The position numbers and the translations under genes are program-made. Source: Patescibacteria group bacterium (GTDB lineage Bacteria > Patescibacteriota > Minisyncoccia > Minisyncoccales > Staskawiczbacteraceae). From it: a stretch of 64,000 nucleotides of DNA. The notes beneath the pieces were generated by a model. The model had not been told where the DNA came from. It saw nothing but the letters and a program-made list of their open reading frames with translations, and searched no databases. The stretch spans positions 157,537-221,536 of the forward strand of contig JAHJTG010000016.1 in assembly GCA_018829965.1 (NCBI GenBank), read 5' to 3'. Shown here piece after piece: positions 1 to 64,000 of the stretch (positions are counted from its first letter, which is position 1; the number at the start of each line of letters is the position of its first letter).

Positions 1-1
1 C

Positions 2-1447
2 GAAATAAGTGGTGTTTGCCAAACCAGAAACACATCCCTCCGAAGCTAACATAATTTTTAAACTAACAACGTCTTGGTTTATACTCCCGAGATATAAATT
101 ATTTTTAAAGCTAAAACCAGCGGGGATATCTGGATTATTAGAAGACGCCACGCCAGAGGCAGAAACAGTAAAGGTAAAAGAACGTGACAATTCATTTTCA
201 CCAAAATCGAAAAGCTTAATTTGGGTTGATGGAATAATAATTAAAGCAATATTTTCTGTACCGAAATTCTGAATATTAATTTCTCCTTTTGATTTAACTA
301 AGTTAAGAAATTTAATAATATAACTTCCGTTATTTTTTTGTATTATATATGGTATTACAAAGCTATTTTCGCTATTGCTGATAAAAGATACTTTAACATC
401 TCCTTTCCCGCCGATTACCTTGAACCAATTACCAGCCCAGTCTTTGGTCGTTTCTGTAACGCTTAAAATACTCTTACCGGACAAAGGGAGAAAATTTATT
501 CTCGGATAAATATGCAAATCTTTTAAATTTTTATTAAGGTAGCAATAATCTTTTCCGAAATTGCAATCGTTTATAAAAACAGCGATGGTCCAATCAGTAA
601 AAATCTGGGTGAAATCTTTTGTAAATCCATTTTTCTTTAAAGCGTAATTTATACTATCTATTCCATTTTTAGAACTATGCAAAGAATCTATTAATATTTC
701 CTTACCGTAATTATCAATTAAATATTGAGCGAAAAGATTAACAGCGCCATAATCAGATTCGGTGCCATTCCATTCTGTTATTGAATCAAATGGTTCGTCC
801 GAAAATAATTGCACCCTGTTTTGAATGTAACTATTTTCAAAAACATCATCGTAGCCCAAGAGAGTTGAAGCATATTCTGCCCTCATCTCATTAAGCCAAA
901 CTTCTTCCTCAGTATTATAAATCTTATTCTTTTGATTAAAAATAATTAAATGAGTAAATTCATGAGCTAAAAAACTTTTAGCATTTGGATCCCGCAGAGA
1001 CATGGAACTCAAATACACCATTTCTCTTTCATTAGACCCTGGCACTTGAAGTTTTAAATATTCATCATTAGAACGAAAATAACCGCCAGCATCTTCTACC
1101 ATTGGATGAATCAAAATAGTAATCTTTGAATCATTATCTATTCCCGGACTCCACTCCATTCCGTAATTAGCAGTTAAAACAGGATAAATTTTGTTATCAA
1201 ATTCATCCCCCAAAGAACTTAATGTCGCATAAATTTCGTTTTGTGGAGTAAAGTTCCACCAATTTTCATCGGCATAGAAATAAGCCCTTGGGGTAACCTT
1301 AAGCAACACGGCACTAACACTAACCCTTTTATTTAAATCATAACTGGAATCTATAAAAAAATTGCGTTTTTCACCCAAGCTATCCGCACTTACTACAATC
1401 GGCGATAAAAGAAAGCAGGCGACAATAATTAAAATAATCTTTTTCAT
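2..1447 (-). CDS. Secreted HExxH metallopeptidase-like protein with C-terminal peptidoglycan-binding-like segment; 3' end beyond window
   Basis: Not in the supplied track because there is no stop inside the window. Hand translation from the ATG (complement of 1447-1445) gives MKKIILIIVACFLLSPIVVSADS..., which looks like a signal peptide. It contains ...KSFLAHEFTHLII... (HExxH near 964-950). I translated the 5' part, the HExxH region and the last ~120 nt by hand; the last part reads ...FSFKNNLYLGSINQDVVSLKIMLASEGCVSGLANTTYF (PG_binding_1-like start) up to position 2. The middle was only read quickly. Confidence 0.55.
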   Translation of the reverse strand, partial: MKKIILIIVACFLLSPIVVSADSLGEKRNFFIDSSYDLNKRVSVSAVLLKVTPRAYFYADENWWNFTPQNEIYATLSSLGDEFDNKIYPVLTANYGMEWSPGIDNDSKITILIHPMVEDAGGYFRSNDEYLKLQVPGSNEREMVYLSSMSLRDPNAKSFLAHEFTHLIIFNQKNKIYNTEEEVWLNEMRAEYASTLLGYDDVFENSYIQNRVQLFSDEPFDSITEWNGTESDYGAVNLFAQYLIDNYGKEILIDSLHSSKNGIDSINYALKKNGFTKDFTQIFTDWTIAVFINDCNFGKDYCYLNKNLKDLHIYPRINFLPLSGKSILSVTETTKDWAGNWFKVIGGKGDVKVSFISNSENSFVIPYIIQKNNGSYIIKFLNLVKSKGEINIQNFGTENIALIIIPSTQIKLFDFGENELSRSFTFTVSASGVASSNNPDIPAGFSFKNNLYLGSINQDVVSLKIMLASEGCVSGLANTTYF

Positions 1448-1485
1448 ATATTTATCTTATCACAGAATTTCATATTAAATAATTG

Positions 1486-3336
1486 TTATTTATTCGGCTT
1501 GTAAAAATAAAACAAGTTTTCTAAAGTTTTTTTTATTTCTTCCATTTTACCTTCACTCGCTATGGACTTTAATTTTTCTAATTTATTTTCCAATTCATTA
1601 TTATTTACGTTAGAAAGTTTAGCCATAAAAATCTTTTTATTTTTAGTAGCTATCGTCCCCTCTTCGGCTGTAAGAATTTCTTCAAATAGCTTTTCTCCAG
1701 GCCTTATCTCCGTAAATACTATGGGAATATCCTTATCAGGCTCAAAGCCAGCTAATTTTATCATTTCTTTTGCTAAATCCAAAATTTTAATCGGTTCGCC
1801 CATATCCAAAACAAATACTTCTCCCCCTTGGCCCATTGCCCCTGCCTGCATAACCAGAAGACAAGCCTCTGATATCAACATAAAATATCTTTTCATATCA
1901 GGATGAGTCACTGTTACTGGCTCTTTTTTCCTTATCTGCTCTCTAAAAGTAGGAATAACGCTTCCCCTGCTGTCTAACACATTGCCGAATCTAACTGAAA
2001 TAAATTTTGTATTGTTTTTTTGATTAAATGTTTGATAAATCATCTCGCCAATCCTTTTTGTCGCCCCCATAATAGATTTTGGATTTACCGCTTTGTCAGT
2101 GGATATAAAGATAAATTTTTCTGCGTCATTATACAAAGCAGCCCGGACAATATTTTCTGTCCCTAAAATATTATTTTTAACTGCTTCGTCTGGATTTTCT
2201 TCCATTAAAGGAACGTGTTTATAGGCAGCGGCATGAAAAATGACATTTGGTTGGAATTCTTTAAAGATTTTTTTTATTTTTTCTTCGTCTGTGATATCGG
2301 CTATTGAAGAAATTATTTTCAAGTCACTGAAGTTGTTCTTTATTTCTTCCGAAATATTAAAAAGGCCTGTTTCGTCCTGGTCTAAAAGCAAAAGCAAAGA
2401 TGGTTTGAATCTTGCTATTTGCCTTGATAATTCAGAGCCAATAGACCCCGCGGCCCCGGTAATTAAAACTATTTTATCTTTAATAAACCTCTCGATTTCT
2501 TTTGTATCCAGAACTACTGGAGTCCTCCCTAATAAATCTTCCGCACCAACATCTTTAAGGTCTCTTAAAGAAACTCTTCCATTAATAATTTCACTTATAG
2601 ATGGAGCGATTTTAATTTTTTTTAATCCTGACTTTTTTCCTAAATCAACTGCTTTTTTAATTATTGCATTTCCTGCCGAAGGAATAGCTATTATTAATTG
2701 TTTTACCTGATAATCTGCCACTATTTTAGGGATATCTTCAAGTTTACCCAAAACCTTAACCCCGTGAATGTTCACTCCCTGCTTTACAAGACTGTCGTCA
2801 ACAAAACCGATTAAAGAATATGGGCTATTGTTTGAAGACAATACGCTTCTTAAAATCTGTTCTCCGGCATCGCCAGCCCCGACAATTAAAGTTTTTTCTT
2901 TCTTTGACATCCTTCCCATTCCTATAATATGCAGATAAATTCTTTTAGAGAATCGAAAACCGCCACAAAGAATAAATATTAAGAAGTAACTTATAAAAAG
3001 AATAGATCGTGGGAAACTAATTAAAAATGAAAAAGATTTTAAAATATAGACAATGATGCCTAAAAATATAAAAGAAATGGTAGTAGCTTTAAAAAGAGAA
3101 ATCAGCTCATTGGCGCTGACATAAGACCAAGAAAATGAATAAAGCCTCTGGGAATAAAAGACGGGGACGATAAGTATTACTGCCAAAGCAATCATTTCCA
3201 AAATAAAAGCATTGTATTGCTTCGGAACATCACCATCAAACCTTATTAAAAAAGACAGCCAGATAGAAATGGTGATTAAAATAATATCAATAGCAACAAA
3301 AAATATTATTCTATTTTTAGCTGTTTTCTTAAACAT
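1486..3336 (-). CDS. capD: Membrane-bound UDP-GlcNAc (NDP-sugar) 4,6-dehydratase, CapD/PglF/WbpM family
   Basis: 616 aa. N-terminal hydrophobic helices are followed by two Rossmann motifs (VGAGDAGEQ; ITGAAGSIGSEL), then HAAAYKHVPLME and MGATK (Met-for-Tyr SMK-type triad), typical of this family. Confidence 0.9.
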   Translation of the reverse strand: MFKKTAKNRIIFFVAIDIILITISIWLSFLIRFDGDVPKQYNAFILEMIALAVILIVPVFYSQRLYSFSWSYVSANELISLFKATTISFIFLGIIVYILKSFSFLISFPRSILFISYFLIFILCGGFRFSKRIYLHIIGMGRMSKKEKTLIVGAGDAGEQILRSVLSSNNSPYSLIGFVDDSLVKQGVNIHGVKVLGKLEDIPKIVADYQVKQLIIAIPSAGNAIIKKAVDLGKKSGLKKIKIAPSISEIINGRVSLRDLKDVGAEDLLGRTPVVLDTKEIERFIKDKIVLITGAAGSIGSELSRQIARFKPSLLLLLDQDETGLFNISEEIKNNFSDLKIISSIADITDEEKIKKIFKEFQPNVIFHAAAYKHVPLMEENPDEAVKNNILGTENIVRAALYNDAEKFIFISTDKAVNPKSIMGATKRIGEMIYQTFNQKNNTKFISVRFGNVLDSRGSVIPTFREQIRKKEPVTVTHPDMKRYFMLISEACLLVMQAGAMGQGGEVFVLDMGEPIKILDLAKEMIKLAGFEPDKDIPIVFTEIRPGEKLFEEILTAEEGTIATKNKKIFMAKLSNVNNNELENKLEKLKSIASEGKMEEIKKTLENLFYFYKPNK

Positions 3337-3959
3337 TATTTCTTTTTCAATATAATTTTTTTAATTATCGTAAAGATTGTCTGAAAAAATATTCCGGCGT
3401 CAATAAAAAGCGAATTATTCTTAGCATATTTCACTCTTAGTTTATTCTTTTGAGGTTCAATCTTTTCTCGGTACGACTTATCTACATTTTCTTCATCTAT
3501 AAAATCTTCTTGATTTATATAATATATACTAGCATAATCTGTCATTCCCGGACTAACATTGAGAATTATTTTTTCCTCTTCGGTGTAAAGATCTACATAA
3601 TATTTAACTTGTGGACGAGGCCCAACAAAACTCATCTCTCCATTCAAAACATTAATCAACTGAGGGAGCTCATCAAGTTTAGATCTTCTTAAAAACTTTC
3701 CTATCTTTGTTATCCGGGGATCATTACGAGAAGCGTGTATCGTTCCTATTTTTTCAGCATTCGGAACCATTGTCCTAAATTTATAAATTTTGAAAATTTT
3801 GCCAAACTTACCGACTCTTTCTCCTTTATAAAAAACAGGACCTTTAGAATCTAATTTAACCAATAACCTGATAACAATTAGGAGGGGCGATAATAATATC
3901 AATCCCAATAAAGCAAAGATAAAATCAAGAATTCTTTTCAATACTAATTGGAATTTCAT
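3336..3959 (-). CDS. Initiating phosphoglycosyl transferase (bacterial sugar transferase, small PglC-like type)
   Basis: 207 aa with one N-terminal hydrophobic helix. Motifs YKFRTM and DELPQLINVLNGEMSFVGPRP. TAATG stop/start overlap with the capD-like gene. Confidence 0.9.
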   Translation of the reverse strand: MKFQLVLKRILDFIFALLGLILLSPLLIVIRLLVKLDSKGPVFYKGERVGKFGKIFKIYKFRTMVPNAEKIGTIHASRNDPRITKIGKFLRRSKLDELPQLINVLNGEMSFVGPRPQVKYYVDLYTEEEKIILNVSPGMTDYASIYYINQEDFIDEENVDKSYREKIEPQKNKLRVKYAKNNSLFIDAGIFFQTIFTIIKKIILKKK

Positions 3960-6586
3960 CTTAGTTTTTCCTTAATTAATCTTTGATATTCTTTTATCAT
4001 CATTTCAAAAATCAATTTTTCGTCAAACTCATTAACTACCTTTATTCTACCCTTTTTCCCCATTTCTTTCCCCTTTTCTGAATTCTCGAGAAAATAAATT
4101 AAGGCTTCAGTAAGTTTTTCGGGATTTCTTGCTGGTACCAAAATTCCTGTTTTGCCATCGTCAACTGCCTCACGACAACCCCGAACATCAGTTGCAACCA
4201 CTGGTTTTTCCATTGCCGAAGCTTCTAATATAGATAAACCCATTCCTTCTCTATACGACGGCAAAACAAAAATATCTATTAGAGGAAAAATTTCATCAAT
4301 ATCAGCTCTTGCTCCTAAAAATATTGCATTTTTCTCTATCCTATATTTCTTAAAAATACTTGAATCTATTCCGTCTTTTTTTTCCGGCTCTTCTGGTCCA
4401 ACTACCAAAAGCACAGTATTTGGAAATTTATCAAGAATATTCTTAAATGCTTTAAAAAGGTCTAAATATCCTTTTTCTTTAACCATTCTTGCTACAATTC
4501 CGATAATTTTGCTGTCTGGGTTAATGCCAAACTGTTTTTTTTCCTTAATAATGAACTTTTCTGAAAACCTATGAGGATTAAATTTTTCCAAATTAACCCA
4601 TCCTCCTAAATATTTTATTTTCTCAAGAGAGCATATTTTTTCTCCTACTGCCGTTTCAATATCTTCTTTATTAACGGATAGAATCAAATCAGAACACATG
4701 GCTGCGGTCTTTTCCACTAAAATAAACAGATTCCTTTTTAACCATGGATCTTTTTTTTGAAAATAAAAGCCGTGATTTGTGTGAATAATGATGGGCACCC
4801 CCGCCATTTTAGCCGCTATCTGGCCAATGAATCCGGCTTTTGGAGTATGAGTGTGAACGATATCAAATTTTTCTTTCTTAAAATAAAAAAACAGCCTGAC
4901 AAGGCTAATTAAATCGGAAATAGGGCTGAAAAGCTTTCTTTTAAATTTTATTGTTTTCACTTTAATATTCCTTTTCTCAATATCATTAACTAATTTCCCG
5001 GGCGAACAAACGCTTGAAACCTCGTATCCTTCTTTCTGTAATAATTTTATCTGGCTTAAAATTATAAACTTAATTGAAGAAGCAATATTAGTCACCTGAC
5101 AAACTTTAATTCTTTTATCCAAACTTCTAGTTTTCTCTTGGGATCCTATAAAACCAACTGGAATCAAACATAAAAGAGATATGAATGCTGGCATTCTAAT
5201 CCTCATCACTTGTCCAAAATTAGTAAAATATAAAGCAGTCATGCCAAATACTCCCAAACTAAAAACAATCAAAGGGATAGCGATTCTGTTTCGTTTGACA
5301 GAAACTATAGCTCCTTTAACTATAAAAAAGAGAAGAATATACCAAGGAATTGTTTCAACTAAGGCAAAAAGTTGCCGAGCATACTTCATATGCCATGGAA
5401 GAGGACCCAATAAACTATAAATACAAGACTTTAAATAATTTAATACAGACTTTAATGGTTTATCAAACTCCGTCTTTATAACTATTGTAGAATCATTCCC
5501 GGAAGGTAATGGTTCGAGTGATGGTCCAAGCGATGACTCAGACGATGGTTCAGGCGATGACTCAGACGATGGTTCAGGCGATGACTCAGACGATGGTTCA
5601 GGCGATGACTCAGACGATGGTTCAAATGATGACTCAAGTAGAGACGGAGGAATAAAAGCTACTTCTCGATAAAAAGTAATAGTTTCCGGCTTAAGAAAAT
5701 GTTTGAAAAGATTTATGCTGTAATATCCATGTCCGGCGAAAACTTGGAAAAGGAATCCAAAAAGAACGATGGCAACAACACCGTTAAATACTCTTTTCCT
5801 TAAATTAACCTTTGATAAAATAAACCAACAAAAAATAAAGGTGAAAATTATGGCATAGCTAATATAAAAACGGGAGTTAGTCAAAAGTCCTAAAAATAAA
5901 TAAAACAAGGCGAATTTTTTCCAAGTGAAACTTTCGATGAGCCTTAATAAAAACAATAAGCTAATTAACGAAAATAATATTACAAAACAATCTTTTAACA
6001 ATAAACTCCCGTAAAAAAGATAACTAGGATAAACACTAACTATTAAACCAATTAAAAAAGCCCATTTTTTAGAACCGCCGATTTTCCGAACTATTAAATA
6101 AATGAAAATGATCGAAAGAGCGACCACCCAAGCATTAAATATTTGACCAATAAGCATCTCGGGTAAGGTAAGCGCATATACATAACCGATGGCTATTGTA
6201 TGGTAAAGATATATTGTCTCTGATGTCGGACCTCCTGATACGTCTACATTTTCTAAAGAAAAATTCCATTGATGAACCCTACGCGCTATTTCTACGGCTT
6301 GCGGCTGATACTTTAAATAATCGCCTACTCCACCACTAAACGGCTGAAAATGAGCATAATGAACAAATAAAACTGTTCCGAAATGCATTAAAATAACAAT
6401 TAAAAAAAGCCAGACTAATAATTTTCCGCCTATCTTAAATTTTCGAAGGATATATAAAACAATTAAGCAAAGAAAAATAAGGAAGATAGATCCTACTACC
6501 AAAACTTTATCAAAAAAAGCAACTATCCCTAAAATTAGGATCGCTGAAATAATAAAGATTATGATTTTTTTACTTTTTGGGTACAT
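3956..6586 (-). CDS. Fusion protein: polytopic membrane domain (GT-C/ArnT-PMT-like or polymerase-like, unassigned) plus C-terminal GT4 glycosyltransferase
   Basis: 876 aa. Residues 1 to ~490 are about 12 hydrophobic helices with a loop carrying (SSESSPEP)n. Residues ~500-876 carry GT-B/GT4 motifs (HTHTPKAGFIGQ, PSYREGMGLSILEASAMEKPVVATDVRGCREAVDDGKTGILV). Confidence 0.8.
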   Translation of the reverse strand: MYPKSKKIIIFIISAILILGIVAFFDKVLVVGSIFLIFLCLIVLYILRKFKIGGKLLVWLFLIVILMHFGTVLFVHYAHFQPFSGGVGDYLKYQPQAVEIARRVHQWNFSLENVDVSGGPTSETIYLYHTIAIGYVYALTLPEMLIGQIFNAWVVALSIIFIYLIVRKIGGSKKWAFLIGLIVSVYPSYLFYGSLLLKDCFVILFSLISLLFLLRLIESFTWKKFALFYLFLGLLTNSRFYISYAIIFTFIFCWFILSKVNLRKRVFNGVVAIVLFGFLFQVFAGHGYYSINLFKHFLKPETITFYREVAFIPPSLLESSFEPSSESSPEPSSESSPEPSSESSPEPSSESSLGPSLEPLPSGNDSTIVIKTEFDKPLKSVLNYLKSCIYSLLGPLPWHMKYARQLFALVETIPWYILLFFIVKGAIVSVKRNRIAIPLIVFSLGVFGMTALYFTNFGQVMRIRMPAFISLLCLIPVGFIGSQEKTRSLDKRIKVCQVTNIASSIKFIILSQIKLLQKEGYEVSSVCSPGKLVNDIEKRNIKVKTIKFKRKLFSPISDLISLVRLFFYFKKEKFDIVHTHTPKAGFIGQIAAKMAGVPIIIHTNHGFYFQKKDPWLKRNLFILVEKTAAMCSDLILSVNKEDIETAVGEKICSLEKIKYLGGWVNLEKFNPHRFSEKFIIKEKKQFGINPDSKIIGIVARMVKEKGYLDLFKAFKNILDKFPNTVLLVVGPEEPEKKDGIDSSIFKKYRIEKNAIFLGARADIDEIFPLIDIFVLPSYREGMGLSILEASAMEKPVVATDVRGCREAVDDGKTGILVPARNPEKLTEALIYFLENSEKGKEMGKKGRIKVVNEFDEKLIFEMMIKEYQRLIKEKLR
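5508..5640. repeat. In-frame 24-bp tandem repeat (VNTR-like) inside the membrane/GT4 fusion gene
   Basis: The unit gatgactcagacgatggttcaggc is perfect at 5532-5555, 5556-5579 and 5580-5603. A fourth copy at 5604-5627 has 3 mismatches, and degenerate copies flank the array. It encodes FEPSSESSPEPSSESSPEPSSESSPEPSSESSLGPSLEP. Confidence 0.9.
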
Positions 6587-6589
6587 AAT

Positions 6590-7450
6590 TTATCCGCAGA
6601 ATTTAAAAATAACATTTATTAGTGGCTCTTTTCCAATTTTTTTCATGGTTAGCCTCTCTTTCGCTTTGATGATGTTAAAAGGATGATATGAAAATTTCGA
6701 CATATACTCAAGAATATTTTTTAGATTATTTCCCTCATGAGGATGAATTTCGCATAGAATTAAAGAATGAAAATTATCGTCACGATGTTCTAAAAAATAT
6801 TTTTCCAATCCTTTAAGAACCGGAAGTTCATAACTCTCGACATCTATCTTTATCATTTTCAGATTGTCAACTTTGTTCTCTATTATGTAATCGTCTAAAC
6901 GCCGAATTGGCACTTCAAGGATTTGTTTGACGTCATCTTTGCGCGGGATAACTGTATTGCTACCTATATCCTCGGCAGAGATATAGATTTTTATTTTACC
7001 GTTTTCATCCCCCATTGCAAAAGGATTTACAATTATTTTATAGTCTTTATTTATTTCCGCAATTTTTTTAATCCTTTGAAAATATTCCGGAACTGGCTCA
7101 AAACTATGGACTACTCCCGTTTTCCCAACACAACCAGTGGCAACTGCGGTAATGTACCCTATATTTGCTCCAATATCGATGAAGGTATCGCCCTCTTTCA
7201 AAAATGTTTTAATAATCCTAATAAGCTTCGCTTCATATGTTCCGAAATAAAATTCTTTCATATGAGAAGAGTAATTAAAGTCAAATTCGAATAATATTCC
7301 GTTTATTTTCTTAAAAACCGGAGAGTTAGGAAGTGGCGTAAAAATTGATCTTAGTTCAAGAAGAACGCGCTTAAAGAAAAATTGGGGGTCCGATAACAAA
7401 GTGGAAATAGCATTATGGAATAGGATTCTAGTGGTATAATAATTAAACAT
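6590..7450 (-). CDS. FkbM-family SAM methyltransferase
   Basis: 286 aa. GDTFIDIGANIGYITAVA glycine-rich SAM loop and overall length are typical of the FkbM family. Confidence 0.75.
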   Translation of the reverse strand: MFNYYTTRILFHNAISTLLSDPQFFFKRVLLELRSIFTPLPNSPVFKKINGILFEFDFNYSSHMKEFYFGTYEAKLIRIIKTFLKEGDTFIDIGANIGYITAVATGCVGKTGVVHSFEPVPEYFQRIKKIAEINKDYKIIVNPFAMGDENGKIKIYISAEDIGSNTVIPRKDDVKQILEVPIRRLDDYIIENKVDNLKMIKIDVESYELPVLKGLEKYFLEHRDDNFHSLILCEIHPHEGNNLKNILEYMSKFSYHPFNIIKAKERLTMKKIGKEPLINVIFKFCG

Positions 7451-7454
7451 AATT

Positions 7455-8456
7455 TTAAGATAAGATAATTTTTACTGCACCTAATAAGTTTTTGACGTAA
7501 TAATTGGATTCTAGATTTAAATTCTTAGACATTTTTCCTCCAATCTTAATCGTTTTAATATTCGCTTCTCTACCCACTATTATATCCCTCTCGTCATCGC
7601 CGACTATCCAACTTTTACTTAAATTGATGCCAAAATCCTTTACTGCTTTCAAAACCATCCCTATTTTAGGCTTACGGCAGGAACAATTGTCCTTCGCCTG
7701 ATGAGGGCAATAATAAATTTTATCAATTCTAATTCCCTTCTTCTTTAATTCCCTCAGCATCCATTGGTGAAGTTTTTTTAAATCGTTTTCTTTAAAATAT
7801 CCTCTCCCAACCCCAGATTGATCGGTCGCAATAATAATCTTATAACCTGTTTTTGACAATTTTTGCAGAGCTGGAATAACGCCTGAAGCGAATTTAAAAT
7901 CTTTTATTTTATTGACATATTCCGGCTTATTTATATTAATGGTGCCATCTCTATCCAAGAACACGGCTTTTATTTCTGGCGTAGAATAAACTTCCAATAT
8001 TTTTTGGACCAACTGGCTTGTTGAGGAATTTGCGTGAGATTTGAAGAAATAAACCCTGCCTTTATTTTGTTTTATCGTCTCCCGCTCAATAAAATCTTTC
8101 CCCCAATCCAAATCATGGCAATAAATATCCGGTTTAATCTTTTTTAAAATCTCTTTGGGCGTGATTTCATCAAATATGACGATGAAATCAATACATTCTA
8201 AGGCAGACAATATTTCTGCCCGTTCTTTTTGACAAATAATGGGCCTCTTAGGCCCTTTATAACTGCGAACTGACTCGTCGCTATTCAACATTACGATTAA
8301 AAAATCTCCTTGATTTTTAGCTTCCTTGAGTACCCTGATATGTCCTACATGGAGAATATCAAAACTGCCATTACAAGCAACTATTATTTTCCCTTGTTTT
8401 TTGAGCTTCCCAATAATTCTAACAATTTCTTTTTGATTTTTAATTTTAGAGTTCAT
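7455..8456 (-). CDS. hldC: Bifunctional heptose-1-phosphate adenylyltransferase (HldC/RfaE domain II-like) fused to D,D-heptose 1,7-bisphosphate phosphatase (GmhB-like HAD)
   Basis: 333 aa. The N-terminal half has a cytidylyltransferase-like HxGH motif (CNGSFDILHVGHIRVLKEAK). The C-terminal half has AVFLDRDGTIN (DxDGT), CSCRKPKIGM and GDDERD, which are GmhB hallmarks. Confidence 0.8.
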   Translation of the reverse strand: MNSKIKNQKEIVRIIGKLKKQGKIIVACNGSFDILHVGHIRVLKEAKNQGDFLIVMLNSDESVRSYKGPKRPIICQKERAEILSALECIDFIVIFDEITPKEILKKIKPDIYCHDLDWGKDFIERETIKQNKGRVYFFKSHANSSTSQLVQKILEVYSTPEIKAVFLDRDGTININKPEYVNKIKDFKFASGVIPALQKLSKTGYKIIIATDQSGVGRGYFKENDLKKLHQWMLRELKKKGIRIDKIYYCPHQAKDNCSCRKPKIGMVLKAVKDFGINLSKSWIVGDDERDIIVGREANIKTIKIGGKMSKNLNLESNYYVKNLLGAVKIILS

Positions 8457-9408
8457 TTTTTAGGTCTTTCTTAAGCTCTTCTAGAGAGACGACGGCTGTT
8501 CCTATTTTACCAACAACAATGCCAGCCGCATGATTAGCAAGCATAACTGCCTGGCCAAGATTAGCTCCAGAAACCAGCGCCAAGATAAGCGTAGCTGCCA
8601 CAGTGTCTCCCGCTCCAACAACATCAAATACTTCTTTTGCTTTTGTGGGAAAGTTTTTAACTCTGCTATTTTCGAAAAGAGTCATGCCCTTTGCTCCTCT
8701 CTTGATTAAAACATTGCAATTTAATTGTTTCTGAATTATCTTTCCCGCTTCCTTTATATCATCCGTACCGGCCATTGCCACAGCTTCTTTATTGTTGGGA
8801 ACCAAAAGAGTAATGTTTTTAAAATAGGAAAAGTGCGTTGGTTTTGTATCAGCAATAATGGTTTTTTTATATCTTCCGGCTAATTTAATTATTTTTTGAA
8901 TTAAATTTATTGTTACAATGCCTTTATTATAATCTGAGACAACTAAGCCATCCCAATCTTTAATATGAGAGGTGATAAAATCAATCGCTTGTTTTTCCTG
9001 ACGCTTGTTTATATCCTCTGTTTTTTCTTTATCGGCCCTTACTACTTGTTGATCTTTATCAACGACACGAATTTTTTGAGTAGTGACTCTATTCTTATCC
9101 GTAAAAATACCGTCTGTATTAACCTTTCCTTTTTTCAATTCAGAGATTAATTGCCTACCAGCAACATCAGATCCTACTACCCCAATAATAAAAACTTCTC
9201 CTCTAAGAGCAACAATATTATTAGCAGTATTTGCAGCACCGCCCGGAACGAAACTTTCTCTTGTAACTGAAACAACTGGAACAGGGGCTTCGGGAGATAT
9301 TCTTCTGACATCTCCCCACATAAAGTGGTCTAGCATTAAATCTCCTACCACCCCGATTTTCTTACCCTTAAAATTGTCGGCTATTTTACTTAGTTTATTT
9401 GTTTCCAT
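8446..9408 (-). CDS. hldA: PfkB-family sugar kinase, D-beta-D-heptose 7-phosphate kinase-like (HldA/RfaE domain I)
   Basis: 320 aa. IGVVGDLMLDHF N-terminus and the C-terminal GAGDTVAATL ribokinase-family motif. Adjacent to the hldC-gmhB-like gene and the GT9 gene. Confidence 0.8.
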   Translation of the reverse strand: METNKLSKIADNFKGKKIGVVGDLMLDHFMWGDVRRISPEAPVPVVSVTRESFVPGGAANTANNIVALRGEVFIIGVVGSDVAGRQLISELKKGKVNTDGIFTDKNRVTTQKIRVVDKDQQVVRADKEKTEDINKRQEKQAIDFITSHIKDWDGLVVSDYNKGIVTINLIQKIIKLAGRYKKTIIADTKPTHFSYFKNITLLVPNNKEAVAMAGTDDIKEAGKIIQKQLNCNVLIKRGAKGMTLFENSRVKNFPTKAKEVFDVVGAGDTVAATLILALVSGANLGQAVMLANHAAGIVVGKIGTAVVSLEELKKDLKNEL

Positions 9409-9409
9409 T

Positions 9410-10471
9410 TTAAAATTTAGATAAAACTTCTTTAATTTTGCCGAAAACTCGGTCGGGAGTTATCTTTTCTAAACAACTATGGACCCTTTCCCTATCATAA
9501 TTTTTATACGTATCAAGATTATAAGAATGCTCACAATTTTCTTTTAATATATATACATCTTCTCTATCAATCGGTGCTCCTCTTTTGGGGTCGGTGGGAC
9601 CGAATATTGAAACTAAATTAGTTTTTGTGGTTGAGGCAAGGTGATTGAGTCCGCTATCTGAAGAAACGAAAACTTTACATTTATTCATTAAAACAGCTAC
9701 TTGTTTTAATGAATATCCAGATATTACCATAGCATTCTTGTCTAACTCATTTTTTATTCCCAAACAGAGCTCTTCTTCTCCTCTCCCACCAAAAATCAAA
9801 ATAACTGCATTTGGAAAATTATATAATATCTTACGGCTTAATTCAATAAAATATTTTTGAGGCCATCTTTTGAATTTTTGATTCTCGCCGGAACCGGGAT
9901 GAAAACCAATTAAAATCTTATTGTTAAGACTATTTTTTATTAAAAAATTATCGGCAAATTCTTCATCTTTTGAGCTAACTTCTATAAACGGGGCAGGTAA
10001 AGGATAATCGATTCTCAAGCCAATAGCCCTTAATAGATCCATATCGCTTTCTGTCCTTTTTATATCTTGGCGCAAAAGAGAAGTGTGGGTATAGAACAAA
10101 CCGTTCTTACTTTTATTCTTTCTTTCTTCTCCCACCCTTACTTTCGCTCCGATAAAAAAACTTAAGATTTTTCCCTTTAATGGATGGAGGTCAGTTGGAG
10201 TAGTACTTAAATCATACTTTTCTTTTCTCAACCTATAAAGGAATTTTAATTTATTGAAAAAGCTATTCTTTGTCCAAGCAAACTCGAAAATTCTGTTGAC
10301 GGTTTCCCCTTCTTGCAGAACATGTCTTGACTCTGGTGTATATAAGACAAAAACATCTACCGTCGCCTTAGGGAAATTATTTCTTAAAATCCTTAAAACA
10401 GGGGTGAAGGCTATTAAATCCCCTATTCCAGCGGTATGAATTATTAAAATTTTCTTAAAGTTATAAACCAT
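9410..10471 (-). CDS. Glycosyltransferase family 9 (heptosyltransferase-like)
   Basis: ILIIHTAGIGDLIAFTPVLRILR and SSDSGLNHLAS are GT9 signatures. I placed the start at the internal Met (MVYNFKKIL, 10471). The track start at 10540 would overlap the upstream gene by 64 nt. Confidence 0.8.
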   Translation of the reverse strand: MVYNFKKILIIHTAGIGDLIAFTPVLRILRNNFPKATVDVFVLYTPESRHVLQEGETVNRIFEFAWTKNSFFNKLKFLYRLRKEKYDLSTTPTDLHPLKGKILSFFIGAKVRVGEERKNKSKNGLFYTHTSLLRQDIKRTESDMDLLRAIGLRIDYPLPAPFIEVSSKDEEFADNFLIKNSLNNKILIGFHPGSGENQKFKRWPQKYFIELSRKILYNFPNAVILIFGGRGEEELCLGIKNELDKNAMVISGYSLKQVAVLMNKCKVFVSSDSGLNHLASTTKTNLVSIFGPTDPKRGAPIDREDVYILKENCEHSYNLDTYKNYDRERVHSCLEKITPDRVFGKIKEVLSKF

Positions 10472-10476
10472 GGTTT

Positions 10477-11937
10477 TTAATATTCTCCATATCTTTCTCT
10501 CAAACTCCTTAAAAGAGGGAGGCGCAGAAGTTTTTTCCAAAAAATAGCCGAATAGGGTTTTGACATAAAATATGCCCTGAGAACCCGACCTAATATTTTA
10601 TGCATTGGCTTAAGGCCGTTGTAAACATAATAGTCGAACCAAATATAGTTTCTTTGTATTTGTTTTTTATTAAATCCTGGAAGATCTAAAGTAGCTTTCA
10701 TTCTTTCTATCTCTTCACCAGAAGATTCCTTTAACAAGCCTTTTTCTTTGCATAAAAAATATAAATCAGTCCCAGGATACGGGAAAAAAATGCCGGTAAG
10801 GTGCCAATCGGGCAGACATGTCCTGTTAATTTCCACTGTTTCTTTGAAATCAGCTACAGTTTCGCCTGGAAGTCCCACCATATTATAAAAAGCGACTTTC
10901 AAGCTATGCTTTCTCGCCAAGCTAACAGTATTAACAACATCTTTGTTTGAATAATTTCGTTTAAGTATTTCGCGACGAACTCTTTCACTCCCTGATTCTA
11001 ATCCAATATTGATAAACCTAAAATTAGCTTTTTTACAGGCGACAAGAAGATCTTCAAAATCTGCATTAGGCATAATTCTTAAATTCACTCCGAACGAAAG
11101 AAGTTGATTAACAGTTTTGTTAAAGCTCTCTAATTTTGAACATAATTCTATGGCCCATTTTTTATCTACCCCAAAACTTTCAACTTCTAAATATATCTCC
11201 CTTTTTTGCATTGGAAACCTAGCAATAATGTCTTTTATTTCTTCTATGATATTATCTGGCGATCTAAATCTGACATAAGAACCAGAAGCCAATTTTTTAA
11301 GAGCGTGATTGGAACAATAAGTACATTGAAACGGACAACCACGACCCAGTAAAACCGAATATCTTGCTCCTGGACGTTCTTTTGTCCACTCTTGCCACAT
11401 CTCTCTATCAGGAAAGGGCAAGCTGTCGAGATCTTGTAAAAACGGGCGCGGTAAGTTTTTTTCGATTTCAGAGCCACGCTTAATCCAAAGATTGGGAATA
11501 GTAGATGGCAAAACACCTTTTTCTAATTGAGAAACTAATTCCAGCGCAGGATTCTCGCCTTCACCAACACATAAAGCATCAAAGCCGTCTGATAGAATGC
11601 CGTTTGGATTTAAAGAAACGTACGGTCCGCCAACTAATAGATAAATATTCGGCCATTTTTCTTTTATATATTTTGCTATATTCGCAATAAATTGATATTC
11701 AGTGCTTACAGCGGTAAAGCAAATTAATTCAGGCGAAAATTTCTTTAAATATTCATCTAAAATATGCCTATTGTTTTTCGGCGAAGTCCTAGACAAAACA
11801 ATCATTCTTGTCTGGTGACCGTGCTTTTTTAAAAATGAGGAGATGTAAGATATCCCGAATTGTATTTGTTCTGGCGATTCTAACGGTTTAGCCAATGAGC
11901 CAACAATATTCAATGAATAAATAAAAAGAATTTTCAT
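10477..11937 (-). CDS. B12-binding-domain radical SAM enzyme (class B, putative methyltransferase)
   Basis: 486 aa. An N-terminal Rossmann-like B12-binding-type region (LICFTAVSTEY...LLVGGPYVS) is followed by GRGCPFQCTYCSN (CxxxCxxC) near residue 200. Confidence 0.8.
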   Translation of the reverse strand: MKILFIYSLNIVGSLAKPLESPEQIQFGISYISSFLKKHGHQTRMIVLSRTSPKNNRHILDEYLKKFSPELICFTAVSTEYQFIANIAKYIKEKWPNIYLLVGGPYVSLNPNGILSDGFDALCVGEGENPALELVSQLEKGVLPSTIPNLWIKRGSEIEKNLPRPFLQDLDSLPFPDREMWQEWTKERPGARYSVLLGRGCPFQCTYCSNHALKKLASGSYVRFRSPDNIIEEIKDIIARFPMQKREIYLEVESFGVDKKWAIELCSKLESFNKTVNQLLSFGVNLRIMPNADFEDLLVACKKANFRFINIGLESGSERVRREILKRNYSNKDVVNTVSLARKHSLKVAFYNMVGLPGETVADFKETVEINRTCLPDWHLTGIFFPYPGTDLYFLCKEKGLLKESSGEEIERMKATLDLPGFNKKQIQRNYIWFDYYVYNGLKPMHKILGRVLRAYFMSKPYSAIFWKKLLRLPLLRSLRERYGEY

Positions 11938-12007
11938 ATTTACCTCGACGGCGAGAATACCCCGTTCTTTAGATCGGAGGTGAAAAACGTGATTACGCCG
12001 ATAACAA

Positions 12008-13975
12008 CTATAATGCTTTTATTCTATTTTTAAGTATATCCATGCCCCCTAATTCTAAAAACCTGACAATATTTCTCAAGGATAAATCTTTCTTACCGTC
12101 TGGAGTTAAATGATATTCGGCGAAGGAAACAAATTCTTTAGGACGATAAATTTCTAATTCAATAACGTTCTTATTGGCAAATTTTTGATCACTGGTCACT
12201 ATAGAAACAACTTCACCCGGATATTTCACTGTTATCCGCTTCTCACCTTCTAAAAAATCTTTGCACAATAAAAGATTTGAAAGCTCAATCACATTACTCA
12301 TAACAGCCTGATTGAAAATATTCTTTGATTTGAGTTTTTCAGTTACAATTGTTTCCATTTCTTTTTGCAGAGCTTTAAGAATTTCCGGATCCTGATACAC
12401 CAAGGCGATGTAAAAAAAATTCAATTTCATAAAACCATTAACCAGCTTATTATAATTTTCAGGCTGTTCATAAAAAGAGATCATCTCTTCCTTGGTTTCA
12501 AACCATTCTTCCTTAGATTCTTTTTTTATACGGTCAAAAAGATTTCTCAGCATGGGATTTTTTGTCTGAGAAAGCTCACCTACAACCATTTCGGGATTAA
12601 TTCCTTGTTTTTTAGCTAATAATAAGATGGGTTTGAATATACCGGTGTTCCAGATAAAAAATATAAGCCAGTGTTGAACTTTAAAGTTATTCATTTCTTC
12701 CTCTGACATATCTTTCGTTGCCCTGACAGATTCTTCTGTCTCAAACACTATCTTGTTGTCGTATTTTCCATAGGCGCCGAAAATTGGCCTGTATTTTGTC
12801 TTAACCTCATATTTTTGGCGATATTCATCGCTTTCATATTTCGTGCCGTGTAAAAGCCTGATGTTAAACGGGCCGACATAATCAAATCCCATATCAAAAG
12901 CAGTTGAAAGAGTATTGTAATGACTCTCCGGAGTCTCACCAGGCAAACCTATAAGAATATCTGTCCCTACGTCGATATTTTTATTATGGTAATAATCGAG
13001 TTGTTCTTTTATGCTACTTATTTTTATAGCGCCCCGACCAATATTATCAAGAACTTTCGGGTCTGCTGATTGCAAGGCAATTAATCCTCTATTATTTCTT
13101 CCTAAAAGCTCGGATATTTCTATATTCCGTTTTGATGTATTTTTTGATTGCCAAACGGTTACATTTGTAGGATATCCTTTTTTATCCATGATATTACGTA
13201 CCTTTTTTGCAATTTCCAAGTCTCTCGGCAAGATTCCAAAATTACTATCGCAAAATATCCAAGTAAGCTGGCCTGCTGATTTTTCAGCTATATAATCAAT
13301 TTCTTCTAATACTTGATTAAGCGGTCTTACTCTTATCCTTGGAAGCATTGCTCCCCAAGCGCAATAGACGCACCGGTAAGGACATCCCCTATTGGTTTCC
13401 AGAAGAGGAATCATATTGGGGTCAGTTAAAAACTGATCCAGCCATCCTGTGAGATAAGGACTTGGCTGGTTTATCTCCAAACTTCTTTCGCGCAACGGCT
13501 CTGGGGTATAAAAAAACTCCCCATTGATAATAGTAGCACAGCCCATGGGGTGCGGTTTAACAGACCCTTTTAAAACTTCTCCCACAATTCTTGCAAATGG
13601 TTCTTCGCCTTCATATATGATGTAATAATCAAGATTTTTGTGTTCAGTGAGGAACTTTTTAATATCAGCGGGCTCCATTCTAATATTTGGTCCTCCCATT
13701 ACTGTCAACGTCTTTGGGCTTAGGCGCTTAACCATGTCTAAAAAAAGAAAGCCGAGCCTCGCATTCCAGCTGTAATGACTTAAAGCTAAAATATCAGGAG
13801 GATTTTCAAGAAGAGCTTTTTCAAGAATATCCGGATATTTAAAAAGTTTGATATTAACTTCTTGTCCGAATTTTTTTTTAATAAATGCTGCCATATACCC
13901 TATATTTAAGGGCGTGACATAATTTGTTTTAATAGTGTTATACACTAAATCGGCAAGATATATATTTAGGGCCAT
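12008..13975 (-). CDS. B12-binding-domain radical SAM enzyme (class B) with long C-terminal extension
   Basis: 655 aa. PDILALSHYSWN...TVMGGPNI is followed by NRGCPYRCVYCAWG (CxxxCxxC) near residue 198. Confidence 0.8.
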   Translation of the reverse strand: MALNIYLADLVYNTIKTNYVTPLNIGYMAAFIKKKFGQEVNIKLFKYPDILEKALLENPPDILALSHYSWNARLGFLFLDMVKRLSPKTLTVMGGPNIRMEPADIKKFLTEHKNLDYYIIYEGEEPFARIVGEVLKGSVKPHPMGCATIINGEFFYTPEPLRERSLEINQPSPYLTGWLDQFLTDPNMIPLLETNRGCPYRCVYCAWGAMLPRIRVRPLNQVLEEIDYIAEKSAGQLTWIFCDSNFGILPRDLEIAKKVRNIMDKKGYPTNVTVWQSKNTSKRNIEISELLGRNNRGLIALQSADPKVLDNIGRGAIKISSIKEQLDYYHNKNIDVGTDILIGLPGETPESHYNTLSTAFDMGFDYVGPFNIRLLHGTKYESDEYRQKYEVKTKYRPIFGAYGKYDNKIVFETEESVRATKDMSEEEMNNFKVQHWLIFFIWNTGIFKPILLLAKKQGINPEMVVGELSQTKNPMLRNLFDRIKKESKEEWFETKEEMISFYEQPENYNKLVNGFMKLNFFYIALVYQDPEILKALQKEMETIVTEKLKSKNIFNQAVMSNVIELSNLLLCKDFLEGEKRITVKYPGEVVSIVTSDQKFANKNVIELEIYRPKEFVSFAEYHLTPDGKKDLSLRNIVRFLELGGMDILKNRIKAL

Positions 13976-14095
13976 ATATTTTTATTATCTTTTTATCCTA
14001 CCAAGAAATTACTCTCACTACAAGGTAATAATTTTTAGATATTTTCGTAATTCTCTTGCTAGCTGAAAAGATATTCCATGATTACCGTGATATAT

Positions 14096-14530
14096 TTATA
14101 GACCGATCTCGCGGAACAAAAAAGCTAAAAATGAAGGTAATCGAAGAAAAATAGTATAAACAACTATACTTACTATCGTACTAATAATCACGGTTTCGAT
14201 ATTTTTACGAAAATAGATTATGATTTTTTTATACCAGGGTTCAAACAATTCATATCCCTTTGGTTCGAGAGAGTAAAATGTGCTTATTCTCCCTCCAGCT
14301 AATCGTCCACTTTTTTTTTGGATTAAATGATCGCTAACGAGTAAATCGAGAATGTGCATTACTTTACTAGAAAAAATGTCTAAATGATCTTCTATTTCTT
14401 CCTCGTAACTAAATCTATTTTTTAACTCTTTTTTCAACTTATTAAATTCGAGGGCATATCTTTTATCATATAAAGCTTGTAATATGTCTTTTTTTAATTT
14501 TTTATTATCTTTCATATTATTTTTTATCAA
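14096..14530 (-). CDS. Small winged-helix-like protein with C-terminal transmembrane anchor (hypothetical)
   Basis: 144 aa. ILDLLVSDHLIQKKSGRLAGGRISTFYSLEPKGYELF resembles a wHTH recognition helix plus wing. The C-terminal ETVIISTIVSIVVYTIFLRLPSFLAFLF is hydrophobic. Confidence 0.45.
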   Translation of the reverse strand: MIKNNMKDNKKLKKDILQALYDKRYALEFNKLKKELKNRFSYEEEIEDHLDIFSSKVMHILDLLVSDHLIQKKSGRLAGGRISTFYSLEPKGYELFEPWYKKIIIYFRKNIETVIISTIVSIVVYTIFLRLPSFLAFLFREIGL

Positions 14531-15968
14531 TTTTTATTGATTTTTTAAAATTTTGGAAATATTCGTAATTTTTCTTCATAATTTCCGCTTTTTTCTGCCA
14601 ATGGCTAATAAGCATATTTTCATTACTCTCAAACCATCGAGGAAAATCATTGCACTCAATAGTAGTTCTATAAGGATAATCCCCGCACAGCAGATTTATC
14701 ATAGTTTCCTGGTCTGCCATTTCTTTGTTTTTAATTATTATTTCAAAACAACCGAAGGGAATCGCTTCTTCTATCACACTTGATGTAACGCTAACAAGAC
14801 AAACAGCGCGAGACAACATTTCCCAAAGAGAAACTTCGTGATTTTCAAATACTTTAACCTTAGCCAACTCCAAATCTTTGTATATATTTTTTTCCGAAGG
14901 ATGGAGAACCAAAGAAATATTCCAATCTTTAAATTTTTCTTTGTTTTTTTCTATTCCAAGAATAAAGTTTTTAATTGTTCCCTGAATGGTCCCTCCGAAT
15001 CCTCCTATTATTACCATTTCTTTTAATCCTGCTTTTTTATCGAAAAAGTTTTTTTGAATATTTTTAAGAAAATAAAAATAAACTTTGGGATTGGACTTCA
15101 CTTTTACGTTTTGGGATGAATATCCGTTATTAATAAGTATCTTACGTATTTCTTCCGAGAAAACAATTATTTTTTTGTTCTTCACATATTCTCTTATCGA
15201 GGATATATTAGGAAAAACATATTGAGGAGCAACGTCGTCAATCCGACCGTGCTGTATTTCTGTTACATCTGGAAATTTATCGAGCGCTCCCATACAACCA
15301 TAGATAAGTTTTGCCTTTGGATTAAGCAATTTGATTATTTTCAAAAAAATTCCGTAATAATTAATGCCATACGCCTGAAGAGCAGTGAATTTTACAACTT
15401 TTTTAATGTCTTTTTCTTGTAAAAGTCCTGATTTTTTAAGTTTGGGATAAAATTCTTTATTTATTTTCGGATAAAAGAATAAACGAAGAAAAGATAGAAC
15501 TCCTTTAACGGCAACGATAAAATCCATTGGCAAATATCTCTCATAGCATGTTTTTTTATACTTTGTCTTCATAAAGGCCGGGAATTCAAAGATGAGTGGC
15601 TTTTTACCCGGATTGTCTTCTAGGGCCAGCTCTACATACTGGTTATAGAAATTATTCTCTTGACTGTTCCATTGAAGATGCCTCTCGTTGGCAAAAATTA
15701 TAATGTCGTTTCCAAATATTTTATTTAAACTAAAAAGGAAACGAATAAATCTCTTGAATAGATTAATTGGCCTTATTTTGAAAAAAGCGGACGTCGGCTC
15801 TGAAAATGAAGCCAGTCCGCTGGCAAGATAATAGGTTTTTTCCCGCAGATAAGACCATAATGGTATTTTATTATAAGAAACATTATAGAAATCAAATTTC
15901 TTTTCCGCCTCCCACAGCGCTTCAACTGTTTCCTTCATTTTTACTTTTTTTGATGTTTGGATAGGCAT
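14517..15968 (-). CDS. Hypothetical protein, possibly GT-B-fold polymer-forming transferase (TagF-, capsule- or sialyltransferase-like)
   Basis: 483 aa. The only family cues are EIQHG (compare the WHG motif of the TagF family) and LVLHPSEKN (an HP motif found in TagF/Capsule_synth/sialyltransferases). The assignment is weak. Confidence 0.35.
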   Translation of the reverse strand: MPIQTSKKVKMKETVEALWEAEKKFDFYNVSYNKIPLWSYLREKTYYLASGLASFSEPTSAFFKIRPINLFKRFIRFLFSLNKIFGNDIIIFANERHLQWNSQENNFYNQYVELALEDNPGKKPLIFEFPAFMKTKYKKTCYERYLPMDFIVAVKGVLSFLRLFFYPKINKEFYPKLKKSGLLQEKDIKKVVKFTALQAYGINYYGIFLKIIKLLNPKAKLIYGCMGALDKFPDVTEIQHGRIDDVAPQYVFPNISSIREYVKNKKIIVFSEEIRKILINNGYSSQNVKVKSNPKVYFYFLKNIQKNFFDKKAGLKEMVIIGGFGGTIQGTIKNFILGIEKNKEKFKDWNISLVLHPSEKNIYKDLELAKVKVFENHEVSLWEMLSRAVCLVSVTSSVIEEAIPFGCFEIIIKNKEMADQETMINLLCGDYPYRTTIECNDFPRWFESNENMLISHWQKKAEIMKKNYEYFQNFKKSIKIDKK

Positions 15969-15970
15969 AT

Positions 15971-16789
15971 TTAAAAAATTCCTCTTCTTAAAAAATATTT
16001 ATTGATAAAAATTTTTAAAAAAGGCGGACAGGCTAAAGAAAGGTAATCTCTTAAGAGATAGACATAGCAAATTATTGGATAATCTTTGCTTTTTATCACT
16101 CTTTTTTTAAGCAAAATTGCTTGTTTTATCTGTTCCTTGTTCCTTTTAGAGGATATCATTTCCGGCTGATATTTTTTTTTCACTAAAAATAGTGGTAAGT
16201 TTTCTCCTTTGGCAACTTTTAAGATTCTAAACCATAATTCATAATCCTGGATAACTTTAAAATCTTCATTATACTTCCCTACTTTGTTTATGATTTCTTT
16301 CCTTATCATAACCGAAGTATGAATAAAAGGATTTCTTCTAATAAGGACATTCTTTATATCTTGATGAGAGACGGGCAAAGTTTCTTCCCTTAAAATTTTC
16401 CCTTCTTGGTTTATCGCATAACCGAATGTTCCTAAAACCTTAATTTCGAGATGATCTTCCAAAAAAACAACCTGCTTTTCCAATCTTTGAGGCAAAGAAA
16501 TGTCGTCAGCATCCTGGCGGGCAATATATTTACCTTGTACCACATCTATCGCCTTATTAAGAGATTTTGTTAAGCCGATATTAGAGGGGTTGCTAATTAT
16601 TTTAATCCGGCTGTCTTTCTTTTCCCAATTGGTTAAAATTTCTTCAGTTTTATCCGTAGAGCCATCATTAACAATAATAAATTCAAAATTCTTGAAGGTC
16701 TGCTCTAAAATATTTTTAATCGCCTCTCCAACATATTGCTGGCCGTTAAAAACCGCCATTATTACTGAAACTTTTGGATTAATATTCAT
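15971..16789 (-). CDS. Glycosyltransferase family 2
   Basis: VSVIMAVFNGQQYVGEAIKNILEQTFKNFEFIIVNDGSTDKT and ARQDADDIS (DxD). Confidence 0.85.
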   Translation of the reverse strand: MNINPKVSVIMAVFNGQQYVGEAIKNILEQTFKNFEFIIVNDGSTDKTEEILTNWEKKDSRIKIISNPSNIGLTKSLNKAIDVVQGKYIARQDADDISLPQRLEKQVVFLEDHLEIKVLGTFGYAINQEGKILREETLPVSHQDIKNVLIRRNPFIHTSVMIRKEIINKVGKYNEDFKVIQDYELWFRILKVAKGENLPLFLVKKKYQPEMISSKRNKEQIKQAILLKKRVIKSKDYPIICYVYLLRDYLSLACPPFLKIFINKYFLRRGIF

Positions 16790-18657
16790 AATATTTCTAT
16801 TTTTTTAAGCCAAAACTCAAACATAATTAATTTATCAATTAAATATATCTCCCAGTTTTTTAATCTTTTTGGGTCTTTTTCTAAAATTTTAGAAACAAAC
16901 TCTTCATTTAAGAAATCCTTCCACAAACATTTTTCGCCATTAAGTAATATCTTTTTTACTAATTCTGAATTATCAACTAAAACCTGCCTCCCATTAACTG
17001 CCTTCATATTTATCGGTTTTATTATTTCTTTTCGGAATATTTTAAAAAGAATTGAAGAAACATAATTTTTTGTCTTAAGCAAGTTAACCCAAATCTTCGT
17101 AAAAATACTTTCATTTCCAAAAAGTTCTAAAGTGTTTCTAGGAACAGATGAAGCTATTGGCAATTTCTCCTTGATATATTTTTTAATTATTGATTCGTTG
17201 AACCTATAAGATAGTGGTAATTTATATATAAAATCCTGGAAATCATAATCGAGATAAGGCGAATGTATTTGTACGTAATCCTTAGCAGCTAAGCTTGTAA
17301 TACCACAATGGCGTCTTTCAAAATCTAGGACACTTATAACGTCGAAGGTATTAACAAATGAAGGCTGTTCGTATTTTTTTACTAAATTTAAAAAAGTTTC
17401 TTTTGATAAATCAATATAGGGATGTAATTTCTCTTTGAAAAATTGTTTTTGGATCTTATGCGGGATTATCCTATTCCATTTATTAAATAAAATTTCAGAA
17501 AAAGTTGTAATATCTATAGCATTTTTAAATTCTTCCTCAATATCTTTTCCAAAACTGCAATCGCCAAATTCCCCCGAGAAAACATCTTTAATTCCTTTCC
17601 TTCGAACTTCTTCATAAAAGGGGACGAATCGAAAATCAAAACCGCTATATTCTGGTCCTATACTCGCTAAACCCTTCTCCAAGCAGGACTTGTAACCTAT
17701 ACGGATAAATTCATGAACTATACCATACAAATTAGCTAACCGCTTGCTAAATAAAGAATCTAGATTATCTTCACTCATTCCATAATTAAATGAACGTAAA
17801 ACAAACTTATTTTCTCCTTTTAACTTTTCGAGGATATCTAAAATTATTCGGGAGTCTAGCCCTCCACTCAAACCTATACCAATATCTTTTTGGTTTCTTG
17901 AGATTTTCCTCTCGACTGCTTTTTTAATCTTTTCATCCAACCCTTCAATAGCCTCTTTTTCTGTCATATCTCTCTTTTCTTTGAATTGAGGTTGCCAATA
18001 ATTTGTTAAGCTGATTTCATCATCTGAGTATTTTAATATCGACGCCGGAGAAAACAAAGAAATCTCTTTAATCATTGTTTTCGCACCAAATAAATGTTGG
18101 AAGGTGAAATGCTCTATTATTGCCTCTTCATTAACTGTATTTTTTAGGTTTTCAATTTTTTGCTTAATCTCAATTAATCCTTTCAACTCTGATGAAAATA
18201 TAATTCCGTCTGAAATTTTCCTATAATAAATGGGCCTTAAACCATATCTATCATTTCCTATAATAAGACTGTTCCTCTCTTTATCGTAAATAAAAAATGA
18301 AAATAATCCGTTTATAGACGGTATGAAAGATTCGAGCTTGCCTAGCTTATAGGCTTCTATGATTTTTTTAGAAAGTATATCACTTGAATCATTAATATTT
18401 ATTTCAATCTGAGTCCCTGTTTCAAAATCCCTATACCCTACGGCTTGTCCATAGAAACTTACAATTATGCCTTTATCAATTAATAAAGGATAAAAAATTT
18501 CCTCTAGATCCACTTTTCCGAAGCCGTAGTTTTCATAATAATCAATAGAAGATTTCTGCCAATCTTTGTGAACCAAAGAGGCGCTCAAAAACTCTGTTAG
18601 TTCCCTTATTTTCTCCTTATTTGTATTAAATTTTATAATTCCTGTTATCCCTGGCAT
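16786..18657 (-). CDS. Asparagine synthetase B-like amidotransferase (PP-loop) lacking the N-terminal Cys nucleophile
   Basis: 623 aa. IGLSGGLDSRIIL is the SGGLDS PP-loop. The N-terminus is MPGITGI instead of the canonical MCGI. Confidence 0.75.
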   Translation of the reverse strand: MPGITGIIKFNTNKEKIRELTEFLSASLVHKDWQKSSIDYYENYGFGKVDLEEIFYPLLIDKGIIVSFYGQAVGYRDFETGTQIEININDSSDILSKKIIEAYKLGKLESFIPSINGLFSFFIYDKERNSLIIGNDRYGLRPIYYRKISDGIIFSSELKGLIEIKQKIENLKNTVNEEAIIEHFTFQHLFGAKTMIKEISLFSPASILKYSDDEISLTNYWQPQFKEKRDMTEKEAIEGLDEKIKKAVERKISRNQKDIGIGLSGGLDSRIILDILEKLKGENKFVLRSFNYGMSEDNLDSLFSKRLANLYGIVHEFIRIGYKSCLEKGLASIGPEYSGFDFRFVPFYEEVRRKGIKDVFSGEFGDCSFGKDIEEEFKNAIDITTFSEILFNKWNRIIPHKIQKQFFKEKLHPYIDLSKETFLNLVKKYEQPSFVNTFDVISVLDFERRHCGITSLAAKDYVQIHSPYLDYDFQDFIYKLPLSYRFNESIIKKYIKEKLPIASSVPRNTLELFGNESIFTKIWVNLLKTKNYVSSILFKIFRKEIIKPINMKAVNGRQVLVDNSELVKKILLNGEKCLWKDFLNEEFVSKILEKDPKRLKNWEIYLIDKLIMFEFWLKKIEIL

Positions 18658-18662
18658 ATTTT

Positions 18663-19802
18663 TTATAGATAAAAGCGGCTTAATATTTTTTCACACCTTT
18701 TTTTCCGATCGTATGTTTTAATTTTTTCATAGGCATTATTAGTTAGTTTTTCTGCTAATTGTTTATCTTCTAAAACCATTCTTACAAAACGACTTAATTC
18801 CTGAATATTATTAGGTTCGGCCAATAACCCATCAATATTATGGGTGATAATTCTTGAAATCGCAGGGATATTTGTAGAAATAATGGGCTTCTTTGTAGCC
18901 ATATATTCAAACAATTTTAAAGGGGAGGTCGTACTAATATCCATTCTCTCTATTTTTTGGTCAGTTTTATAGGGCATTATTAAAGCATCGGCTACCTGTA
19001 AAAACAAAGGAGCTTTGTTTCTTTCTATAAACTTTACAAATTGAACATTTTCAATTTTGTGAGAATTAGTAAAATCTTTCCAAAATTTTATCTGAGAATC
19101 CTGCCCACCTGCAAGCAAAAAATCAACATCGGGAATGTTTTTAGCAACTAATAATATATGCTCTATTCCTTTATCGGGAAAAAGAGAACCACAATAAACA
19201 ACGATTTTTTTATCCTTTACCAAATTAAATATTTTTCTGCACTCGTCTTTGTTTGGCAGGTTTTGAAAATCTTCAATATCAACCCCATTTTGTAATACTA
19301 ATATTTTATTTTCCGGAAAACCGGTCTTAATAAAACTCTGTTTTACTACGTCTGAAACAGTCGCAAGTCCTTTAAGGTATTTAGAATGACTTAATTTAAT
19401 TACCTTCTTCAGATCAGGGTGTTTAACATTTGTCGTATGCGATTCTAAAATAGTAGGTATCCCGTTTTTTATATTGTAATAAACGACTCTATAAGCTCTA
19501 CAATAACAAATATCTATGTTATTTTTTTTGCAATATTGGCTAATTCTTTTTTCAGGGTCGAAAAAATACCTTCTAAAATATAATATTTTTATTTTTTCGT
19601 TAACTCCGTAAAAATTATGAACATTTTTTATCTTCTTTCTATTCCTTCTTTCTAAAAATCTTTCCACTGTTAAAACCTCGACTTCGTAACCCAACTTGAA
19701 AAAAGCGTTCGCCGTCTTCATCACGTTTATACTGTGCGCCCATTGCGACGGAATATGACCTGAAGTAACTACTGCTATTTTTATTTTATCTCTTGGTATC
19801 AT
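18663..19802 (-). CDS. Glycosyltransferase family 4 (GT-B)
   Basis: 379 aa. The C-terminal KLFEYMATKKPIISTNIPAISRIITHNIDGLL matches the GT4 E-x7-E region. Confidence 0.8.
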   Translation of the reverse strand: MIPRDKIKIAVVTSGHIPSQWAHSINVMKTANAFFKLGYEVEVLTVERFLERRNRKKIKNVHNFYGVNEKIKILYFRRYFFDPEKRISQYCKKNNIDICYCRAYRVVYYNIKNGIPTILESHTTNVKHPDLKKVIKLSHSKYLKGLATVSDVVKQSFIKTGFPENKILVLQNGVDIEDFQNLPNKDECRKIFNLVKDKKIVVYCGSLFPDKGIEHILLVAKNIPDVDFLLAGGQDSQIKFWKDFTNSHKIENVQFVKFIERNKAPLFLQVADALIMPYKTDQKIERMDISTTSPLKLFEYMATKKPIISTNIPAISRIITHNIDGLLAEPNNIQELSRFVRMVLEDKQLAEKLTNNAYEKIKTYDRKKRCEKILSRFYL

Positions 19803-19809
19803 AAATATT

Positions 19810-20775
19810 TTACTTATTTTCAGCCACGGTCAAACCCATGCTATTATTGTAATCAATTTTGCCTTTCAAAATTTTAAAATTCTTCTCTATAAAGCTTAAC
19901 ACTTCCTTTCTTTCAATTTGCCCTTTTTTCGTATCTAATCCTATGCAATCTCTCTTATCATAATCAAAGATTAGCACTCCCCCTTTTTCTAAATGTTGAT
20001 GCAATATTTTAACAATCTCTACAGGATTAGTTAAAAACTCAAACACAGTGCGGCATATTATTACATTATATTTTGCACCCGAAGGTAAATTATCTTTTAT
20101 AGCCGGGCCTATTGTTATAAAGTTTATGTAATTTTTATTGGCAAATTTCCATCTCGCATAAAAGAAATTAATTTGTTTAATATCCACTATCGTGAATTTT
20201 AGATTTTTATAAGAACAGTATCTAATAAGCCCTTCGGTGATTGGCGCAATTCCGCAGCCGTACTCTAATATAGAAGAATTATTCGAAATATATTTAAGGA
20301 ATGGATAAAAACCTAAGTAAGCTAATTTGGTATATCTCCAGACAGCATTAAAAACCATAAAAATACACCCTATGGCTTGCCATCTTTTAACAAACTCTTT
20401 TGCGTTTCGTTCATTTGTATGAACGACTTCTTGAAATTTTGCACGATAACTACCGCGAAGAAAATGGAAATCAAATATATCTATAGGCCTATTTCCTAAA
20501 TAATCTACCCAAAAATCTTTAAATGAGCTAAACCATTTGGTCGATAAATTCGAAAAAAGAAATTTTTCTAGAACATTTGTCCTTTCAAGAATCCCCATAT
20601 AATACATTTTCAATAAATTAAAAATCCTTGAAATAAACCTTATCTTATATTCCTTCCTTGTTGAAGAATTTTTGTCAAATTTATGGACTGTACTTAGCCA
20701 TAAATCCTGCTCTTTAAATTTTTGATCTATATTTATATATACTCTGTTAAATTTATTATAATTTTCTTCTCTCAT
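19810..20775 (-). CDS. Class I SAM methyltransferase (paralog 1 of tandem pair)
   Basis: LEYGCGIAPIT (motif I), GGVLIFDY, C-terminal ILKGKIDYNNSMGLTV. Colinear with the next gene. Confidence 0.7.
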   Translation of the reverse strand: MREENYNKFNRVYINIDQKFKEQDLWLSTVHKFDKNSSTRKEYKIRFISRIFNLLKMYYMGILERTNVLEKFLFSNLSTKWFSSFKDFWVDYLGNRPIDIFDFHFLRGSYRAKFQEVVHTNERNAKEFVKRWQAIGCIFMVFNAVWRYTKLAYLGFYPFLKYISNNSSILEYGCGIAPITEGLIRYCSYKNLKFTIVDIKQINFFYARWKFANKNYINFITIGPAIKDNLPSGAKYNVIICRTVFEFLTNPVEIVKILHQHLEKGGVLIFDYDKRDCIGLDTKKGQIERKEVLSFIEKNFKILKGKIDYNNSMGLTVAENK

Positions 20776-20776
20776 A

Positions 20777-21694
20777 TTATTTTTTTATCTTTTTAACAAC
20801 ACACAACCCTACGCTTTTTCCAAAGTCGATTTTCCCTTTTATCAATTGGAAATTATTTTTGATAAATTTAAGCACCTCTTCCCTTTCATCTAGGGATTGC
20901 CTACTGTCTAATCCTATTCTTTCAATATTTGTTTTTATATAATCAAAGACCAATACTCCCCCTTCTTTAAGTCCGCTATAAAAACTTTTAACAACTTTCA
21001 GGGGGTTAGGCACATGTTCTAGTACTGTTTGACAAATAATAGCAGAGTAATAATTATCTTTATCTACTAAATTATTATACGGCTCTAATATCCGGTATTT
21101 AACATTTGGCAAATTTGATAAATTATAAATTGCGTATAAAAAATTTATTTGCAAAATATCGACTATTTCAAAATCATATTTTTTTGAAGGGAAATATTTT
21201 AGAATACCTGTTGTAAACGGAGCAACAGCGCAACCATATTCTAAGACCTTCCCTTTTCTAGGCAACTGGAAATAAAATCTTAAGAAATCTAGGTAAGCCG
21301 ATTTGGCGTATCTCCAAGTGGCGTTAAATAGCTGAGAAATATTTTCATCAGATTGCCAGGCTTTTAAGAAATCTGAATTATTTGATTCATTAAAGTGCTT
21401 GGCGCTTTGGAATCTACCTCTGTAAGAAAATCTTAAAAGATGGAAGTCCATAATATCAATCGGCCTTCCATTAAGTATTTCTTGCCAAAAACATTTAAAA
21501 TTTTTAAACCAACTTGTTAATAAAAAAGAATAAACAAATTCCTTTGAAATCTTTAATACATGAATCGCGCCATTAAGTATCATGCTAATTTTTGGAAAAA
21601 CTGGCCGCAACAACTTATGCTTATCGCTTGCTAAAACTTTGCTTTTAAATTTATCTATATCCAATTTTAAATTGTCGTAATAGTTATTTTCCAT
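20777..21694 (-). CDS. Class I SAM methyltransferase (paralog 2 of tandem pair)
   Basis: LEYGCAVAPFT, GGVLVFDY, LIKGKIDFGKSVGLCV. Also shares WFxxFKxFWxxxLNGRPIDIxDFHxLRxSYR with 19810-20775. Confidence 0.7.
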   Translation of the reverse strand: MENNYYDNLKLDIDKFKSKVLASDKHKLLRPVFPKISMILNGAIHVLKISKEFVYSFLLTSWFKNFKCFWQEILNGRPIDIMDFHLLRFSYRGRFQSAKHFNESNNSDFLKAWQSDENISQLFNATWRYAKSAYLDFLRFYFQLPRKGKVLEYGCAVAPFTTGILKYFPSKKYDFEIVDILQINFLYAIYNLSNLPNVKYRILEPYNNLVDKDNYYSAIICQTVLEHVPNPLKVVKSFYSGLKEGGVLVFDYIKTNIERIGLDSRQSLDEREEVLKFIKNNFQLIKGKIDFGKSVGLCVVKKIKK

Positions 21695-21700
21695 ATAATA

Positions 21701-22813
21701 TTACTGCATCAATGATTTAAATAATCGCATATATTTTTCTCCCATAATTTCTTTTGTATGATATTGTTTTACTAAATCCACGCATCGTTTTTTGAATAAA
21801 TATAGATGATTGATAACTTCCTTAAGAGAATAAATCGGATTCCGCTCATCAATAAGTATGCCTCCATGAATGTCTTCCTTTAAAAGCAACTCCGGCGAAC
21901 CGCCGCTATTTGTGGCTATAACAGGCATGCCACAACTCATTGCTTCTAGAATAACGTTCGGAGAACAATCGTTAATTGTGGGATAAAGCAATACATCGCC
22001 ACTTCGATAAAGAGAAGCTAATTCATATCTATCGTTAGTATGGTTCAAACAATGAACATTAGGAAATTTTTTTATTTCATATCCGTAAACTGGATCATCA
22101 ATCTGCCTTCCAATCAGATAAAATTGAATTTCTGGATTATTCTTCAGTAAATGAGCGAATTCCAATACAGTGCCCAATCCTTTACGAGCCATGCCGCTGG
22201 TAGACACATGAAAAATCTTATATTTTCCTTTTAGGTCTTTTTTAGGACCATTTTCACTAAAAATATCCCTATCCACGCCGTTGTAAATAATAGTACCGTT
22301 TTTTATATTCATCGGCCCCTCAAAGCCAAAAATTGATTTCACCCCGCGAACATATAAAGATTTACAATATTCTGTCTGAAAAACTGTGGCATCCGCTCTT
22401 TTATTAATCCAAGACACGGTTTCATCACAGCCATATACCTTACATAATATTCGATAACGGTCGTCCAGCCTATGCACTACTTTCGCTTTTGGATTTTTTT
22501 TAATCAGTCTTGCGAAACGCTTTTCGTAATCAGTATTTGATTTTGAATATCTATTATAATCAATTTCCTGAAAGAACCGACCTCTATTTAAAAAATTTGC
22601 GACTTTCCTTTTAATGATTCCCGTTAATGACCTATCTGTATAATGCGACCCGCCACTGATAATAAATAAAATATCAAAGCGATCTTCTTCACCTACCAAT
22701 TCGATATCTTTCTGATTTTTTAAGAAATCGAAAAGATATTGAGGAAAACTTAAACCTTTAAACTCTTTATTATCGGAAACAGGATAATCGATAAATACTT
22801 TTATTTTGTTCAT
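21701..22813 (-). CDS. Glycosyltransferase family 4
   Basis: PTINDCSPNVILEAMSCGMPVIATNSGGSPELL. Start placed at the internal Met (MNKIKVF, 22813); the track start at 22843 overlaps the upstream stop by 22 nt. Confidence 0.8.
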   Translation of the reverse strand: MNKIKVFIDYPVSDNKEFKGLSFPQYLFDFLKNQKDIELVGEEDRFDILFIISGGSHYTDRSLTGIIKRKVANFLNRGRFFQEIDYNRYSKSNTDYEKRFARLIKKNPKAKVVHRLDDRYRILCKVYGCDETVSWINKRADATVFQTEYCKSLYVRGVKSIFGFEGPMNIKNGTIIYNGVDRDIFSENGPKKDLKGKYKIFHVSTSGMARKGLGTVLEFAHLLKNNPEIQFYLIGRQIDDPVYGYEIKKFPNVHCLNHTNDRYELASLYRSGDVLLYPTINDCSPNVILEAMSCGMPVIATNSGGSPELLLKEDIHGGILIDERNPIYSLKEVINHLYLFKKRCVDLVKQYHTKEIMGEKYMRLFKSLMQ

Positions 22814-22821
22814 AGTTTTTA

Positions 22822-23457
22822 TTATTTTATAACAACACTCCAAATTTCGCCGAATTGGACACTATAACTACAAATTTTAAACCCCGCCTTTTTTAGTTCT
22901 TTTTGAAAAGACTCTAAGGTGTATTCCGTAAAATGGCCCCTATCTAACATCCATTCCAATCCTAATTCTTTTTTATACAAAGTTATCCAATCCCTGTTTA
23001 TCATCGGCACTCTTATCAAAAACTTATCTGCCTTACTTTTTAAAACTTTTAAAAATTTGGCTCTGTTTTTAATATGTTCCAACACATTTGACAGAATAAT
23101 AACATCGAATTTTTTTCCTGGAAAATTTTCTAAAATATCCCCTTGAACATATTCTATATTTTTTCTGGAAAACATTTCTTTGGCGAATCTTATATTTTCT
23201 TCATCTAAATCAATCCCGATGACTTTTTTGGCCTTTTTGGCAACATCAAAAGTCAAAGCGCCGTTACCGCATCCAATATCTAAAACCGTATCTCTAGGAT
23301 TGATATTATCTATGAAAAATTTATGATAATTCATCAAACGGTGCTTAGGATGCAATCCTTGCTCAATTTTATTAGAAAAAAAGCTACTTAACTTATAAGA
23401 AAAGCTATGCAATCTTAACGCTGATTTAATTACAATTTTATAAATCTTTGTTTTCAT
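22822..23457 (-). CDS. Class I SAM methyltransferase
   Basis: VLDIGCGNGALTFDVAKKAKKVIGIDLD and FDVIILSNVLEHI. Confidence 0.8.
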   Translation of the reverse strand: MKTKIYKIVIKSALRLHSFSYKLSSFFSNKIEQGLHPKHRLMNYHKFFIDNINPRDTVLDIGCGNGALTFDVAKKAKKVIGIDLDEENIRFAKEMFSRKNIEYVQGDILENFPGKKFDVIILSNVLEHIKNRAKFLKVLKSKADKFLIRVPMINRDWITLYKKELGLEWMLDRGHFTEYTLESFQKELKKAGFKICSYSVQFGEIWSVVIK

Positions 23458-24145
23458 TTTTAATCACTAATATATAAAATGACGAAAAAATAGGAAGAAA
23501 GCGGTCAAATTTATTAGCAGTATTAAGAAGTTTAGGATAAATATTTGATTTCCGTAGCTTATTATTCTTTAAAATGATTTCGGGAATTGTTATAAAAAAC
23601 AAATGTAGGAAAAAAGAAAATAACCCTCCTATCCTATATACTTTAAACTTATCCCCAAATATTTTTTTAAAACGAACCGGCGTATATCTTCTATATCCAT
23701 GACGGAGATAAAGGAATACTGACCAAAAAGTAGGAATGATGTGTATTTGAATCCCTCCTTTTTCTAAAAATTCACGGGCTTTTGAAACAGCTAAAACGTC
23801 TTTATCTATATGCTCCAGGGCTGAAATGGAAAAAACAAGGTTATATTTATTATTTGTATTAAAATCTTCTATTTTTATCTTGATAAAATCGGACTTTACG
23901 GCGTATTTGTTAAACTGTTCAAAATTCTTATTTTTTTCAATATCTACCCCAGTGTAAAATAACTTGTAACCTAAATCGTAAAAAATCTTTCTGATGTATC
24001 CTGAACCACAGCCAATATCCAACATTTTAACCTCTTTGCTGGGCAATATTTTAAGCAGATTATCATATAAAAATCTATTCGAATATACTCTCCCGGGAGA
24101 ATCATTCACCTCTTCTATTTTTTCAGGACGCCAATATTTTATCAT
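23438..24145 (-). CDS. Class I SAM methyltransferase
   Basis: MLDIGCGSGYIRK, GVDIE and LVFSISALEHID. Confidence 0.75.
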   Translation of the reverse strand: MIKYWRPEKIEEVNDSPGRVYSNRFLYDNLLKILPSKEVKMLDIGCGSGYIRKIFYDLGYKLFYTGVDIEKNKNFEQFNKYAVKSDFIKIKIEDFNTNNKYNLVFSISALEHIDKDVLAVSKAREFLEKGGIQIHIIPTFWSVFLYLRHGYRRYTPVRFKKIFGDKFKVYRIGGLFSFFLHLFFITIPEIILKNNKLRKSNIYPKLLNTANKFDRFLPIFSSFYILVIKNENKDL

Positions 24146-24172
24146 ACTATTTTATAATTTCATTTGTTCTTT

Positions 24173-24973
24173 TTAACTTCTAAAAAATCTATTAACAAAA
24201 CCCTTGATCATCCTGTTCCCACCATTTCCAATATAATTATCCATCTCTAAAAAATCTGGTTGCGATCCCCAACTTTTAGGCCAATGGTTGTGTTGATACA
24301 ATCCATCAAATCGATCTGTTTTAATAAGAGCTAACCATTTTTTATGTTTATAATAGAAACTCTCGAAATCTTTTAATGCTTCTTTATGCCCTGCTAAATA
24401 TTGCTCCTCATAATCAAAGCTATCTTCCCAGAAATAATTTAGAGCAGATTGCCCTATTTCATCAATAAGCCACCGTCTGTTCTGATAAAGTAAGGGGGTT
24501 TTCATCTTAAACACAAGTTTTGCATCAATAATTTCAACAAACCATCTATGATGGAAATAACCTTGCAATTTATTCGATTTTGAATGCTCACTAACACCTA
24601 TTTTACTTTCAGCTGCGCGAGTTGGAGTTGAAATATATCCCGCTTTCGATACTCTTTGAATTTCTTTACAAATTGCGATAGGGTCGCGCAGATCTTCTAA
24701 AGTGTCCGTGCATAAAGAGAAATCAAAAAATTTATCTTCAAAGGGCCATGGAAGTTCATAGAAATCTCTTGAAACCCATGTCTCTCTAGAAAAATGCTCT
24801 TCCCCTCCCACCTTTTCGTCAATATCTGTTTTTCCAACTCTTTTATCAAATGCTCTTTTATCTAAGATATAATTTGCTCTGAACCATGGATATCTTCCTC
24901 CCCCAATATCTATTACAATATCATCTTTCTTCAATCTACTCAGTATTAAATTAGAAATTTTTCCGTTTATCAT
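24173..24973 (-). CDS. Class I SAM methyltransferase-like protein
   Basis: VIDIGGGRYPW glycine loop and FDFSLCTDTLEDLRDPIAICKEIQRVSKAGYIS. Confidence 0.6.
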   Translation of the reverse strand: MINGKISNLILSRLKKDDIVIDIGGGRYPWFRANYILDKRAFDKRVGKTDIDEKVGGEEHFSRETWVSRDFYELPWPFEDKFFDFSLCTDTLEDLRDPIAICKEIQRVSKAGYISTPTRAAESKIGVSEHSKSNKLQGYFHHRWFVEIIDAKLVFKMKTPLLYQNRRWLIDEIGQSALNYFWEDSFDYEEQYLAGHKEALKDFESFYYKHKKWLALIKTDRFDGLYQHNHWPKSWGSQPDFLEMDNYIGNGGNRMIKGFVNRFFRS

Positions 24974-25765
24974 TTAAGTTCTTTTTTTTAAAACCAATAG
25001 AATACTGTGGCCAGCTATTTTTGATAGGAAAAACGAGTTTAAAAATTTTATTCCTTTAGCTAAAAGATTGTGGCTGTCGTACACTTTTTGTAAAATCGGT
25101 TTGAGCAAAAAGATTTCATCTTTCAATCCTTTAGTAGCATCAAATGGTTTCTTAAAAATCAGCTTAAATCCGTGTTTTTCAACATTTTTTGCAACTTCTT
25201 TTTCGTTTAAGATAAAACAATAAAAATTGTTGTTTATATCGTTATCTAATTTTTTATAGATTCCTAGTTTTGCTTTTAATCTCCGAAGAAAAAACATATG
25301 AGGAAAAGTTAAAAATAAGTATCCGTTAGTTTTTATTACTCTTTTTGCCTCCTCTATGATTTTTTCGTACCCGCCGGTAAAGTGTTCTATCACTCCTAGG
25401 GACCAATAGCCATCGAAAAAATTATCGGGAAAATCTAAACTTCTGACATCCTGAAAGGAAACTTTTAAATCAGGGAGGTTTTCGTTTATCTTCTTAACGG
25501 TTTCTTCGGCGAAATCAACGCCATAAGCATCATATCCCCAATGCTTTAACCCGTAAACAATTTGTCCTCTACCACAACCTCCTTCTAATACCCTTGCCCC
25601 GTGTTTTAAAAACTTATTTGTATTTTTTTTAACGAACCAACTGTTTTTTCCTTTTTCTATCTCTTTTTTAAAGTTTTTTGCCTCCCAATGCCTATCCCAA
25701 AATTTATTTGTTGCTTTTTCTTCAATAACTATCAATCTTTTATTGTCTTTATCGTAAAATTTCAT
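24974..25765 (-). CDS. Class I SAM methyltransferase
   Basis: VLEGGCGRGQIVYGL, AYGVDF and FDGYWSLGVIEHF. Confidence 0.8.
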   Translation of the reverse strand: MKFYDKDNKRLIVIEEKATNKFWDRHWEAKNFKKEIEKGKNSWFVKKNTNKFLKHGARVLEGGCGRGQIVYGLKHWGYDAYGVDFAEETVKKINENLPDLKVSFQDVRSLDFPDNFFDGYWSLGVIEHFTGGYEKIIEEAKRVIKTNGYLFLTFPHMFFLRRLKAKLGIYKKLDNDINNNFYCFILNEKEVAKNVEKHGFKLIFKKPFDATKGLKDEIFLLKPILQKVYDSHNLLAKGIKFLNSFFLSKIAGHSILLVLKKRT

Positions 25766-25768
25766 ACT

Positions 25769-26440
25769 TCAAGAAGATTTTCTTATTAAAAACCACGTAG
25801 TTCCATTAAACCAATTAAGCGCTTTTTTTCTATTAAATCCACTCAAGATAAGCTTTAATAGTTTTTTAAAATTCCCTTGAAAATCAATCGTATAAATTAT
25901 CTTTAAAATTTTACATTTATTCTTCTCAGATCGGTATCTAACAAAATCAACAGATTCTTCATTATTAAAAAACCATCTATGCCTATCTTTCGGCCTCTCT
26001 AGGGGTAATCCGTAAAACTTCAAATATTTCCCGAATTCCTTTTGTTTTTCTGTAACGATAGAATACTTTTTCCCAAGCAAAATAGTAAATATTCCTAAAA
26101 AAGGGTTGGGCAAGCTAATAATAATGTATTTTTTACTTATCCTACATAATTCATCAAAAACAAAATGAATATTTTCTAAATGTTCTAACACATCCGCGCA
26201 AAATACTAAATCAAAATTATTTTTTTTAAACGGCAATCCTTCTTTTTTATCCAAATCGAAAGAAATATCTGGCTTACCAAAATTATCTATACCAACATAT
26301 TTAATTTTTTTTGAAAGAATTTTTTCTAAATGTTTTTCGTCGCAACCAATATCTAAGACGCTACCTATTTCTTTAAAAATGGAGTCGAATTGATGAACTA
26401 TCCATTTTGCTTTTTCTTCACGATTTTTATAAGGTTCCAT
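25769..26440 (-). CDS. Class I SAM methyltransferase-like protein
   Basis: VLDIGCDEKHLEK, YVGIDN and FDLVFCADVLEHLEN. Confidence 0.65.
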   Translation of the reverse strand: MEPYKNREEKAKWIVHQFDSIFKEIGSVLDIGCDEKHLEKILSKKIKYVGIDNFGKPDISFDLDKKEGLPFKKNNFDLVFCADVLEHLENIHFVFDELCRISKKYIIISLPNPFLGIFTILLGKKYSIVTEKQKEFGKYLKFYGLPLERPKDRHRWFFNNEESVDFVRYRSEKNKCKILKIIYTIDFQGNFKKLLKLILSGFNRKKALNWFNGTTWFLIRKSS

Positions 26441-27542
26441 ATATATTTATTTCCTTTTCCATTATTTTTAAGAAATCGAAGTTTTTTAAAATATCTTGCC
26501 GGGCATTTTTGCCAATTTTCTCCTGAAGTTCCTTATCCTTTAGAACTTCGACGATTGCTTTTTTTATTGACTCAACACTAATATCGCAAAGATAACCATT
26601 TTCTCTATGACGGATAATTTCCTTTATCCCCTCAACATTTGTCCCGATGCAGGGCAAACCACAGCTCATTGCCTCTAATAAGGTTTTTGGGCACCCTTCA
26701 TATAATGAGGGGAGAATAAAAATCTCCGATCTATTCAACTCTTCTGGCAGTTTATTGTTCGGAATATTTTCCCGAAATTCTATATTTGCTCTCTTTTTTC
26801 TCGCAACCACCTTTATCTTCTCTTTTAAACATCCTGACCCGATAATCGCTAATTTACACGAGTTTCCCGAGATTGCTTCAATTAAATTAAAAAGGTTCTT
26901 TTGTTCATGCAGTCTTCCGATAAAGATAACTTTTGATTTATCTTTTTCTATTTTTAAAGGTTTAAATAATTCGGTGTCAATATAATTAGGGATGAATTCT
27001 ATTTTAAAAAAAGGGACTTTAAAATTATTTTTGACGAACCTCTTATCTTTTTCTGAAGTTAGAATAATCCTATCAGCATTTTTATAAGCAAGCTTTTCGA
27101 TATTAAATACAAGTGCTTTTTTCCAAAACGGTTTTTTTTCCTTCCTTAAAAATTCTAACCACTCATAGCCACACCTAATTATTAATTTCTTTTTATACAA
27201 CCATTTTGAAAGAATCGCCGGGATAACAGCTGCCATCTGATTTGTCTTATAAACATCAGCTCCCCTGAGCTCTTTATAATAAATTAAGGGAATAAAAAAT
27301 TGGTAAATTCTTGAAGGGAAGAAAGCAGGTTTTGATAAGATTCTAATATTCGTTGATAGTTTTTCTTGAAAATTAAACTCTTTCTTATTTCCATAAGTAA
27401 TAAAATATATTTTTTTAAAATATTTTGCTAATTCATTATAGGGCTTAATTTCCCTCTCCAAATTTCCGATTTTTTCCCATATTTTTAAAGAAACTCCACA
27501 GGTAAAAAATAAAGCTAATTTTTTGTCTTTTAAGTTTTCCAT
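26427..27542 (-). CDS. Glycosyltransferase family 4
   Basis: PSLYEGCPKTLLEAMSCGLPCIGTNVEGIKEIIRHRENGYL. Confidence 0.85.
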   Translation of the reverse strand: MENLKDKKLALFFTCGVSLKIWEKIGNLEREIKPYNELAKYFKKIYFITYGNKKEFNFQEKLSTNIRILSKPAFFPSRIYQFFIPLIYYKELRGADVYKTNQMAAVIPAILSKWLYKKKLIIRCGYEWLEFLRKEKKPFWKKALVFNIEKLAYKNADRIILTSEKDKRFVKNNFKVPFFKIEFIPNYIDTELFKPLKIEKDKSKVIFIGRLHEQKNLFNLIEAISGNSCKLAIIGSGCLKEKIKVVARKKRANIEFRENIPNNKLPEELNRSEIFILPSLYEGCPKTLLEAMSCGLPCIGTNVEGIKEIIRHRENGYLCDISVESIKKAIVEVLKDKELQEKIGKNARQDILKNFDFLKIMEKEINIYGTL

Positions 27543-27547
27543 TCCTA

Positions 27548-28378
27548 TTATCTTTTTGAGAATTTTTCGGGATCATCGATTCCTTGATCCTTCATTAGTT
27601 TATTATTAATCTCCTCCACTACTTTATGGATTTTTAAATCAACACCTTGTTCATCTGCAAATTGGATTAAAGCTTTAATGTCTTTCGGCAAACATTTCTT
27701 GCCGTATCCCCTATAGTCTCCGTAATAAATATTTAAATGACTAGGGCCTATTCTTTTATCCATTGAAGCGCATTCTCTCACTTCGTCGTAGTCAATGCCG
27801 ACTGCCTTGCATAAATCGTACATTTGATTGCCAAAAATAACTTTTGTTGAAAGAAATGTATTGCCGAAATATTTAACCATCTCTGCTTCAGTCGCCCTAA
27901 TAATCTTTTCAAAGGGAGCTTTCGGCAAAATAGACAAAACTTTTTCAGCTGATTCACGGCTGGAATCTGTATAGCCGACTATTTGTCTATCCGGGTTTTC
28001 CATACATTCATCCGCTTTTTCTTCAATTAAAAATTCTGGATTGAACAAAAACTTATGCTGAGGATATTTTTGCTGAAATTTTTCCGTAGTGCCAAGTAAA
28101 ACAGTTGATTTAATCACTATTGTTTTATTTCCGGAGATACTTGAACAAGCGTCTTCAACATAAGATAAATCAAATCCTTTTTCCTTATCAAATGGGGTCG
28201 GGACACAGATAAAAATAATATCGGCTTGGTTCACTTCTTCAGTAGAGCCCTTATTTTTTCCATTGTCGTAAAAAAATACCTTATATCCTACTTTATCAAA
28301 ATATCTTTTTAACGCTCCGCCAATCATTCCTAGACCCATTATTCCTATTTTTAAATCTTTTAAATTTTTGTTCTTCAT
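27548..28378 (-). CDS. UDP-glucose/GDP-mannose dehydrogenase-family protein, short form lacking the C-terminal UDP-binding domain
   Basis: 276 aa. IGIMGLGMIGGAL NAD-binding loop and the catalytic-Cys motif GKKCLPKDIKAL (compare GGxCxxKD). The protein ends about 30 aa after it. Confidence 0.65.
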   Translation of the reverse strand: MKNKNLKDLKIGIMGLGMIGGALKRYFDKVGYKVFFYDNGKNKGSTEEVNQADIIFICVPTPFDKEKGFDLSYVEDACSSISGNKTIVIKSTVLLGTTEKFQQKYPQHKFLFNPEFLIEEKADECMENPDRQIVGYTDSSRESAEKVLSILPKAPFEKIIRATEAEMVKYFGNTFLSTKVIFGNQMYDLCKAVGIDYDEVRECASMDKRIGPSHLNIYYGDYRGYGKKCLPKDIKALIQFADEQGVDLKIHKVVEEINNKLMKDQGIDDPEKFSKR

Positions 28379-28458
28379 AATTATGAGCGAGGGAGGAAAG
28401 GAAAAACCTTTTTTACTTTCCGACCAAGCGATTAATTATATAGACTAAAAGTCTCTAT
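28379..28458 (-). promoter_or_regulatory. Conserved leader element, copy A (abuts ATG of 27548-28378)
   Basis: Gene-sense sequence: ATAGAGACTTTTAGTCTATATAATTAATCGCTTGGTCGGAAAGTAAAAAAGGTTTTTCCTTTCCTCCCTCGCTCATAATT, then ATG. Hairpin 1 pairs 28442-28446 with 28450-28454. Hairpin 2 pairs 28395-28400 with 28416-28421, plus an inner A/T stem. TATATAAT lies at 28435-28442. Confidence 0.75.
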
Positions 28459-28462
28459 AAAT

Positions 28463-29383
28463 TTATTTTTTAATTAAATTATGATTTTCAAACCATTCTT
28501 TAGTTTTTCCAACTCCAGTAGCAAAATCTGTCTTAGGCTGCCAATTCAAAAGCTTTTTAGCTAAGTTGATGTCTGCCTGGGTATGGAGAGGGTCACCTAA
28601 CCTTGGGGGCAGATATTGAACCGAACCGCCGATTAATTTGCTTAAATAATTGATCGAATAAGATTTCTTCTGCCCAATATTTATTATTTCTCCTCCTTTT
28701 ATCTTTTTGCTTTCCGCTGCTTTTATATTTGCATCTACTACATCATCTATATAGCAAAATGCCCTAGTCTGTTCCCCATCTCCAAAAATTGTTAATGGCT
28801 TATTCTGAACCCTTAATCTTAAAAATTTTCCCAAAACTAAACTATAATCAGAATCGAAATCAATTCTTGGCCCATAGACATTAAAATATCTTAAACAAAC
28901 TATCGGAACCTTATATAGCCCAACAAATAGTTTTGCAGTTTGCTCTCCAACAAACTTCTGTAGCCCATATGGGCTAAGAGGATTAGGAATCATATTCTCT
29001 TTTAGAGGAAACTTCTTTTGATCCCCATATATAGAAGAAGAGGAGGCGAAAATAATTCTTTTAACCCCTTCATCAATCGCCGCTTTAAAAACATTAATCG
29101 TACCCAAAATATTCACTTGAGATGTACCGACTGGATCCTTAATCGAAATCGGCACTCTCGGAATAGCAGCTAAGTGTAAAACATAGTCAACTCCTTGAAA
29201 GCAGGGCTTGATTTTGTTAAAATCACGAATATCTAATTGATAAAACTCTACCTTAGGATTCAAGTTTTCCTTCTTCCCAGTTGAAAGATTATCAATAACC
29301 ACTACTTGGTGGTTTTGTTTTATTAACTTATCAACGAGATGGCTGCCTATGAATCCAGCTCCGCCAGTAATTAAGTATTTCAT
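28463..29383 (-). CDS. NAD-dependent NDP-sugar epimerase/dehydratase (extended SDR)
   Basis: ITGGAGFIGSHL and the YGLQK (YxxxK) motif; 306 aa. Confidence 0.85.
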   Translation of the reverse strand: MKYLITGGAGFIGSHLVDKLIKQNHQVVVIDNLSTGKKENLNPKVEFYQLDIRDFNKIKPCFQGVDYVLHLAAIPRVPISIKDPVGTSQVNILGTINVFKAAIDEGVKRIIFASSSSIYGDQKKFPLKENMIPNPLSPYGLQKFVGEQTAKLFVGLYKVPIVCLRYFNVYGPRIDFDSDYSLVLGKFLRLRVQNKPLTIFGDGEQTRAFCYIDDVVDANIKAAESKKIKGGEIINIGQKKSYSINYLSKLIGGSVQYLPPRLGDPLHTQADINLAKKLLNWQPKTDFATGVGKTKEWFENHNLIKK

Positions 29384-29397
29384 ATAGTAAAATTATT

Positions 29398-30507
29398 TTA
29401 ATTATATAATGTGGGCACTTGAGATACTTTATAATGTATCGTGTTGTAAAAAGTCCAATGACTTCTCCATTTCTTGCCATGCTTAAGAAAAAAATAAATC
29501 TTTAGAATACTTCGTAAAATAAAAGAGGGGGTTAAAGACGCGATTATAAAAGTGAGAGAAAACATCAAGCCATCTCTAAGTGTTGCTTTTTGAAAAAATC
29601 CTTTTAAAACTCCGAGATAAGACGAATAAAAAAACGTCTTAAAAGCCTTCATTAATATTAAATGCTGGACAATATTCCATCTAAATCCTCTGTCCATTTC
29701 TTTGATTCTTTTGATTGTAGCATCGTTTACATAACCGCTTGACAACAGCAATTTATTCAATCTTTTTTTACACACATAATGTTTCTTGAATCTGTCTTCA
29801 ATGGAAATCTTATAATAAGGCAGCTCTTGAGAAACTATATGTTTATTAAGCGCCAACCCTTTAACATCAGAAAATTTTAAAAACATCAACCGATATAAAA
29901 ATACTTGAGGATAATGGCTTCCGATTGACTTTTCTGCTAATTCCCTTTCTTGCTCTAATATCTTTTTAAAGAAGCTATTTTTAAATATTAAAATACTTAA
30001 AAATACGCTGTCAGGAAAATTTGCCTCGATAATATTCTCTCTATTTATTTCAAAAACCAACGGCTTATCTGGCTCCAGAGAAGTATAATAAACAGTCTTT
30101 TTTCCGGTTTTTTTATCAATAAAATATGCTTCTGATTTAAGAGTGACAAGAGCTGTATTTTCTTTGCAATTTTTCTTAATAAAATTAATCACCTCCTCTA
30201 AACCATTGGGGATGATAGAATCGTCATCTGCAAAAAGCCAAATATAGTCCCCCTCAGACATTTCCATCACTTGGAAAAGATTCCTATCGCCTAAATCTTC
30301 CTTATTTTCATTATATTTTATCAAATCTGGATATTTTTCCTTAAAATTCATTACAACTTCTCGAGTATTATCTGAAGAACCATTATTAGAAACGCATATT
30401 TCAATCCCATCTTTAATTTGAGGTATAATGTAATCCAAAAGATTCTTCAGATAAACTGCTCTATTGTAAGTAGGAATAGCAATACTTAATAAAGGTTTAC
30501 TGCTCAT
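29398..30507 (-). CDS. Glycosyltransferase family 2 with C-terminal membrane segment
   Basis: LSIAIPTYNRAVYLKNLL, NNGSSDNT, FADDDS (DxD), and C-terminal hydrophobic LMFSLTFIIASLTPSFIL. Confidence 0.8.
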   Translation of the reverse strand: MSSKPLLSIAIPTYNRAVYLKNLLDYIIPQIKDGIEICVSNNGSSDNTREVVMNFKEKYPDLIKYNENKEDLGDRNLFQVMEMSEGDYIWLFADDDSIIPNGLEEVINFIKKNCKENTALVTLKSEAYFIDKKTGKKTVYYTSLEPDKPLVFEINRENIIEANFPDSVFLSILIFKNSFFKKILEQERELAEKSIGSHYPQVFLYRLMFLKFSDVKGLALNKHIVSQELPYYKISIEDRFKKHYVCKKRLNKLLLSSGYVNDATIKRIKEMDRGFRWNIVQHLILMKAFKTFFYSSYLGVLKGFFQKATLRDGLMFSLTFIIASLTPSFILRSILKIYFFLKHGKKWRSHWTFYNTIHYKVSQVPTLYN

Positions 30508-31819
30508 AATTTTGGAGAAAGTTTTTCATAATTTTAATCATGTAATTCAACTTATTTCTAGTTATTCCCGGATAAACGCCTATCCAAAAAAGATTATTCA
30601 TTACCAAATCAGTATTTTTTAAGGAACCGAAAACCCTGCACTTTATGTCTTTATAAGCCGGCTGTTTTTTGAGATTTCCGCCAAAAAGCATTCTGGTAGC
30701 GATTTTATTATCTTCCAAATAGTTCACAATTTCGTTCCTAGAAAAAGGAGCACCTTCTTTTAACAGTATCGGAAAGCCAAACCAAGATGGCTGAGAATTT
30801 TTTGTTGCTTGAGGAAAAATTAGATATTTATCGTACTTTTTCAAAAATCCATATAATAGATCAAAGTTTTTCCTTCTTGCTTTAATAAATTGAGGCAGTT
30901 TTTTAAGTTGAGCTACTCCAATCGCCGCCTGCATATCAGTGATTTTAAAATTATAGCCGATATGAGAATAAATATATTTATGGTCATAACCAAATGGTAG
31001 TTTCCCAATTTGCCAAGAAAATCTTTTTTTACAGGTGTTATCCTGACCCGATTCACAGTAGCAATCTCTCCCCCAGTCACGAAAAGAAGCAATAATTTTC
31101 TTTAATTCCCAATTATTAGTTAAAACCGCTCCACCCTCCCCCATTGTAATATGATGAGCAGGAAAAAAACTGCAGGTAGAAATATCTCCAAATGTTCCTG
31201 TGTATTTATTTTTATATTTAGAACCCAAAGCATCGCAATTGTCTTCAATAACCCAGAGATTATGTTTTTTTGCTAATTTTAAAATCTTATCAAGAGCAAC
31301 AGGATTTCCTAATGTGTGAGCAACAAAAATTGCTTTTGTTTTTTTAGAAATTGCTTTTTCAATTTTTCCGACATCTATATTATAGATTCCTAAGCTAACA
31401 TCAACGAAAACTGGAATTAAGTTGTTTTGAATAATTGGGTTTAAAGTAGTTGGAAAACCGCAAGCAGTGGTTATTACTTCGTCTCCGGGTTTTAATCTTC
31501 TCTTTCCGAGTTTTTGCGAAGTTAAAGCAGATATGGCTAAAAGATTAGCTGAAGAGCCGGAATTAACTAAAAGACAGTGCTTTACGCCTAAAAACTCGGC
31601 GAGTTCTTTTTCAAACTGCTGAGCATACCTTCCAGCAGTCAACCAAAAATCAAGCGAGGAGTCAATTAAATTTATCATTTCTTTTTCATTATAAACCCTA
31701 CCAGCATAATTAATGTATGTTTTGCCCGGAATAAATTTCTCCTCTTTTTTTCTTGAATGGCAAATCGCTTTTATTCGGCTAAAAATTTCTTTTTTTAACT
31801 TCAACTGATTATTTGGCAT
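30497..31819 (-). CDS. rfbH: CDP-6-deoxy-4-hexulose 3-dehydrase (E1; RfbH/DdhC/AscC family)
   Basis: 440 aa. LIDSSLDFWLTAGRY, LVNSGSSANLLA and FPAHHITMGEGG (His where aminotransferases have the Schiff-base Lys). Cys cluster RDWGRDCYCESGQDNTCKKRF, consistent with the E1 Fe-S motif. Confidence 0.85.
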   Translation of the reverse strand: MPNNQLKLKKEIFSRIKAICHSRKKEEKFIPGKTYINYAGRVYNEKEMINLIDSSLDFWLTAGRYAQQFEKELAEFLGVKHCLLVNSGSSANLLAISALTSQKLGKRRLKPGDEVITTACGFPTTLNPIIQNNLIPVFVDVSLGIYNIDVGKIEKAISKKTKAIFVAHTLGNPVALDKILKLAKKHNLWVIEDNCDALGSKYKNKYTGTFGDISTCSFFPAHHITMGEGGAVLTNNWELKKIIASFRDWGRDCYCESGQDNTCKKRFSWQIGKLPFGYDHKYIYSHIGYNFKITDMQAAIGVAQLKKLPQFIKARRKNFDLLYGFLKKYDKYLIFPQATKNSQPSWFGFPILLKEGAPFSRNEIVNYLEDNKIATRMLFGGNLKKQPAYKDIKCRVFGSLKNTDLVMNNLFWIGVYPGITRNKLNYMIKIMKNFLQNYEQ

Positions 31820-31823
31820 TTTA

Positions 31824-32936
31824 TTAAGCTCCTATAATTTTTAATAAAGAATCGCAAACAAAATTAACATCTTTTTTAGTTAGATTTGATGCCGAAGAAA
31901 GACAAATACCTCTTTTTTCCACTTTTCCTGCTTCAGGATTATTAAATCTTCTTTCTTGCTCAAAAACCGGAAATAAGCTCATTCTTGGAAATCCTGACCT
32001 GCAATGAATATTAAGATCTTTCAGTTGTTTTAATACCTCGTCTCGCGGAACTGAGATACTGTCTTCTAAAAGAATGGACGAATAGCAATAATTGCTTTTA
32101 CAATTTTCTTTCTCCTTTATAATCTTTATTCCCTTTACACTTTGAAGTCTCTCGTAATACCAATCAAACATCTGTCTCTTCTTTGCAACCAATTCATCAA
32201 TTCTTTCAACTTGAGCCAGAGCAAGCGCCGCTGTCAAGTTTGCTATCGTATACTGATACCCTATTTGATCTGACCAAAAAACTGCTTTAGAATCAGTGCG
32301 ACCCATTGTCGCAAACAACAGCGCTTTCTTATAAAGCTCTTCATTATCTGTTACGAGAATACCTCCTTCTCCACTTACAGTAATTTTTGCGCCCTGAAAA
32401 CTAAAACATCCGAAGTCGCCGAAAGTGCCAACTTTTTGGCCTTTAAATCTAGAGCCGAGGGCTGGAGCAGCGTCTTCAATCACCCGTAAATTATACTCTT
32501 TTGCAATCTCCATAATTTCATCCATCTGAGCAGGATGACCATAAGAATGAACGAGCATAATGGCTTTTGTTTTGTCGGTAATAGCCTTTCTTATTGCTTT
32601 TGGATCAATACACCAGGAATCTGGATCTATATCAACAAAAACAGGAGTTGCTCCGCTGTAAGCAATCGCATAACCAGTAGCAATCCAGCTAAAATCAGTA
32701 CAAATTACTTCGTCTCCTTTTTTCAGCCCTAATGCCATTACTGCCAGATGTAAAGCCATCGTACAACAATGGGTGGCAATCGCATATTTAACGCCTAAAT
32801 ACTCCGGAACTTTCTGTTCAAGCTTTTTTGCGTGCTTATCATAGGTCTCATACCAGCCGTTTTTAACAGCATCCATTACATAATCGATTTCCTTTTGAGT
32901 AATACAGGGACCGGCAAAGCTTATTTTCTTATTCAT
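31824..32936 (-). CDS. DegT/DnrJ/EryC1/StrS-family NDP-sugar aminotransferase
   Basis: 370 aa. FGDFGCFSFQGAKITVSGEGG (active-site Lys) and overall DegT architecture. Confidence 0.85.
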   Translation of the reverse strand: MNKKISFAGPCITQKEIDYVMDAVKNGWYETYDKHAKKLEQKVPEYLGVKYAIATHCCTMALHLAVMALGLKKGDEVICTDFSWIATGYAIAYSGATPVFVDIDPDSWCIDPKAIRKAITDKTKAIMLVHSYGHPAQMDEIMEIAKEYNLRVIEDAAPALGSRFKGQKVGTFGDFGCFSFQGAKITVSGEGGILVTDNEELYKKALLFATMGRTDSKAVFWSDQIGYQYTIANLTAALALAQVERIDELVAKKRQMFDWYYERLQSVKGIKIIKEKENCKSNYCYSSILLEDSISVPRDEVLKQLKDLNIHCRSGFPRMSLFPVFEQERRFNNPEAGKVEKRGICLSSASNLTKKDVNFVCDSLLKIIGA

Positions 32937-33017
32937 AATTATGAGCGAGGAAGATATGAAAATTTATTTTCATATCGACCGAGTGATTAATTATATAAAT
33001 TACGAAGTAATTTCTAT
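32937..33017 (-). promoter_or_regulatory. Conserved leader element, copy B (abuts ATG of 31824-32936; overlaps stop codon of 33014-34174)
   Basis: Gene-sense sequence: ATAGAAATTACTTCGTAATTTATATAATTAATCACTCGGTCGATATGAAAATAAATTTTCATATCTTCCTCGCTCATAATT, then ATG. Hairpin 1 pairs 32997-33003 with 33007-33013. Hairpin 2 pairs 32953-32962 with 32967-32976. TATATAAT lies at 32990-32997. Confidence 0.75.
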
Positions 33018-34174
33018 TTTTTTAATGTTAATAATTTTTCATACGCCTTATTTAATTCTTCGTCTTTTTTTGCGAAACAAAATCTTAATAAATTTTCTCC
33101 GCTTTCATCATGGTAAAAAGCGCTCCCTGGCACGCTTGCAACGCCGGTCTTTTTTAATAGATACATCGCTTTCTCTTTACTTGTTTTACCTGGCAGACAG
33201 CTTGCATCAGCAAAAACGTAATAAGCTCCATGCGAAACAAATGGCGTAAGCCCCACTTTTTTCAAAACAGAGCAGATTTTATCTCGCTTTAACTTATATT
33301 CCGCGCAGATTGACTGATAAAATTCATCGGGTAATTCATTAATTCCTTTAGCAACTCCCATTTGAAGAGGCGCGGGTCCGCAGACATATATCAAATCATT
33401 GACATAACCAATCATAGTCGCCCATTTTTCGTCACAAACGCAATAACCGATTCTCCACCCAGTGATGCTGAATGCTTTTGAATAGCCTGATATAGTAATC
33501 GTTCTATCCTGAATATTTGATAACACTCCTGGGCTTATATGCTTTAAACCATCATAAACAAAGTATTCATATATCTCATCGGTAAAGATAAACAAATCGT
33601 GGCGGATGCAGAAATCTGCTATCTTTTTTAATTCTTCTTCGGAGAAAACCTTGCCCGAAGGATTGGCAGGGGTGTTAATTATTATCCCTTTGGTTTTTTT
33701 AGTTACTGATTTTTCTAATTCGTCTATACTGAATGTCCAATCCGGCGGATTTAACCTAACATATATTGGTTCTATTCCAACTGCTAATAAGGTATTAACA
33801 TGATATCCGTAGTAGGGTTCAAAAACAATAACCTCGTCACCAGAGTTAAGTAGCGCTAAACAGGCTGAATAAAATGCTCCCGTGGCTCCGCAAGAAACAA
33901 TGATATTTTTCTCCGGATCCACGCGCATATTATTGTGCTTCAACATTTTTGAAGCGATTGAATTTCTCAGTTCAGGCAGACCATCATATCTCGTATATTG
34001 GTTTATGCCAGCATCTATCGCATCTTTAGCTCCTTTTTTCACTGGTAAAGGAACCTCTAAATCACAAAAACCCTGAGACAAATTAATCCCGCCTACCTTG
34101 ACGCATTCAATGGACATATTCCTGATTTCAGACTGAACAATTTTTTTAGAACGATCGCTTATAGATAATTTCAT
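33014..34174 (-). CDS. Class I/II PLP aminotransferase (YbdL/kynurenine-aminotransferase-like)
   Basis: 386 aa. NLSQGFCDLEVP and SGYSKAFSITGWRIGY (SxxK...GxR). Confidence 0.85.
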   Translation of the reverse strand: MKLSISDRSKKIVQSEIRNMSIECVKVGGINLSQGFCDLEVPLPVKKGAKDAIDAGINQYTRYDGLPELRNSIASKMLKHNNMRVDPEKNIIVSCGATGAFYSACLALLNSGDEVIVFEPYYGYHVNTLLAVGIEPIYVRLNPPDWTFSIDELEKSVTKKTKGIIINTPANPSGKVFSEEELKKIADFCIRHDLFIFTDEIYEYFVYDGLKHISPGVLSNIQDRTITISGYSKAFSITGWRIGYCVCDEKWATMIGYVNDLIYVCGPAPLQMGVAKGINELPDEFYQSICAEYKLKRDKICSVLKKVGLTPFVSHGAYYVFADASCLPGKTSKEKAMYLLKKTGVASVPGSAFYHDESGENLLRFCFAKKDEELNKAYEKLLTLKK

Positions 34175-34177
34175 AAG

Positions 34178-34828
34178 TTAAAATAGTTTCATAACTAGAT
34201 CATATTTATTTATTTCTCCATCATAGCCCTCAGGAGCTTCTACCCATTCCAATCCGTCTTTCCCCTCCACTTGTATCATCGGAATCCTTGAGATCTCCTT
34301 AAAGCCAAGCTTTTCATAAAGCCTTACTGCTCTTTCATTGTCTAAAAAAGTCTTTAGAGAATAACCCTTCAATCCTAAGATAGCTTTCCCCCAATCCATC
34401 ATATTTCTGATTGCATCATTCATAATGCCAGGATAGCCTGATTCTCCGCGTATGATGTTATCTATTTCACATGTTCCATTTTCAAAATCAAATCTGAATA
34501 AACCTACATGGCCGATATATTCGTTGCCAACTTTAATTATAAATAACAGCCTATCAGGAGCGTCTATTAATCTTTCCTTGAACCATTTTGTCGTCCTTTC
34601 AACGGTTACCTCAAATTTGCAGGCAAACCATATTTCATTCTTTTTTCGCCATCCGCCAATTATATTCATTAAATTGGCATCCTTACCGCACTCCGAAGTA
34701 AGAAATATGAGCTTGTAATCAACACCATTAAATTTGCAGTTAATAAAAACTTCTCCAAATGGTAATTGTTTTAATTCTTTAATCTTTGCTAAAACTCTTT
34801 CTTTTGAAAATGCTTTAAGATTAGTCAT
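34178..34828 (-). CDS. GNAT-family N-acetyltransferase
   Basis: FLDNERAVRLYEKLGF acetyl-CoA-binding region. Start placed at the internal Met (MTNLKAF, 34828); the track start at 34864 overlaps the upstream stop by 32 nt. Confidence 0.7.
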   Translation of the reverse strand: MTNLKAFSKERVLAKIKELKQLPFGEVFINCKFNGVDYKLIFLTSECGKDANLMNIIGGWRKKNEIWFACKFEVTVERTTKWFKERLIDAPDRLLFIIKVGNEYIGHVGLFRFDFENGTCEIDNIIRGESGYPGIMNDAIRNMMDWGKAILGLKGYSLKTFLDNERAVRLYEKLGFKEISRIPMIQVEGKDGLEWVEAPEGYDGEINKYDLVMKLF

Positions 34829-34832
34829 ATAT

Positions 34833-35324
34833 TTAAATTGTTTTTTTTTGCTTTTCGTCCTCATATTTATTTACTAAAATTTTTATTACCATCTTTCTAA
34901 TATCTGATTTTTCATTAAAAATACATCCTGGCCTATGTATGTCTGTCGGAAAAAATATTACAAACATTCCTCTATTTATAACAAGAAAATGTTCATTCTC
35001 TATTTTTTTATAAAAAGTACAATCTTTTTCTTCATTGTATTCTTCTAATAATTCGTTTTGGGGATTATTAAAACCTAAACCGATTAGCTCTGTCCCCGAA
35101 ATTACATACTGAATATCTATATATTTTTTATGCACTTCAGCTTTTTTTTCTTTTAATTTCTTTGTCTGATAACTAAACAGATTCATAACGACATCCCTTC
35201 CAAGAGGATATTTTCCGTCTGCAAATTTAGAAAAATCGGTTGTTTTTATATAATTTAAATATTTTAATAAAATTTTCGGGAAAACAGATTTTTTATTAAT
35301 TTCAGATATGTTACCTAAAATCAT
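34833..35324 (-). CDS. YhcH/YjgK/YiaL-family (DUF386) cupin-like protein
   Basis: 163 aa. EVHKKYIDIQYVISGTELIG and IFFPTDIHRPG match the signature I recall for this sialic-acid-associated family. Confidence 0.65.
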   Translation of the reverse strand: MILGNISEINKKSVFPKILLKYLNYIKTTDFSKFADGKYPLGRDVVMNLFSYQTKKLKEKKAEVHKKYIDIQYVISGTELIGLGFNNPQNELLEEYNEEKDCTFYKKIENEHFLVINRGMFVIFFPTDIHRPGCIFNEKSDIRKMVIKILVNKYEDEKQKKTI

Positions 35325-35914
35325 ATTTGTAATAATTTATTTATTTTTAAAAATGTTTCTTTTAATGAGTTTTTATTATTATTCCAAGGCCTTGGAAAAG
35401 TTATCGTTTTTATTCCAAAGGCTTCAACAGATTGTATATTTTCTAAAGAATCGTCAACAAAGAAGTCTACCTTATTATAACCAAGGTATTCTCCTTTGTT
35501 TTTATCATACTGAGGTATAATTATACCTTCCCTATGAGAGGGTATGAAATGAAATGTTCTTATCCACTTCCCATAATTTCTTATAACCCATTCGGCAGAT
35601 ATCGAAGCTGTAGCAAATGGAGTACTAGTCAGAGCAATATGTCTACACCTATCTCCGTATTTTGAAAACCAATCCAAAACTTCCGGAATCGGTTTTAACT
35701 CAAAATATTTACTCCGTCTGAATTCATCCAATGAAGCAAGATATTCTTCCTTTGAAACTCCCAATAGTTCATGCGGGGGATTCTTTAATATATCTTTATA
35801 GTCAACCTTACATTCGGGATGTTCGAGCTTCCATAATTTTTCGAACCATTCCTTCATTAATTCATTCAATACATCATCTATATCCCACGCTATCGTAAAT
35901 GTTTTATTTTTCAT
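35321..35914 (-). CDS. HAD-superfamily phosphatase (NT5C-like)
   Basis: 197 aa. N-terminal FTIAWDIDDVLNEL (DxDxV nucleophile motif) and C-terminal FFVDDS. Confidence 0.6.
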   Translation of the reverse strand: MKNKTFTIAWDIDDVLNELMKEWFEKLWKLEHPECKVDYKDILKNPPHELLGVSKEEYLASLDEFRRSKYFELKPIPEVLDWFSKYGDRCRHIALTSTPFATASISAEWVIRNYGKWIRTFHFIPSHREGIIIPQYDKNKGEYLGYNKVDFFVDDSLENIQSVEAFGIKTITFPRPWNNNKNSLKETFLKINKLLQI

Positions 35915-35915
35915 A

Positions 35916-37562
35916 TTATTTTTCCTTTAATAAACCAGCTTCCCACTTAGGAAGCTTTTTTTGCTCAGGATCGATAAAAACTTCACAGAAGATAGGACCA
36001 TCAAAATCTAATACAGATTTTATTTTATCTAAATCCTTTCCATTTTTTATCGATTCGTATTTTATTCCCCAAGCAGGAGCTAATTTACTCCAATCAGGAA
36101 ATCCGACTCCTGAGCTTTTATCACAGGCAAAAACTTTGTTGAAGAACTTCAAATGGGTGTTTCTTATGGAATAATACCCTCCATTATTGAATAAAAATAT
36201 CTTTATCGGGAGCTTGTGATAAATCACTGTTTGTAGTTCCTGAATATTCATCATAATTGAACCGTCCCCCTCCAAACATATCACCGGCTTCTTATTATTA
36301 GCGATGCAAGCTCCGATTGACATTGGAAGTCCTTTACCCATTTCGCCGAAAGCAGTATTAGTAATCAATCTTTGCCCCTTTTTCAGTTTCAATGCCTGAT
36401 GTGGCGTTTCTGCGACCATGCCGTTTGAAGTAATTACTGAATAATCGCATTTTCCGCTTAAAGTTTCTAAAAACTGATAAGCGTCAACATATTTATTATT
36501 TGCTTCGTAAGAAACAGGCTTTTTCTCAATATCCCATCTTTTCAATTTAATATCCTGTTTTAACGTTCCTTCTAGAAAATCTTTAGCATCAACACAAACA
36601 GGAGTATCAATTTTTAATGTCCTTTTATATAGCTCAGCCTTATCTATATCAACCATTATCTTAACAGCATTTTCAGCAAACTTTTTATACTCAAAAGAAG
36701 TATTCCTGATTTGCATTCTCGTTCCAACGATAAGAAGCAAATCGCAATTATCAAATGCATAGTTTGCAGTTTCTACCCCCGATAATCCCTGTTCCCCTAA
36801 ATAGTACGGATAATCATCATTCACTAAATCAGTTCCGCTCATTGCCGAAACAACATTAATTTTTGTTTTTTTAATAAATTCCCATAGTTCTGGAACTGCG
36901 CCAGCTAACCTAATCCCATTCCCAACTATCATTAAAGGTTTTTTAGCTTTATTTAAAGCTTCTATTATTTCTTTGAAAGGGATATTATATTTCGGTTTTT
37001 CCGGCGCTTCAAAACCAATCAAATTATTTTCGTCAATTTCGGCACATTGGACATCCAAAGGAATCTCAAGCCAGACAGGCCCCGGCTTTCCTGATTTGGC
37101 CAGATAACAAGCTTTCTCAAGGTGATACTTTATTTCATCCGGGTTCTCAACGCAAACTGCATATTTTGTTATCGGCTTTACAACATCCAGCAAATTTATT
37201 TCCTGTGGCTCTCCTAACCTTCTCAATCCGTTTTCTATGTCTTCCCTAGTAAGCTTTATCTCTTTCCTGACCTGCCCAGAAATAATCATCATCGGGATTC
37301 CATCAACCCAAGCAGCAGCAACCCCAGTGATCGTATTCGTCCCTCCAGGACCCGTTGTAACGCTTGCAACGCCGATTCTATTGCTTATCCTTGAATAACC
37401 TTCGGCGGCAAGAGCACAGGACTGCTCATGATGGCAACAATAAGAATCCAGTTGGGACTTCCCGATGGAATCAACTGTATGCATACATCCTCCTCCCGAA
37501 ACAAGAAAAATGCTGTCTGTAATTTTTTCTAAATGTTTTACTAAATAGTCGCTTAATTTCAT
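35916..37562 (-). CDS. Thiamine-diphosphate-dependent enzyme, acetolactate-synthase large-subunit-like (YerE-like candidate)
   Basis: About 548 aa. TGPGGTN, and a ThDP-binding GDGS motif (CLEGDGSIMMNIQELQT...NNGGY). Start placed at the internal Met (MKLSDYLVKHL, 37562); the track start is 37595. Confidence 0.85.
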   Translation of the reverse strand: MKLSDYLVKHLEKITDSIFLVSGGGCMHTVDSIGKSQLDSYCCHHEQSCALAAEGYSRISNRIGVASVTTGPGGTNTITGVAAAWVDGIPMMIISGQVRKEIKLTREDIENGLRRLGEPQEINLLDVVKPITKYAVCVENPDEIKYHLEKACYLAKSGKPGPVWLEIPLDVQCAEIDENNLIGFEAPEKPKYNIPFKEIIEALNKAKKPLMIVGNGIRLAGAVPELWEFIKKTKINVVSAMSGTDLVNDDYPYYLGEQGLSGVETANYAFDNCDLLLIVGTRMQIRNTSFEYKKFAENAVKIMVDIDKAELYKRTLKIDTPVCVDAKDFLEGTLKQDIKLKRWDIEKKPVSYEANNKYVDAYQFLETLSGKCDYSVITSNGMVAETPHQALKLKKGQRLITNTAFGEMGKGLPMSIGACIANNKKPVICLEGDGSIMMNIQELQTVIYHKLPIKIFLFNNGGYYSIRNTHLKFFNKVFACDKSSGVGFPDWSKLAPAWGIKYESIKNGKDLDKIKSVLDFDGPIFCEVFIDPEQKKLPKWEAGLLKEK

Positions 37563-37576
37563 AAAAATATAGCCAA

Positions 37577-39094
37577 TTAATCTATTTTTAACCAATGGGT
37601 TAATTGAGTTTTTCTATTCTTATTTTCCATTATCTTATTATCGTAATAAAAAGAATCGTCCTTGAAATGAGTGGTTGATATTTCTTCAAGAATAGCGCCG
37701 TTTTTTGTTCCAAAACTGTGCTTCGCCCCTCTCTGGATTAAAACAATCTCTCCCGTCTTATATTCTTTTTCTTTTCCATCAAGATTTATACCCAAGTTTC
37801 CATATAGAATCTGAAAACTTTCTTCTTTTTGCTTGTGAAGATGAACGGGATGATTCTGGCCGGGAAATAGAACAATCAGTTTTTTGCAGTATTCCCTGTT
37901 AACGCAATTGAAAATAACCGCTCCGTGTTTATAAAAATTATCTATTCCGTAATGATGAGACACTTCCACCTCTAATTTATCAGGAAGAGCTATTTTTGCC
38001 TCCTCTAAAAACTTCCTGGCTTCAGTTATAATCTTATATACTTTTTCTCTGTTATTTGACGCTTTGACATCGGAAAAAAATATTGAAGCGTTTTTCTTTA
38101 TATCCTTCTCAGAAAAATAATCAATATATTTTGACATATTGTTTGCCAGCAATTGATTATCTATATTCGGCCAGGCAAAAAATGTATTAGATGTGTTTAT
38201 TTTATCGCCTTTTATTATTTGTTTCTTAGCAAAAACTCCTCTTTGGAATTGCCTTAAATCAGCCAACTCTTTTTCAGAAAATCCCGCTCTTTTGTGAAAA
38301 ATACCACAAGTAGTAAATGTTTTTTGAGCTGCTTCTAACCATTGCTCGATTTGCGATGGCGTTGCGGAATAATTATTAAGTTCAATTCCTTCAACTTTTA
38401 TCCCGACATGTTTTTCAAAAATAGTTGCTCCTTTGGCAGTAGCTATTTTGATTGAATCAAAATTATCAGGACTTTCATGGGTGGAATAACCGATTTCCAC
38501 TTCAGGATACCGCTTTTTTAATAAATCGATTTGATTCAGTTGGATATTTTCCGGTAAAGTCGGGTATTCTCCAACACAGTGCATTAAAGAAAGCTTTTTT
38601 CCTCTATGCCCAAGAAAGCTAACTACTTTATCTATATCTTCCAGGGACACTCCGGCAACAGAAACAATAATCGGTTTATCTGTTTTAACGATTTTTTCTA
38701 AAAGTGGCCAATCAGTAAAAGAACAGCTAGCTATTTTAATAAAATCGAAATTAAGCTTCTCAATTAGATCAACTGAGTTTTCATCAAAGGGGGTACAGAT
38801 AGAAATAAATCCCAGTTTATCAATTTCGTCTTTCAGAATTTTAAATTCCTCTTCTTTCAGCTTCGTCTCTGAAAATCGCTTCACGTATTTCAAATCAGTC
38901 CTGTTCTGATAATCCGGATGGATAAAGGTCGGGATATCACGGGATTGCAGCTTGAAAGCAAAATTGAAGGAGAATTTTTTACTTACCTTGTGAATTTCTC
39001 TGATGATTCTCAATCCATGCTCAACCTTACCTTGATGATTGTTGGCCATCTCAAATATGAATAATGGCCTTTGTTGAATGTTTTTTATAGACAT
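37577..39094 (-). CDS. NeuB-family ulosonate synthase with SAF domain fused to a C-terminal cupin (D-lyxose/mannose-isomerase-like)
   Basis: About 505 aa. NeuB motifs FIFEMANNHQG, FKLQS, CTPFDENS, IKIASCS, MHCVGEYPT, GYSTHE and FEKHV. SAF-like FQRGVFAKKQIIKGDKI. The last ~120 aa read FPGQNHPVHLHKQKEESFQILYG...GAKHSF (cupin His/Glu pattern). Start placed at the internal Met (39094); the track start is 39133. Confidence 0.8.
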   Translation of the reverse strand: MSIKNIQQRPLFIFEMANNHQGKVEHGLRIIREIHKVSKKFSFNFAFKLQSRDIPTFIHPDYQNRTDLKYVKRFSETKLKEEEFKILKDEIDKLGFISICTPFDENSVDLIEKLNFDFIKIASCSFTDWPLLEKIVKTDKPIIVSVAGVSLEDIDKVVSFLGHRGKKLSLMHCVGEYPTLPENIQLNQIDLLKKRYPEVEIGYSTHESPDNFDSIKIATAKGATIFEKHVGIKVEGIELNNYSATPSQIEQWLEAAQKTFTTCGIFHKRAGFSEKELADLRQFQRGVFAKKQIIKGDKINTSNTFFAWPNIDNQLLANNMSKYIDYFSEKDIKKNASIFFSDVKASNNREKVYKIITEARKFLEEAKIALPDKLEVEVSHHYGIDNFYKHGAVIFNCVNREYCKKLIVLFPGQNHPVHLHKQKEESFQILYGNLGINLDGKEKEYKTGEIVLIQRGAKHSFGTKNGAILEEISTTHFKDDSFYYDNKIMENKNRKTQLTHWLKID

Positions 39095-39098
39095 ATTA

Positions 39099-40121
39099 TT
39101 ATTCGTAATATTTTTTAAGCCGCTCGGCATCATTAATAGTTATAACATCTTCTGGAAACAATCTATGTTTAACTATTTTGCATTTTGCACATATTTCTCC
39201 TACGTTTTTGATACCATCCAGCATTTTGCACCTAAACCCTTGAAACTCCTTGCCATTCCATATTTCAGATACTGATTGATTGTTGCAATCACCAACAAAA
39301 CCAGGAAATTCATAAGAATAACAAGGGATTACTTTCCCATCGGTATTAATTCTCAGTGTAAAAAATGGCTGTGGGCAAACTAACACATCTGAAGCTGGCA
39401 ACCCGAATTGAGTAACCGATTTGTCTTCACCTTTTAACACTTTCCCGTAATCTACATTCGGCTGGATCGGAACAATATGTTCAATAGCAATGATATCGCA
39501 AATATCCCCAAAAAGCTTATAAAACCTTTCTTCGTCCTCTTTATTTTCTAATGCTTCATCTACGATTTTGATATAAAGTTTAGTGTTCTTTTTCTTATTA
39601 TCAAAAAAATATCGCAGATTCTCAACAAAATTTTCGAAATCTATGTCCACTCCAGACACTTCTTTATACTTTTCTTTTGTCGTCCCCTGCAATGATACGA
39701 TCAATCTTGAAAGCCCAGCTGAAATAAGCGAATCTGACATCTCGGGAGTTAAAAGCGAGGCGTTTGTTAATATCTCTATGTCATTGGTAATATTTTTTAA
39801 AGCGGCGTATTCCACCATATCAGCTATATTTTTATGCAGGAGGGGCTCGCCAATTCCTGAAAAACGCAATATCTTCAATTTATCAGGAAAAAGAACAATG
39901 TCATTTATGCATTTTTTATACAAGCCGAAATCCATAATAATCTTATCTGAAATAAAATTCCGCTCTTCTTTTTTCACCGACATCATGCAATATTTGCAAG
40001 TAAAGTTGCAGGCATGCATTGGATATATTTCTATCATAAAAGGAGTGTTCAAAGGAAGCACTTCTGCAAGCTTCTTTCTTTTTCCTCCCGGCGCTTGTCC
40101 GCTGATATTTTTTGCCTTCAT
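39099..40121 (-). CDS. Radical SAM enzyme with C-terminal SPASM/twitch-type Cys-rich domain
   Basis: 340 aa. YPMHACNFTCKYC (CxxxCxxC). C-terminal Cys pattern VCPQPFF...GKVIPCYSY...GDCNNQ...CAKCK. Confidence 0.85.
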   Translation of the reverse strand: MKAKNISGQAPGGKRKKLAEVLPLNTPFMIEIYPMHACNFTCKYCMMSVKKEERNFISDKIIMDFGLYKKCINDIVLFPDKLKILRFSGIGEPLLHKNIADMVEYAALKNITNDIEILTNASLLTPEMSDSLISAGLSRLIVSLQGTTKEKYKEVSGVDIDFENFVENLRYFFDNKKKNTKLYIKIVDEALENKEDEERFYKLFGDICDIIAIEHIVPIQPNVDYGKVLKGEDKSVTQFGLPASDVLVCPQPFFTLRINTDGKVIPCYSYEFPGFVGDCNNQSVSEIWNGKEFQGFRCKMLDGIKNVGEICAKCKIVKHRLFPEDVITINDAERLKKYYE

Positions 40122-40125
40122 TTGT

Positions 40126-41208
40126 TTAACTTATATTAAATGGTTTTTTAGTTTTATCCTTATCAGTGAAAACTTCGGAACAAGGAACTGGAAGTGGCTT
40201 TCCATAAATCTTTTTCACTAAATAGTTATCAATAAAATTCCTATCTTCTGCAATAGTACACGTATCAACATACTCACCAAAATATTTAATATCTAATCCC
40301 CTTTTGATTATGTCTTTCAAGGGCTCTTCAAAAACATTGCCGATGGACGTATGAATATACGGACAAGGCAAAACGTCTCCATATTGGGTCACAGATATCA
40401 TTCCTTTAACTCCTATACAGCCCATATTAATGCCATAGGCCGGAGTTAAATGAGTATAAACATTATATTTCTTTTCAAGGTTGTTTCTCATATAATCTAT
40501 ATCGTCCTTATTAACCAAAATATCAAAATTACCCTCCCAAGAACCAACCGGCTTTGCATAAGTTACAAACACTCCAATCCCTCTTTTATTGAAATATTCA
40601 ATAAATTTGATGAATTCGTCTGAATAAAGCCTCTGTTTTGTAACAACAGTTTGAATAAAAATATTCAAACCTGCCGCTAAAGTCGCGTCAACCGCTTTCA
40701 TTGCCCTTTCGTGCGCACCTTTAGCTTTCCTAAAACTATCGTGTTCTTTAGCATCAAGACTGTCTATGCTTAATTGGACTCTATCAACGCCTATCTCTCT
40801 AAGATGCTTGGCTTTTTTTTCATCTAAAAACCATCCATTAGTATCAACATTAATATAGAATTTTTGAGGGTCAATAGCTTTAACTAATTCATCAAAATCC
40901 GGAAATACTAATGGTTCTCCGCCTGTAATCACAAAGCGCGCCAAACCTATCTCGTCGGCCTGCCGGCTGAGATTTTTTACATCATCCATAGTAAATTGCC
41001 GCTTTTCATTTCTACCTTGAAATTTCTTTACCGAGCAGTGTTGACACTGAAAATTACAAACGTAATTATATTGAAACTGAATAATAGCAATACTTTCTCC
41101 ACGTTTAATCTTTTCATCAAATTTCATAATTTTTTCATAGACATACGGCTTTTCTTCTTTCAAACGATTTCTTTTTTCTGCTTCTAATTTTTGCTGATTT
41201 ATTGGCAT
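40126..41208 (-). CDS. Radical SAM enzyme (MoaA/NirJ/PqqE-like) with twitch/SPASM-like C-terminus
   Basis: 360 aa. QYNYVCNFQCQHCS, ITGGEPLV, and C-terminal GCIGVKGMISVTQYGDVLPCPY...DTC. Confidence 0.85.
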   Translation of the reverse strand: MPINQQKLEAEKRNRLKEEKPYVYEKIMKFDEKIKRGESIAIIQFQYNYVCNFQCQHCSVKKFQGRNEKRQFTMDDVKNLSRQADEIGLARFVITGGEPLVFPDFDELVKAIDPQKFYINVDTNGWFLDEKKAKHLREIGVDRVQLSIDSLDAKEHDSFRKAKGAHERAMKAVDATLAAGLNIFIQTVVTKQRLYSDEFIKFIEYFNKRGIGVFVTYAKPVGSWEGNFDILVNKDDIDYMRNNLEKKYNVYTHLTPAYGINMGCIGVKGMISVTQYGDVLPCPYIHTSIGNVFEEPLKDIIKRGLDIKYFGEYVDTCTIAEDRNFIDNYLVKKIYGKPLPVPCSEVFTDKDKTKKPFNIS

Positions 41209-41230
41209 ATTTTTTATTTTAATTTAATTA

Positions 41231-42457
41231 TTATTTATTGCTTAATTTTTGATATTGTTCATATTCTAAAGGCTTACTTGTTTGAATGGACGGCGTTATC
41301 TCGGAATCTCCGAATGACCTTCCATTACAAAAATCACATGCTTCTAAATAATCTTTATTCAAAAGATAATCTCTAACCTTATTCTTCGTCGCCAATATGC
41401 CCTTTTCATCTAATGGCTCCTGGAATAAATCGATGTAATCATTTTTACAATCCGGAACTGCCCTAAGTCTGGCGGCATTGGCGATAAAAGGGCATCTGTA
41501 TAATTTTCCATCTGATATATTAACTGTGTTTTTAGCGCAACATTTTCCAAAAATTTCTTTTTGCTGTTTAGGGTTACGATTATGCCTCTTTATTTTAGAA
41601 CAATCTGTCCAGCCTTGAGCTTTCCGTGAATAAAAGGCGATATTCTTGCTTGATAGTTTTTGAATCAAAGCATCTAAATTTCTTGAAAGCAGACCATAAT
41701 CTGTAATCATAAGCAGTACTTTATTGTTTTTCAAGCATTCTATCTTTTCGTCCGGAGGAACTATTGTTCCATTTACATAAACTATAATCTTCTTTACCTT
41801 AGGCTCATCGATTAATCTTTTTATCACTAAATCAAAGTCTCTATTCATAAACGGATCACCGCCAATAACCCTGAACTCATTAACCTCGTCCATAATACTG
41901 CAAAATGTATCTATAGATTTCATTAATTCTTCGGCGTCGCAATCCTTAGGATTTTTGTAATACTGCGTAAGATTAGAACAATCTCTGCATTTTAAAGAAC
42001 AGCGTTCGGTAATGATAATATCGACGCTTCTTAAGAAAAGCTTATCGGGGGTCAGATAACTGTCGTGGCAGAAAAGACAAGTATCAACCGCATATTGAAC
42101 AAAATCGCTTGGGGCACTGAATTGATATTTAAATATATCAAAGTCTTTTAGCAACAAATTAGACGGATACCATTTGGAGAATCCTAAACTAGATAATTGC
42201 TCAACCACGTCTTTTATATCAGCTGCCGATATTAAGAAAATAGCATCTTGATATTTCTTTTTCAAATCAGAAACAGGGATTACTTCAATATCAGCCTTTT
42301 TATTAATGTTATTATCGCAAAAACACTCGACTTTAATTCCTGCGTCGCAACAAGCTTTTAATATCACTTCGCCAACAATACCGGCTCCGAATATTATTAT
42401 CGGCAATCCTTTATCTTTAATCTCTTTAATGATTTTTTGATTTGAAAAATTTTTCAT
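41231..42457 (-). CDS. Rossmann-like N-terminal domain fused to radical SAM/SPASM-like enzyme
   Basis: 408 aa. IIIFGAGIVGEVILKAC (GxGxxG), ITERCSLKCRDCSN (CxxxCxxC), and C-terminal CCAKNTVNISDGKLYRCPF...CDFCNG. Confidence 0.8.
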   Translation of the reverse strand: MKNFSNQKIIKEIKDKGLPIIIFGAGIVGEVILKACCDAGIKVECFCDNNINKKADIEVIPVSDLKKKYQDAIFLISAADIKDVVEQLSSLGFSKWYPSNLLLKDFDIFKYQFSAPSDFVQYAVDTCLFCHDSYLTPDKLFLRSVDIIITERCSLKCRDCSNLTQYYKNPKDCDAEELMKSIDTFCSIMDEVNEFRVIGGDPFMNRDFDLVIKRLIDEPKVKKIIVYVNGTIVPPDEKIECLKNNKVLLMITDYGLLSRNLDALIQKLSSKNIAFYSRKAQGWTDCSKIKRHNRNPKQQKEIFGKCCAKNTVNISDGKLYRCPFIANAARLRAVPDCKNDYIDLFQEPLDEKGILATKNKVRDYLLNKDYLEACDFCNGRSFGDSEITPSIQTSKPLEYEQYQKLSNK

Positions 42458-42462
42458 TGAAG

Positions 42463-43557
42463 TTATTTAATAATGTCTTCTTTTTTAAGCTTTTTGTATC
42501 TTTTAAAAGCTTTGTACTGACACATCCAGATAATCAGCCGGACAAGCTTTAGCTTCATTAAAACAGGGATTATCTTGCTTTCGCCTTTTGAGGGAGAATA
42601 AAATCGTAGATTATCCCTAAAATTTGAATCATTGATTATTTGACAGATAAACTCATAAGTCTTTTTCTTATTACTGCTATTAATCTGACCACAAATACGG
42701 ACTAATTGAATTATGGCTAAAAAGATATCGGCATGTCCAACTTCTTTTTCTATATTAATGCCAAAACCACAATCTTTAAGGAAGCTTTTTATTCTAATAA
42801 GAGCTTGTCTATATCCGAATAATATTTCGGGATGATTGCCTATTGCCATTGCCGCCGAAGTATAATTATTGAAAACCAAATGATTGTATATCGTTTCCTT
42901 TAAGAAAGACGCCTTTTCTATGTGATTTAGATAGTCGAAATTAAAGGCTACATCTTCAAACGTACGCAAATTATTATCAAAGTGGATATCATTGTTTTTT
43001 ATAATCGATGATTTAAATAATCTTCCCCAAGAATATGCGAATAGCTGGAAACTATTGGGTTTTTTTAAATAACACCTAACATAATCTATAATATCTTTTT
43101 TTGTTAACAATTTGCTTTCTAAAAGAATACGGCCGTGTCCAGAATCAGGATTGTTGTTATCATTAATCTTTCTGAAATCTCCTATTATTATATCTGCTTT
43201 TATTCGACGATAATTTTCTATTAACAAGCTTATGGCATTATTTTCGATGAAATCATCGGAGTCAAGAAAGAATATAAAACTTCCTTTTGAATTTTCTATA
43301 CCTATATTTCTAGCGGCTGCCGGACCATTATTTTCTGTATGTATTACCTTAATTCTTTTGTCATTAAGCACATATTCATCGCAAATCTTTCCGCTATTAT
43401 CAGTTGACCCATCGTCAATAAGTATTATCTCTATTTTTTTATAAGTTTGGCCTATAATGCTTCCCAAACAGCGATCAAGATATCTTTCAACATTATATAC
43501 CGGGATTATAACACTTATCAGGTCGTCGATTAATTTGTCATTATTAGTTTCTTCCAT
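42463..43557 (-). CDS. Glycosyltransferase family 2
   Basis: ISVIIPVYNVERYLDRCLGSIIGQTYKKIEIILIDDGSTDNS and FLDSDD. Confidence 0.85.
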   Translation of the reverse strand: MEETNNDKLIDDLISVIIPVYNVERYLDRCLGSIIGQTYKKIEIILIDDGSTDNSGKICDEYVLNDKRIKVIHTENNGPAAARNIGIENSKGSFIFFLDSDDFIENNAISLLIENYRRIKADIIIGDFRKINDNNNPDSGHGRILLESKLLTKKDIIDYVRCYLKKPNSFQLFAYSWGRLFKSSIIKNNDIHFDNNLRTFEDVAFNFDYLNHIEKASFLKETIYNHLVFNNYTSAAMAIGNHPEILFGYRQALIRIKSFLKDCGFGINIEKEVGHADIFLAIIQLVRICGQINSSNKKKTYEFICQIINDSNFRDNLRFYSPSKGESKIIPVLMKLKLVRLIIWMCQYKAFKRYKKLKKEDIIK

Positions 43558-43561
43558 TTCT

Positions 43562-44050
43562 TTATATATATTTTCTATATATTTTTTGGACCTTCAATAA
43601 ATTCGACGGACAAGTATCATGCCACTTAAGATAGCCGGGATCTTTGCTTGATAAGCCTCTGTTTTTCAAGGGAAATCTGCTTGAAAGAAAACACTTATAT
43701 AATAGGTATATAAAATGCCCTCGCGTGTCTTGCTTTGCCATTAACTGGTAAATGGCTATGGGAGTATGGTCAAATTTTATTTTGGCGCCTATTTCCTGCT
43801 TTGCCACTTTTAATATTCTTGTTTCTGCTTTTTCTTTAAATCTGATAATGCCACCAGGCACATGCCATCCTTTCTGGTATTTATCATCTCTCCAAGATAA
43901 AAGAGTTCTGCCCTTTTCGTCTTTTATCAATAAATCAACATTTATCATCGGCGTAATCTTGCTGATAAAAAGAAACACTTCTTCTGGCAATCCGACAGAA
44001 GGATTTTTAATCTTCTTTTCTAAAAACTTTATCGCTTTTCTTATATCCAT
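43562..44050 (-). CDS. Nudix-fold protein with degenerate Nudix box (WcaH/GDP-mannose mannosyl hydrolase-like)
   Basis: 162 aa. GGIIRFKEKAETRILKVAKQEIG aligns to Gx5Ex7REUxEExGU with RE replaced by KV and EE by QE. Confidence 0.45.
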   Translation of the reverse strand: MDIRKAIKFLEKKIKNPSVGLPEEVFLFISKITPMINVDLLIKDEKGRTLLSWRDDKYQKGWHVPGGIIRFKEKAETRILKVAKQEIGAKIKFDHTPIAIYQLMAKQDTRGHFIYLLYKCFLSSRFPLKNRGLSSKDPGYLKWHDTCPSNLLKVQKIYRKYI

Positions 44051-44052
44051 AT

Positions 44053-45012
44053 TTATAAATTATTCTCACACCAATCAAACGTTTCTTTGATCCCATTTTC
44101 AAAGCTTGTTTTCGGCTCCCAACCCAATCTTTCTTTCGCTTTTGTCCAATCAAGATATTGTTCCGGTATTTCATTTTTGGCGATATTCAATATTTTATAA
44201 TCTATTTTCTTTCCTAAAATTATTTCAGCTTTTTTCACTAAATCTATCACACTGAAAATATTCTTGCTTCCGAAATTGAACGCCTCGCCAAAAACCTTCC
44301 TATTGTCAGCCAACCTTATGCAACCATCTACTATATCTTTTATATACGTATACTCTCTTATCATTTTTCCATCGCTTCTTATTAAAAATTTTTTATTCTT
44401 AATAACTGCCTCTAAAATTCCTGGTATAATTCTAGAAAGATTAAAATCGCCCGGACCAAAGACATTACTGAATCTCGTGATAACAATCGGTAGACCGTAT
44501 GTTGAAAAATATGTCTGGGCTATCAAATCAGCTGATGCTTTTGACGCATTATAAGGATGATCACCCATTAAAGGATATGTTTCTTTATAGGGCAATTTTT
44601 CTGCCTTGCCATAAGCTTTATCTGAAGAAACAACAACAATTAATTCTATGTTTTTCTGTTGCCTACACATCTCTAAAATATTCACGGTACCCATAATATT
44701 AGTTTCAATCGCATCAAACGGATTCTTATATGCTTCCTCAACTAAAGGCTGGGCTGCCAGATGGAAAACTATTTCAGGGTTCTCTTTTTTGAAGATTTCA
44801 GAGATTTTTCTATCCCTTACATCTATTTCATAGAACTTTGCCTTGGGACTGATGCTCTCCTTCCTGCCGGAAGACAAATTATCTACCACAATTACATTGT
44901 GGCTTTTTTGCATCAGTTCGTTGACAAGATTACTTCCGATAAATCCTGCTCCGCCGGTGACTAAAATGTTTTTTAATTTTCCCATATTTTCCATTTGGGA
45001 TCTTTTGTCCAA
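44053..45012 (-). CDS. rfbG: NDP-hexose 4,6-dehydratase-type extended SDR, probable CDP-glucose 4,6-dehydratase
   Basis: VTGGAGFIGSNL, SSDKAYG (the Asp-Lys pair seen in CDP-glucose dehydratases rather than the TDE of RmlB) and YNASKAS (YxxxK). Overlaps and follows the rfbF-like gene. Alternative starts at 44994 or 44985. Confidence 0.6.
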   Translation of the reverse strand: MDKRSQMENMGKLKNILVTGGAGFIGSNLVNELMQKSHNVIVVDNLSSGRKESISPKAKFYEIDVRDRKISEIFKKENPEIVFHLAAQPLVEEAYKNPFDAIETNIMGTVNILEMCRQQKNIELIVVVSSDKAYGKAEKLPYKETYPLMGDHPYNASKASADLIAQTYFSTYGLPIVITRFSNVFGPGDFNLSRIIPGILEAVIKNKKFLIRSDGKMIREYTYIKDIVDGCIRLADNRKVFGEAFNFGSKNIFSVIDLVKKAEIILGKKIDYKILNIAKNEIPEQYLDWTKAKERLGWEPKTSFENGIKETFDWCENNL

Positions 45013-45767
45013 AGATCGTTTAAAAATACAAAGTCTCTATAGGTATCCATCGCGTACCAAAAGCTTTCGTGTTTATACAAAGTTAATTGTTTTTCAGCAA
45101 TTAACCTACTTAAAGCGTCTTCTATCATATCTCCTGGTTTCAGATAATTGAAAAATTCCTTTTTAAAAACCATAAAACCGCCGTTGATATAATCATAGAG
45201 CAGAGGCTTCTGAGCGAATTCTGTGACAAGCTTGTCTCCATCAGTATTGACCAGCCCCCATCTTGATATTGGATGTACCCCTGTGATAGTTCCTATTTTC
45301 CCTTGCTGTTTATGAAACTCAATCAACTTATTTATATCTATATCAGCAATGCCGTCTCCATAAGTGACCATAAATAAGTCCTCGTTAATATATTTCTTTA
45401 ACTTCAAAACTCTTTCGCCATGAGGAGTCTCCAGCCCAGTATCGGCAAAAGTAATGTTAAAATCGTCGTTGGGATTATCAGGGGTATTATTATCAAAAGT
45501 TACAACCTTACCGTCTTTTGTGTTTAAAGCAAGATCAGTATTACAATATTTCTGTCTAAGGAAATGATCTTTTATATCGGTCCCTTTATAGCCGAGGGCT
45601 AAGATAAAATCACGGTAATTATAATGGTTATATATCTTCATGATGTGCCACAAAATTGGCTCACTCCCAACTTTTACCAAAGGTTTTGGTCTAAACTCTG
45701 TTTCTTCTTTTAAACGAGTACCTATTCCCCCGCAAAGAATAATTGTTTTGATTTTTTGATTATCCAT
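44973..45767 (-). CDS. rfbF: Glucose-1-phosphate cytidylyltransferase
   Basis: 264 aa. ILCGGIGTRLKEETEFRPKPLVKVGSEPILWHIMKIY closely matches the RfbF/DdhA N-terminus. Confidence 0.9.
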   Translation of the reverse strand: MDNQKIKTIILCGGIGTRLKEETEFRPKPLVKVGSEPILWHIMKIYNHYNYRDFILALGYKGTDIKDHFLRQKYCNTDLALNTKDGKVVTFDNNTPDNPNDDFNITFADTGLETPHGERVLKLKKYINEDLFMVTYGDGIADIDINKLIEFHKQQGKIGTITGVHPISRWGLVNTDGDKLVTEFAQKPLLYDYINGGFMVFKKEFFNYLKPGDMIEDALSRLIAEKQLTLYKHESFWYAMDTYRDFVFLNDLWTKDPKWKIWEN

Positions 45768-45790
45768 TTTTAGTATAAGTTTTTAATTGT

Positions 45791-47101
45791 TTATTTTAAA
45801 AGGGAACTACTTTGCTCTTGATATTCAGTTTTCCAACTTAATCGTGGTTGAACGACCCCCATTAAAATCTTCCTGTTATGTTCTTTGTGCATGTTTTTTT
45901 TATCAATAATTTCAAAAGATAAAATCTGGTCTTCATATACATGAGCAAAAGAATCAATAACTCCCGCTAGATTTCCTATGATTATATTAATAAAATAATG
46001 CCCCTCTTTCAGCAAATCGCCTGGTATTCGGCATACACAACGGAACAGACCTTCTGGACAAGGACGGTCATACCAGTGATCAATCTCCGAACAAACTGAA
46101 GGAAGATTGGTCGCCGATAAAACATAAACGCCCTCATTATTAACCAAACGGATACACGGCAATAGCTTTGCTCCTTTCAGAAAATTCCAATAAGTTAATT
46201 CAATATAAAAATCTTCGCTTACCTCTAACTTAGAAGCTGGTCTTTTTTCTTTTGAGAGAACGCGCACGCTTTTAAGCTTTACGTATGGGTCCCCCGGCGC
46301 CTCAATAGGGTTTTCCCAATTGATTTCTGGTCCTATTCCTTTTCTTAAACCGGTATATTTTTCAATGACATCTGGTGTAGGACCTTCCATTATTAATCTG
46401 CCTTTTTCTAAAAGAATTGACCGATTGCAAAGCCTTGCCACGCTGTCCATATTATGAGAGACAAACAATATTGTTCTTCCCTCTTGGCTAACCTTGCTCA
46501 TTTTTTCCAAACATTTCTTTTGAAACTTGAAATCGCCAACTGCTAAAACTTCGTCTACAAATAAAACCTCGGGTTCAAGATGGGCCGCTACTGCAAACGC
46601 TAATTTAACATACATGCCACTTGAATATCTTTTGACGGGAGTATCTAAAAACTCTCCGATTTCCGAAAATTTCACAATTTCGTCAAATTTTGAATCAATT
46701 TCTTTTTTTGTCATTCCTAAAATTGCGCCGCTAAGATAGATATTCTCTCTGCCCTTCAATTCCGGATGAAAGCCAGTCCCTACTTCCAATAAACTATTTA
46801 TACGACCCCGAATTATGGCCCGGCCTTCAGTGGGAGGAGTAATTTTAGACAGCACTTTCAAAAGGGTAGTTTTACCAGCGCCATTTCTACCAATAACTCC
46901 TATTACTTCACCTTTCTTTACTGAAAAACTGACATCTTTTAACGCCCAAAAATCTTTTTTACTTGTCTTTTCCCCCTTCAACCATTGGATTGGTTTTTTT
47001 GCCAATTTAATCATCTCCTCTCTTAATGAATAATATCTTTCCTTCTCTTCCCCTATTTTATAGTTCTTTGATAAATTGTGAACTTCTATAATTTTTTCCA
47101 T
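45791..47101 (-). CDS. wzt: Polysaccharide ABC exporter ATP-binding protein with C-terminal beta-sandwich (Wzt_C-like) domain
   Basis: 436 aa. Walker A GRNGAGKTTLLK, signature YSSGMYVKLAFAVA, Walker B LFVDEVLAVGD. An extra ~180 aa follows the NBD. Confidence 0.9.
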   Translation of the reverse strand: MEKIIEVHNLSKNYKIGEEKERYYSLREEMIKLAKKPIQWLKGEKTSKKDFWALKDVSFSVKKGEVIGVIGRNGAGKTTLLKVLSKITPPTEGRAIIRGRINSLLEVGTGFHPELKGRENIYLSGAILGMTKKEIDSKFDEIVKFSEIGEFLDTPVKRYSSGMYVKLAFAVAAHLEPEVLFVDEVLAVGDFKFQKKCLEKMSKVSQEGRTILFVSHNMDSVARLCNRSILLEKGRLIMEGPTPDVIEKYTGLRKGIGPEINWENPIEAPGDPYVKLKSVRVLSKEKRPASKLEVSEDFYIELTYWNFLKGAKLLPCIRLVNNEGVYVLSATNLPSVCSEIDHWYDRPCPEGLFRCVCRIPGDLLKEGHYFINIIIGNLAGVIDSFAHVYEDQILSFEIIDKKNMHKEHNRKILMGVVQPRLSWKTEYQEQSSSLLK

Positions 47102-47186
47102 AATTATAAACGAGGGAGGAATGAAAAAATTTGTTTTTGCATTCCGACCGAGTGATTGATTATATAAATGGCTTTGTCATTTCTAT
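47102..47186 (-). promoter_or_regulatory. Conserved leader element, copy C (abuts ATG of wzt)
   Basis: Gene-sense sequence: ATAGAAATGACAAAGCCATTTATATAATCAATCACTCGGTCGGAATGCAAAAACAAATTTTTTCATTCCTCCCTCGTTTATAATT, then ATG. Hairpin 1 pairs 47166-47170 with 47178-47182. Hairpin 2 pairs 47118-47123 with 47140-47145, plus an inner A/T stem. TATATAAT lies at 47159-47166. Confidence 0.75.
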
Positions 47187-47198
47187 TTTTATTCGAAA

Positions 47199-48017
47199 TT
47201 AGATTATGTCAGCGAAAAATCTCTCGGATTTCTTAAAATACAATATTCCTAAAAAGAATAATACAATTGATATTAAAGCGGAAAAACCAAAGGCAAACCA
47301 ATTAATTGTTCCAACTCCTAATAATCCTGTTCGTATTGTCTCAATTACTCCACTTATTGGATTGAGATACAACAACCATTGATATTTTCCCAAAATACTT
47401 ACTGGGTAGATAACCGGAGTAAGAAAAAGCAAAAGCTGGATAAAAAATGGCAAGGCATAACGAACATCGCGATATTTAACATTAATAGCTGAAAAAACAA
47501 GACTAAGTCCAGAAATGCCAAAGAAAGTTATAAGAAGAGATGGAATAATAAGTAAAAGTCCGGTTAAGGTCGGAAAAAAATGATAGTAAAACATCAAACC
47601 CACAAAAACTATAAAAGAGAATACAAAATCAAGGAGAAAAACAAAGGTAGAGGCAAGCGGTATAATGATTCTTGGAAAATGAACTTTTTGGATAACATTT
47701 TGTTCTGCAATCAAACTATTACTTGCTGTTAAAAGAGAATTAGCGAAATAATTCCAGAAAAGAAGGCCGGAATAGACAAAAATTGGATAAGGAATCTCTC
47801 CACTTGAAATGCCAGCCAACTTACCGAAAAATATAGAGAAAATTATCATTGTCAAAAACGGCTGTAAAACCGCCCAAGCAATGCCTATTAATGTTTGCTT
47901 GTAGCGAACTTTAACATCTCTCCAAGACAAGAAATAAAAAAGCTCTCTGAAGTGCCAGATTTCTTTCAGGTCTAAATTAAAAAATCCTTTATTGGGTTTT
48001 ATTATTATTTCAACCAT
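47199..48017 (-). CDS. wzm: ABC-2 type polysaccharide exporter permease
   Basis: 272 aa with six hydrophobic helices. N-terminal ELFYFLSWRDVKVRYKQTLIGIAWAVLQP is typical of Wzm/TagG/KpsM permeases. Confidence 0.85.
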   Translation of the reverse strand: MVEIIIKPNKGFFNLDLKEIWHFRELFYFLSWRDVKVRYKQTLIGIAWAVLQPFLTMIIFSIFFGKLAGISSGEIPYPIFVYSGLLFWNYFANSLLTASNSLIAEQNVIQKVHFPRIIIPLASTFVFLLDFVFSFIVFVGLMFYYHFFPTLTGLLLIIPSLLITFFGISGLSLVFSAINVKYRDVRYALPFFIQLLLFLTPVIYPVSILGKYQWLLYLNPISGVIETIRTGLLGVGTINWFAFGFSALISIVLFFLGILYFKKSERFFADII

Positions 48018-48021
48018 TGTT

Positions 48022-48813
48022 TTATATTGAACGAAAATAATTCATATTTTTAATGTCATTTAAAAGTCCGTTTCCCTCTTTCGGCGTCTCAAATGCCAAA
48101 TATATATCTTTTTCTTTTGCTAACCCCGACAGCATCTTTTTAATCCATTTAATATCAAATTCACCATCAAACAGATTTTTATGTTCATCTTCTTCGTTAT
48201 TCATATTCCCATTGCTTATATGAAAATAGAATGGATTTAATTCAGAAATCAGTTTTTTGATAAAATCTTTATAATCAAGTTTCTGACTTACGGCGCTTTT
48301 TATTGTATGGGCTAAATCCAAACAAAAATCAAATCCGCAATCTTTAATAAATTTCAGCTGTTCGCAAGAATACCCGAAACAAAATACATTATTTGTTCCA
48401 ATTTTTCCAGCCTTTGGCATGTTCTCAATTAAAATTCTTTTATCGTTTATCTTCTTGATGTTTTCTTCGAATATTGTTTGAGAATCTCCAACTCCGGCAT
48501 GAACGATTATAAATTTACTATTTAAAAAATCAGCGGTTTTTATAACTTGTTCTTTGAATAATTGTATTTTTGAATCATCTAGCCAAAAAACATCGAAGTC
48601 GTGCTCTGTATGGGTGCTATGAATGACCGTAGGAATATTTTTCAAATAGTTTAAGATATTAGATTTTCCCAATACAAAAGAATCGGGAACAATATATAAT
48701 TCTACAAAATCAATCTCTTTTTTTTCAAATAACTGAACGGCCTCTTTGAATAGTCCTTCGTCATCTATAGACCAAAGCTTTAAACCAAGTTTTATATTGT
48801 TCATTTTATGCAT
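48022..48813 (-). CDS. Xylose-isomerase-like TIM-barrel protein (sugar phosphate isomerase/epimerase family)
   Basis: 263 aa. IDFVELYIVP, FIIVHAGVG, CLDLAHT and ETPKE pattern. An alternative start at 48804 gives an ATGA overlap with the upstream stop. Confidence 0.6.
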   Translation of the reverse strand: MHKMNNIKLGLKLWSIDDEGLFKEAVQLFEKKEIDFVELYIVPDSFVLGKSNILNYLKNIPTVIHSTHTEHDFDVFWLDDSKIQLFKEQVIKTADFLNSKFIIVHAGVGDSQTIFEENIKKINDKRILIENMPKAGKIGTNNVFCFGYSCEQLKFIKDCGFDFCLDLAHTIKSAVSQKLDYKDFIKKLISELNPFYFHISNGNMNNEEDEHKNLFDGEFDIKWIKKMLSGLAKEKDIYLAFETPKEGNGLLNDIKNMNYFRSI

Positions 48814-49538
48814 CTTATTAATTCAAAGGCTTCAACGAAATTTTTACCGACCACTGTGCCCCAGCGCTGGGCAATAATCTTTATGGCTTTTAGTGAACGA
48901 GGATGGGGATATTTTTTAAGTTCGCTTTTATAACAATCCAATGCTTTTATTTTTTGCGAAAGCGTTTTTGATATATCTACAAAATAGTTTGGCACAAAGC
49001 AATCTTTCCTTTTTGGAATTCCCCACTCAGTCGAAGAAAGAACCTCAAAAGAATAAATTTTCTTAACCGTTTCTCCTCTTACTGGTCGACAAGCGGTTAA
49101 AACAGCTTTAAGTGTTATCTGATGGTCAAGATTCAAGTCGCCTGAATGATGGGTAAAAATAGTATCGGGTTTAATTTGCCCCTTAACTTTTTCTATACTT
49201 TTAATTATTTTTATCAAAGGGATAGTTTCATATTGCTGATCTGGGAAATTTTCAAAGAATACTTTTGAAATCCCTAAAATCTTAGCGGCTTTTGAAGCCT
49301 CTTCTTTCAAAGCAACTTGTTCTTTTTCTATTTTGGATTTTTTATCCTTTCCCCTTAAATGCCGTGAAGATTTCCCTTGCCCCAAAAATAAGCAGGAAAT
49401 CTGGCTTCCTTCTTTTTTAAGCTTTGCGATTGTTCCGCCACAGCCAAGTGTTTCATCGTCCGGGTGAGCGGCAATTATTAATATTTTTTTCCCGCCTTTG
49501 GCGGGATTCCGCTGTAGCGGAACTTTCTTAATTACCAT
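48801..49538 (-). CDS. PIG-L/LmbE-family N-acetyl-sugar deacetylase
   Basis: ILIIAAHPDDETLGCGGTIAKL and HHSGDLNLDH. Confidence 0.85.
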   Translation of the reverse strand: MVIKKVPLQRNPAKGGKKILIIAAHPDDETLGCGGTIAKLKKEGSQISCLFLGQGKSSRHLRGKDKKSKIEKEQVALKEEASKAAKILGISKVFFENFPDQQYETIPLIKIIKSIEKVKGQIKPDTIFTHHSGDLNLDHQITLKAVLTACRPVRGETVKKIYSFEVLSSTEWGIPKRKDCFVPNYFVDISKTLSQKIKALDCYKSELKKYPHPRSLKAIKIIAQRWGTVVGKNFVEAFELIRCIK

Positions 49539-50250
49539 AAATTTTTAATAATTCTTTTTTTGTAATATTATTTTCCATTAAAATCTCCAAACTTTTATCA
49601 CCACAGTTAAAAAGTAAATCAATAATACTCATATAAGGAAGGAATTTGCCGTGAAGTTGCGGATAGACGGGATGCTTATATTCCTGAGAATATATCTTAA
49701 TATTTTCTTTAGTAAATTTTTCTTCTTCAGCATAGTCCTTACCCAATGTTCCGAAGATATACAAATCTGCTCCTAATTTTTTGCACATATCCAATACCAA
49801 ATCCGATTTACTCCCCTGAAAATTCAACTCCGAAGCTTTATAGAATTTATTCTTAATACCGAGCGTTGCCAGAAACCATTTAAGCATATATTCGTTCAAA
49901 TCGGTTAGATATTTCCACTCTTTTTTATAGACATCTTCAAAAAAATCTGCGTATTTGTTGAAATAAGGAGCTTTTTTATAATTTAAATAAATTGATTTCC
50001 AGTGTTTTTTTCTCCAATCTACAGAATTATTTATTTCTATTTCTCTTATCTTCTTCTCCCTGTATCCTGTGGTCAAAACCGGCACCGTCATCCATATTTC
50101 CCCGTTTTGCGTCTTAATCTTGTTTCTATTATTCCAATCCTTTATTAAATATTGGACATCGTCAAAATAACAGAAAACATCACTGATAGCAATTTTATGA
50201 AATAATCCAAGCCATGGTAAATATACTGGTTGATGAGCGGTTAAAATCAT
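49528..50250 (-). CDS. WbqC-family protein
   Basis: 240 aa. MILTAHQPVYLPWLGLFHKIAISDVFCYFDDVQY matches the WbqC-like family N-terminus as I recall it. Confidence 0.75.
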   Translation of the reverse strand: MILTAHQPVYLPWLGLFHKIAISDVFCYFDDVQYLIKDWNNRNKIKTQNGEIWMTVPVLTTGYREKKIREIEINNSVDWRKKHWKSIYLNYKKAPYFNKYADFFEDVYKKEWKYLTDLNEYMLKWFLATLGIKNKFYKASELNFQGSKSDLVLDMCKKLGADLYIFGTLGKDYAEEEKFTKENIKIYSQEYKHPVYPQLHGKFLPYMSIIDLLFNCGDKSLEILMENNITKKELLKIYGN

Positions 50251-50251
50251 T

Positions 50252-50944
50252 TTATTTTCTCGTTATTATTACATACTCGTCAAATGCCATGAGCCTTTGC
50301 GGTTTATTATGGACTTCAGTTACCGAATGCCTCATAATATTTTTTATCTTAAACTTGGAATATAATTCATAAATTTCTTTAAGGTTTATAAAATGAACTT
50401 TGCCTGTATTAAAAAAACTGCCTTTTCGAAAATTAGTATATGTATTTGGCTCAATTTCTTCTCCAAGCTTGCGTTCCGGATGGTAAAAACTATAAATAAA
50501 ACTTATAAATAATCCGTTTCTTTTCATTTTTTTGTAAATCTCATCAACAATATTTTTGATGTCGCTAAATTTATTGGCATATAAACTTTCTCTATCAACA
50601 ACTAAGTCAAAAAAATTATTACTATAAGGCAAATTTAAAAAATCTCCTTGGATAAAATTGCCTTTTAAGTTTAACGTTTTAAACTTCTCTCTACACTTTT
50701 CTATCGCCGATTTTGAACCGTCTATCCCCCAAACGTCAAAGCCGTTTTCGGCTAAAAATTTGGTGTTGTTTCCAGCACCGCAACCCAAATCTAAGACCCT
50801 TATTTTATTTCTTTTATTCTTAAGAACGTCAAAAAAATTATGGGCAACTATGCTTACCAGAATATCATAAGGATATTTATTCAAATGTTTTCCCTTTGAA
50901 TAAATATTTTCTTCCCAATTTTTATCAAAACTTTTTTTAATCAT
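50252..50944 (-). CDS. Class I SAM methyltransferase
   Basis: VLDLGCGAGNNTKFLAENGFDVWGIDGS. Confidence 0.8.
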   Translation of the reverse strand: MIKKSFDKNWEENIYSKGKHLNKYPYDILVSIVAHNFFDVLKNKRNKIRVLDLGCGAGNNTKFLAENGFDVWGIDGSKSAIEKCREKFKTLNLKGNFIQGDFLNLPYSNNFFDLVVDRESLYANKFSDIKNIVDEIYKKMKRNGLFISFIYSFYHPERKLGEEIEPNTYTNFRKGSFFNTGKVHFINLKEIYELYSKFKIKNIMRHSVTEVHNKPQRLMAFDEYVIITRK

Positions 50945-51384
50945 TTTTTTATATTCTTATAATAACCGCTTTTAATCTTCATCGGATTGCCAACTACCAA
51001 TGAATAAGGAGGGATTTTTACGCCTTCAACAATTGTTCCTGCGGCAATCACTGAATGATGCCCTATATATGCTCCTTTTTTTACAAAACAATGAGAGCCT
51101 ATAAAAACATTATTCTCAATAGTAATATCTTTCCGCTCTATTTCTGATGCCAATCCAATACATTTTTTATGGGAATCAGCCACATTTATAGCGACGAAAG
51201 AAGCAATATCGCAATTATCCCCTATAGATATTTTTGCCCCTTTCGCATTGATTTCTGAGAAAAAACCAATGAAAACGTTTTTCCCTATTTCTGGCTTGCC
51301 ATTAATAAATGCGAAGGGGTGAAACGGATTTTCTTGATTTTCCATCACTTCAAGCAATAATTTTTTAAATTCTTTTTTTCCCAT
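50941..51384 (-). CDS. Hexapeptide-repeat (left-handed beta-helix) acetyltransferase
   Basis: 147 aa. Repeating [LIV]G-x4 pattern: ISIGDNCDIASFVAI...ITIENNVFIGSHCFVKKGAYIGHHSVIAAGTIV. Confidence 0.75.
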   Translation of the reverse strand: MGKKEFKKLLLEVMENQENPFHPFAFINGKPEIGKNVFIGFFSEINAKGAKISIGDNCDIASFVAINVADSHKKCIGLASEIERKDITIENNVFIGSHCFVKKGAYIGHHSVIAAGTIVEGVKIPPYSLVVGNPMKIKSGYYKNIKK

Positions 51385-51387
51385 AAT

Positions 51388-52449
51388 TTATTTTAATTTT
51401 TTTAAAGTTATCAGTTCGCCTTTTTTTATATCTTTGATTGCTTCCTTTCCTTTAATAATCCCTGCAAATCTAGGAGGAAGCCCTGTCCCTGGTCTTTTAC
51501 ATTCAACGTCTGATAGTTTTATCTTTTCTCCTCTTTTAATATTTTTCGTGGCAACTATACTTCTCCTGACCAGCTTGCGCATTCCTTTTTCCTTTCTGGT
51601 AGGAAAAATTAAAGGGCTACCTAATGATTTTTCAATGAATCTTATTCCCTCCACCAATTCTTTTAATTCTTCGGGATCGGCGGAAAACCAGTGGTCTGGC
51701 CCTGACATATTTTTATTAAGAGTAAAATGTTTTTCCACAACTTTAGCTCCGAGAACTACTGCTCCGACAGAAGCCAATATCCCTTCTGCGTGATCAGAAA
51801 AACCAACAACAATTTTGAATGAATCTTTTATTGTTTTTATTCTTTTCAAATTTACTTCCTCTGCGCTCGCAGGATAAGAAGAAATGCAATGTAAAACAAT
51901 GATATTGTTATTGCCCGATTTCCTAATTGCCGATACTGCGTCTTTAATTTCGGAAGCATAAGCCATACCCGCAGAAATTATCATAGTTTTTTTCTTCTTC
52001 GCATAATATTCAATTAAATCTAAATTTGTAAGGTCATCTGAGCCTATCTTTATAAAAGGCAAACTAACTAAAGATAATATAAAATCTAAATCTGAAATAT
52101 TTTGGGCAGTTGTAGAAAAAACTATTTTTTTCTTTTTGCAGTAATCAATAATTTCTTTCCATTCTTTTTCAGAAAATTCATACCGCTGAAGCATTTTAAT
52201 CTGGGGTTCTGTAATTTTTTTGCCTTGAGATTTGTAAGTGTAAGTAAGATTTTCATCTGCAATAAGTTTTTTTGCTTTAAAGGTTTGAAATTTAATGCAA
52301 TCTGCTTTTGCACTTTTCGCTACATCAACCATTTTTTTGGCAATGTTTACGTTTCCATTATGGTTTATCCCGGCTTCGGCAATGATAAAACAGGGTTTTC
52401 CTTCCCCTACCCATTTGTTACCTATTTTTATTTTATTTACTGTCTTCAT
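51388..52449 (-). CDS. neuB: Nonulosonic acid synthase (NeuB/PseI/LegI family) with SAF domain
   Basis: 353 aa. IIAEAGINHNGNVNIAKKMVDVAKSAKADCIKFQTF, IKIGSDD, LHCISSYPA, GFSDH and EKHFT. The C-terminus is SAF-like. Confidence 0.9.
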   Translation of the reverse strand: MKTVNKIKIGNKWVGEGKPCFIIAEAGINHNGNVNIAKKMVDVAKSAKADCIKFQTFKAKKLIADENLTYTYKSQGKKITEPQIKMLQRYEFSEKEWKEIIDYCKKKKIVFSTTAQNISDLDFILSLVSLPFIKIGSDDLTNLDLIEYYAKKKKTMIISAGMAYASEIKDAVSAIRKSGNNNIIVLHCISSYPASAEEVNLKRIKTIKDSFKIVVGFSDHAEGILASVGAVVLGAKVVEKHFTLNKNMSGPDHWFSADPEELKELVEGIRFIEKSLGSPLIFPTRKEKGMRKLVRRSIVATKNIKRGEKIKLSDVECKRPGTGLPPRFAGIIKGKEAIKDIKKGELITLKKLK

Positions 52450-53216
52450 ATCTGTTTCCGTTTAACTTCTTTATTTATCTCCATTAACTCAGGATGCGTT
52501 TTTAATAGGTTCACCACGTCTTCCATGAAAAAAATCTCGCCTTTTTTATATAGTCTTTTATAAATCTCTCTGACTAATTCCAAATCTTTCATTTCGTCTA
52601 CCGTGCACCGCATATACGAAACATCTTCAGTGTTTTTGATAGCGGCTATCTTAAAAATCTCTGGGTGTTCAAAAATATAAGGATCGACGTGTTCTCTCTG
52701 GTACGGTTCTTTTGCCTGCTGGTAAGCATTTTCAAGGGTTGAAAAATTGAAAACTTCAAGCTCTGTCCCGTGGAGGAATGTTCTTTCAAGCGTTTCCCCT
52801 CTTTTTCCTTCAAGAAAATTAGCAGTGAAATCAGCGCCGTAATTTAAGTGTTTTTCGATAACCAAATCTGCTATTTTAGGGTCGATCAAAGGACAATCTG
52901 AGGTCATTCTTACTATCAAATCACATTTAAATTTTTGCGCTGCTTTAAAATATCTTGAAAGGACATCTTCTTCGCTACCTCTAAAATATTTTATTTTATT
53001 TTCCTCAGCAAATTTTTCTAATGCATCATTTTCTTTCGTATCGGGAATGGCAAGAATGACTTCATTAATTCTCTTTGAAAATTTTAATCGGTTAATTAAA
53101 TGCCAAAGCATTGGTTTGCCCATTATATCCATTAACACCTTGCCAGGTAACCGCGTAGACCCCATCCTTGCCTGGATGATTGCTCCGATTATTAACTTAG
53201 GATTTTCTTTTTCCAT
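52446..53216 (-). CDS. Cytidylyltransferase-family protein (SpsF/CTP_transf_3 type; candidate CMP-nonulosonate synthetase)
   Basis: 256 aa. GAIIQARMGSTRLPGKVL. Translationally coupled to the neuB-like gene. Confidence 0.75.
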   Translation of the reverse strand: MEKENPKLIIGAIIQARMGSTRLPGKVLMDIMGKPMLWHLINRLKFSKRINEVILAIPDTKENDALEKFAEENKIKYFRGSEEDVLSRYFKAAQKFKCDLIVRMTSDCPLIDPKIADLVIEKHLNYGADFTANFLEGKRGETLERTFLHGTELEVFNFSTLENAYQQAKEPYQREHVDPYIFEHPEIFKIAAIKNTEDVSYMRCTVDEMKDLELVREIYKRLYKKGEIFFMEDVVNLLKTHPELMEINKEVKRKQI

Positions 53217-53868
53217 TCTTTTTTAAAAGATACATTACGTCTGTATTGTTTTCAGCCAAATATTTAACCTTTTTTTCTTTAACTAATTTCAAATCTTTAA
53301 AAGAATCCAAATATAATTTTGGGTAATTTGCCTTCCATGCGAATTTTCTTTTCCGGCGAGACCAATTTAATATTTCTGTGAATTTTTCATCGAAATATTC
53401 AAAACCAAAAATATATTTTTTAGAACATCGATGAATTTCTTTCAGCGCTTTTTTAATATCTTTCGGTGAAATATGAATAAGAACACCGGAGGTAAATACT
53501 AAATCAAAATAATTATCTTTAAATGGAATATCTAGTGCCGAGCCTTGAACAACGCTGACGTTTTTTGCAATTGATTTGCCACGCTCTATAACTTTTGGAT
53601 TTATTTCTACCCCATAAAGATTTTTAAAGCCCATTTTTTGAAGATATAGAAATTGGACGCCTACATTACATCCCACTTCCAGAATCTTAATGGAACGATC
53701 AAGTTTACCGAGGAATTCTTTATTTAATTTTGTCCGGCTGATGCCATAATACTTAACGTATAATTTATCTGTTCCTTCTGTGCTTAGAGGATTTTTAACA
53801 ATATCGGCGGTATATTCATTACCGAGATCGCCGCCCCATTGTTGCTCTTGAAGAGTTAATTTAACCAT
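53197..53868 (-). CDS. Class I SAM methyltransferase of the pseudaminic-acid-biosynthesis-associated methylase type
   Basis: 223 aa. N-terminal QEQQWGGDLGNEYTADI and ILEVGCNVGVQFLYL. The family resemblance is from memory. Confidence 0.65.
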   Translation of the reverse strand: MVKLTLQEQQWGGDLGNEYTADIVKNPLSTEGTDKLYVKYYGISRTKLNKEFLGKLDRSIKILEVGCNVGVQFLYLQKMGFKNLYGVEINPKVIERGKSIAKNVSVVQGSALDIPFKDNYFDLVFTSGVLIHISPKDIKKALKEIHRCSKKYIFGFEYFDEKFTEILNWSRRKRKFAWKANYPKLYLDSFKDLKLVKEKKVKYLAENNTDVMYLLKKNGKRKS

Positions 53869-53881
53869 GGTGAAAATTATT

Positions 53882-55006
53882 TTAATTAATTATTTTTTTA
53901 ATTTCTTTTATGACCTTTTTTATATCCTTTTCCGCCAATGACGGGAAAAGCGGTAAAGTTATTTCTTTTCCATAATACTTTTCCGCTACAGGAAAATCTC
54001 CATTTTTATATCTGAATTTTTTCTGATAGAAAGGATGAAGATGTAAGGGCATATAATGAACCTGAACGCCAATTCCTTGTTTTTGCAAGGCATCAAATGT
54101 TTTTCTTTTATCAATCCATCTCAATTGAATAGGATATATATGCCAAGACGATTTAACATAATCTTTTTCAGTTGGAGTTATGATCTCTTTAATGTTTTTA
54201 AATGCTCTATTATATATTACAACAATTTCTCTTCTTCTTTTAATAAATCTATTTATCTTTTTTAATTGGCTTAATCCTAAGGCACATTGAAAATCAGTAA
54301 TTCGATAATTGTATCCGGGATTTTCTATCTCATAATACCATCCGCCTTTCTCTGGTTTTTTTACTATTCCATGATGCCTTAATGTTTTCAGCTTTTTATA
54401 AAAATCTTTATTGTCTGTTAATATCATTCCCCCCTCCCCTGTAGTAATGTGCTTTACTGGATGAAAACTTAGAATTGTCATATCCGCGAAAGAACCGACT
54501 TTCTTCCCTTTATATTTCGCTCCTAAGGCATGACAGGCATCTTCAATCACTAAAAGATTATGCTTCTTTGCTATTTTTAAAATTTCATCATAATCACAAG
54601 GATGTCCGGCAAAATCAACTGTAACTATAGCTTTAGTTTTTTTAGTTATTTTTTCTTCAATTAAATCGGGATTAATATTGAGAGTATCGCTCTTAATATC
54701 AATAAAAACTGGCTTTGCCCCTAAAACTGCGAGCATATTAGCAGTGGCAGCAAAGGTTAAGGGAGTTGTGATTATTTCATCTCCTGATTTTATCCCGGCT
54801 ACGATATAGGCTAGGTGAAGGGCGGCTGTACCCGAAGAAACAGCTACGCCATATTTTGCTCCGCAGTACCTGGCAACTGCTTTTTCAAATTCCTCAACTT
54901 TTGGCCCTTGAGTCAACAAATCGCTTTTTAAAACCTTAACGACTTCTTTAATGTCGTTATCGTCTATCGACTGGTGGCCATATGAAATTATTGGGATTTT
55001 AGCCAT
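53882..55006 (-). CDS. pseC: UDP-4-amino-4,6-dideoxy-N-acetyl-beta-L-altrosamine transaminase-like (PseC-type DegT aminotransferase)
   Basis: 374 aa. SYGHQSIDDNDIKEVVKVLKSDLLTQGPKVEEFE, SFHPVKHITTGEGG, HGIVKK, GYNYR and GIGVQVHY are all shared with PseC as I recall it. Confidence 0.85.
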   Translation of the reverse strand: MAKIPIISYGHQSIDDNDIKEVVKVLKSDLLTQGPKVEEFEKAVARYCGAKYGVAVSSGTAALHLAYIVAGIKSGDEIITTPLTFAATANMLAVLGAKPVFIDIKSDTLNINPDLIEEKITKKTKAIVTVDFAGHPCDYDEILKIAKKHNLLVIEDACHALGAKYKGKKVGSFADMTILSFHPVKHITTGEGGMILTDNKDFYKKLKTLRHHGIVKKPEKGGWYYEIENPGYNYRITDFQCALGLSQLKKINRFIKRRREIVVIYNRAFKNIKEIITPTEKDYVKSSWHIYPIQLRWIDKRKTFDALQKQGIGVQVHYMPLHLHPFYQKKFRYKNGDFPVAEKYYGKEITLPLFPSLAEKDIKKVIKEIKKIIN

Positions 55007-55929
55007 TGTGTTGTTTTATTTATTCCTTGTTCTAAATTTATTATCGGTTTCCATCCTAAAATATTCTCTGCTTTGCTTGAATCTGCGCACATATTCATTA
55101 TTTCTGCATGAGGATGATGATGTTTAATAAATTTTACTTCCACTTTGTTATCGGCTATTTTTTCTGCCAAATCTTTTATTTTTAATTCTATTCCGGAACC
55201 AGCGTTAAAAATCTCTCCGATTGCTTTATCATTAAAACAAGCTTTTACAATAAATTCAGCGCAATCTTCTATGTAGAAAAAATCTCTTCCCTGCTTCCCG
55301 TCTCCAAAAACTTCCAATGGTTCTCCTTTAAGCTTCTTATTTATAAATATACTCATTACCCCTCCTTCAGAATCGCTCCTTTGATAAGGGCCGTATATGC
55401 TGAATGGCCTTAGGATGACAACTGGCAAATTATACGTTTTGAAATAAGACATTATAATATCTTCTCCGTTGATCTTGCTTGCCGTATAAGGACACGAAGG
55501 ATTAAGAGAATGTCCTTCCGCTATTTTTTGACCTGGTTCGATCTTCTTATAGACTAAAGCAGAACTTGCAAAAACCATTTTTACATTATGCCTTCTACAT
55601 TCTTCAAGAATATTGAAAGTGCCTAAACAATTGTCGTTAAAACATTTCTCCGGATTATCAATACTTTCTTGAACGTCTATTGCTGCAGCGAAATGAATAC
55701 ATATATCAAAATTGTTTTTAAAAAGGTTTGAAACTAATTTTCTGTCTTTAATATCTCCTATCACTAATTCCTCTAATTTATCTTTGAATTCTTCGACATT
55801 TTTTTCAAAACCATTTGAAAGATTGTCTAAAATCCAAACTTTGTGCCCTTTATCAAGTAAGTTTTTTGCAGTCCAACGGCCCATAAAACCAGCTCCTCCT
55901 GTTATTAAAATTTTAGCCTTTATATCCAT
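54988..55929 (-). CDS. NAD-dependent NDP-sugar epimerase/dehydratase/reductase (extended SDR)
   Basis: ITGGAGFMGRW and YTASKINGE (YxxxK). Confidence 0.85.
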   Translation of the reverse strand: MDIKAKILITGGAGFMGRWTAKNLLDKGHKVWILDNLSNGFEKNVEEFKDKLEELVIGDIKDRKLVSNLFKNNFDICIHFAAAIDVQESIDNPEKCFNDNCLGTFNILEECRRHNVKMVFASSALVYKKIEPGQKIAEGHSLNPSCPYTASKINGEDIIMSYFKTYNLPVVILRPFSIYGPYQRSDSEGGVMSIFINKKLKGEPLEVFGDGKQGRDFFYIEDCAEFIVKACFNDKAIGEIFNAGSGIELKIKDLAEKIADNKVEVKFIKHHHPHAEIMNMCADSSKAENILGWKPIINLEQGINKTTQWLKSQ

Positions 55930-57334
55930 AATCCCACCAATTTACAGGTAAATTATATTTTTTCATTTTATCTTGAACAGCCTTAAATGCTTTCTTTTTG
56001 AATTCTTCTATCTCCGGAGCACTCACATCATAGGGCTCGCCAACGCTGGTATTACAATCATAGAGCTCCCAGTTTTTATGAAATATCTTATACCTGAACT
56101 TTTCGGGATTTCTAAATATTTCTGTGCCTGGATTCGGAGCCAGAAGATTAAACTCTGCTCTTGAATTCTCAACAATCAATTTAAACGACATCATTCCAAG
56201 AAGCTCCTTAAAGTTTTTTTTCACCGTTGGGAATGTGGCATCACAGCATTTTAAGGCAATATCCAAGGTCTGTTCAAGTGTTTGTTTTGTTTCTCCTGGA
56301 AGCCCTAAGATAAAGCCTGCATGAAAAAGCATTTCATTTCTCAAAAACATTTCGGCAATTTCCAAAATCTTAGATACGGTGATGGCCCGCTTGTTAAACT
56401 TAAGTACTTCGTCCGAACCTGACTCCATTCCAATATATAAGTTAGTGCAGCCTGCTTCTTTTAATTTTTTAAGGATATCTTCAGTAATGCCATCCGGCCT
56501 TGTCGCTGCCCGGAACTGTCCGACATTTTTGCTTTTTATCACATCTAAGACTTGCTTAGTGCGTTCCGGGTATAAGCCCATAAATTCGTCTTCGTACCTT
56601 ATTTCAAGTTTTGGATTCAATGAAAGAGCAAGCTCTAATTCTTGAGATATTTTATCAGAAGGACGACAACGGATTACTCTTCCATGTATTAGCGGCAATT
56701 CGCAGAAAGTGCAGTTATGCGGACATCCTCGCGTGCACATCAGAACAACATAAGTGTATTTACTCATATCAAGCATATCATAGGCTGGTATAGGAATCTC
56801 TTCGGGGCTCAATAACGGGCCTATCGGATTATCAACTATCTCTTCGCCATTTCTATAACTAATATTTTGTATTTGCGGAAAAGGTTTACCTTGACTAAGC
56901 TCAAATATCGAACGTTCTCCTTCTCCTCTAATGACAGCATCAATCCACGGACATTCATTCAGAGTTTCATGAGCCATAAATGTGACATGCACGCCTCCGA
57001 TAACTACTATTGCGTTCGGAGCTGCCTCTTTTGCTGCTTTAACTATCTTAGTAGCGGGAATATATGATATTGTTGTAGATGTTATCCCAATAATATCCGG
57101 CTTATGCTCTTCTATATAGTATTTTACAAATTGCTGTATTTCTTCTATTGAGCGGGAAAGGAGCGAAGGTCGTTCATATTGCATCTGTTTTGTATCTAAA
57201 ATATCTACCTTGACTCCTGCATTGCGCAAATAGGCCGCTATATACATAAGTCCCTTCGGAGGAAACTGAGTCAACCATTTTATATCCCACGGTCTTTCTG
57301 GAAACGGCGGATCAATTAGTAAAACCTTTAGCAT
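55913..57334 (-). CDS. B12-binding-domain radical SAM enzyme (class B)
   Basis: 473 aa. DIIGITSTTISY...VVIGGVHVT is followed by CTRGCPHNCTFCE (CxxxCxxC). Confidence 0.8.
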   Translation of the reverse strand: MLKVLLIDPPFPERPWDIKWLTQFPPKGLMYIAAYLRNAGVKVDILDTKQMQYERPSLLSRSIEEIQQFVKYYIEEHKPDIIGITSTTISYIPATKIVKAAKEAAPNAIVVIGGVHVTFMAHETLNECPWIDAVIRGEGERSIFELSQGKPFPQIQNISYRNGEEIVDNPIGPLLSPEEIPIPAYDMLDMSKYTYVVLMCTRGCPHNCTFCELPLIHGRVIRCRPSDKISQELELALSLNPKLEIRYEDEFMGLYPERTKQVLDVIKSKNVGQFRAATRPDGITEDILKKLKEAGCTNLYIGMESGSDEVLKFNKRAITVSKILEIAEMFLRNEMLFHAGFILGLPGETKQTLEQTLDIALKCCDATFPTVKKNFKELLGMMSFKLIVENSRAEFNLLAPNPGTEIFRNPEKFRYKIFHKNWELYDCNTSVGEPYDVSAPEIEEFKKKAFKAVQDKMKKYNLPVNWWDYGYKG

Positions 57335-58335
57335 AGGTCTATTTCTGTTTCCAATAATTTATTTATTTCTTCCTGCGATATATGCTGACCCATGTTTGAA
57401 GCAATAACCGGATTTTCAATCAATTTCGTATCCTGATATTTATTTCTGACGTTTGAATAATCAACCATCGGGAAAATAACATATAGATTATCCATTTCTA
57501 TCGCCCGAGAAAGTTCTTCGTCTGACATTATATGCTCATGCATTTTTTCACCTTCTCCCTTTCCCGCAATAATCGTTTTTATTTCTTTCCCATTGGAATA
57601 TCTGTTTATCATTGCCTGGGCTAAATCAACAACTTTTAATGTTTTCATTTTCCAAACAAAAGATTCTCCTCCTTTTACAAATTTGATGGCCTTACAAATT
57701 AAATCTACCGCTTCATCCATTGTGATGACAAAACGAGTCATTTCCTTATCGGTAACTATAATCGACCCGCCTTCTTTAATCTGTTTTTTAAAAAGCGGAA
57801 TAACAGAACCGTTAGACCCTATTACATTTCCAAAACGCACAGAAGCAAACAAGGTTCTTTTATTTCCCTTGTAAAATTCTGCTAAAGAAACTAATTTCTC
57901 GCCCATAAGCTTTGTTATGCCCATTACACTTAATGGACGAGCGGCTTTATCCGTACTTGAAAAAATCACTTTTTCAACATTTTCGTTTCTAGCGCAGTCT
58001 ATAACATTCTGTAAACCTTCTATATTTGTTTTAATCGCTTCAAACGGATTATATTCGCAGGCATAAACATGCTTCATTGCCGCCAAATGGATGACTATAT
58101 CAATTCCTTCCATTGCCGTCTTTAACCTATTCAAATCCTTTACGTCTCCGATTAAATAACGCAATCGTTTTTCATTAATAAACGCGCTTCTGATTTTAGA
58201 TATTTCGTTTTCCGACAAATCAAAAATACGAATAACATTTACATCATACTTCAACAGCTTTTTTATTAAAGCATTTCCCACTGAACCTGCTCCGCCGGTT
58301 ATTAATATTTTCTTATTTTTTAATTCTTGTTCCAT
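57328..58335 (-). CDS. Soluble UDP-GlcNAc 4,6-dehydratase of the PseB/FlaA1/CapE/FnlA family (MxxxK variant)
   Basis: 335 aa. ILITGGAGSVGNAL, HLAAMKHVYACEYNPFEAIKTNIEG, STDKAA, MGITK (Met where PseB has Tyr) and VRFGNVIGSNGSVIPLF. Confidence 0.85.
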   Translation of the reverse strand: MEQELKNKKILITGGAGSVGNALIKKLLKYDVNVIRIFDLSENEISKIRSAFINEKRLRYLIGDVKDLNRLKTAMEGIDIVIHLAAMKHVYACEYNPFEAIKTNIEGLQNVIDCARNENVEKVIFSSTDKAARPLSVMGITKLMGEKLVSLAEFYKGNKRTLFASVRFGNVIGSNGSVIPLFKKQIKEGGSIIVTDKEMTRFVITMDEAVDLICKAIKFVKGGESFVWKMKTLKVVDLAQAMINRYSNGKEIKTIIAGKGEGEKMHEHIMSDEELSRAIEMDNLYVIFPMVDYSNVRNKYQDTKLIENPVIASNMGQHISQEEINKLLETEIDLC

Positions 58336-58351
58336 TTTTTAAAAAACAAAG

Positions 58352-58600
58352 CTACCATTTTTTGATAGCTTCTTTAGTTTTATTTCTTACTTTTTTATAA
58401 ACATTAAGGACTCTTGTTTCAAAGGTAGGAGAAATCAGATTCAGAATTTCATCGCCCCAAATCCTATATTGACCGCTTACTTTATAAGCTTTAATAATGC
58501 CGTTCCTTATCATTCTTTTCATCGTGCTCTCGCTGACTTTTAGAAAATCACGAGCTTCCTTTGGCGTATATATTTTTTCTGGTTTGATTTCTTCTGGCAT
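58352..58600 (-). CDS. Small helix-turn-helix DNA-binding protein (excisionase/MerR-type HTH_17-like)
   Basis: 82 aa. YTPKEARDFLKVSESTMKRMIRNGIIKAYKVSGQYRIWGDEI. Lies 16 nt upstream of the dehydratase gene. Confidence 0.7.
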   Translation of the reverse strand: MPEEIKPEKIYTPKEARDFLKVSESTMKRMIRNGIIKAYKVSGQYRIWGDEILNLISPTFETRVLNVYKKVRNKTKEAIKKW

Positions 58601-58641
58601 ACAATAACATTAAACCCCTCTCGACGTAGTGTCAAGAGGGG
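58601..58641 (-). terminator. Putative intrinsic terminator after 58666-59232
   Basis: In gene sense, the CCCCTCT/AGAGGGG stem (58635-58641 pairs with 58615-58621) has a 13-nt loop that contains GAC/GTC pairing. It is followed by TTTAATGTTATTGT running into the HTH start codon. Confidence 0.5.
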
Positions 58642-58665
58642 TCAAAAGGTATCAATTGCCTATTA

Positions 58666-59232
58666 CTAGATTCTATTGAATGCGATGTTTTTTTCCCTTA
58701 TTTTAAATCTCTTTTTAATCCAGACTCCTATTAATTCATAGCTCCCGAAAAAGACGGTCGCGTAAAATAAATTTCCCAATAATGTATTTCTGAAAAATGG
58801 CAGAGCCATAAAATAACACTGGATTATTCCAGAAATAGTTTTGGCATACCAAGGGGAAAAAGCCCAAACTGCAAAATTAGTGATAAGGAAAAATAGAACA
58901 GCGGATAAAATCGCGCTCCCCCCTACTGTATACCACTTCTTATGTCCCTTTAACCAGAAACCAAGAATAACGTATAAAAGAAAGCTACCATAAACTGCAA
59001 TCATTAATTTCGGGTCATAATAGCCGATAAATAGATCGCTGATTGCCATTACTGCTAACGGCAGAAATAATGCTATCTTTCTTGAGAAATAGACTCCTCC
59101 AAATAAAGCAATGACGGCTATGGGGGTGAAATTAGGAGCATGGGGAATAAGCCTCAAGCTGACTCCGATTATAATAAAAACTAAAGCAATAGTGAAATTT
59201 AATGTTTTCCCTTTTTCAGTTAATTTTGACAT
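58666..59232 (-). CDS. Polytopic membrane protein (ECF S-component-like/DUF6580-like putative vitamin transporter)
   Basis: 188 aa with 5-6 hydrophobic helices. The RLIPHAPNFTPIAVIALFGG motif is one I associate with a putative-transporter family. The assignment is tentative. Confidence 0.5.
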   Translation of the reverse strand: MSKLTEKGKTLNFTIALVFIIIGVSLRLIPHAPNFTPIAVIALFGGVYFSRKIALFLPLAVMAISDLFIGYYDPKLMIAVYGSFLLYVILGFWLKGHKKWYTVGGSAILSAVLFFLITNFAVWAFSPWYAKTISGIIQCYFMALPFFRNTLLGNLFYATVFFGSYELIGVWIKKRFKIREKNIAFNRI

Positions 59233-59261
59233 ATTACTATAATATATAAAATTATTAATAA

Positions 59262-60404
59262 TTAAAAGGTTGATTTTTCAAATTTAAACTCTACTTTGTC
59301 CCCAGATTTTATAATCATTTTATCCGCGGAAATCATAGGCATTTCTCCATTAATGTAATATAGCCAATATTTTCCATCCTGTCCATTTTCTTTATCCCCA
59401 ATTGCTTCAATAAATATTCCAATATCATAATTCTTTGTTTTAAGCGCTAAGTATAATTTTTTAGCCTCCTCCTCTAATAAATCAAAAGCGGTCATTCCTT
59501 CTTTAAATTCGGCAACAGAGGTCTTTGGATTCTCTTCCCCATAATCAATTACCAATACTGCTTCTTTCCCTACTGTTTCCAGGGCAACATTATTTTCTTT
59601 AACGTTAGCCTGCCAAAAATCACTAGAAAGTATCAACCAACTGCCAATAATAACAATTATTACCGCTCCAATTATGATGTAAATAAATTTCTTATTAACA
59701 AAATTTCTATTAATAATTTTTTTCTTAATAAAATATAAAATCGCTAATAATAAGATTATCAAAATTACCAATATGACTGTTAACCATATATCGTTCAAGA
59801 TATTCATCATTCCTGTCAATAAACCAGCTTGGGCTATAATCTCATAATTAATTTGATTGGACGTAGATTCTTCTTGCTCCTCTTGTTGTAAAATTGTTTC
59901 TTGCTCTTGCTGTTCAACATCCTGTTGAATATCTTTAGGTACAATTATATTAACAGCAGTTATGTTATATGCACCACCTTCTACATTAAAAGGAATATCT
60001 GTGCCCGCCCCTATAACATTAACATCTGTTAAAAATAATTTTCCTTGACCGGCTTGAACTCCTTCAGCAGACACCGAAAGAATATTTTGAACAGCAACTA
60101 CGCACTTTGGAATCCCTAAAACAAAACTGGGGCTAGCGCAAGTTGGAGTAATCATGGCCATAACACCACTATCTGTAATAATATTTTGGCAAGATAAATT
60201 ATCAAAGTTTAAAGTACCTTTTACAACACAAATATCGTTATTTACCGAATCTATTTGGATAGAAATGCTAAAAACGCTACCAGCTGTGCTATTAAGCGAT
60301 GCTGGTAAAACAGACAATGTTGAGCTATCTGCATAAACCATTTGGCTCATTCCAAATATTACTACGATAGTTAATAATACTAATAAAGTTATTTTTTTCA
60401 TCAT
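59262..60404 (-). CDS. Surface protein: signal peptide, cohesin-like beta-sandwich, Q/E-rich linker, two TM helices, C-terminal DUF4430 (transcobalamin-like beta domain)
   Basis: 380 aa. MMKKITLLVLLTIVVIFGMSQMVYA; LSVLPASLNSTAGSVFSISIQIDSVNNDICVVKGTLNFDNL (cohesin-like); QQDVEQQEQETILQQEEQEE. C-terminal AFDLLEE...IGIFIEAIGDKENGQDGKYWLYYINGEMPMISADKMIIKSGDKVEFKF is DUF4430-like. Confidence 0.6.
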   Translation of the reverse strand: MMKKITLLVLLTIVVIFGMSQMVYADSSTLSVLPASLNSTAGSVFSISIQIDSVNNDICVVKGTLNFDNLSCQNIITDSGVMAMITPTCASPSFVLGIPKCVVAVQNILSVSAEGVQAGQGKLFLTDVNVIGAGTDIPFNVEGGAYNITAVNIIVPKDIQQDVEQQEQETILQQEEQEESTSNQINYEIIAQAGLLTGMMNILNDIWLTVILVILIILLLAILYFIKKKIINRNFVNKKFIYIIIGAVIIVIIGSWLILSSDFWQANVKENNVALETVGKEAVLVIDYGEENPKTSVAEFKEGMTAFDLLEEEAKKLYLALKTKNYDIGIFIEAIGDKENGQDGKYWLYYINGEMPMISADKMIIKSGDKVEFKFEKSTF

Positions 60405-60405
60405 A

Positions 60406-60438
60406 ATTTTATTTACATTTTATTTACATTTTATTTAC
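60406..60438. repeat. Perfect 11-bp x3 tandem repeat filling the intergenic gap
   Basis: attttatttac at 60406-60416, 60417-60427 and 60428-60438. The third copy contains the stop codon (60435-60437) of the upstream gene. The first copy ends 1 nt from the ATG at 60404. Confidence 0.85.
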
Positions 60439-61739
60439 TTATCCCAATTAAACATCAAAAGGGCAAAATCGTATTCGTTAATTGCGCCGTCGTGATTTAA
60501 ATCAGCCAAACCTAAACCAGGTTGGCCCCAATCTTCTCTTAATACGGCGAAATCATATTCGTTAATAATATTATCGCTATTTATATCGCCGCTTTTTTTA
60601 GCTGACTGCGGAGGATCAACAGCAAAACTAACTGAAATGGTGTGGTCAGCATCAATATTATTAAAAGTATAACTAGTTACTGTGCCGACCGAAACGCCAT
60701 CTACTAAAACATCCTCAACGTGGTAACCGGTGTCCGGACTAATAGTGAAAGCTTCGTCTGAAGTAGCGCCAACCCTCACCATTCCCGAAAAGAAAATTAA
60801 GCCATGCTCACTAGCAGACGCATTAATAACATACATTCTTACTCCGCCACCACTGCTATCTATTGAGACAGAATATTTGCCTACTGGATAAAACTTTTGA
60901 GACAAAGCAATCACCGCGTAAGCAGTCGAACTTGGAAAAGGCCAATACTTTTCAAAAGAACCGTCGGATATTTGTAAGGACTTCAAATTATCAATAGGAT
61001 TTTTACCATTTTTTGACCAATCAGAGGGATTTTGACCTAATTTATAAATAGCCGAAATAACCCAAGCATCGGAAGAAGCATTTGAATCAGTCCCCCAAGG
61101 ACTTACAGGGTCATAAGGAAACCCGCCATCAGAGTTTTGGCATGATTTTAAATAATCAACAGCTTTTATAATTACTGGGTCGCTTGATGAAGTTCCAGAT
61201 TCCAATAAAGCCATAATAGCTGCTGCTGTATCGTCAACATCACTACCCCACCCAATACCAAAAGGAAATCCGCCATCAGGATTTTGGTTTGTCAAAATAA
61301 AATTTTTAGAATCCTGAATAATTTGACTGCTTGAATCTTCACCGGCTGAAACCAAAGCTAAAATTCCCCAAAAATCATCGTTTAAATAATTCGTAGAACC
61401 AATCTGATTATTTTGATAAAAACTCTCCAACTGGCTAACAAAATCAATATCGCCAAAAGTTCTTGGATTCTCGCCGGCAGCAGTAATAGCTAAAATTATT
61501 TTTTCGTAATCAGTGGCTGAGCTACCACTAAGAGTTTTTAGATAATTTAGGTCCGTATCTGTTTTTCCACCCGCGATTAAACCCATAGTTATCCAAGGGT
61601 CGGAAGATTGAAGCTCAAGATAATTAATAGCTTTATCAATTTCTGATTGATTTTCTGCTTGAACTTCAGAAAAAGCGGTGAATCCGATTAAACCGACTGA
61701 AATTGCGACTAAAGAAACGACTAAAATTATTTTTTTCAT
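60435..61739 (-). CDS. Secreted alpha/alpha-toroid (prenyltransferase/squalene-oxidase repeat) protein with beta-repeat domain and C-terminal dockerin-like repeats
   Basis: QNPDGGFPFG, QNSDGGFPYD and QISDGSFEKY (QW-type repeats). C-terminal GDINSDNIINEYDFAVL...ADLNHDGAINEYDFALL (two dockerin-like Ca-binding repeats). Start set at MKKIILVVSLVAISVG (61739); the 13 extra codons in the track (to 61778) lie inside leader copy D. Confidence 0.7.
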   Translation of the reverse strand: MKKIILVVSLVAISVGLIGFTAFSEVQAENQSEIDKAINYLELQSSDPWITMGLIAGGKTDTDLNYLKTLSGSSATDYEKIILAITAAGENPRTFGDIDFVSQLESFYQNNQIGSTNYLNDDFWGILALVSAGEDSSSQIIQDSKNFILTNQNPDGGFPFGIGWGSDVDDTAAAIMALLESGTSSSDPVIIKAVDYLKSCQNSDGGFPYDPVSPWGTDSNASSDAWVISAIYKLGQNPSDWSKNGKNPIDNLKSLQISDGSFEKYWPFPSSTAYAVIALSQKFYPVGKYSVSIDSSGGGVRMYVINASASEHGLIFFSGMVRVGATSDEAFTISPDTGYHVEDVLVDGVSVGTVTSYTFNNIDADHTISVSFAVDPPQSAKKSGDINSDNIINEYDFAVLREDWGQPGLGLADLNHDGAINEYDFALLMFNWDK

Positions 61740-61821
61740 AATTACGAATGAGGGAAGAAAATGATAATTTATTATCATTTTCCGACCGAATAAAGTGATT
61801 ATATAGGTTCGTAACCTCTAT
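61740..61821 (-). promoter_or_regulatory. Conserved leader element, copy D (abuts ATG at 61739)
   Basis: Gene-sense sequence: ATAGAGGTTACGAACCTATATAATCACTTTATTCGGTCGGAAAATGATAATAAATTATCATTTTCTTCCCTCATTCGTAATT, then ATG. Hairpin 1 pairs 61805-61809 with 61813-61817. Hairpin 2 pairs 61757-61767 with 61772-61782. TATATAAT lies at 61798-61805. Confidence 0.75.
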
Positions 61822-61822
61822 T

Positions 61823-61844
61823 AAAAAATCCCCTTCGAGGGGGA
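61823..61844 (-). terminator. Putative intrinsic terminator
   Basis: In gene sense, TCCCC-CTCGAA-GGGGA (61844-61829) is followed by TTTTTT (61828-61823). Confidence 0.55.
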
Positions 61845-62005
61845 AAAATTCATCTAATCCAAAGATTAGATTGACCTTTTTCTTTGCTCGAAGAAATTAA
61901 AGTTAATTATATGGTATTCTGGCTTAGGAATTCTTTTAAAAATTCCGTTACAGTTGCGGCACAGCCCCGGATTTGAACCGGTGTTTCCCATTTATTTTAA
62001 AACGC
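61823..62005 (-). other. Candidate stand-alone small transcription unit: structured sRNA or 41-aa ORF (61866-61991)
   Basis: Bounded by a TTGACA-18 nt-TAGTAT promoter-like site and the terminator at 61823-61844. Three further hairpins lie at 61961-61986, 61927-61946 and 61853-61870. The ORF reads MGNTGSNPGLCRNCNGIFKRIPKPEYHIINFNFFEQRKRSI. Confidence 0.3.
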
Positions 62006-62013
62006 TTTTATAT

Positions 62014-62043
62014 ATACTATCTTTTTCTCAGCAAGGTTGTCAA
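62014..62043 (-). promoter_or_regulatory. Putative sigma70-type promoter (TTGACA, 18-nt spacer, TAGTAT)
   Basis: In gene sense, TTGACA lies at 62043-62038 and TAGTAT at 62019-62014. No experimental support. Confidence 0.3.
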
Positions 62044-62085
62044 GGAGTTTGCTTTTTATGTATTTAATTTATATCATAAAAATAT

Positions 62086-64000
62086 ATGCAAGACAATCTC
62101 CAAAGTAAGTTTTATTGGGTTTACTTAATCGGATTCTTTTTGATTGTATCTCTTCCTTTTTGGGCAATTCCTCCATTATTGCATCCTCCTGCCTGGGGAA
62201 AAACCATTGTTCTCAGAATTATTCTTTCCTGCTTGTTTTTCTTTTTTATTTACCAAGTTCTTTATAATAAGAATACTTTTGTTTTCGAAAAACTGAAGTC
62301 AAAACCAGTAAAAATAATATTGGGCATCTTGATAACTCTGCTAGTTCTTTTCTTGCTCGCAACCATTTTCTCCCAAGATGCCTATTTCAGTTTTTGGGGA
62401 AACCCATATCGCGCCGGCGGGTTTTTAAATTTTGCTTTTTATATAACTTTTGCGATTTTTGTATTTTTAATTCTAAAACCCCGCCACTGGAAATTGCTTT
62501 GGAACTTTTCTCTAGGGATAGCTTTATTAATATCACTTATTGCTTTACTCCAGCAATTTAACGCTTTTAAGGAATTTCTTGTGTCTTACAGCGCCAGATT
62601 ACCGGCAACCTTAGGTTCGGCAATTTTTTTAGCCATCTACCTTTCTTTTTTCGTATTTTTAAGCTTGTCTTTTGCGATTTTAGAGAAAAATAGAAAGAAA
62701 AAAATTCTCTATCTCCTTTCTTTTTTGATAATCGTTTTTGTTATTTTTCTTTCTGGCACAAGAGCTGTTTTTTTAGGGATAGCGCTGGCTTTTTTATATT
62801 TCATTTTATTTTACCCCGTTAGAAAATTGCCACCGCAAACCTCTAGTCCTCAAAACTATGAACAAGTTCCGCAAAATTCTAACGGGACAAAACAAGCACG
62901 GGGCATAAAAATTTTAAAGATTATAACACTGGCATTATTAGTTATTGGTATTTCAGGTATTTATTATTTAAACACCCCCTCTGAAAAAATTTCTTCCCAC
63001 CCTCTTGTAGTTAAAAACCAGGCTTTAACTACTATCGTCTCTAGAATTAAAATTAAACCATCCTTGGAAGACCCCCGTTTTGCTTATTGGAAAATGACGC
63101 TTCCAGCTATAAAAGAAAAACCTCTTTTAGGATACGGGCCTGAAAACTTCTCAATCGCTTTTGATAAATACTACGACCCTTCCCTGCCCTATATGGGTTA
63201 TGAAGTAGCCAAAGGTTGGACAGATAAAGCCCATGGCTTTATTTTTGAAACAGCAATTACTGCCGGAATTCCGGCTTTAATTGTTTATCTCTCACTTTTT
63301 GCCGTATTATTATGGCAACTCCAAAAATTAAAAAATCCGCATAAATCCGAGGAAATCAGCATAAATCAGCGTCCTATAATTATTCATAGCGTCCAAGCAA
63401 CTATTATTGCCTATTTTATAAGTATATTTTTAGGTTTTAACACCTTTGATACTTATCTCATATTCTTTCTCTTAGTAGGATACTGTTTATATTTAATTTT
63501 TTCTTCGAAAAAAGAAATCCTACTGAATCAAAATGAGAATAAACCAACTATTTCTTTACTATATAAATGGAGAAAAACTATAATCATTTTTCTTTTTATC
63601 TTTCTTTTATTATTTATCTGGCTCTATAATTTAAAACCTCTCCTTATCAACAAAGAACTAAATTGGGCCGAGTATTATTCAACAACTGGAAAATGCCAAC
63701 AAGCAATTGATAAGATGGAAAAAGTTTTGCCTTCCCACAGCATCATCAACCATTATGTGCTCCTGCAATATTCAGAAGTTCTTAAAGAATGCCAAATATT
63801 AAATCCGGAAGAAGAAACTAAATTTATCCAGAAATCGATTCAAGTTTTAGAAGAAGCCGCAAAATTGAGGCCGACCTATACTAGAACTTGGCTATTATTG
63901 GGAAGCTACTCTAATTTTGCCGTTGAAAATAATCCGAACCTAAAAAGCGAAGAAAAAAATGAACTTCTCTTAAAAGCCGACTCTTATTTTACAAAAGCTT
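62086..64000 (+). CDS. O-antigen ligase/polymerase-like (Wzy_C) polytopic membrane protein with C-terminal TPR-like region; 3' end beyond window
   Basis: Not in the track because it is open to the window edge. Hand translation from the ATG at 62086 gives MQDNLQSKFYWVYLIGFFLIVSLPFWAIPPLL... with many hydrophobic helices. It contains LSGTRAVFLGIALAF and PLLGYGPENF (Wzy_C-like). The last ~120 aa are soluble and helical (NKELNWAEYYSTTGKCQQAIDKMEKVL...). The in-frame stop at 62077-62079 fixes 62086 as the first ATG. Confidence 0.7.
   Translation, partial: MQDNLQSKFYWVYLIGFFLIVSLPFWAIPPLLHPPAWGKTIVLRIILSCLFFFFIYQVLYNKNTFVFEKLKSKPVKIILGILITLLVLFLLATIFSQDAYFSFWGNPYRAGGFLNFAFYITFAIFVFLILKPRHWKLLWNFSLGIALLISLIALLQQFNAFKEFLVSYSARLPATLGSAIFLAIYLSFFVFLSLSFAILEKNRKKKILYLLSFLIIVFVIFLSGTRAVFLGIALAFLYFILFYPVRKLPPQTSSPQNYEQVPQNSNGTKQARGIKILKIITLALLVIGISGIYYLNTPSEKISSHPLVVKNQALTTIVSRIKIKPSLEDPRFAYWKMTLPAIKEKPLLGYGPENFSIAFDKYYDPSLPYMGYEVAKGWTDKAHGFIFETAITAGIPALIVYLSLFAVLLWQLQKLKNPHKSEEISINQRPIIIHSVQATIIAYFISIFLGFNTFDTYLIFFLLVGYCLYLIFSSKKEILLNQNENKPTISLLYKWRKTIIIFLFIFLLLFIWLYNLKPLLINKELNWAEYYSTTGKCQQAIDKMEKVLPSHSIINHYVLLQYSEVLKECQILNPEEETKFIQKSIQVLEEAAKLRPTYTRTWLLLGSYSNFAVENNPNLKSEEKNELLLKADSYFTKA

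What the first reader, a model, noticed from the sequence alone, without database searches (positions are those of the whole stretch)
35916..37562. Acetolactate-synthase-like ThDP enzyme inside the sugar cluster: candidate branched-chain sugar synthase (YerE-like)
A full-length ThDP enzyme (GDGS...NNGGY motif) has no obvious role in amino-acid biosynthesis here. No ilvN, ilvC or ilvD genes are adjacent, and it is translationally packed between a HAD phosphatase and the NeuB-cupin gene. The established precedent is YerE of Yersinia pseudotuberculosis. That enzyme transfers a two-carbon unit from pyruvate onto a CDP-3,6-dideoxy-4-keto-hexose to make the branched sugar yersiniose. The same locus encodes RfbF, an RfbG-like dehydratase and the E1 3-dehydrase, which together make exactly that kind of acceptor.
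Basis: inference. Interest (0 to 1): 0.55.

Follow-up and report, generated by a model that had tools for sequence, protein, structure and literature searches.

The report
Sugar-branching thiamine enzyme, not acetolactate synthase
This gene of an ultra-small groundwater bacterium encodes a thiamine-dependent enzyme that most likely grafts a carbon side chain onto a CDP-activated dideoxy sugar for the cell surface, and its neighbours suggest the side chain is a long sugar acid rather than the two-carbon unit first proposed.

Summary
The ORF is real: 35916-37562, minus strand, 548 aa, with all three ThDP-enzyme domains, Glu57 and GDG-X24-NN.

It is not an acetolactate synthase. It scores 341 bits against a cut-off of 738. 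The 0.74-Mb, 99.7%-complete Patescibacteria genome has no IlvN or IlvC. Relatives in ordinary bacteria sit beside a genuine AHAS.

The closest solved enzyme is JanthE (343 bits). PpYerE scores 232 and plant AHAS 213. In a tree the protein falls in a family separate from AHAS (support 100).

Of 51 related loci with at least 8 kb on both sides, 39 also carry the E1 3-dehydrase. 43 carry exactly the kind of enzyme that makes 2-oxo acids: NeuB-type (19), HpcH/HpaI aldolase (15), HMGL-like aldolase (7) or two of these (2). The NeuB type and the aldolases almost exclude each other. Natural NeuB-ThDP, HAD-ThDP, aminotransferase-ThDP and radical-SAM-ThDP fusions exist.

So the sugar-branching reading holds. 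The donor is more likely a NeuB-cupin-made ulosonic acid than pyruvate. No YerF-like reductase and no E3 were found.

This scan has already met the same cassette on other DNA, in dozens of genomes. It is a new variant of the known acyl-branched-sugar scheme.

The parts
35916..37562 (-). ThDP-dependent carboligase of the JanthE/YerE-like sugar-branching family (the finding)
   Evidence: Three ThDP domains. Below every AHAS cut-off. Best PDB match is JanthE 8rph at 343 bits. In the tree it falls in a clade with support 100, apart from AHAS.
37577..39133 (-). NeuB-family PEP-condensing synthase fused to a C-terminal cupin; proposed maker of the 2-oxo acid donor
   Evidence: Pfam NeuB plus Cupin_2. 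Orthologue present in all 6 full-flank loci of the close clade. NeuB-ThDP fusion P0123. NeuB type nearly exclusive with the HpcH/HMGL aldolases.
35321..35914 (-). NT5C-like HAD-superfamily phosphatase, 1 nt downstream of the ThDP gene
   Evidence: Pfam NT5C. Other loci have a HAD_2 or Hydrolase_3 gene at the same place, and ThDP-HAD fusions P0063 and P0254 exist. There is no sequence similarity to those HADs.
34833..35324 (-). YhcH/DUF386-family protein (N-acetylneuraminate-anomerase-like)
   Evidence: TIGR00022 at 146 bits, above its cut-off; NF040884 at 139 bits, below its 160 cut-off. A YhcH gene lies directly upstream of the ThDP gene in Woesearchaeota locus L010. Function of YhcH: PMC8141875.
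34178..34864 (-). GNAT acetyltransferase (accessory, specific to this window)
   Evidence: Pfam Acetyltransf_3 and Acetyltransf_1. Absent from nearly all related loci.
33014..34174 (-). Class I/II amino-acid aminotransferase (accessory; possible alternative source of a 2-oxo acid)
   Evidence: Pfam Aminotran_1_2. An aminotransferase-ThDP fusion, P0125, exists; its aminotransferase domain is 30% identical.
31824..32936 (-). DegT-type sugar aminotransferase (LegC/PseC-like, accessory)
30497..31819 (-). E1 / RfbH CDP-6-deoxy-4-hexulose 3-dehydrase; makes the proposed acceptor
   Evidence: NF011936 at 735 bits against a cut-off of 423. 559 bits to PDB 3bcx, AHH in place of Lys, Fe-S Cys motif. Present in 39 of 51 full-flank related loci.
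44973..45767 (-). RfbF-like glucose-1-phosphate cytidylyltransferase
   Evidence: TIGR02623 at 239 bits, the best hit but under its cut-off. Co-occurs with the ThDP gene in 30 of 47 full-flank loci.
44053..45012 (-). NDP-hexose 4,6-dehydratase (RfbG-like)
   Evidence: Co-occurs in 34 of 47 full-flank loci.
43562..44050 (-). NUDIX-like protein, closest to GDP-mannose mannosyl hydrolase
   Evidence: Weak Pfam NUDIX hit. Best PDB matches are 2i8t and 1rya at E 8e-6. Orthologue in all 6 full-flank loci of the close clade and in none of the 41 others.
39099..42457 (-). Three radical SAM genes (two SPASM/twitch type), tailoring enzymes of the cassette
   Evidence: rSAM_B is 64-83% identical in all 6 close loci. 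Radical-SAM-ThDP fusions P0046, P0126 and P0127.
42463..43557 (-). GT2 glycosyltransferase inside the cassette
29398..30507 (-). GT2 glycosyltransferase downstream of E1, conserved in the closest relatives

Best explanation
The gene encodes a ThDP-dependent carboligase of the sugar-branching ('YerE-like') kind, in the lineage of JanthE. Proposed mechanism: ThDP attacks the 2-keto group of a 2-oxo acid, CO2 leaves, and the resulting acyl-carbanion equivalent adds to the C4 ketone of a CDP-4-keto-3,6-dideoxyhexose. That acceptor is made by the RfbF-like, RfbG-like and E1 genes of the same operon. The product is a C4-acyl-branched tertiary-alcohol sugar, which the adjacent GT2 enzymes place in the exported surface glycan. 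The donor is most likely not pyruvate. It is more likely a longer 3-deoxy-2-ulosonic acid made by the NeuB-cupin protein encoded 14 nt upstream (PEP plus an aldose). The Gmm-like NUDIX hydrolase may free the aldose, the phosphatase may remove a phosphate, and the YhcH-type anomerase may offer the open keto form. Shown: gene, domains and motifs; separation from AHAS; closest solved relative; conserved gene neighbourhood; gene fusions. Inferred: acceptor, donor, order of steps and product.
For: Not AHAS:
- The best AHAS equivalog scores 341 bits against a cut-off of 738; TIGR00118 scores 319 against 538.
- The complete 0.74-Mb genome has no IlvN or IlvC.
- It is 27-31% identical to genuine AHAS, against 39-45% to the sugar-cluster family.
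- Brachyspira, Arsenicibacter, Lachnospiraceae MC2017 and Sphingomicrobium each hold a genuine AHAS (674-760 bits) as well as the sugar-cluster paralogue (307-374 bits).
- The AHAS Trp at window position 480 is Thr, and the family has its own NNxGY(Y/S)SIR signature.

Kinship:
- JanthE (PDB 8rph) is the best solved match at 343 bits, then PpYerE 5ahk at 232 and plant AHAS at 213. JanthE is a characterised ketone-accepting 'YerE-like' enzyme (PMC12188165, PMC12247030).
- In the tree the family has support 100 against the AHAS outgroup, and the window sits in a 12-row clade, also with support 100.

Acceptor:
- E1 is present in 39 of 51 full-flank loci. RfbF and RfbG are present in about 30 of 47.
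- The window's E1 is genuine.
- Locus L087 has a NeuB-ThDP fusion next to an E1-RfbF fusion and an RfbG-like gene.

Donor:
- 43 of 51 full-flank loci carry a NeuB-type (19), HpcH/HpaI (15) or HMGL-like (7) gene, or both NeuB-type and HpcH/HpaI (2).
- NeuB-type against the aldolases: Fisher p = 9e-6, not corrected for kinship.
- HpcH-type and BphI/HMGL-type aldolases are the published donor makers for caryophyllose and erwiniose (PMC9306805). Brachyspira has RfbF-RfbG-E1-HMGL aldolase-ThDP.
- Fusions: NeuB-ThDP P0123, class I aminotransferase-ThDP P0125, ThDP-HAD P0063 and P0254, radical-SAM-ThDP P0046, P0126 and P0127.
- No CMP-ulosonate synthetase gene accompanies NeuB-cupin in any of the five cassette loci read.
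- A YhcH gene lies in the sub-operon here and directly upstream of the ThDP gene in an archaeal relative. YhcH supplies the open form of Neu5Ac (PMC8141875).
- The NUDIX-like protein is closest to GDP-mannose mannosyl hydrolase.
Against: - No biochemical data exist for any member of this clade, and JanthE's own physiological substrates are unknown (PMC12188165).
- I could not fetch YpYerE, ErwE, MMAR_2332 or MyGE sequences, so their place relative to this clade is untested.
- No NAD_binding_1 or Fer2 (E3/AscD-type) protein is in the genome. How E1 is reduced, and so whether the 3,6-dideoxy-4-keto acceptor is really formed, stays open.
- The 289-aa SDR that accompanies the ThDP gene in 37 related loci (a YerF-like candidate) has no orthologue here.
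- The HAD_2 gene goes more often with HpcH-type than with NeuB-type loci in the wider family. A simple 'NeuB product phosphate phosphatase' role is therefore not general.
- 12 of 51 full-flank loci lack E1, and 8 of 51 lack any of the three donor-enzyme types.
- Co-occurrence counts are not phylogenetically independent.
Confidence: 0.6

Rival explanations
1. A YerE-type enzyme transfers the two-carbon unit of pyruvate to CDP-4-keto-3,6-dideoxyhexose, giving a yersiniose-like acetyl or hydroxyethyl branch. The NeuB-cupin gene serves another sugar.
For: YpYerE does exactly this with the same acceptor (PMC9306805, PMC12247030). JanthE accepts pyruvate among other donors (PMC12188165). 8 of 51 related full-flank loci have none of the three donor-enzyme types, so some family members may use a common metabolite.
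Against: The window protein is only 32-36% identical to PpYerE-type copies and scores 232 bits to PpYerE, close to its AHAS score. NeuB-cupin is conserved with it in 6 of 6 close loci, lies 14 nt upstream and lacks a CMP-transferase partner. A NeuB-ThDP fusion exists. No YerF orthologue was found. ErwE, which has a clustered aldolase, rejects pyruvate (PMC9306805).
Confidence: 0.17
2. It is a plain 2-oxo-acid decarboxylase. It shortens the NeuB-cupin product by one carbon to an aldehyde or 2-deoxy-aldose that enters another route. The link to E1 only reflects two sugars of one glycan.
For: All ThDP enzymes of this superfamily can release the aldehyde. The NeuB and HAD fusions fit a donor-side link only. 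12 of 51 full-flank loci lack E1.
Against: E1 is present in 39 of 51 loci, across many phyla and with three different donor-enzyme types. L087 combines NeuB-ThDP with E1-RfbF. The nearest characterised enzymes (JanthE, PpYerE) are carboligases that accept ketones (PMC12247030).
Confidence: 0.12
3. It is a carboligase as in the best explanation, but the donor in this window is a 2-oxo acid made from an amino acid by the class I/II aminotransferase three genes downstream.
For: An aminotransferase-ThDP fusion (P0125) exists in the family. Transamination is a recognised route to donors; ErwE and MyGE accept 4-methylthio-2-oxobutanoate (PMC9306805).
Against: The window's aminotransferase is only 30% identical to the fused one. 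It is absent from the closest relatives L101, L102 and L007, which keep NeuB-cupin. It sits in an accessory insert with GNAT and DegT.
Confidence: 0.07
4. It is a biosynthetic or catabolic acetolactate synthase that merely lies in a sugar locus.
For: Automatic annotations of relatives say 'acetolactate synthase large subunit'. The fold and motifs are shared.
Against: It scores far below every AHAS cut-off. There is no IlvN or IlvC in a 99.7%-complete genome. The clade is separate, with support 100. The AHAS Trp is missing. Genuine AHAS coexists with the paralogue in four other genomes.
Confidence: 0.02

Closest known systems
JanthE of Janthinobacterium sp. HH01 (PDB 8rph, 8rpi, 8rpj)
   Same: Best solved match: 343 bits over residues 4-539. 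Same three-domain ThDP architecture and the same HHEQ and GY-x-IK/R-x-T type active-site stretch. JanthE is a ketone-accepting carboligase with a wide range of 2-oxo acid donors (PMC12188165, PMC12247030).
   Different: JanthE has a CDG instead of a GDG ThDP motif; the window protein has the canonical GDGS. JanthE's physiological substrates are unknown. It is about equally distant from every clade of the family (322-373 bits), so it is a relative, not an orthologue.
YerE of Yersinia pseudotuberculosis and PpYerE of Pseudomonas protegens (PDB 5ahk); yersiniose A pathway
   Same: The proposed acceptor, CDP-4-keto-3,6-dideoxy-D-glucose, is the same, and homologues of DdhA/RfbF, DdhB/RfbG and DdhC/E1 are in the locus. 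The chemistry is the same: decarboxylative addition to a ketone.
   Different: PpYerE scores only 232 bits, against 213 for AHAS. PpYerE-type proteins form a separate lineage that occurs as a second ThDP gene in loci L049 and L070. There is no YerF orthologue and no E3/DdhD here. A dedicated donor-making enzyme lies next to the gene, so a C2 branch is unlikely. The YpYerE sequence itself was not compared.
Erwiniose, caryophyllose and 'gastriose' pathways (ErwE/ErwI/ErwJ/ErwF; MMAR_2332/MMAR_2331; MyGE/MygI/MygF): the 'unifying scheme' of Steitz et al. 2022, PMC9306805
   Same: Same logic: a C-C-forming enzyme makes a 4-hydroxy-2-oxo acid, a ThDP enzyme grafts it onto the CDP-ketosugar, and tailoring follows. 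Related loci of this family carry HpcH/HpaI (as MMAR_2331) or HMGL/BphI-like (as ErwI) aldolases at the place where this window has NeuB-cupin.
   Different: The donor maker here is a PEP-dependent NeuB-family synthase fused to a cupin, not a pyruvate aldolase. I found no mention of this in the papers I could read; Krug et al. 2024 could not be read. The cassette adds three radical SAM enzymes, a Gmm-like NUDIX protein and a phosphatase. The hosts are CPR bacteria and DPANN archaea. Sequence kinship to ErwE, MMAR_2332 and MyGE was not tested.
Acetohydroxyacid synthase large subunit (IlvB/IlvG/IlvI)
   Same: Same superfamily, three domains, ThDP motif and catalytic Glu.
   Different: 27-31% identity. 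Below all curated cut-offs. No small subunit or other ilv genes. Active-site Trp replaced. Separate clade.
Pseudaminic/legionaminic acid pathways (PseB/C/H/G/I/F)
   Same: The donor branch may follow the same order: NDP-sugar tailoring, nucleotide removal (here the Gmm-like NUDIX), then condensation with PEP by a NeuB homologue. The window also holds DegT and GNAT genes resembling LegC/PseC and, weakly, PseH.
   Different: No CMP-transferase goes with this NeuB; a ThDP enzyme stands where activation would follow. A complete, separate nonulosonic-acid module with its own NeuB-SAF and cytidylyltransferase lies at 48-58 kb of the window.

Membership tests
YerE-like ThDP sugar-branching carboligases (decarboxylase superfamily) | Three-domain ThDP enzyme with catalytic Glu and GDG-X24-27-NN motif | tested here: met
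   Pfam N, M and C domains. E57 and GDGS-X24-NN at 443-471.
YerE-like ThDP sugar-branching carboligases (decarboxylase superfamily) | Closer in sequence to characterised YerE-like enzymes than to AHAS | tested here: met
   JanthE 343 bits and PpYerE 232 bits, against the best AHAS at 213 bits. The margin over AHAS is clear for JanthE and marginal for PpYerE. YpYerE, ErwE, MMAR_2332 and MyGE were not available for comparison.
YerE-like ThDP sugar-branching carboligases (decarboxylase superfamily) | Clustered with genes for CDP-4-keto-3,6-dideoxyhexose (DdhA/RfbF, DdhB/RfbG, DdhC/E1, DdhD/E3) | tested here: inconclusive
   RfbF-like, 4,6-dehydratase and genuine E1 are present and conserved across the family. 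No E3-type protein (NAD_binding_1, Fer2) is in the genome.
YerE-like ThDP sugar-branching carboligases (decarboxylase superfamily) | Paired NAD(P)H-dependent YerF/ErwF-type reductase of the new branch | tested here: not met
   The 289-aa SDR found in 37 related loci has no orthologue in the window or genome; the best matches are paralogues at 24-31% identity. Other SDRs (28463-29383, 54988-55929) or the DegT/GNAT pair could take the role.
YerE-like ThDP sugar-branching carboligases (decarboxylase superfamily) | Carboligation of a 2-oxo acid onto a ketone or ketosugar acceptor | not testable with these tools
   Needs an enzyme assay.
Aldolase-coupled long-branch pathways ('unifying scheme', PMC9306805) | A dedicated enzyme forming a 4-hydroxy-2-oxo acid encoded beside the ThDP gene | tested here: met
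   NeuB-cupin lies 14 nt upstream. 43 of 51 related loci hold a NeuB-, HpcH- or HMGL-type gene, and the types nearly exclude one another. A NeuB-ThDP fusion exists. That the NeuB product is the donor is inferred.
Acetohydroxyacid synthase, catalytic subunit | Score above curated equivalog cut-offs | tested here: not met
   341 bits against 738 for NF006524; 319 against 538 for TIGR00118.
Acetohydroxyacid synthase, catalytic subunit | Regulatory small subunit and the rest of the ilv pathway in the genome | tested here: not met
   No TIGR00119 and no TIGR00465 match in the 99.7%-complete genome, while the controls matched in 13-14 of 14 genomes.
Phosphonopyruvate / sulfopyruvate decarboxylases | Short ThDP enzymes without the central (TPP_enzyme_M) domain, clustered with PEP mutase or sulfo-pathway genes | tested here: not met
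   The central domain is present at 118 bits. No PEP mutase is among the annotated neighbours.

The most novel reading that the evidence does not exclude
The cassette builds a very large C-C-linked 'sugar-on-sugar' monosaccharide. One CDP-4-keto-6-deoxyhexose pool is split in two. One part is freed from its nucleotide (Gmm-like NUDIX, phosphatase), isomerised and condensed with PEP by NeuB-cupin to a nonulosonic-type acid. That acid is opened by YhcH, decarboxylated by the ThDP enzyme and grafted onto the other part, which E1 has made into CDP-4-keto-3,6-dideoxyhexose. Three radical SAM enzymes then tailor the roughly C14 product. The whole module moves horizontally between CPR bacteria and DPANN archaea (72% identity across domains). 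It would then be a shared surface sugar of ultra-small cells, made without the canonical E3 reductase.
Probability: 0.25. Interest if true: 0.75.

Novelty: new variant of a known kind. Interest (0 to 1): 0.55.

Why it matters
Acyl-branched sugars such as yersiniose, erwiniose and caryophyllose are rare surface sugars, and some are linked to pathogenesis or immune modulation. Their ThDP enzymes are sought as catalysts for chiral tertiary alcohols. This gene shows that the same logic operates in a 0.74-Mb Patescibacteria genome, where at least this 64-kb window (about 9% of the DNA) is nearly all glycan genes.

It also points to a third, PEP-dependent way of making the side-chain donor. If that holds, the product would be an undescribed higher-carbon sugar on cells whose surface chemistry is unknown. 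The enzyme would be a carboligase that accepts polyhydroxylated ulosonic acids.

The practical point for annotation is that hundreds of 'acetolactate synthase large subunit' calls in sugar loci are wrong.

Tried and rejected
- Fetching named YerE-type references. A homologue search from the Sphingomicrobium member returned only Sphingomonadales relatives. The 80 genome loci held no Yersinia, Pectobacterium, Mycobacterium or Janthinobacterium record. The representative library has no names. So no tree with YpYerE, ErwE, MMAR_2332 or JanthE was built, and PDB scores served as anchors instead.
- Papers by Lanza et al. 2024 and Krug et al. 2024 are not held. The supplement of PMC9306805 is not held.
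- I expected HAD to travel with NeuB, as ulosonate-phosphate synthase plus phosphatase. In the wider family HAD_2 goes more with HpcH loci, so that simple pairing was dropped as a general rule.
- The N-terminal extensions of fused forms P0253 and P0287 are not HpcH aldolases. P0272 has a weak cupin.
- The window's phosphatase is not similar to the HAD_2 of relatives.
- RNA evidence: no RNA holder is listed among public runs. The DNA is held by groundwater metagenomes, two of which may be its source.
- No structure prediction or complex prediction was run. The sequence match to a solved structure is already at E 2e-101, and no binding claim is made.
One paper reading failed on a bracketed term.
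Full report
**The observation.** The window is about 32% G+C and nearly all its genes lie on the minus strand. The ORF at 35916-37562 (-) starts with ATG and encodes 548 aa. The longer TTG frame to 37595 runs into the end of the upstream gene. Pfam finds TPP_enzyme_N, TPP_enzyme_M and TPP_enzyme_C. The sequence shows HHEQ with Glu57 and GDGS-X24-NN at 443-471. The upstream NeuB-cupin gene ends 14 nt before the ATG. The downstream NT5C-like HAD gene starts 1 nt after the stop.

**The surroundings.** Transcribed from high to low coordinates, the window holds the following:
- a complete nonulosonic-acid module (PseB-like, DegT, NeuB-SAF, cytidylyltransferase) at 48-58 kb;
- Wzm and Wzt;
- the block that contains the finding: RfbF-like, NDP-hexose 4,6-dehydratase, a NUDIX-like protein, GT2, three radical SAM genes, NeuB-cupin, the ThDP gene, the HAD-type phosphatase, YhcH, GNAT, a class I/II aminotransferase, a DegT aminotransferase, E1/RfbH and GT2.

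E1 is genuine. It scores 735 bits to NF011936 (cut-off 423) and 559 bits to Yersinia E1 (PDB 3bcx). It has AHH in place of the Schiff-base Lys and the C..CxC-x7-C iron-sulfur motif.

**It is not an acetolactate synthase.**
- The best AHAS models score 341 bits against a cut-off of 738, and 319 against 538.
- The genome is 739,551 bases in 18 contigs and 99.7% complete. It has no IlvN, no IlvC and no other AHAS-like gene.
- The only other ThDP enzyme in the genome is an indolepyruvate:ferredoxin oxidoreductase.
- In Brachyspira pulli, Arsenicibacter rosenii, Lachnospiraceae MC2017 and a Sphingomicrobium genome, a genuine AHAS (674-760 bits, over the cut-off) coexists with the sugar-cluster paralogue (307-374 bits).
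- The window protein is 27-31% identical to those AHAS, 32-36% to PpYerE-type copies, 39-45% to the wider sugar-cluster family and 54-87% to its own clade.
- The Trp that AHAS has at window position 480 is Thr in this family, which has its own NNxGY(Y/S)SIR(N/Q)T signature.

**What it is related to.** The best solved structure is JanthE (8rph) at 343 bits and E 2e-101. PpYerE (5ahk) follows at 232 bits and plant AHAS at 213. JanthE is described as a YerE-like, ketone-accepting carboligase with a wide donor range and unknown physiological substrates (PMC12188165, PMC12247030).

I built a tree of 92 sequences with four genuine AHAS as outgroup. It separates the sugar-cluster family with support 100. 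It places the window in a 12-row clade, also with support 100. That clade is made of Patescibacteria, Pacearchaeota, Woesearchaeota, Nanoarchaeia, a marine metagenome form and uncultured Gammaproteobacteria.

Second ThDP genes in loci L049 and L070 are PpYerE-type (396 and 343 bits to 5ahk). They branch between AHAS and the main family. So there are two sugar-cluster lineages, and this gene is of the JanthE type.

I could not obtain YpYerE, ErwE, MMAR_2332 or MyGE sequences, so their position is not tested.

**Gene neighbourhood across 80 genome loci and six metagenome loci.**
- By tblastn with the window's proteins, 47 loci have at least 9 kb on both sides. Of these, 35 carry E1, 30 RfbF and 34 the dehydratase.
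- By clustering all ORFs, E1 is in 39 of 51 full-flank loci.
- Next to the ThDP gene there is nearly always an enzyme that forms 2-oxo acids: NeuB-type only in 19 loci, HpcH/HpaI aldolase only in 15, HMGL-like aldolase only in 7, NeuB plus HpcH in 2, and none in 8.
- NeuB-type and the two aldolase types almost exclude each other. Fisher p is 9e-6, but kin are not independent.
- In Brachyspira the order is RfbF, RfbG, E1, HMGL-like aldolase, ThDP.

HpcH-type and BphI/HMGL-type aldolases are the published donor makers of the caryophyllose and erwiniose pathways. ErwE refuses pyruvate (PMC9306805). The NeuB-type enzyme therefore stands at the place of the aldolase in a known scheme.

**Fusions.** Natural fusions tie the ThDP enzyme to its neighbours:
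- NeuB-ThDP: P0123, 1154 aa;
- class I aminotransferase-ThDP: P0125;
- ThDP-HAD_2: P0063 and P0254;
- radical SAM-ThDP: P0046, P0047, P0126 and P0127;
- ThDP-FkbM methyltransferase: P0124;
- a weak cupin-ThDP: P0272.

The locus of P0123 also has an E1-RfbF fusion and an RfbG-like gene. That gives the minimal system in three genes.

**The close clade.** The closest relatives are L101 (85% identity), L007 (83%) and L102 (81%). They show the order RfbF, RfbG, NUDIX-like, radical SAMs, NeuB-cupin, ThDP, HAD, E1, GT2. None of the five cassette loci read with Pfam has a CMP-ulosonate synthetase beside NeuB-cupin. This fits a NeuB product that is consumed rather than activated.

The phosphatase next to the ThDP gene is of three unrelated HAD types in different loci: HAD_2, Hydrolase_3 and, here, NT5C-like. 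A phosphatase step therefore seems to be required.

The window differs from its relatives in two ways. It has an insert of YhcH, GNAT, class I aminotransferase and DegT between the phosphatase and E1. It also lacks the 289-aa SDR and the roughly 390-aa C-methyltransferase-like gene.

**Two further clues to a long, cyclising donor.**
- A YhcH-family gene lies in this sub-operon, and another lies directly upstream of the ThDP gene in Woesearchaeota locus L010. YhcH is an anomerase that gives the open keto form of Neu5Ac, which is more than 99% cyclic in solution (PMC8141875). A ThDP enzyme must attack the open 2-keto group. This link is my inference.
- The conserved NUDIX-like protein is closest to GDP-mannose mannosyl hydrolase (E 8e-6). 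To my knowledge that enzyme frees a sugar from its nucleotide, as PseG does before PseI.

**Open points.**
- No NAD_binding_1 or Fer2 protein exists in the genome, so E3 is missing. In five other genomes with this family, the NAD_binding_1 hits lie away from the locus.
- No YerF-type orthologue is present.
- The gene is patchy in its phylum. It was found in 20 of 300 other sampled genomes at E of 1e-60 or better, and in none of 16 genomes from the same class or order.
- It is 72% identical between this bacterium and a Pacearchaeota archaeon. This points to horizontal transfer.

**Relation to earlier notes of this scan.** I consulted them after forming my reading. They describe the same cassette on this genome and in dozens of others and reach similar conclusions. 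They are not independent evidence. Points I have not seen in them:
- the three-way replacement statistics;
- the pairing of a NeuB-ThDP fusion with an E1-RfbF fusion;
- the separate PpYerE-type lineage;
- the coexistence with genuine AHAS;
- the YhcH and Gmm-like arguments.

**Verdict.** The gene is a real, intact, sugar-branching ThDP carboligase of the JanthE lineage. It probably does not hold for the two-carbon donor.

Noticed in passing
window 30497-31819, and the whole genome G000: E1 has the full [2Fe-2S] Cys motif and His for Lys, yet no NAD_binding_1 or Fer2 (E3/AscD-type) protein is found anywhere in the 99.7%-complete genome. In five other genomes with this family the NAD_binding_1 hits lie far from the locus. 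The electron donor of E1 is unknown. The genome does have an indolepyruvate:ferredoxin oxidoreductase, so a ferredoxin pool is likely.
   Followed up: partly
window 35321-35914; L101:11651-12307; L102:9060-9995: The phosphatase gene touching the ThDP gene belongs to three mutually dissimilar HAD types in different loci: NT5C-like here, HAD_2 and Hydrolase_3 elsewhere. This is non-orthologous replacement at a fixed position.
   Followed up: partly
L087:10001-13465 and L087:18550-20439: One 1-Mb metagenome contig carries a NeuB-ThDP fusion (1154 aa, with about 220 unassigned C-terminal residues). About 5 kb away it carries an E1-RfbF fusion (629 aa) next to an RfbG-like gene.
   Followed up: partly
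L049:5117-6907; L070:14729-16441; L037:6690-8489; L063:7148-8953: Several related sugar loci hold two ThDP genes. In L049 and L070 the second is PpYerE-type (396 and 343 bits to PDB 5ahk). These loci may therefore make two different branches or two branched sugars.
   Followed up: partly
window 43562-44050: The conserved 162-aa NUDIX-like protein is 56-67% identical in the close clade and absent from the wider family. It is closest to GDP-mannose mannosyl hydrolase. It could be the nucleotide-sugar hydrolase that frees the aldose for NeuB-cupin.
   Followed up: partly
L010:292-771: A YhcH/DUF386 gene lies directly upstream of the ThDP gene in a Woesearchaeota contig. This is the only other locus with this pairing among those examined.
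   Followed up: no
window 1-64000: Nearly the whole 64-kb window, about 9% of a 0.74-Mb genome, is glycan biosynthesis and export on one strand. It includes a second, complete nonulosonic-acid module with its own NeuB-SAF and cytidylyltransferase at 48-58 kb.
   Followed up: no
G000:C3:101455-103062 (L006:1453-3105): The only other ThDP enzyme of the genome is an indolepyruvate:ferredoxin oxidoreductase alpha/beta pair. No thiamine pyrophosphokinase (TIGR01378) was found, so ThDP supply probably depends on uptake or another kinase.
   Followed up: partly
L018:8179-9336 and 14 other loci: A 3-dehydroquinate-synthase-like gene and a classical short-chain dehydrogenase recur in about 15 loci of the wider family. 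Their role in the branched-sugar pathway is unexplained.
   Followed up: no

Follow-up and report, generated by a model that had tools for sequence, protein, structure and literature searches.

Short conserved sequences between bacterial genes are known in several forms, and the element described here resembles more than one of them. ERIC of Yersinia, Correia/NEMIS of Neisseria, and BOX and RUP of pneumococcus are, like our element, about 100 nt long, dispersed and insertion-polymorphic; they lie between co-transcribed genes, as the element probably does, and can fold into RNA hairpins. For these families, orientation-dependent effects on the adjacent mRNAs have been proposed to arise through ribosome-induced refolding (PMC2229807). 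In translational sequestor/anti-sequestor leaders (for example SAM-III/SMK box and further translational riboswitches, or the fourU and ROSE thermometers), a conserved helix occludes the initiation region and an upstream strand can release it, an arrangement that the element may share. The putative mobile promoters (Matus-Garcia et al. 2012, PMC3488235) are similar regions of 50–100 nt found before non-homologous genes, with similarity extending both within and between genomes, as is the case here. Finally, JUMPStart/ops–RfaH, LoaP, EAR and put RNAs are comparable in that the element is also a conserved leader within a long glycan array.

The element departs from each of these systems. Unlike ERIC and Correia, it has neither terminal inverted repeats nor a consistent TA duplication, occurs almost only in one orientation, keeps an exact start-codon register and invariant internal-loop bases, and is under strong per-locus purifying selection in a host of the CPR lacking the anti-Shine-Dalgarno (anti-SD) sequence. 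Unlike the sequestor leaders, it would occlude the start codon and not the Shine-Dalgarno (SD) sequence, is mobile and patchy, and serves no common metabolic theme, although its conserved internal loops could likewise serve a ligand or a protein. It differs from the mobile promoters in that its −10-like box lies in covarying helices, it has no −35, and its copies are only about 63–75% identical overall because the stems vary. In contrast to the JUMPStart, LoaP, EAR and put systems, it lacks ops, matches no Rfam family, occurs in many copies per operon and mostly precedes non-glycan genes.

The window, by which we mean the whole 64,000-nt stretch analysed here (positions 157,537 to 221,536 of contig JAHJTG010000016.1, from a Patescibacteria group bacterium), carries 56 co-directional genes, all on the minus strand and with a median spacing of 2 nt. 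We found in it four copies of an element of ~85 nt, all on the minus strand, each spanning ATAGAR to the ATG with which it ends. Copy A (28376–28458; 85.4 bits) lies 5′ of a UDP-glucose dehydrogenase-family gene and copy B (32934–33017; 90.7 bits) 5′ of a DegT-family aminotransferase gene; in copy B the UAG within AUAGAA is the stop codon of the preceding gene. Copy C (47099–47186; 85.2 bits) runs from ATAGAA to the ATG of a Wzt ABC-transporter ATPase gene and occupies the spacer (97 nt) that separates this Wzt-type ATPase gene from a Wzm-type ABC-2 permease gene. Copy D (61737–61821; 72.1 bits) precedes the gene for a prenyltransferase-fold plus dockerin protein and sits directly 3′ of a riboswitch terminator. 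The downstream genes are unrelated to one another, three of the four copies being placed 5′ of glycan genes, and among the truly non-coding gaps of the window, the three internal spacers that contain an element (97, 84 and 77 nt) rank as the largest. The pattern TATAAT-N6-13-YGGTCG-N15-45-CCTC-N5-TAATTATG matched four times in the window, always on the minus strand, and not once in 100 shuffles. The TATATAAT box alone is not significant in the window (17 matches against 10.5 expected in DNA of 33% G+C), and outside the four copies YGGTCG has only two gene-strand occurrences in the window, both within coding sequence.

A first-pass annotation of this DNA had described a conserved leader directly abutting the ATG, and we observed the same arrangement at all four genes. 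The TATAAT box stands at a set distance from the start codon, as claimed, the hexamer ending 53–58 nt before each ATG. The spacing given for ATAGAR was also borne out: its end is separated from the TATAAT hexamer by 12 nt in the 28-kb and 61-kb copies and by 16 nt in the 33-kb and 47-kb copies. The pyrimidine tracts are those originally described, namely TCCTCCCTCG (28 kb and 47 kb), TTCCTCG (33 kb) and TTCCCTCA (61 kb). None of the four copies was flagged as a two-hexamer sigma-70 site in a promoter scan, in agreement with the claim that no −35 is conserved. For copy D, the ORF lister places the start of the gene at 61778, which lies inside hairpin P2 (see below) and in frame with the gene; judging from the conserved register of the element, the true start is 61739. 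Annotators should be aware that ORF callers can mis-start genes inside the element.

We describe the fold of the element in the minus-strand coordinates of copy C. Hairpin P1 (47162–47186; AUAGAAAUG/CAUUUAUAU, with a G·A mismatch) pairs AUAGAR with YUAUAU across a variable hairpin, has a conserved G·A that is U-A in 8 copies, and covaries in both its upper and its lower stem. Its 3′ arm takes in the first five bases of TATATAAT, a box (47159–47166) common to this arm and to the 5′ arm of helix P0 (47157–47164; UAUAAUCA). The latter pairs with 47099–47106 (UAAUUAUG), which consists of the last five leader bases and the start codon (47099–47101). Stated for the family, the box remainder TATAATTA(N) pairs with (N)TAATTATG, start codon included, so that P0 closes a long irregular hairpin (UAUAAUUA against UAAUUAUG). 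Above P0 come a 2-bp RY/RY helix, UC/UC and UC/UY internal loops flanking GG/CC, and then the variable hairpin P2; both conserved pyrimidine internal loops are 2×2, around the GG/CC step. The conserved 5′ strand (47145–47153; ACUCGGUCG) is accordingly composed of the 2-bp RY helix, two UC loops with the GG step between them, and the first G of P2. P2 itself (47118–47145), the hairpin 2 of the earlier reading, shows strong covariation across copies. The pyrimidine strand (47110–47120; UCCUCCCUCGU) contains the 'anti-SD-like' tract opposite the GGUCGG block, in line with that reading, which had CCUCC partly pairing with this block across hairpin 2.

In an alignment of 33 copies, 88.9% of cells are paired, compared with 47–50% when the partners are slid by 1–3 columns. 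Double-change cells numbered 118 against 37.6 in shuffles, and none of 500 shuffles reached the observed score. Pairs 49/92 and 50/91 (alignment columns) covary, while the GG/CC pairs are invariant. The P0 core was forced by the search pattern, and variation in P0 was therefore read from unforced positions and from copies found by the covariance model: pair 43/96 is mostly A-U, with G-C in 5 copies and U-A in 2, and pair 44/95 is either C-G or U-A. The five core pairs of P0 are invariant in most copies, and its covariation amounts to 2–3 subfamily-level events. In three loci (L008, L021 and L012), the lower part of P1, where bases of the TATAAT box are paired, forms a perfect helix with another sequence. 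Covariation thus supports P1, P2, the 2-bp helix and P0, and the element has the covarying conserved structure by which riboswitches and other cis-regulatory leaders are recognised. Because both P1 and P0 covary, TATATAAT is base-paired on both sides. Using G·U pairs as a strand test, we counted 25 of them, not above the 33 A·C mismatches; wobble pairs are therefore uninformative on whether it is the sense RNA that folds. Two other uses of these hairpins were considered and rejected. A conserved upstream ORF in P2 fails, as the AUG present in some P2 stems is missing from many and its frame is not conserved; P1 does not resemble an intrinsic terminator, its stems being AU-rich without a U-run, whereas the real terminators here are GC-rich with U6–7.

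The absence of a canonical SD at the element-bearing genes was a further point of the first-pass annotation. An SD is indeed absent there, and SD pairing was correctly called impossible; the lack is not peculiar to these genes, as almost none of the 56 genes of the window has an SD. The complete 16S rRNA gene of locus L027 (715–2187, minus strand) has the 3′ end GGAUCAUUUUUUUAAAAA, without CCUCC, two relatives (L110 and L111, Staskawiczbacteria like L027) have the same 3′ end, and the ending GGAUCAUUUUUUU of a related 16S rRNA has no CCUCC. Loss of the anti-SD has been reported for some Parcubacteria (PMC9297842). SD-like 4-mers precede 15 of 186 ORFs in element-bearing DNA, a rate equal to that of a control window, and SD-like words are not enriched across 80 ribosomal protein operons of relatives (59 of 1037). 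Use of an SD was seen in none of the loci examined, and by these counts the missing SD is lineage-wide. With a 16S rRNA lacking CCUCC and no enrichment of SD, the CCUCC tract of the element therefore has no ribosomal partner of the canonical type. All 80 of these operons are SD-less, yet just four have the element; the lineage can therefore translate without it, and we rejected the idea that it serves as the general SD substitute. Intron-bearing rRNA is known in the CPR, and consistent with that we noted LAGLIDADG homing-endonuclease ORFs in or beside rRNA genes of relatives (L111, 13146–13598; L113, 14488–15231).

Next, we determined the extent of the family. The pattern derived from the four window copies, scanned against one genome per species, gave 28 loci. 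All come from metagenome-assembled genomes of Patescibacteria, here a group of tiny bacteria from groundwater: some are Staskawiczbacteria, others are in bins that bear the label "Saccharibacteria" or are unclassified. One assembly gives up to six pattern matches. A covariance model built from 33 copies added 7 in the same loci, 4 in metagenome loci and 1 in an ortholog locus, so that the Patescibacteria copies total 45 (33 pattern matches and 12 model matches). All but one of them (44/45) are co-oriented with the downstream gene, and 36 of the 45 end exactly in ...UAAUUAUG; in the other nine, AUG lies 3–42 nt past P0 or is absent. The downstream genes include those of ribosomal proteins (rplB, rpsC and rplV, each twice, and rplC, rpsS, rplM, rplO and rplE), tuf, groEL, atpA, atpD, atpF, a hibernation factor, pth, a release factor, pheT, a pilin-like protein, epimerases and small membrane proteins. 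One ribosomal protein operon has copies 5′ of tuf, rpsS, rplV and rpsC within 8 kb; the last three are consecutive cistrons in the S10 operon, with a copy before each. We observed no coherent single-ligand regulon among these genes, which range from ribosomal proteins through glycan enzymes to B12-related surface proteins.

Searches of the window and of 15 element-bearing loci against Rfam 15 returned no family at the gathering threshold for the element, the only matches being Cobalamin and tRNA, and in permissive searches of the window and two single copies the best sub-threshold matches had E ≥ 0.17. By these searches, the element matches none of the described RNA families (Rfam 15), and the searchable literature yielded no description of it. 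A phage origin was rejected, since viral contigs gave no match. Subfamilies are genome-specific (a GC-rich P2, for example, occurs only in JAHIOM01), and nested or tandem partial copies are present in L070, L015 and L016. In L070 (12380–12700, 5′ of rplE), the core UCGGUCG...CCUCC forms a threefold nest, one P2 loop within the next; before it stand three tandem repeats, each of 60 nt, with another motif, TAGCGAATCAAGGTTC-hairpin-GGTTCTTAT, which is also found in L026 and, on the other strand, in L010. In several relatives rpsC has a different conserved leader, which is short and contains a small hairpin (GAATTTAGAATTTCTTTTAACGAATTAAAAGTT-ATG); it lies just 5′ of this gene in L037, L038 and L040 (~9960–10000), and in L038 the element is found upstream of this leader, 42 nt from the rpsC ATG.

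Comparison with relatives revealed how copies come to lie at their sites. The relatives of L027 were obtained via EF-Ts homologs (80–88% identity), and 68 kb of their DNA contained no copy; a further 70 kb from other close relatives contained none except the orthologous copy in L114. Upstream of the 16S rRNA gene, three relatives are uninterrupted, and L027 has a 72-nt insert, antisense to the rRNA, with a 9-bp direct repeat. Because the site is empty in three close relatives, the L027 copy is a lineage-specific insertion, and we discarded the notion that it makes an antisense RNA from the pre-16S leader. Before the release-factor gene, the relatives read ...TTTTTGAAT|ATG, and L027 has the element exactly between GAAT and ATG. 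At the Wzm/Wzt junction, four relatives (73–79% Wzt identity) have A-rich spacers of 11–22 nt and no element; in the window and its closest relative (83%), the element was inserted directly before the Wzt ATG, the old spacer being kept upstream. The orthologous copy in L114 is identical to the window copy at 71 of 85 positions (84%). In the flanking genes, by comparison, 61–64% of third codon positions and 88% of first codon positions are identical. This excess over third positions argues for selection at the locus and against junk DNA. From these alignments, we concluded that new copies arise by insertion just 5′ of start codons and that purifying selection then maintains them. Dispersed repeats are defined by two features, many copies per genome and insertions that are polymorphic among close relatives, and both were found. 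The insertions left no target-site duplication of constant length: the 9-bp repeat at the 16S site has no consistent counterpart at the release-factor and Wzt sites, and duplication of TA or AT was rejected, since TA fits the former of these two sites and AT the latter, and neither fits both. Terminal inverted repeats of the MITE type are also absent, the arms of P0 being inverted repeats with the conserved P1 outside them.

The surroundings of the copies bear on how they are transcribed. They sit between tightly packed co-directional genes without a terminator, and in 27 of 40 the start is no more than about 20 nt from the stop codon of a co-directional gene upstream. Promoter-like sites, in several cases of the form TTGACA-N17-TAnnnT, lie just 5′ of P1 at tuf (L006), L024, L026, L021 and L027, where no co-directional gene is upstream, and a riboswitch or short terminator abuts AAUAGAR at copy D, L015 and L016. 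These neighbours, the proximity to stop codons and the copies on consecutive cistrons argue that the element is transcribed from upstream. Copy D is a clear example. It belongs to a separate three-gene B12-related operon outside the glycan array, and on the minus strand (61823–62043) it follows a promoter (TTGACA-N18-TAGTAT, 62014–62043), a cobalamin riboswitch (61892–62033; RF00174, 39 bits against a threshold of 31.5 bits) and an intrinsic terminator (61823–61842; CCCCUCGAAGGGG and a U-run). The operon encodes the prenyltransferase/squalene-cyclase-fold plus dockerin protein (60435–61739), a DUF4430 protein (59262–60404) and a DUF6580 protein (58666–59232), and ends at a strong hairpin (58613–58643); its make-up suggests that this CPR genome uses it for B12 capture or uptake.

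Taken together, we favour the view, to which we assign a probability of about one half, that the element is a transcribed, dispersed, structured leader of ~85 nt that gates the start codon, and that it forms a family in a subset of Patescibacteria without the anti-SD. Of the four bases, only U can pair with A as well as with G, and the UAU of the box can pair either with the AUA of AUAGAR or with AUG. From this we infer the gate: with UAU paired to AUA, the AUG would be free, and with UAU paired to AUG, the start codon would be sequestered. Such a sequestor/anti-sequestor pair could control translation initiation in a lineage barred from SD pairing. The conserved internal-loop module would be the likely docking site for a putative trans factor, and the element may in part act by processing or stabilising the cistron downstream. 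In constrained folding of 35 copies, the two conformers were near-isoenergetic (mean difference −0.4 kcal/mol, sd 2.3), a result that is suggestive only, because AU-rich sequence yields alternatives easily. The same ease of alternative pairing counts against gating, as do the mostly invariant core of P0 and the placement of a perfect −10 where a promoter would have it. The lack of a G·U excess, the 76 SD-less ribosomal protein operons that do without the element and the nine copies whose AUG is displaced or missing weigh on the same side. A more ambitious version, which we consider distinctly unlikely, holds that the element defines a new class of translational riboregulator specific to bacteria without the anti-SD: a mobile switch embracing the start codon, in which AUA competes with AUG and the loop module binds a global factor or the 30S subunit (possibly GGUCG with h26), with a regulon of highly expressed genes. 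A covariation-supported RNA structure that physically contains the start codon has been inserted repeatedly, before genes for ribosomal proteins, EF-Tu, GroEL, ATP synthase and surface glycans, and has then come under selection, and it offers a concrete handle on SD-independent control of expression in CPR bacteria.

The main rival is a portable promoter and leader, which we regard as possible, if doubtful. TATAAT would act as a −35-independent −10 with a start at the conserved purine 5–6 nt downstream, the RY/GG/P2 hairpin would be a 5′-terminal stabiliser, UCAUAAUUAUG an open initiation region, and the cassette would spread as a 'mobile promoter', in keeping with the known reuse of upstream regions before unrelated genes (PMC3488235). 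The first-pass annotation had likewise proposed a promoter plus 5′UTR, and its −10-like box and conserved leader are real. ATATAAT is invariant in 33 of 33 pattern copies (the pattern forced six of the seven bases, including the perfect TATAAT), and the box remains −10-like in diverged copies, most of which have TAnnnT-like versions. A purine stands at the expected +1, exactly at the base of the inner hairpin; copies are enriched 5′ of highly expressed genes (tuf, groEL, atp and ribosomal protein genes); and some follow terminators (L005, L015, L016 and copy D). However, the covarying P1 and P0 need bases upstream of such a start site, as the partners of the first TATATAAT bases lie upstream of any start that TATAAT could direct. 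The clear promoters of this lineage have TTGACA with a 17–18 nt spacer (5′ of the riboswitch, the small HTH gene, tuf, a tRNA, L015, L016 and L024), but the element has no −35 hexamer at a 16–18 nt spacer and no TG extension, the bases before TATAAT being YTA. At tuf, L024, L026 and the release-factor gene a canonical promoter already stands immediately 5′ of the element, three copies follow in succession in the S10 operon, and the B12 riboswitch would be defeated by a constitutive start placed between its terminator and the genes that it precedes. This evidence weakens the promoter reading, and annotators should be warned that a perfect TATAAT here is probably RNA structure and not a promoter. 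Cleavage or exonuclease blocking at the hairpin could instead uncouple the level of the downstream cistron from that of the upstream one, an effect described for ERIC and Correia repeats. The long imperfect hairpin, of about 30 stacked layers, does lie between co-directional, probably co-transcribed genes, and before cistrons usually needed in excess (groEL after groES, tuf, atpA and atpD), and orientation-dependent RNase E/RNase III effects of co-transcribed repeats are documented (PMC2229807). Yet invariant internal-loop bases and a fixed AUG register exceed the needs of a nuclease site or a protective hairpin; as a separate explanation we judge such an intercistronic processing or stability element unlikely, and it is compatible with the start-codon gate rather than exclusive of it.

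That the element is a selfish miniature mobile element without host function, its hairpins serving mobility at the DNA level, we consider improbable. The patchy spread, with one copy, the L114 ortholog, in 68 kb and 70 kb of relatives' DNA, the insertion polymorphism at three sites (one with the 9-bp direct repeat), the nested or tandem copies, the genome-specific subfamilies and the lack of a G·U excess over A·C all fit it. It is opposed by the 44 of 45 copies that lie in sense orientation directly before a gene, 36 in exact ATG register, and by the want of a consistent target duplication and of terminal inverted repeats spanning the unit, since P1 lies outside P0. In addition, stems differ within one genome, yet orthologous copies are 84% identical against 61–64% at silent sites, which indicates that each locus is under selection. 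Tethering of the 30S subunit in the manner of TURBS, with GGUCG pairing to CGACC in the h26 loop of 16S rRNA in place of an SD, appears very improbable. The loop in L027, L110 and L111 (UGUCGACC) does hold the exact complement of GGUCG, and h26 is unusually conserved in Parcubacteria (PMC9297842), but chance alone would place any given 5-mer in a 16S rRNA about 1.5 times, both G's of GGUCG are paired with CC within the element, and the loop is identical in element-free relatives. Moreover, 76 of the 80 SD-less ribosomal protein operons do without the element, and YGGTCG is confined on the window gene strand to the four copies and the two coding occurrences. Hardly credible is the proposal, also made in the first-pass annotation, of a loading site for processive antitermination of the long glycan array, either by a NusG paralog or by RNA of the put/EAR kind. 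In its favour, the leader is conserved and structured and lies in a long array of co-directional genes, with three of the four window copies before glycan genes; it finds no support in the other copies, most of which precede unrelated housekeeping genes, several per operon. The ops motif GGCGGTAG has no match on either strand of the window, the element matches neither JUMPStart (RF01707) nor EAR nor any other Rfam family, and relatives run the same glycan operons without it. None of 26 proteins scanned from the window and L027 is NusG-like, and the earlier statement that the window has no NusG-like gene agrees with this for the window proteins among them.

A few minor features of these loci are also worth recording. 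In L015 (~2440–2590) and L016 (~1560–1715), 5′ of orthologous small-protein genes in two genomes, TTGACA-N17-TAACAT is followed after ~10 nt by a 6-bp hairpin with U6, which may be a very small attenuator, and then by tandem half-copies of the element (P1 and the TATAAT box). At the head of the glycan array (58600–58640, minus strand), a GC-rich hairpin is overlapped by TTGACA-N17-TAATGT, the end of which is 6 nt from the ATG of a small HTH (excisionase-like) ORF, whose mRNA is a candidate leaderless transcript; a terminator-like hairpin (58348–58372) lies between this ORF and the next gene. The ORF after copy A (27548–28378; 276 aa, UDP-glucose/GDP-mannose dehydrogenase family) shows a match to the central domain and to a portion of the N-terminal one but none to a C-terminal domain, and may be split or truncated. 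Lastly, the 876-aa ORF at 3956–6586 contains nine in-register 12-nt tandem repeats (5496–5639; GATGGTTCAGGCGATGACTCAGAC and variants), which encode an acidic Asp/Gly/Ser-rich tract.

Follow-up and report, generated by a model that had tools for sequence, protein, structure and literature searches.

A B12-binding radical SAM enzyme in the probable Pen/Pal-type first-step module of a pseudaminic-type nonulosonate operon from a Patescibacteria bacterium

In the Pen/Pal route of the Bacillus cereus group, the first step is carried out by two enzymes and not by a single PseB. The chemistry of Pen and Pal has been summarised (PMC7439481; PMC8987622). Methyl transfer is the reaction of most B12-dependent radical SAM enzymes characterised so far (reviewed in PMC12931638). 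We analysed a window (the whole stretch of 64,000 nucleotides) from a small groundwater bacterium of the Patescibacteria, with a genome of 0.74 Mb and a stated completeness of 99.7%. Genes were assigned by Pfam and NCBIfam profile matches using the family cut-offs. The genes at 47199-58600 were densely packed into a single operon, assigned to the synthesis of a CMP-activated, pseudaminic-type nonulosonic acid. The nonulosonate genes listed in an initial annotation were all present with family matches and co-oriented on the minus strand, and most neighbours overlapped by 4-20 nt. With moderate confidence, we explain this pseudaminic-type operon by a Pen/Pal first step, a C-methylation by the B12 radical SAM enzyme and a hydrolase other than PseG.

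The probable two-enzyme first step

The upstream part of the operon contained the following genes.

58352..58600, minus strand: small HTH_17 (excisionase/MerR-like) protein (Pfam HTH_17, 43 bits), directly upstream of the dehydratase gene
57328..58335, minus strand: UDP-GlcNAc dehydratase, Pen/PseB superfamily (Polysacc_synt_2), with TDK and MxxxK
55913..57334, minus strand: B12-binding-domain radical SAM enzyme (Pfam B12-binding 85 bits, Radical_SAM 81 bits)
54988..55929, minus strand: Pal orthologue (extended SDR; PDB 6bwl), second SDR of the Pen/Pal route to UDP-4-keto-6-deoxy-L-AltNAc
53882..55006, minus strand: PseC-type aminotransferase (TIGR03588 equivalog, 501.8 bits, cut-off 423.5)

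The SDR matched the Pal structure 6bwl with 354 bits, the next structure giving 149 bits, and it fell in the Pal clade of the tree. Identities to the pen-pal-pseC operon of B. cereus pRML05 were 50% for Pal, 54.5% for PseC and 42.7% for the dehydratase, which was 38.8% identical to PseB. The dehydratase translation, SSTDKAARPLSVMGITK, retained TDK and had Met139 in place of Tyr (MGITK), as initially annotated, whereas Bacillus Pen has Tyr at this position. Its best solved relatives were Pen (257 bits) and FlaA1/PseB (244), followed by CapE (216) and PglF (156). The NCBIfam models gave 309.7 bits for PseB (cut-off 407.75) and 229.7 bits for FnlA (cut-off 730). In the tree, the dehydratase was placed in a clade of dehydratases linked to the radical SAM gene with a support of 100/100. 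Clustering with PseB had been considered initially; besides the score below the equivalog cut-off, the PseB references were on a separate long branch, in a tree whose backbone was unresolved. The SpsM and PglF references were also on long separate branches. Because of this backbone, the label Pen-like is based on the scores, the identity and the partnership with Pal. Pal-like genes accompanied this dehydratase clade whether the radical SAM gene was present or not.

Since the SDR was a Pal orthologue and the dehydratase was nearest to Pen, the first step corresponded to the known Bacillus two-enzyme route. The SDR had been regarded as an extra insertion between steps 1 and 2, but it belonged to step 1. 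Homologues of the HTH_17 protein (48-88% identity) were located upstream of the dehydratase, radical SAM and Pal genes (the triad) in 9 of 12 loci, and this protein is possibly a regulator. A separate membrane-bound PglF/WbpM-type dehydratase was found elsewhere in the window, at 1486-3336.

The B12 radical SAM enzyme and its proposed reaction

A class-B-type radical SAM gene had been noted within the module, and the two domains listed above agreed with this. The CxxxCxxC motif was formed by C204, C208 and C211. The gene shared an overlap of 7 nt with the dehydratase gene and of 17 nt with the Pal gene. The order dehydratase-radical SAM-Pal was found in 17/17 loci (12/12 genome loci and 5 further distinct metagenome contigs). 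These were from Patescibacteria, Omnitrophota, Firestonebacteria and a Methanoperedens archaeon (one contig from a Methanoperedens MAG), with at least four bacterial phyla. Downstream of the triad, the aminotransferase, hydrolase and synthase genes changed or moved among the loci. The orthologue group of the radical SAM enzyme was discrete, with 55-100% identity inside and 34-36% to the next relatives. The dehydratase and Pal of most triads formed their own clades, and the same three triad lineages appeared in both trees. Judged from gene order and phylogeny, the first-step module includes the B12 radical SAM enzyme as a conserved third component. This enzyme is the new element, belonging to an orthologue group without a characterised member; the Pen/Pal step itself is known.

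The radical SAM gene was an optional addition to otherwise similar clusters (L034 vs L022; L016 vs L020), consistent with a tailoring reaction in which the functional groups stay the same. Since it was always wedged between the Pen-like and Pal genes, the product is probably a C-methylated nine-carbon sugar. Ordinary SAM enzymes are able to methylate the carbons beside a 4-keto group, and C6 is therefore the position where radical B12 chemistry would be most needed. We propose from the sequence data that the methyl group is probably added to the UDP-sugar intermediate at C6, which in the exo-glycal is an unactivated or allylic carbon. C6 would then correspond to C9 of the final sugar, whose chain would be one carbon longer. 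In tunicamycin biosynthesis, TunB is predicted to form a radical SAM C-C bond at C6 of a UDP-exo-glycal (PMC5365060). A modified, possibly C-methylated product had been suggested initially, and we infer that this is the most reasonable reading.

A group of genes for B12 capture and uptake (58666..61778) was located beside the operon.

61892..62033, minus strand: cobalamin riboswitch (Rfam RF00174, 39 bits, gathering score 31.5), heading the co-oriented B12 capture/uptake genes
60435..61778, minus strand: toroid protein with dockerin (Pfam)
59262..60404, minus strand: DUF4430 protein (Pfam)
58666..59232, minus strand: DUF6580 membrane protein (Pfam)

Cobalamin riboswitches were found at the corresponding position in L004 and L011. 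In 7/12 loci a DUF6580 homologue (63-75% identity) was encoded no more than 8 kb from the triad, and in L002 and L006 it was part of the sugar cluster. A 13-bp hairpin (58643-58613) lay between the uptake genes and the next gene. The genome had three proteins with a B12-binding domain, all inside the glycan locus of this window, and NrdJ was not found in the genome. The riboswitch-controlled operon would supply B12 to the triad enzyme and to the two other B12-domain radical SAM enzymes of the locus.

The predicted fold of the radical SAM enzyme (pLDDT 94) matched MgmA, OxsB, TsrM, TokK and CysS, and its closest solved sequence was the B12 C-methylase MgmA/QCMT (9ccb). It seems unlikely that the enzyme uses the UDP-sugar intermediates as substrates for a radical reaction other than methylation, such as a dehydration or deoxygenation of the AprD4 type finished by the neighbouring SDR, an epimerisation, or an OxsB/HpnJ-like ring rearrangement. 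AprD4 is a radical SAM diol dehydratase with an aminosugar substrate that works together with an SDR-family reductase, and the radical SAM gene here always adjoined two SDR genes. AprD4 (6fd2) was also the best Foldseek match (TM 0.72-0.75), and the best NCBIfam scores were for BchE (150 bits) and HpnJ (144 bits), neither of which is a methylase. However, the B12 methylases gave about the same fold similarity (TM 0.62-0.71). The identity to AprD4 was 17-18%, and its family model covered the radical SAM core only, scoring 62 bits (cut-off 500). To our knowledge AprD4 needs no B12, whereas the uptake genes and riboswitch were linked to this cassette. Loss of the 3-OH would also deprive the nonulosonate of its ring-closing oxygen. 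Clusters with and without the radical SAM gene shared downstream enzymes, which is easier to understand if the functional groups are unchanged.

Downstream enzymes, hydrolase and sugar type

The remaining genes of the operon and the exporter were as follows.

53197..53868, minus strand: Pse-biosynthesis-associated methylase (TIGR03587, 158.6 bits, cut-off 112)
52446..53216, minus strand: CMP-nonulosonate synthetase, CTP_transf_3 (Pfam 120 bits; PDB 6oew 158 bits)
51388..52449, minus strand: NeuB-family nonulosonate synthase with SAF domain (NeuB_NnaB 367 bits, cut-off 399.65; PseI 276, cut-off 340.25)
50941..51384, minus strand: short left-handed beta-helix (hexapeptide) acetyltransferase (Hexapep; NeuD/PglB/VioB family on the C-terminal half, 47.7 bits)
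50252..50944, minus strand: class I methyltransferase (Pfam)
49528..50250, minus strand: WbqC-family protein (Pfam)
48801..49538, minus strand: PIG-L deacetylase (Pfam)
48022..48813, minus strand: endonuclease-IV-like TIM barrel, candidate PseG replacement (family, fold, co-occurrence)
45791..48017, minus strand: Wzm/Wzt ABC exporter (Pfam and NCBIfam), 3' of the sugar genes

The claim of a pseudaminic-type module was supported by the PseC equivalog and the Pse-associated methylase, both above their cut-offs. The CMP-nonulosonate synthetase was 34% identical to its positional counterpart in the pse operon of B. cereus and gave 25 bits with the PseF model. The acetyltransferase gene was just beyond the range covered initially (51388-58335). 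It likely encodes the enzyme that acetylates N-4, a role otherwise held by the GNAT PseH; the best PseH match in the genome was 27.8 bits, below the cut-off of 93. In the putative tailoring group (48801..50944), the WbqC and PIG-L genes were found again in L005, L012 and L032.

PseG had not been seen in the module, and this held for the whole genome by profile and tblastn searches. The best match to the PseG model (TIGR03590) was 15.7 bits, outside the window, and tblastn of the whole genome with three PseG-like and one LegG-like seeds from related loci gave nothing convincing. The endonuclease-IV-like TIM barrel is, from sequence comparisons, the likeliest substitute. Eight of the 11 triad genomes had it, and no clear PseG-like gene was found in these eight: seven had no match to the PseG model, and G404/L012 gave 19.5 bits (cut-off 153.55). 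Two of the three triad genomes without the barrel had PseG-like genes (96.5 and 79.9 bits), and G401 had neither; this anticorrelation is from a sample of 11 related genomes. The invariant His, Asp and Glu residues aligned with the HAPY, VHGG, LEN, CLDxxH and DRH motifs of M. tuberculosis endonuclease IV, which was also the best fold match (TM 0.73). A homologue with 48% identity was likewise embedded in a nonulosonate cluster. Nudix or PIG-L proteins had been named as substitutes, and they had less support than the barrel.

The stereochemistry concerns the downstream half of the pathway, and a different configuration would be consistent with whatever the radical SAM enzyme does. The synthase was closer to the NeuB/LegI-type models, with SpsE of the B. 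subtilis Leg pathway as its best solved relative (1vli, 210 bits) before PseI (8h2c, 179 bits). The acetyltransferase was of the Leg/bacillosamine type, a hexapeptide enzyme like PglD/LegH. These two features mean that the stereochemistry may differ from Pse. In addition, Pen and Pal also yield a gluco-configured 4-keto sugar that can feed the Leg pathway (PMC7439481), and in L010 the triad is combined with a gene set of the Leg type (LegG-, PglD- and NeuB-like genes). However, a legionaminic-type or other non-pseudaminic product is doubtful. The aminotransferase passed the PseC cut-off and was much closer to B. cereus PseC than to its counterpart in L010 (36% identity), and the Pse-associated methylase was present. 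The genome had no match to Epimerase_2 (LegG/NeuC family), the hydrolysing 2-epimerase needed by the Leg route.

Proposed pathway and product

It is improbable that the module makes canonical or merely N/O-methylated Pse while the radical SAM enzyme travels along, acting on the finished nonulosonate, glycan or protein. Gene order is no proof of reaction order, and the locus contains two further B12 radical SAM genes and numerous methyltransferase genes that clearly tailor other sugars. However, the invariant position of the gene between its overlapping partners, while the synthase, aminotransferase and hydrolase genes vary, argued against this, as did the separate clades of the dehydratase and Pal of most triads.

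The initial annotation had taken Met-for-Tyr as a mark of the CapE/FnlA or PglF/WbpM type, by which the pathway would leave Pse chemistry already at the dehydratase; MxxxK does occur in PglF/WbpM (PMC8987622) and in CapE and SpsM (PMC7439481), and CapE had AMGISK at the aligned position, but this has little probability given the higher scores of Pen and FlaA1, the FnlA score far below its cut-off, the long SpsM and PglF branches, the conserved Pal partner and a PglF/WbpM-type enzyme of the window's own. Met or Leu was found at the Tyr position in 120/120 nearest homologues, including dehydratase-Pal pairs without the radical SAM gene. The residue therefore marks a large clade occurring in nonulosonate clusters and not CapE function; as far as these alignments go, it is not diagnostic of dehydratase type.

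[quoted passage not shown] The radical SAM enzyme would methylate a UDP-sugar intermediate in this step. From their family matches, the PseC orthologue would aminate C4 and the hexapeptide enzyme would acetylate the amine. The metal-dependent TIM barrel, and not PseG, may remove the nucleotide. The free sugar would be joined with PEP by the NeuB-family synthase and converted to the CMP-sugar by the CTP_transf_3 enzyme, as their families suggest. The two SAM methyltransferases, WbqC and the PIG-L deacetylase may add further decoration. Our literature search found no natural ulosonic acid that is C-methylated or has ten carbons, and we know of no such report. If the proposal is true, the C-methylated pseudaminic-like surface sugar would be a product not previously described.

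The first step of the pathway and its dehydratase

Profile searches gave strong family matches for all genes named in the initial annotation, which had read the locus as a pseudaminic-acid-like module, and all were found in place. Four genes were central to the analysis. The first three form a triad.

57328-58335, minus strand: dehydratase
55913-57334, minus strand: B12 radical SAM (rSAM) enzyme
54988-55929, minus strand: SDR, orthologue of Pal
48022-48813, minus strand: endonuclease-IV-like TIM-barrel protein, candidate substitute for PseG

The SDR matched Bacillus thuringiensis Pal (PDB 6bwl) over its whole length with 354 bits (residues 6-312), and the next structure reached 149 bits. It fell in the Pal group of the tree with 92% SH-aLRT, apart from other SDRs, and its gene was located two genes downstream of the dehydratase gene. 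The best PDB match of the dehydratase was Pen (6bwc, 257 bits), followed by FlaA1/PseB (244 bits), CapE (216 bits) and PglF (156 bits). The operon of B. cereus plasmid pRML05 was used as a reference and consists of pen, pal, pseC, a cytidylyltransferase-like gene, pseG, pseH and pseI. Identity to its proteins was 50% for Pal, 54.5% for PseC, 42.7% for the dehydratase, 34% for the cytidylyltransferase and 36% for the synthase. The dehydratase was only 38.8% identical to the PGAP-named PseB, and its score with the PseB model was 309.7 bits, under the equivalog cut-off of 407.75. Since Pal and Pen were the best matches and the pRML05 proteins showed these identities, step 1 was assigned to the Pen/Pal route. 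This meant that the SDR was an orthologue of Pal and not an enzyme inserted between steps 1 and 2, as had been thought.

According to the passages on this route in PMC7439481 and PMC8987622, Pen and Pal are a two-enzyme replacement of PseB. Pen forms UDP-6-deoxy-GlcNAc-5,6-ene, Pal forms UDP-4-keto-6-deoxy-L-AltNAc, and the two jointly also yield a gluco-configured 4-keto sugar. The CMP-Pse pathway of B. cereus and B. thuringiensis is given there as Pen, Pal, Pam/PseC, acetyltransferase, hydrolase, synthase and cytidylyltransferase (Li et al. 2015 and Delvaux et al. 2018, via PMC7439481 and PMC8987622). The window was similar to it in having a Polysacc_synt_2 dehydratase, a Pal-type SDR and then a PseC-type aminotransferase. 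However, a B12 radical SAM gene separated its pen-like gene from its pal-like gene, and Met stood in place of the catalytic Tyr of Pen. PseG and a GNAT PseH were lacking, with the endonuclease-IV-like barrel and a hexapeptide acetyltransferase instead, and extra methyltransferases, WbqC and PIG-L were present. In a Bacillus mycoides plasmid (CP037991.1; L023:8020-8978), the pal of a pen-pal-pseC-pseG-pseH-pseI operon was split over two frames with no gene annotated, and it looks like a frameshifted pseudogene.

The dehydratase read SSTDKAARPLSVMGITK, in which TDK was kept and Met139 replaced Tyr. The signatures of PseB ([ST]DK...YxxxK; PMC8987622, Table 1) and Pen (TDK...YxxxK; PMC8987622) were both absent from it due to this Met. 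Tyr was present in the Bacillus Pen references (NNYGATK at this site), in two references for PseB and in two Pdeg-like enzymes, and Met in SpsM and a PglF-like enzyme. Among the closest 120 dehydratase homologues, 116 had Met, 4 had Leu and none had Tyr. Met was also found in dehydratases adjoining a Pal-like SDR without a radical SAM gene (comparison loci L020 and L022), and Met was rejected as a marker of the rSAM cassette on this ground. These two observations indicated that Met is the mark of a large clade in nonulosonate clusters of uncultured organisms. The initial annotation had taken the Met as typical of CapE/FnlA or PglF/WbpM enzymes. This was not borne out, with Met or Leu in 120 of 120 nearest homologues and CapE and PglF scoring below Pen, where the comparison with CapE was made by PDB scores only. 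A 'CapE-like' reference from a Priestia plasmid had Tyr and grouped with a Pdeg-like enzyme, so that the tree held no true CapE. By analogy with PglF (PMC8987622), Thr/Asp/Lys may be able to carry catalysis without Tyr.

In the finished tree, the dehydratase was placed in a clade of rSAM-linked dehydratases (100/100), which was nested with rSAM-less Met-type enzymes of nonulosonate clusters (96/89). The PseB references formed a clade of their own (100/100) on a long stem, joined to Tyr-type Pdeg-like enzymes (86/79). Clustering with PseB despite the Met, a possibility raised earlier, was thus not observed, and the backbone linking Pen, PseB, SpsM and the Met-type clades had no resolution. A Pen clade for the dehydratase with 82% SH-aLRT in a quick tree was not retained, the backbone being open in the finished tree.

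The radical SAM enzyme and the spread of the triad

The assignment of the second triad gene to the class-B type of radical SAM enzymes was supported by its motif, its B12-binding domain and the fold of solved members. C204, C208 and C211 (CxxxCxxC) were invariant in 53 sequences, Pfam Radical_SAM gave 81 bits, and the N-terminal B12-binding domain (PF02310) gave 85 bits against a cut-off of 32. The structure model had a pLDDT of 94.2. Foldseek matched it to AprD4, MgmA, OxsB, TsrM, TokK and CysS, with E values of 1e-18 to 1e-23 for the last five. The best PDB sequence match was 9ccb (MgmA/QCMT, a B12-dependent glutamine C-methyltransferase; 69.6 bits). The adjacent B12 riboswitch and uptake genes, here and in related loci, and the presence of all B12-domain proteins of the genome in this locus, gave indirect support to a possible use of cobalamin by the triad enzyme. 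The top fold match speaks against it, as AprD4 has a similar N-terminal domain and is not known to use B12.

The gene order dehydratase-rSAM-Pal was kept in all 12 genome loci, which were obtained from a scan of one genome per species and carried close relatives at 72-94% identity. They belonged to Patescibacteria (including Saccharibacteria and Staskawiczbacteria), Firestonebacteria and Omnitrophota. The same triad was present on five further distinct metagenome contigs (members at 55-74% identity), always with NeuB and CTP_transf_3 genes nearby, and one of these was from a Methanoperedens MAG with AglB in the vicinity. The initial annotation had proposed a modified, possibly C-methylated nonulosonate. 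A modified product, with the C-methyl group as a prediction, was still the most plausible reading, and the B12 rSAM gene lay between the dehydratase and Pal genes in 17 of 17 loci. The rSAM orthologue group consisted of about 70 clusters at 55-100% identity, none of which carried a functional name, and the next relatives were at 34-36%. At E < 1e-100, the enzyme was found in only one of 401 sampled Patescibacteria genomes, which was this one; a second genome may also carry it, at locus L013. A cassette so rare and patchy, yet very alike across phyla, suggests lateral transfer. The same three triad lineages appeared in both the Pal and the dehydratase trees.

The CPR loci had a PseC-type aminotransferase at 71-78% identity, and in two loci (L033 and L034) an aminotransferase was absent beside the triad. 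In an Omnitrophota locus (L010:2941-11125), the triad was located in a Leg-type set. This set comprised NeuB, a cytidylyltransferase, a different aminotransferase, a LegG-like Epimerase_2 protein and an acetyltransferase similar to PglD. It follows that nonulosonate pathways of more than one type are fed by the triad. In Firestonebacteria (L008:4272-7073), the triad and a cytidylyltransferase were followed by HisF- and HisH-like genes and a 417-aa protein, an arrangement that resembles the acetamidino-forming WbuX/HisH/HisF trio. On the Methanoperedens contig (L018), the triad was about 8 kb from the AglB oligosaccharyltransferase gene, with NeuB, ACPS, HMGL-like and AMP-binding genes. This gene set suggests an N-glycan that would bear an acylated nonulosonate. 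A second, unrelated B12-domain radical SAM gene was observed at L002:15948-17033, L011:15943-17025 and L012:14761-16152. Its identity was 22-24% (measured in L002 and L011), and in these two loci it directly followed the TIM barrel.

Downstream enzymes and the missing PseG

PseC-type amination was well supported, as the aminotransferase passed the PseC (TIGR03588) equivalog cut-off with 501.8 bits against 423.5. The methylase also passed the cut-off for the Pse-associated methylase. The synthase had clear Pfam NeuB and SAF domains. However, it was below the cut-offs of both PseI (TIGR03586; 275.8 vs 340.25) and NeuB_NnaB (TIGR03569; 367.3 vs 399.65), and was nearer to NeuB/LegI-type models and SpsE than to PseI. 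The cytidylyltransferase gave 25 bits with PseF (TIGR03584) against a cut-off of 205.7, and 120 bits with CTP_transf_3. The acetyltransferase was a short hexapeptide enzyme. The stereochemistry may differ from that of Pse, because the synthase was nearer to NeuB/LegI and SpsE and the acetyltransferase was of the hexapeptide type. A hydrolysing 2-epimerase (PF02350 Epimerase_2, LegG-NeuC) had no match in the genome, which argues against a Leg route.

The chemistry resembled the PseB-PseC-PseH-PseG-PseI-PseF pathway of H. pylori and C. jejuni, in which UDP-GlcNAc passes through the 4-keto-6-deoxy, 4-amino and diacetamido sugars to the free sugar, PEP condensation and CMP activation. The passed PseC cut-off was a further likeness. 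In contrast to that pathway, the dehydratase, synthase and cytidylyltransferase were under the PseB, PseI and PseF cut-offs, and PseG and PseH were absent. For PseH, the search of the whole genome found no true member. A GNAT protein at 34178-34864 reached only 27.8 bits and was rejected. It sits in another sub-cluster with a NeuB-cupin gene (34178-39133, minus strand), a second NeuB-type system of NeuB-cupin fusion, ThDP enzyme, NT5C-like HAD phosphatase, DUF386/YhcH and GNAT. For WbqC, a protein-atlas search gave only other WbqC clusters, and the literature search gave nothing useful.

The absence of PseG noted in the initial annotation was confirmed. The best match of TIGR03590 in the whole genome was 15.7 bits, elsewhere on the contig outside the window, and tblastn with four PseG- or LegG-like seeds from related loci was negative. 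A weak match of a PseG-like seed at 27893-28084 was discarded, since the ORF was a fragment of UDP-glucose dehydrogenase. The Nudix and PIG-L proteins had been put forward as possible substitutes, and both were less supported than the TIM barrel. For the Nudix protein (43562-44050), which sits with CDP-sugar genes, none of the 12 related loci had a homologue up to 8 kb from the triad, and PIG-L is a deacetylase family.

The TIM-barrel gene closes the sugar operon. Complementarity with PseG was followed in 11 triad genomes, related to one another, of which eight, including that of the window, had homologues of the barrel (41-70% identity). In these eight, the PseG model had no match in seven and 19.5 bits in one. 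Two of the three barrel-less genomes had PseG-like genes (96.5 and 79.9 bits), and one of these two also had a LegG-like gene. In the third (G401), the PseG model matched with only 28.6 bits, about 25 kb from the locus. In addition, a barrel homologue at 48% identity was found inside another nonulosonate cluster. H65, H71, H105, E130, D166, H169, H198, H211 and E242 were invariant in the family, and the profile alignment placed invariant residues on the HAPY, VHGG, LEN, CLDxxH and DRH motifs of M. tuberculosis endonuclease IV. The model (pLDDT 94.3) had its best fold match in endonuclease IV (3aam, TM 0.73). As in the trinuclear-metal TIM barrels of endonuclease IV (Nfo), metal-ligand motifs held H65, H105, E130, D166, H169, H198, H211 and E242. 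However, sequence similarity to Nfo was marginal (E about 0.008 with the profile), the family occurs in nonulosonate clusters and not in a DNA-repair context, and the proposed substrate is a UDP-sugar. These sequence and genome patterns were suggestive of the barrel as a candidate that would replace PseG by hydrolysing the UDP-diacetamido-trideoxyhexose. It is a possible answer to the recurring problem of the 'missing PseG'.

B12 supply and the proposed product

The window (C16:157537-221536) belongs to a genome of 0.74 Mb with a stated completeness of 99.7%. Its DNA was found in groundwater metagenomes; the sequencing runs listed with the stretch were of groundwater DNA only, with no RNA run among them. 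A minus-strand glycan locus occupied nearly the whole window. A cobalamin riboswitch and genes for B12 capture stood at its start, and an initiating transferase similar to PglC and a PglF/WbpM-type dehydratase bound to the membrane stood at its end. From 58335 to 48022, neighbouring genes overlapped by up to 20 nt or were separated by at most 13 nt, and were therefore regarded as one operon. The riboswitch-led B12 capture and uptake genes were directly upstream of these sugar genes. DUF6580 homologues were near the triad in 7 of 12 loci, in two of them within the sugar cluster itself, and cobalamin riboswitches were also found in L004 and L011. Further features were observed in the locus.

58613-58643, minus strand: GC-rich 13-bp hairpin inside the 65-nt gap between the DUF6580 and HTH genes
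22822-26440, minus strand: five class I SAM methyltransferase genes in a row, a GT4 glycosyltransferase gene and a UDP-glucose dehydrogenase-like gene, the last apparently truncated (276 aa; C-terminal domain absent among the Pfam matches)
12008-13975, minus strand: radical SAM protein with a B12-binding domain, 655 aa
10477-11937, minus strand: radical SAM protein with a B12-binding domain, 486 aa
1486-3959, minus strand: PglF/WbpM-like membrane dehydratase, 616 aa (CoA_binding_3 and Polysacc_synt_2), adjoining the PglC-like Bac_transf initiating transferase

The hairpin probably ends the B12 uptake transcript, in which case the riboswitch would not control the sugar operon. The PglF/WbpM-like enzyme is a second UDP-GlcNAc dehydratase in the locus and probably serves the reducing-end sugar. 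Only three proteins of the genome had B12-binding domains, the triad rSAM enzyme and the two radical SAM proteins listed, and a search for NrdJ in the 0.74 Mb was negative. The tailoring of surface glycans therefore seems to be the sole use of the imported B12.

From the gene families, the conservation of their order and the link with B12 genes, all of which were observed, we infer that the rSAM enzyme acts on the UDP-sugar from the dehydratase, which would then be handed on to Pal. Judged by its family, its reaction is most likely a methyl transfer to carbon. C6 would be the favoured site, as C3 and C5 flank the 4-keto group and would be methylatable by ordinary SAM enzymes. Unactivated carbons are typical targets of B12 radical enzymes (PMC12931638). 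In a Pen-type exo-glycal, abstraction of H4 at the allylic position would give a radical delocalised to C6, and transfer of methyl onto C6 would give the 4-enol/4-keto sugar that later enzymes need. The resulting nonulosonate would be longer by one carbon, attached at C9. Clusters with and without the rSAM gene (L034 vs L022; L016 vs L020) otherwise had the same downstream enzymes, which fits a change that spares the functional groups.

The proposal has partial precedents. GenK, Fom3, TokK, CysS and MgmA/QCMT are cobalamin-dependent radical SAM C-methyltransferases on unactivated sp3 carbons (PMC12931638). Like them, the window enzyme had a B12-binding Rossmann domain at its N-terminus and, after it, a radical SAM barrel with CxxxCxxC (TM 0.62-0.71). 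However, identity was only 15-20%, and its presumed substrate is a UDP-sugar en route to a nonulosonic acid. In tunicamycin biosynthesis, TunA is a UDP-GlcNAc 5,6-dehydratase giving an exo-glycal (PMC5365060, PMC8987622), and radical SAM C-C bond formation by TunB at C6 of the UDP-exo-glycal is predicted (PMC5365060). The likeness was in the pairing of a 5,6-dehydratase-type enzyme with a radical SAM enzyme and in the proposed chain extension at C6. In contrast, TunB has no B12 domain and couples a uridine radical instead of methyl. The TDK and Met of the window enzyme correspond to a TCE motif and Tyr in TunA, and the end products differ.

The main alternative is a non-methylating radical reaction. 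AprD4, which acts with AprD3 in apramycin C3' deoxygenation (PDB 6fd2), was the top fold match of the rSAM enzyme, and BchE and HpnJ were the top NCBIfam matches. AprD4 is a radical SAM enzyme on an aminosugar, partnered with an SDR-family reductase, and is similar in length (453 vs 473 aa). However, all three similarities were remote (17-18% identity for AprD4), the window enzyme was linked to B12 uptake genes, and 3-deoxygenation is hard to square with nonulosonate ring closure. To our knowledge, AprD4 does not use B12, and we know of no sequence motif that is diagnostic for methyl transfer to carbon. Returning to methylation in its most specific form, the three enzymes of the triad might work as one machine that turns UDP-GlcNAc into its exo-glycal (5,6-ene) and methylates it radically at C6. 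This would lead to a ten-carbon 9-C-methyl (3,5,7,9,10-pentadeoxy-dec-2-ulosonic) sugar related to pseudaminic or legionaminic acid, and we consider this full scheme tentative and rather unlikely as it stands.

Nonulosonic acids, namely sialic, pseudaminic and legionaminic acids, are important sugars of cell surfaces. As far as we know, their known diversity lies in stereochemistry and N- and O-substituents, not in the carbon skeleton. The literature search found no paper linking a B12 (cobalamin) radical SAM enzyme with nonulosonic acid synthesis. The pathway type is known, and what is new are two variants, the triad and the candidate PseG substitute. With a conserved B12 radical enzyme in step 1, nonulosonates would be diversified by a new route, and the triad is spread over candidate phyla and at least one archaeon. 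Radical SAM enzymology would gain a defined substrate, UDP-GlcNAc, with two soluble SDRs. The presence of all B12-domain proteins in the glycan locus suggests a possible reason why a 0.74 Mb genome keeps riboswitch-controlled B12 import. If the proposed scheme is true, the triad enzyme would be the first known case of a B12 radical SAM enzyme whose substrate is a nucleotide sugar of primary cell-surface metabolism. Uncultured anaerobic bacteria and archaea would then bear on their surfaces a new class of sialic-acid-like sugar, the product of this pathway.
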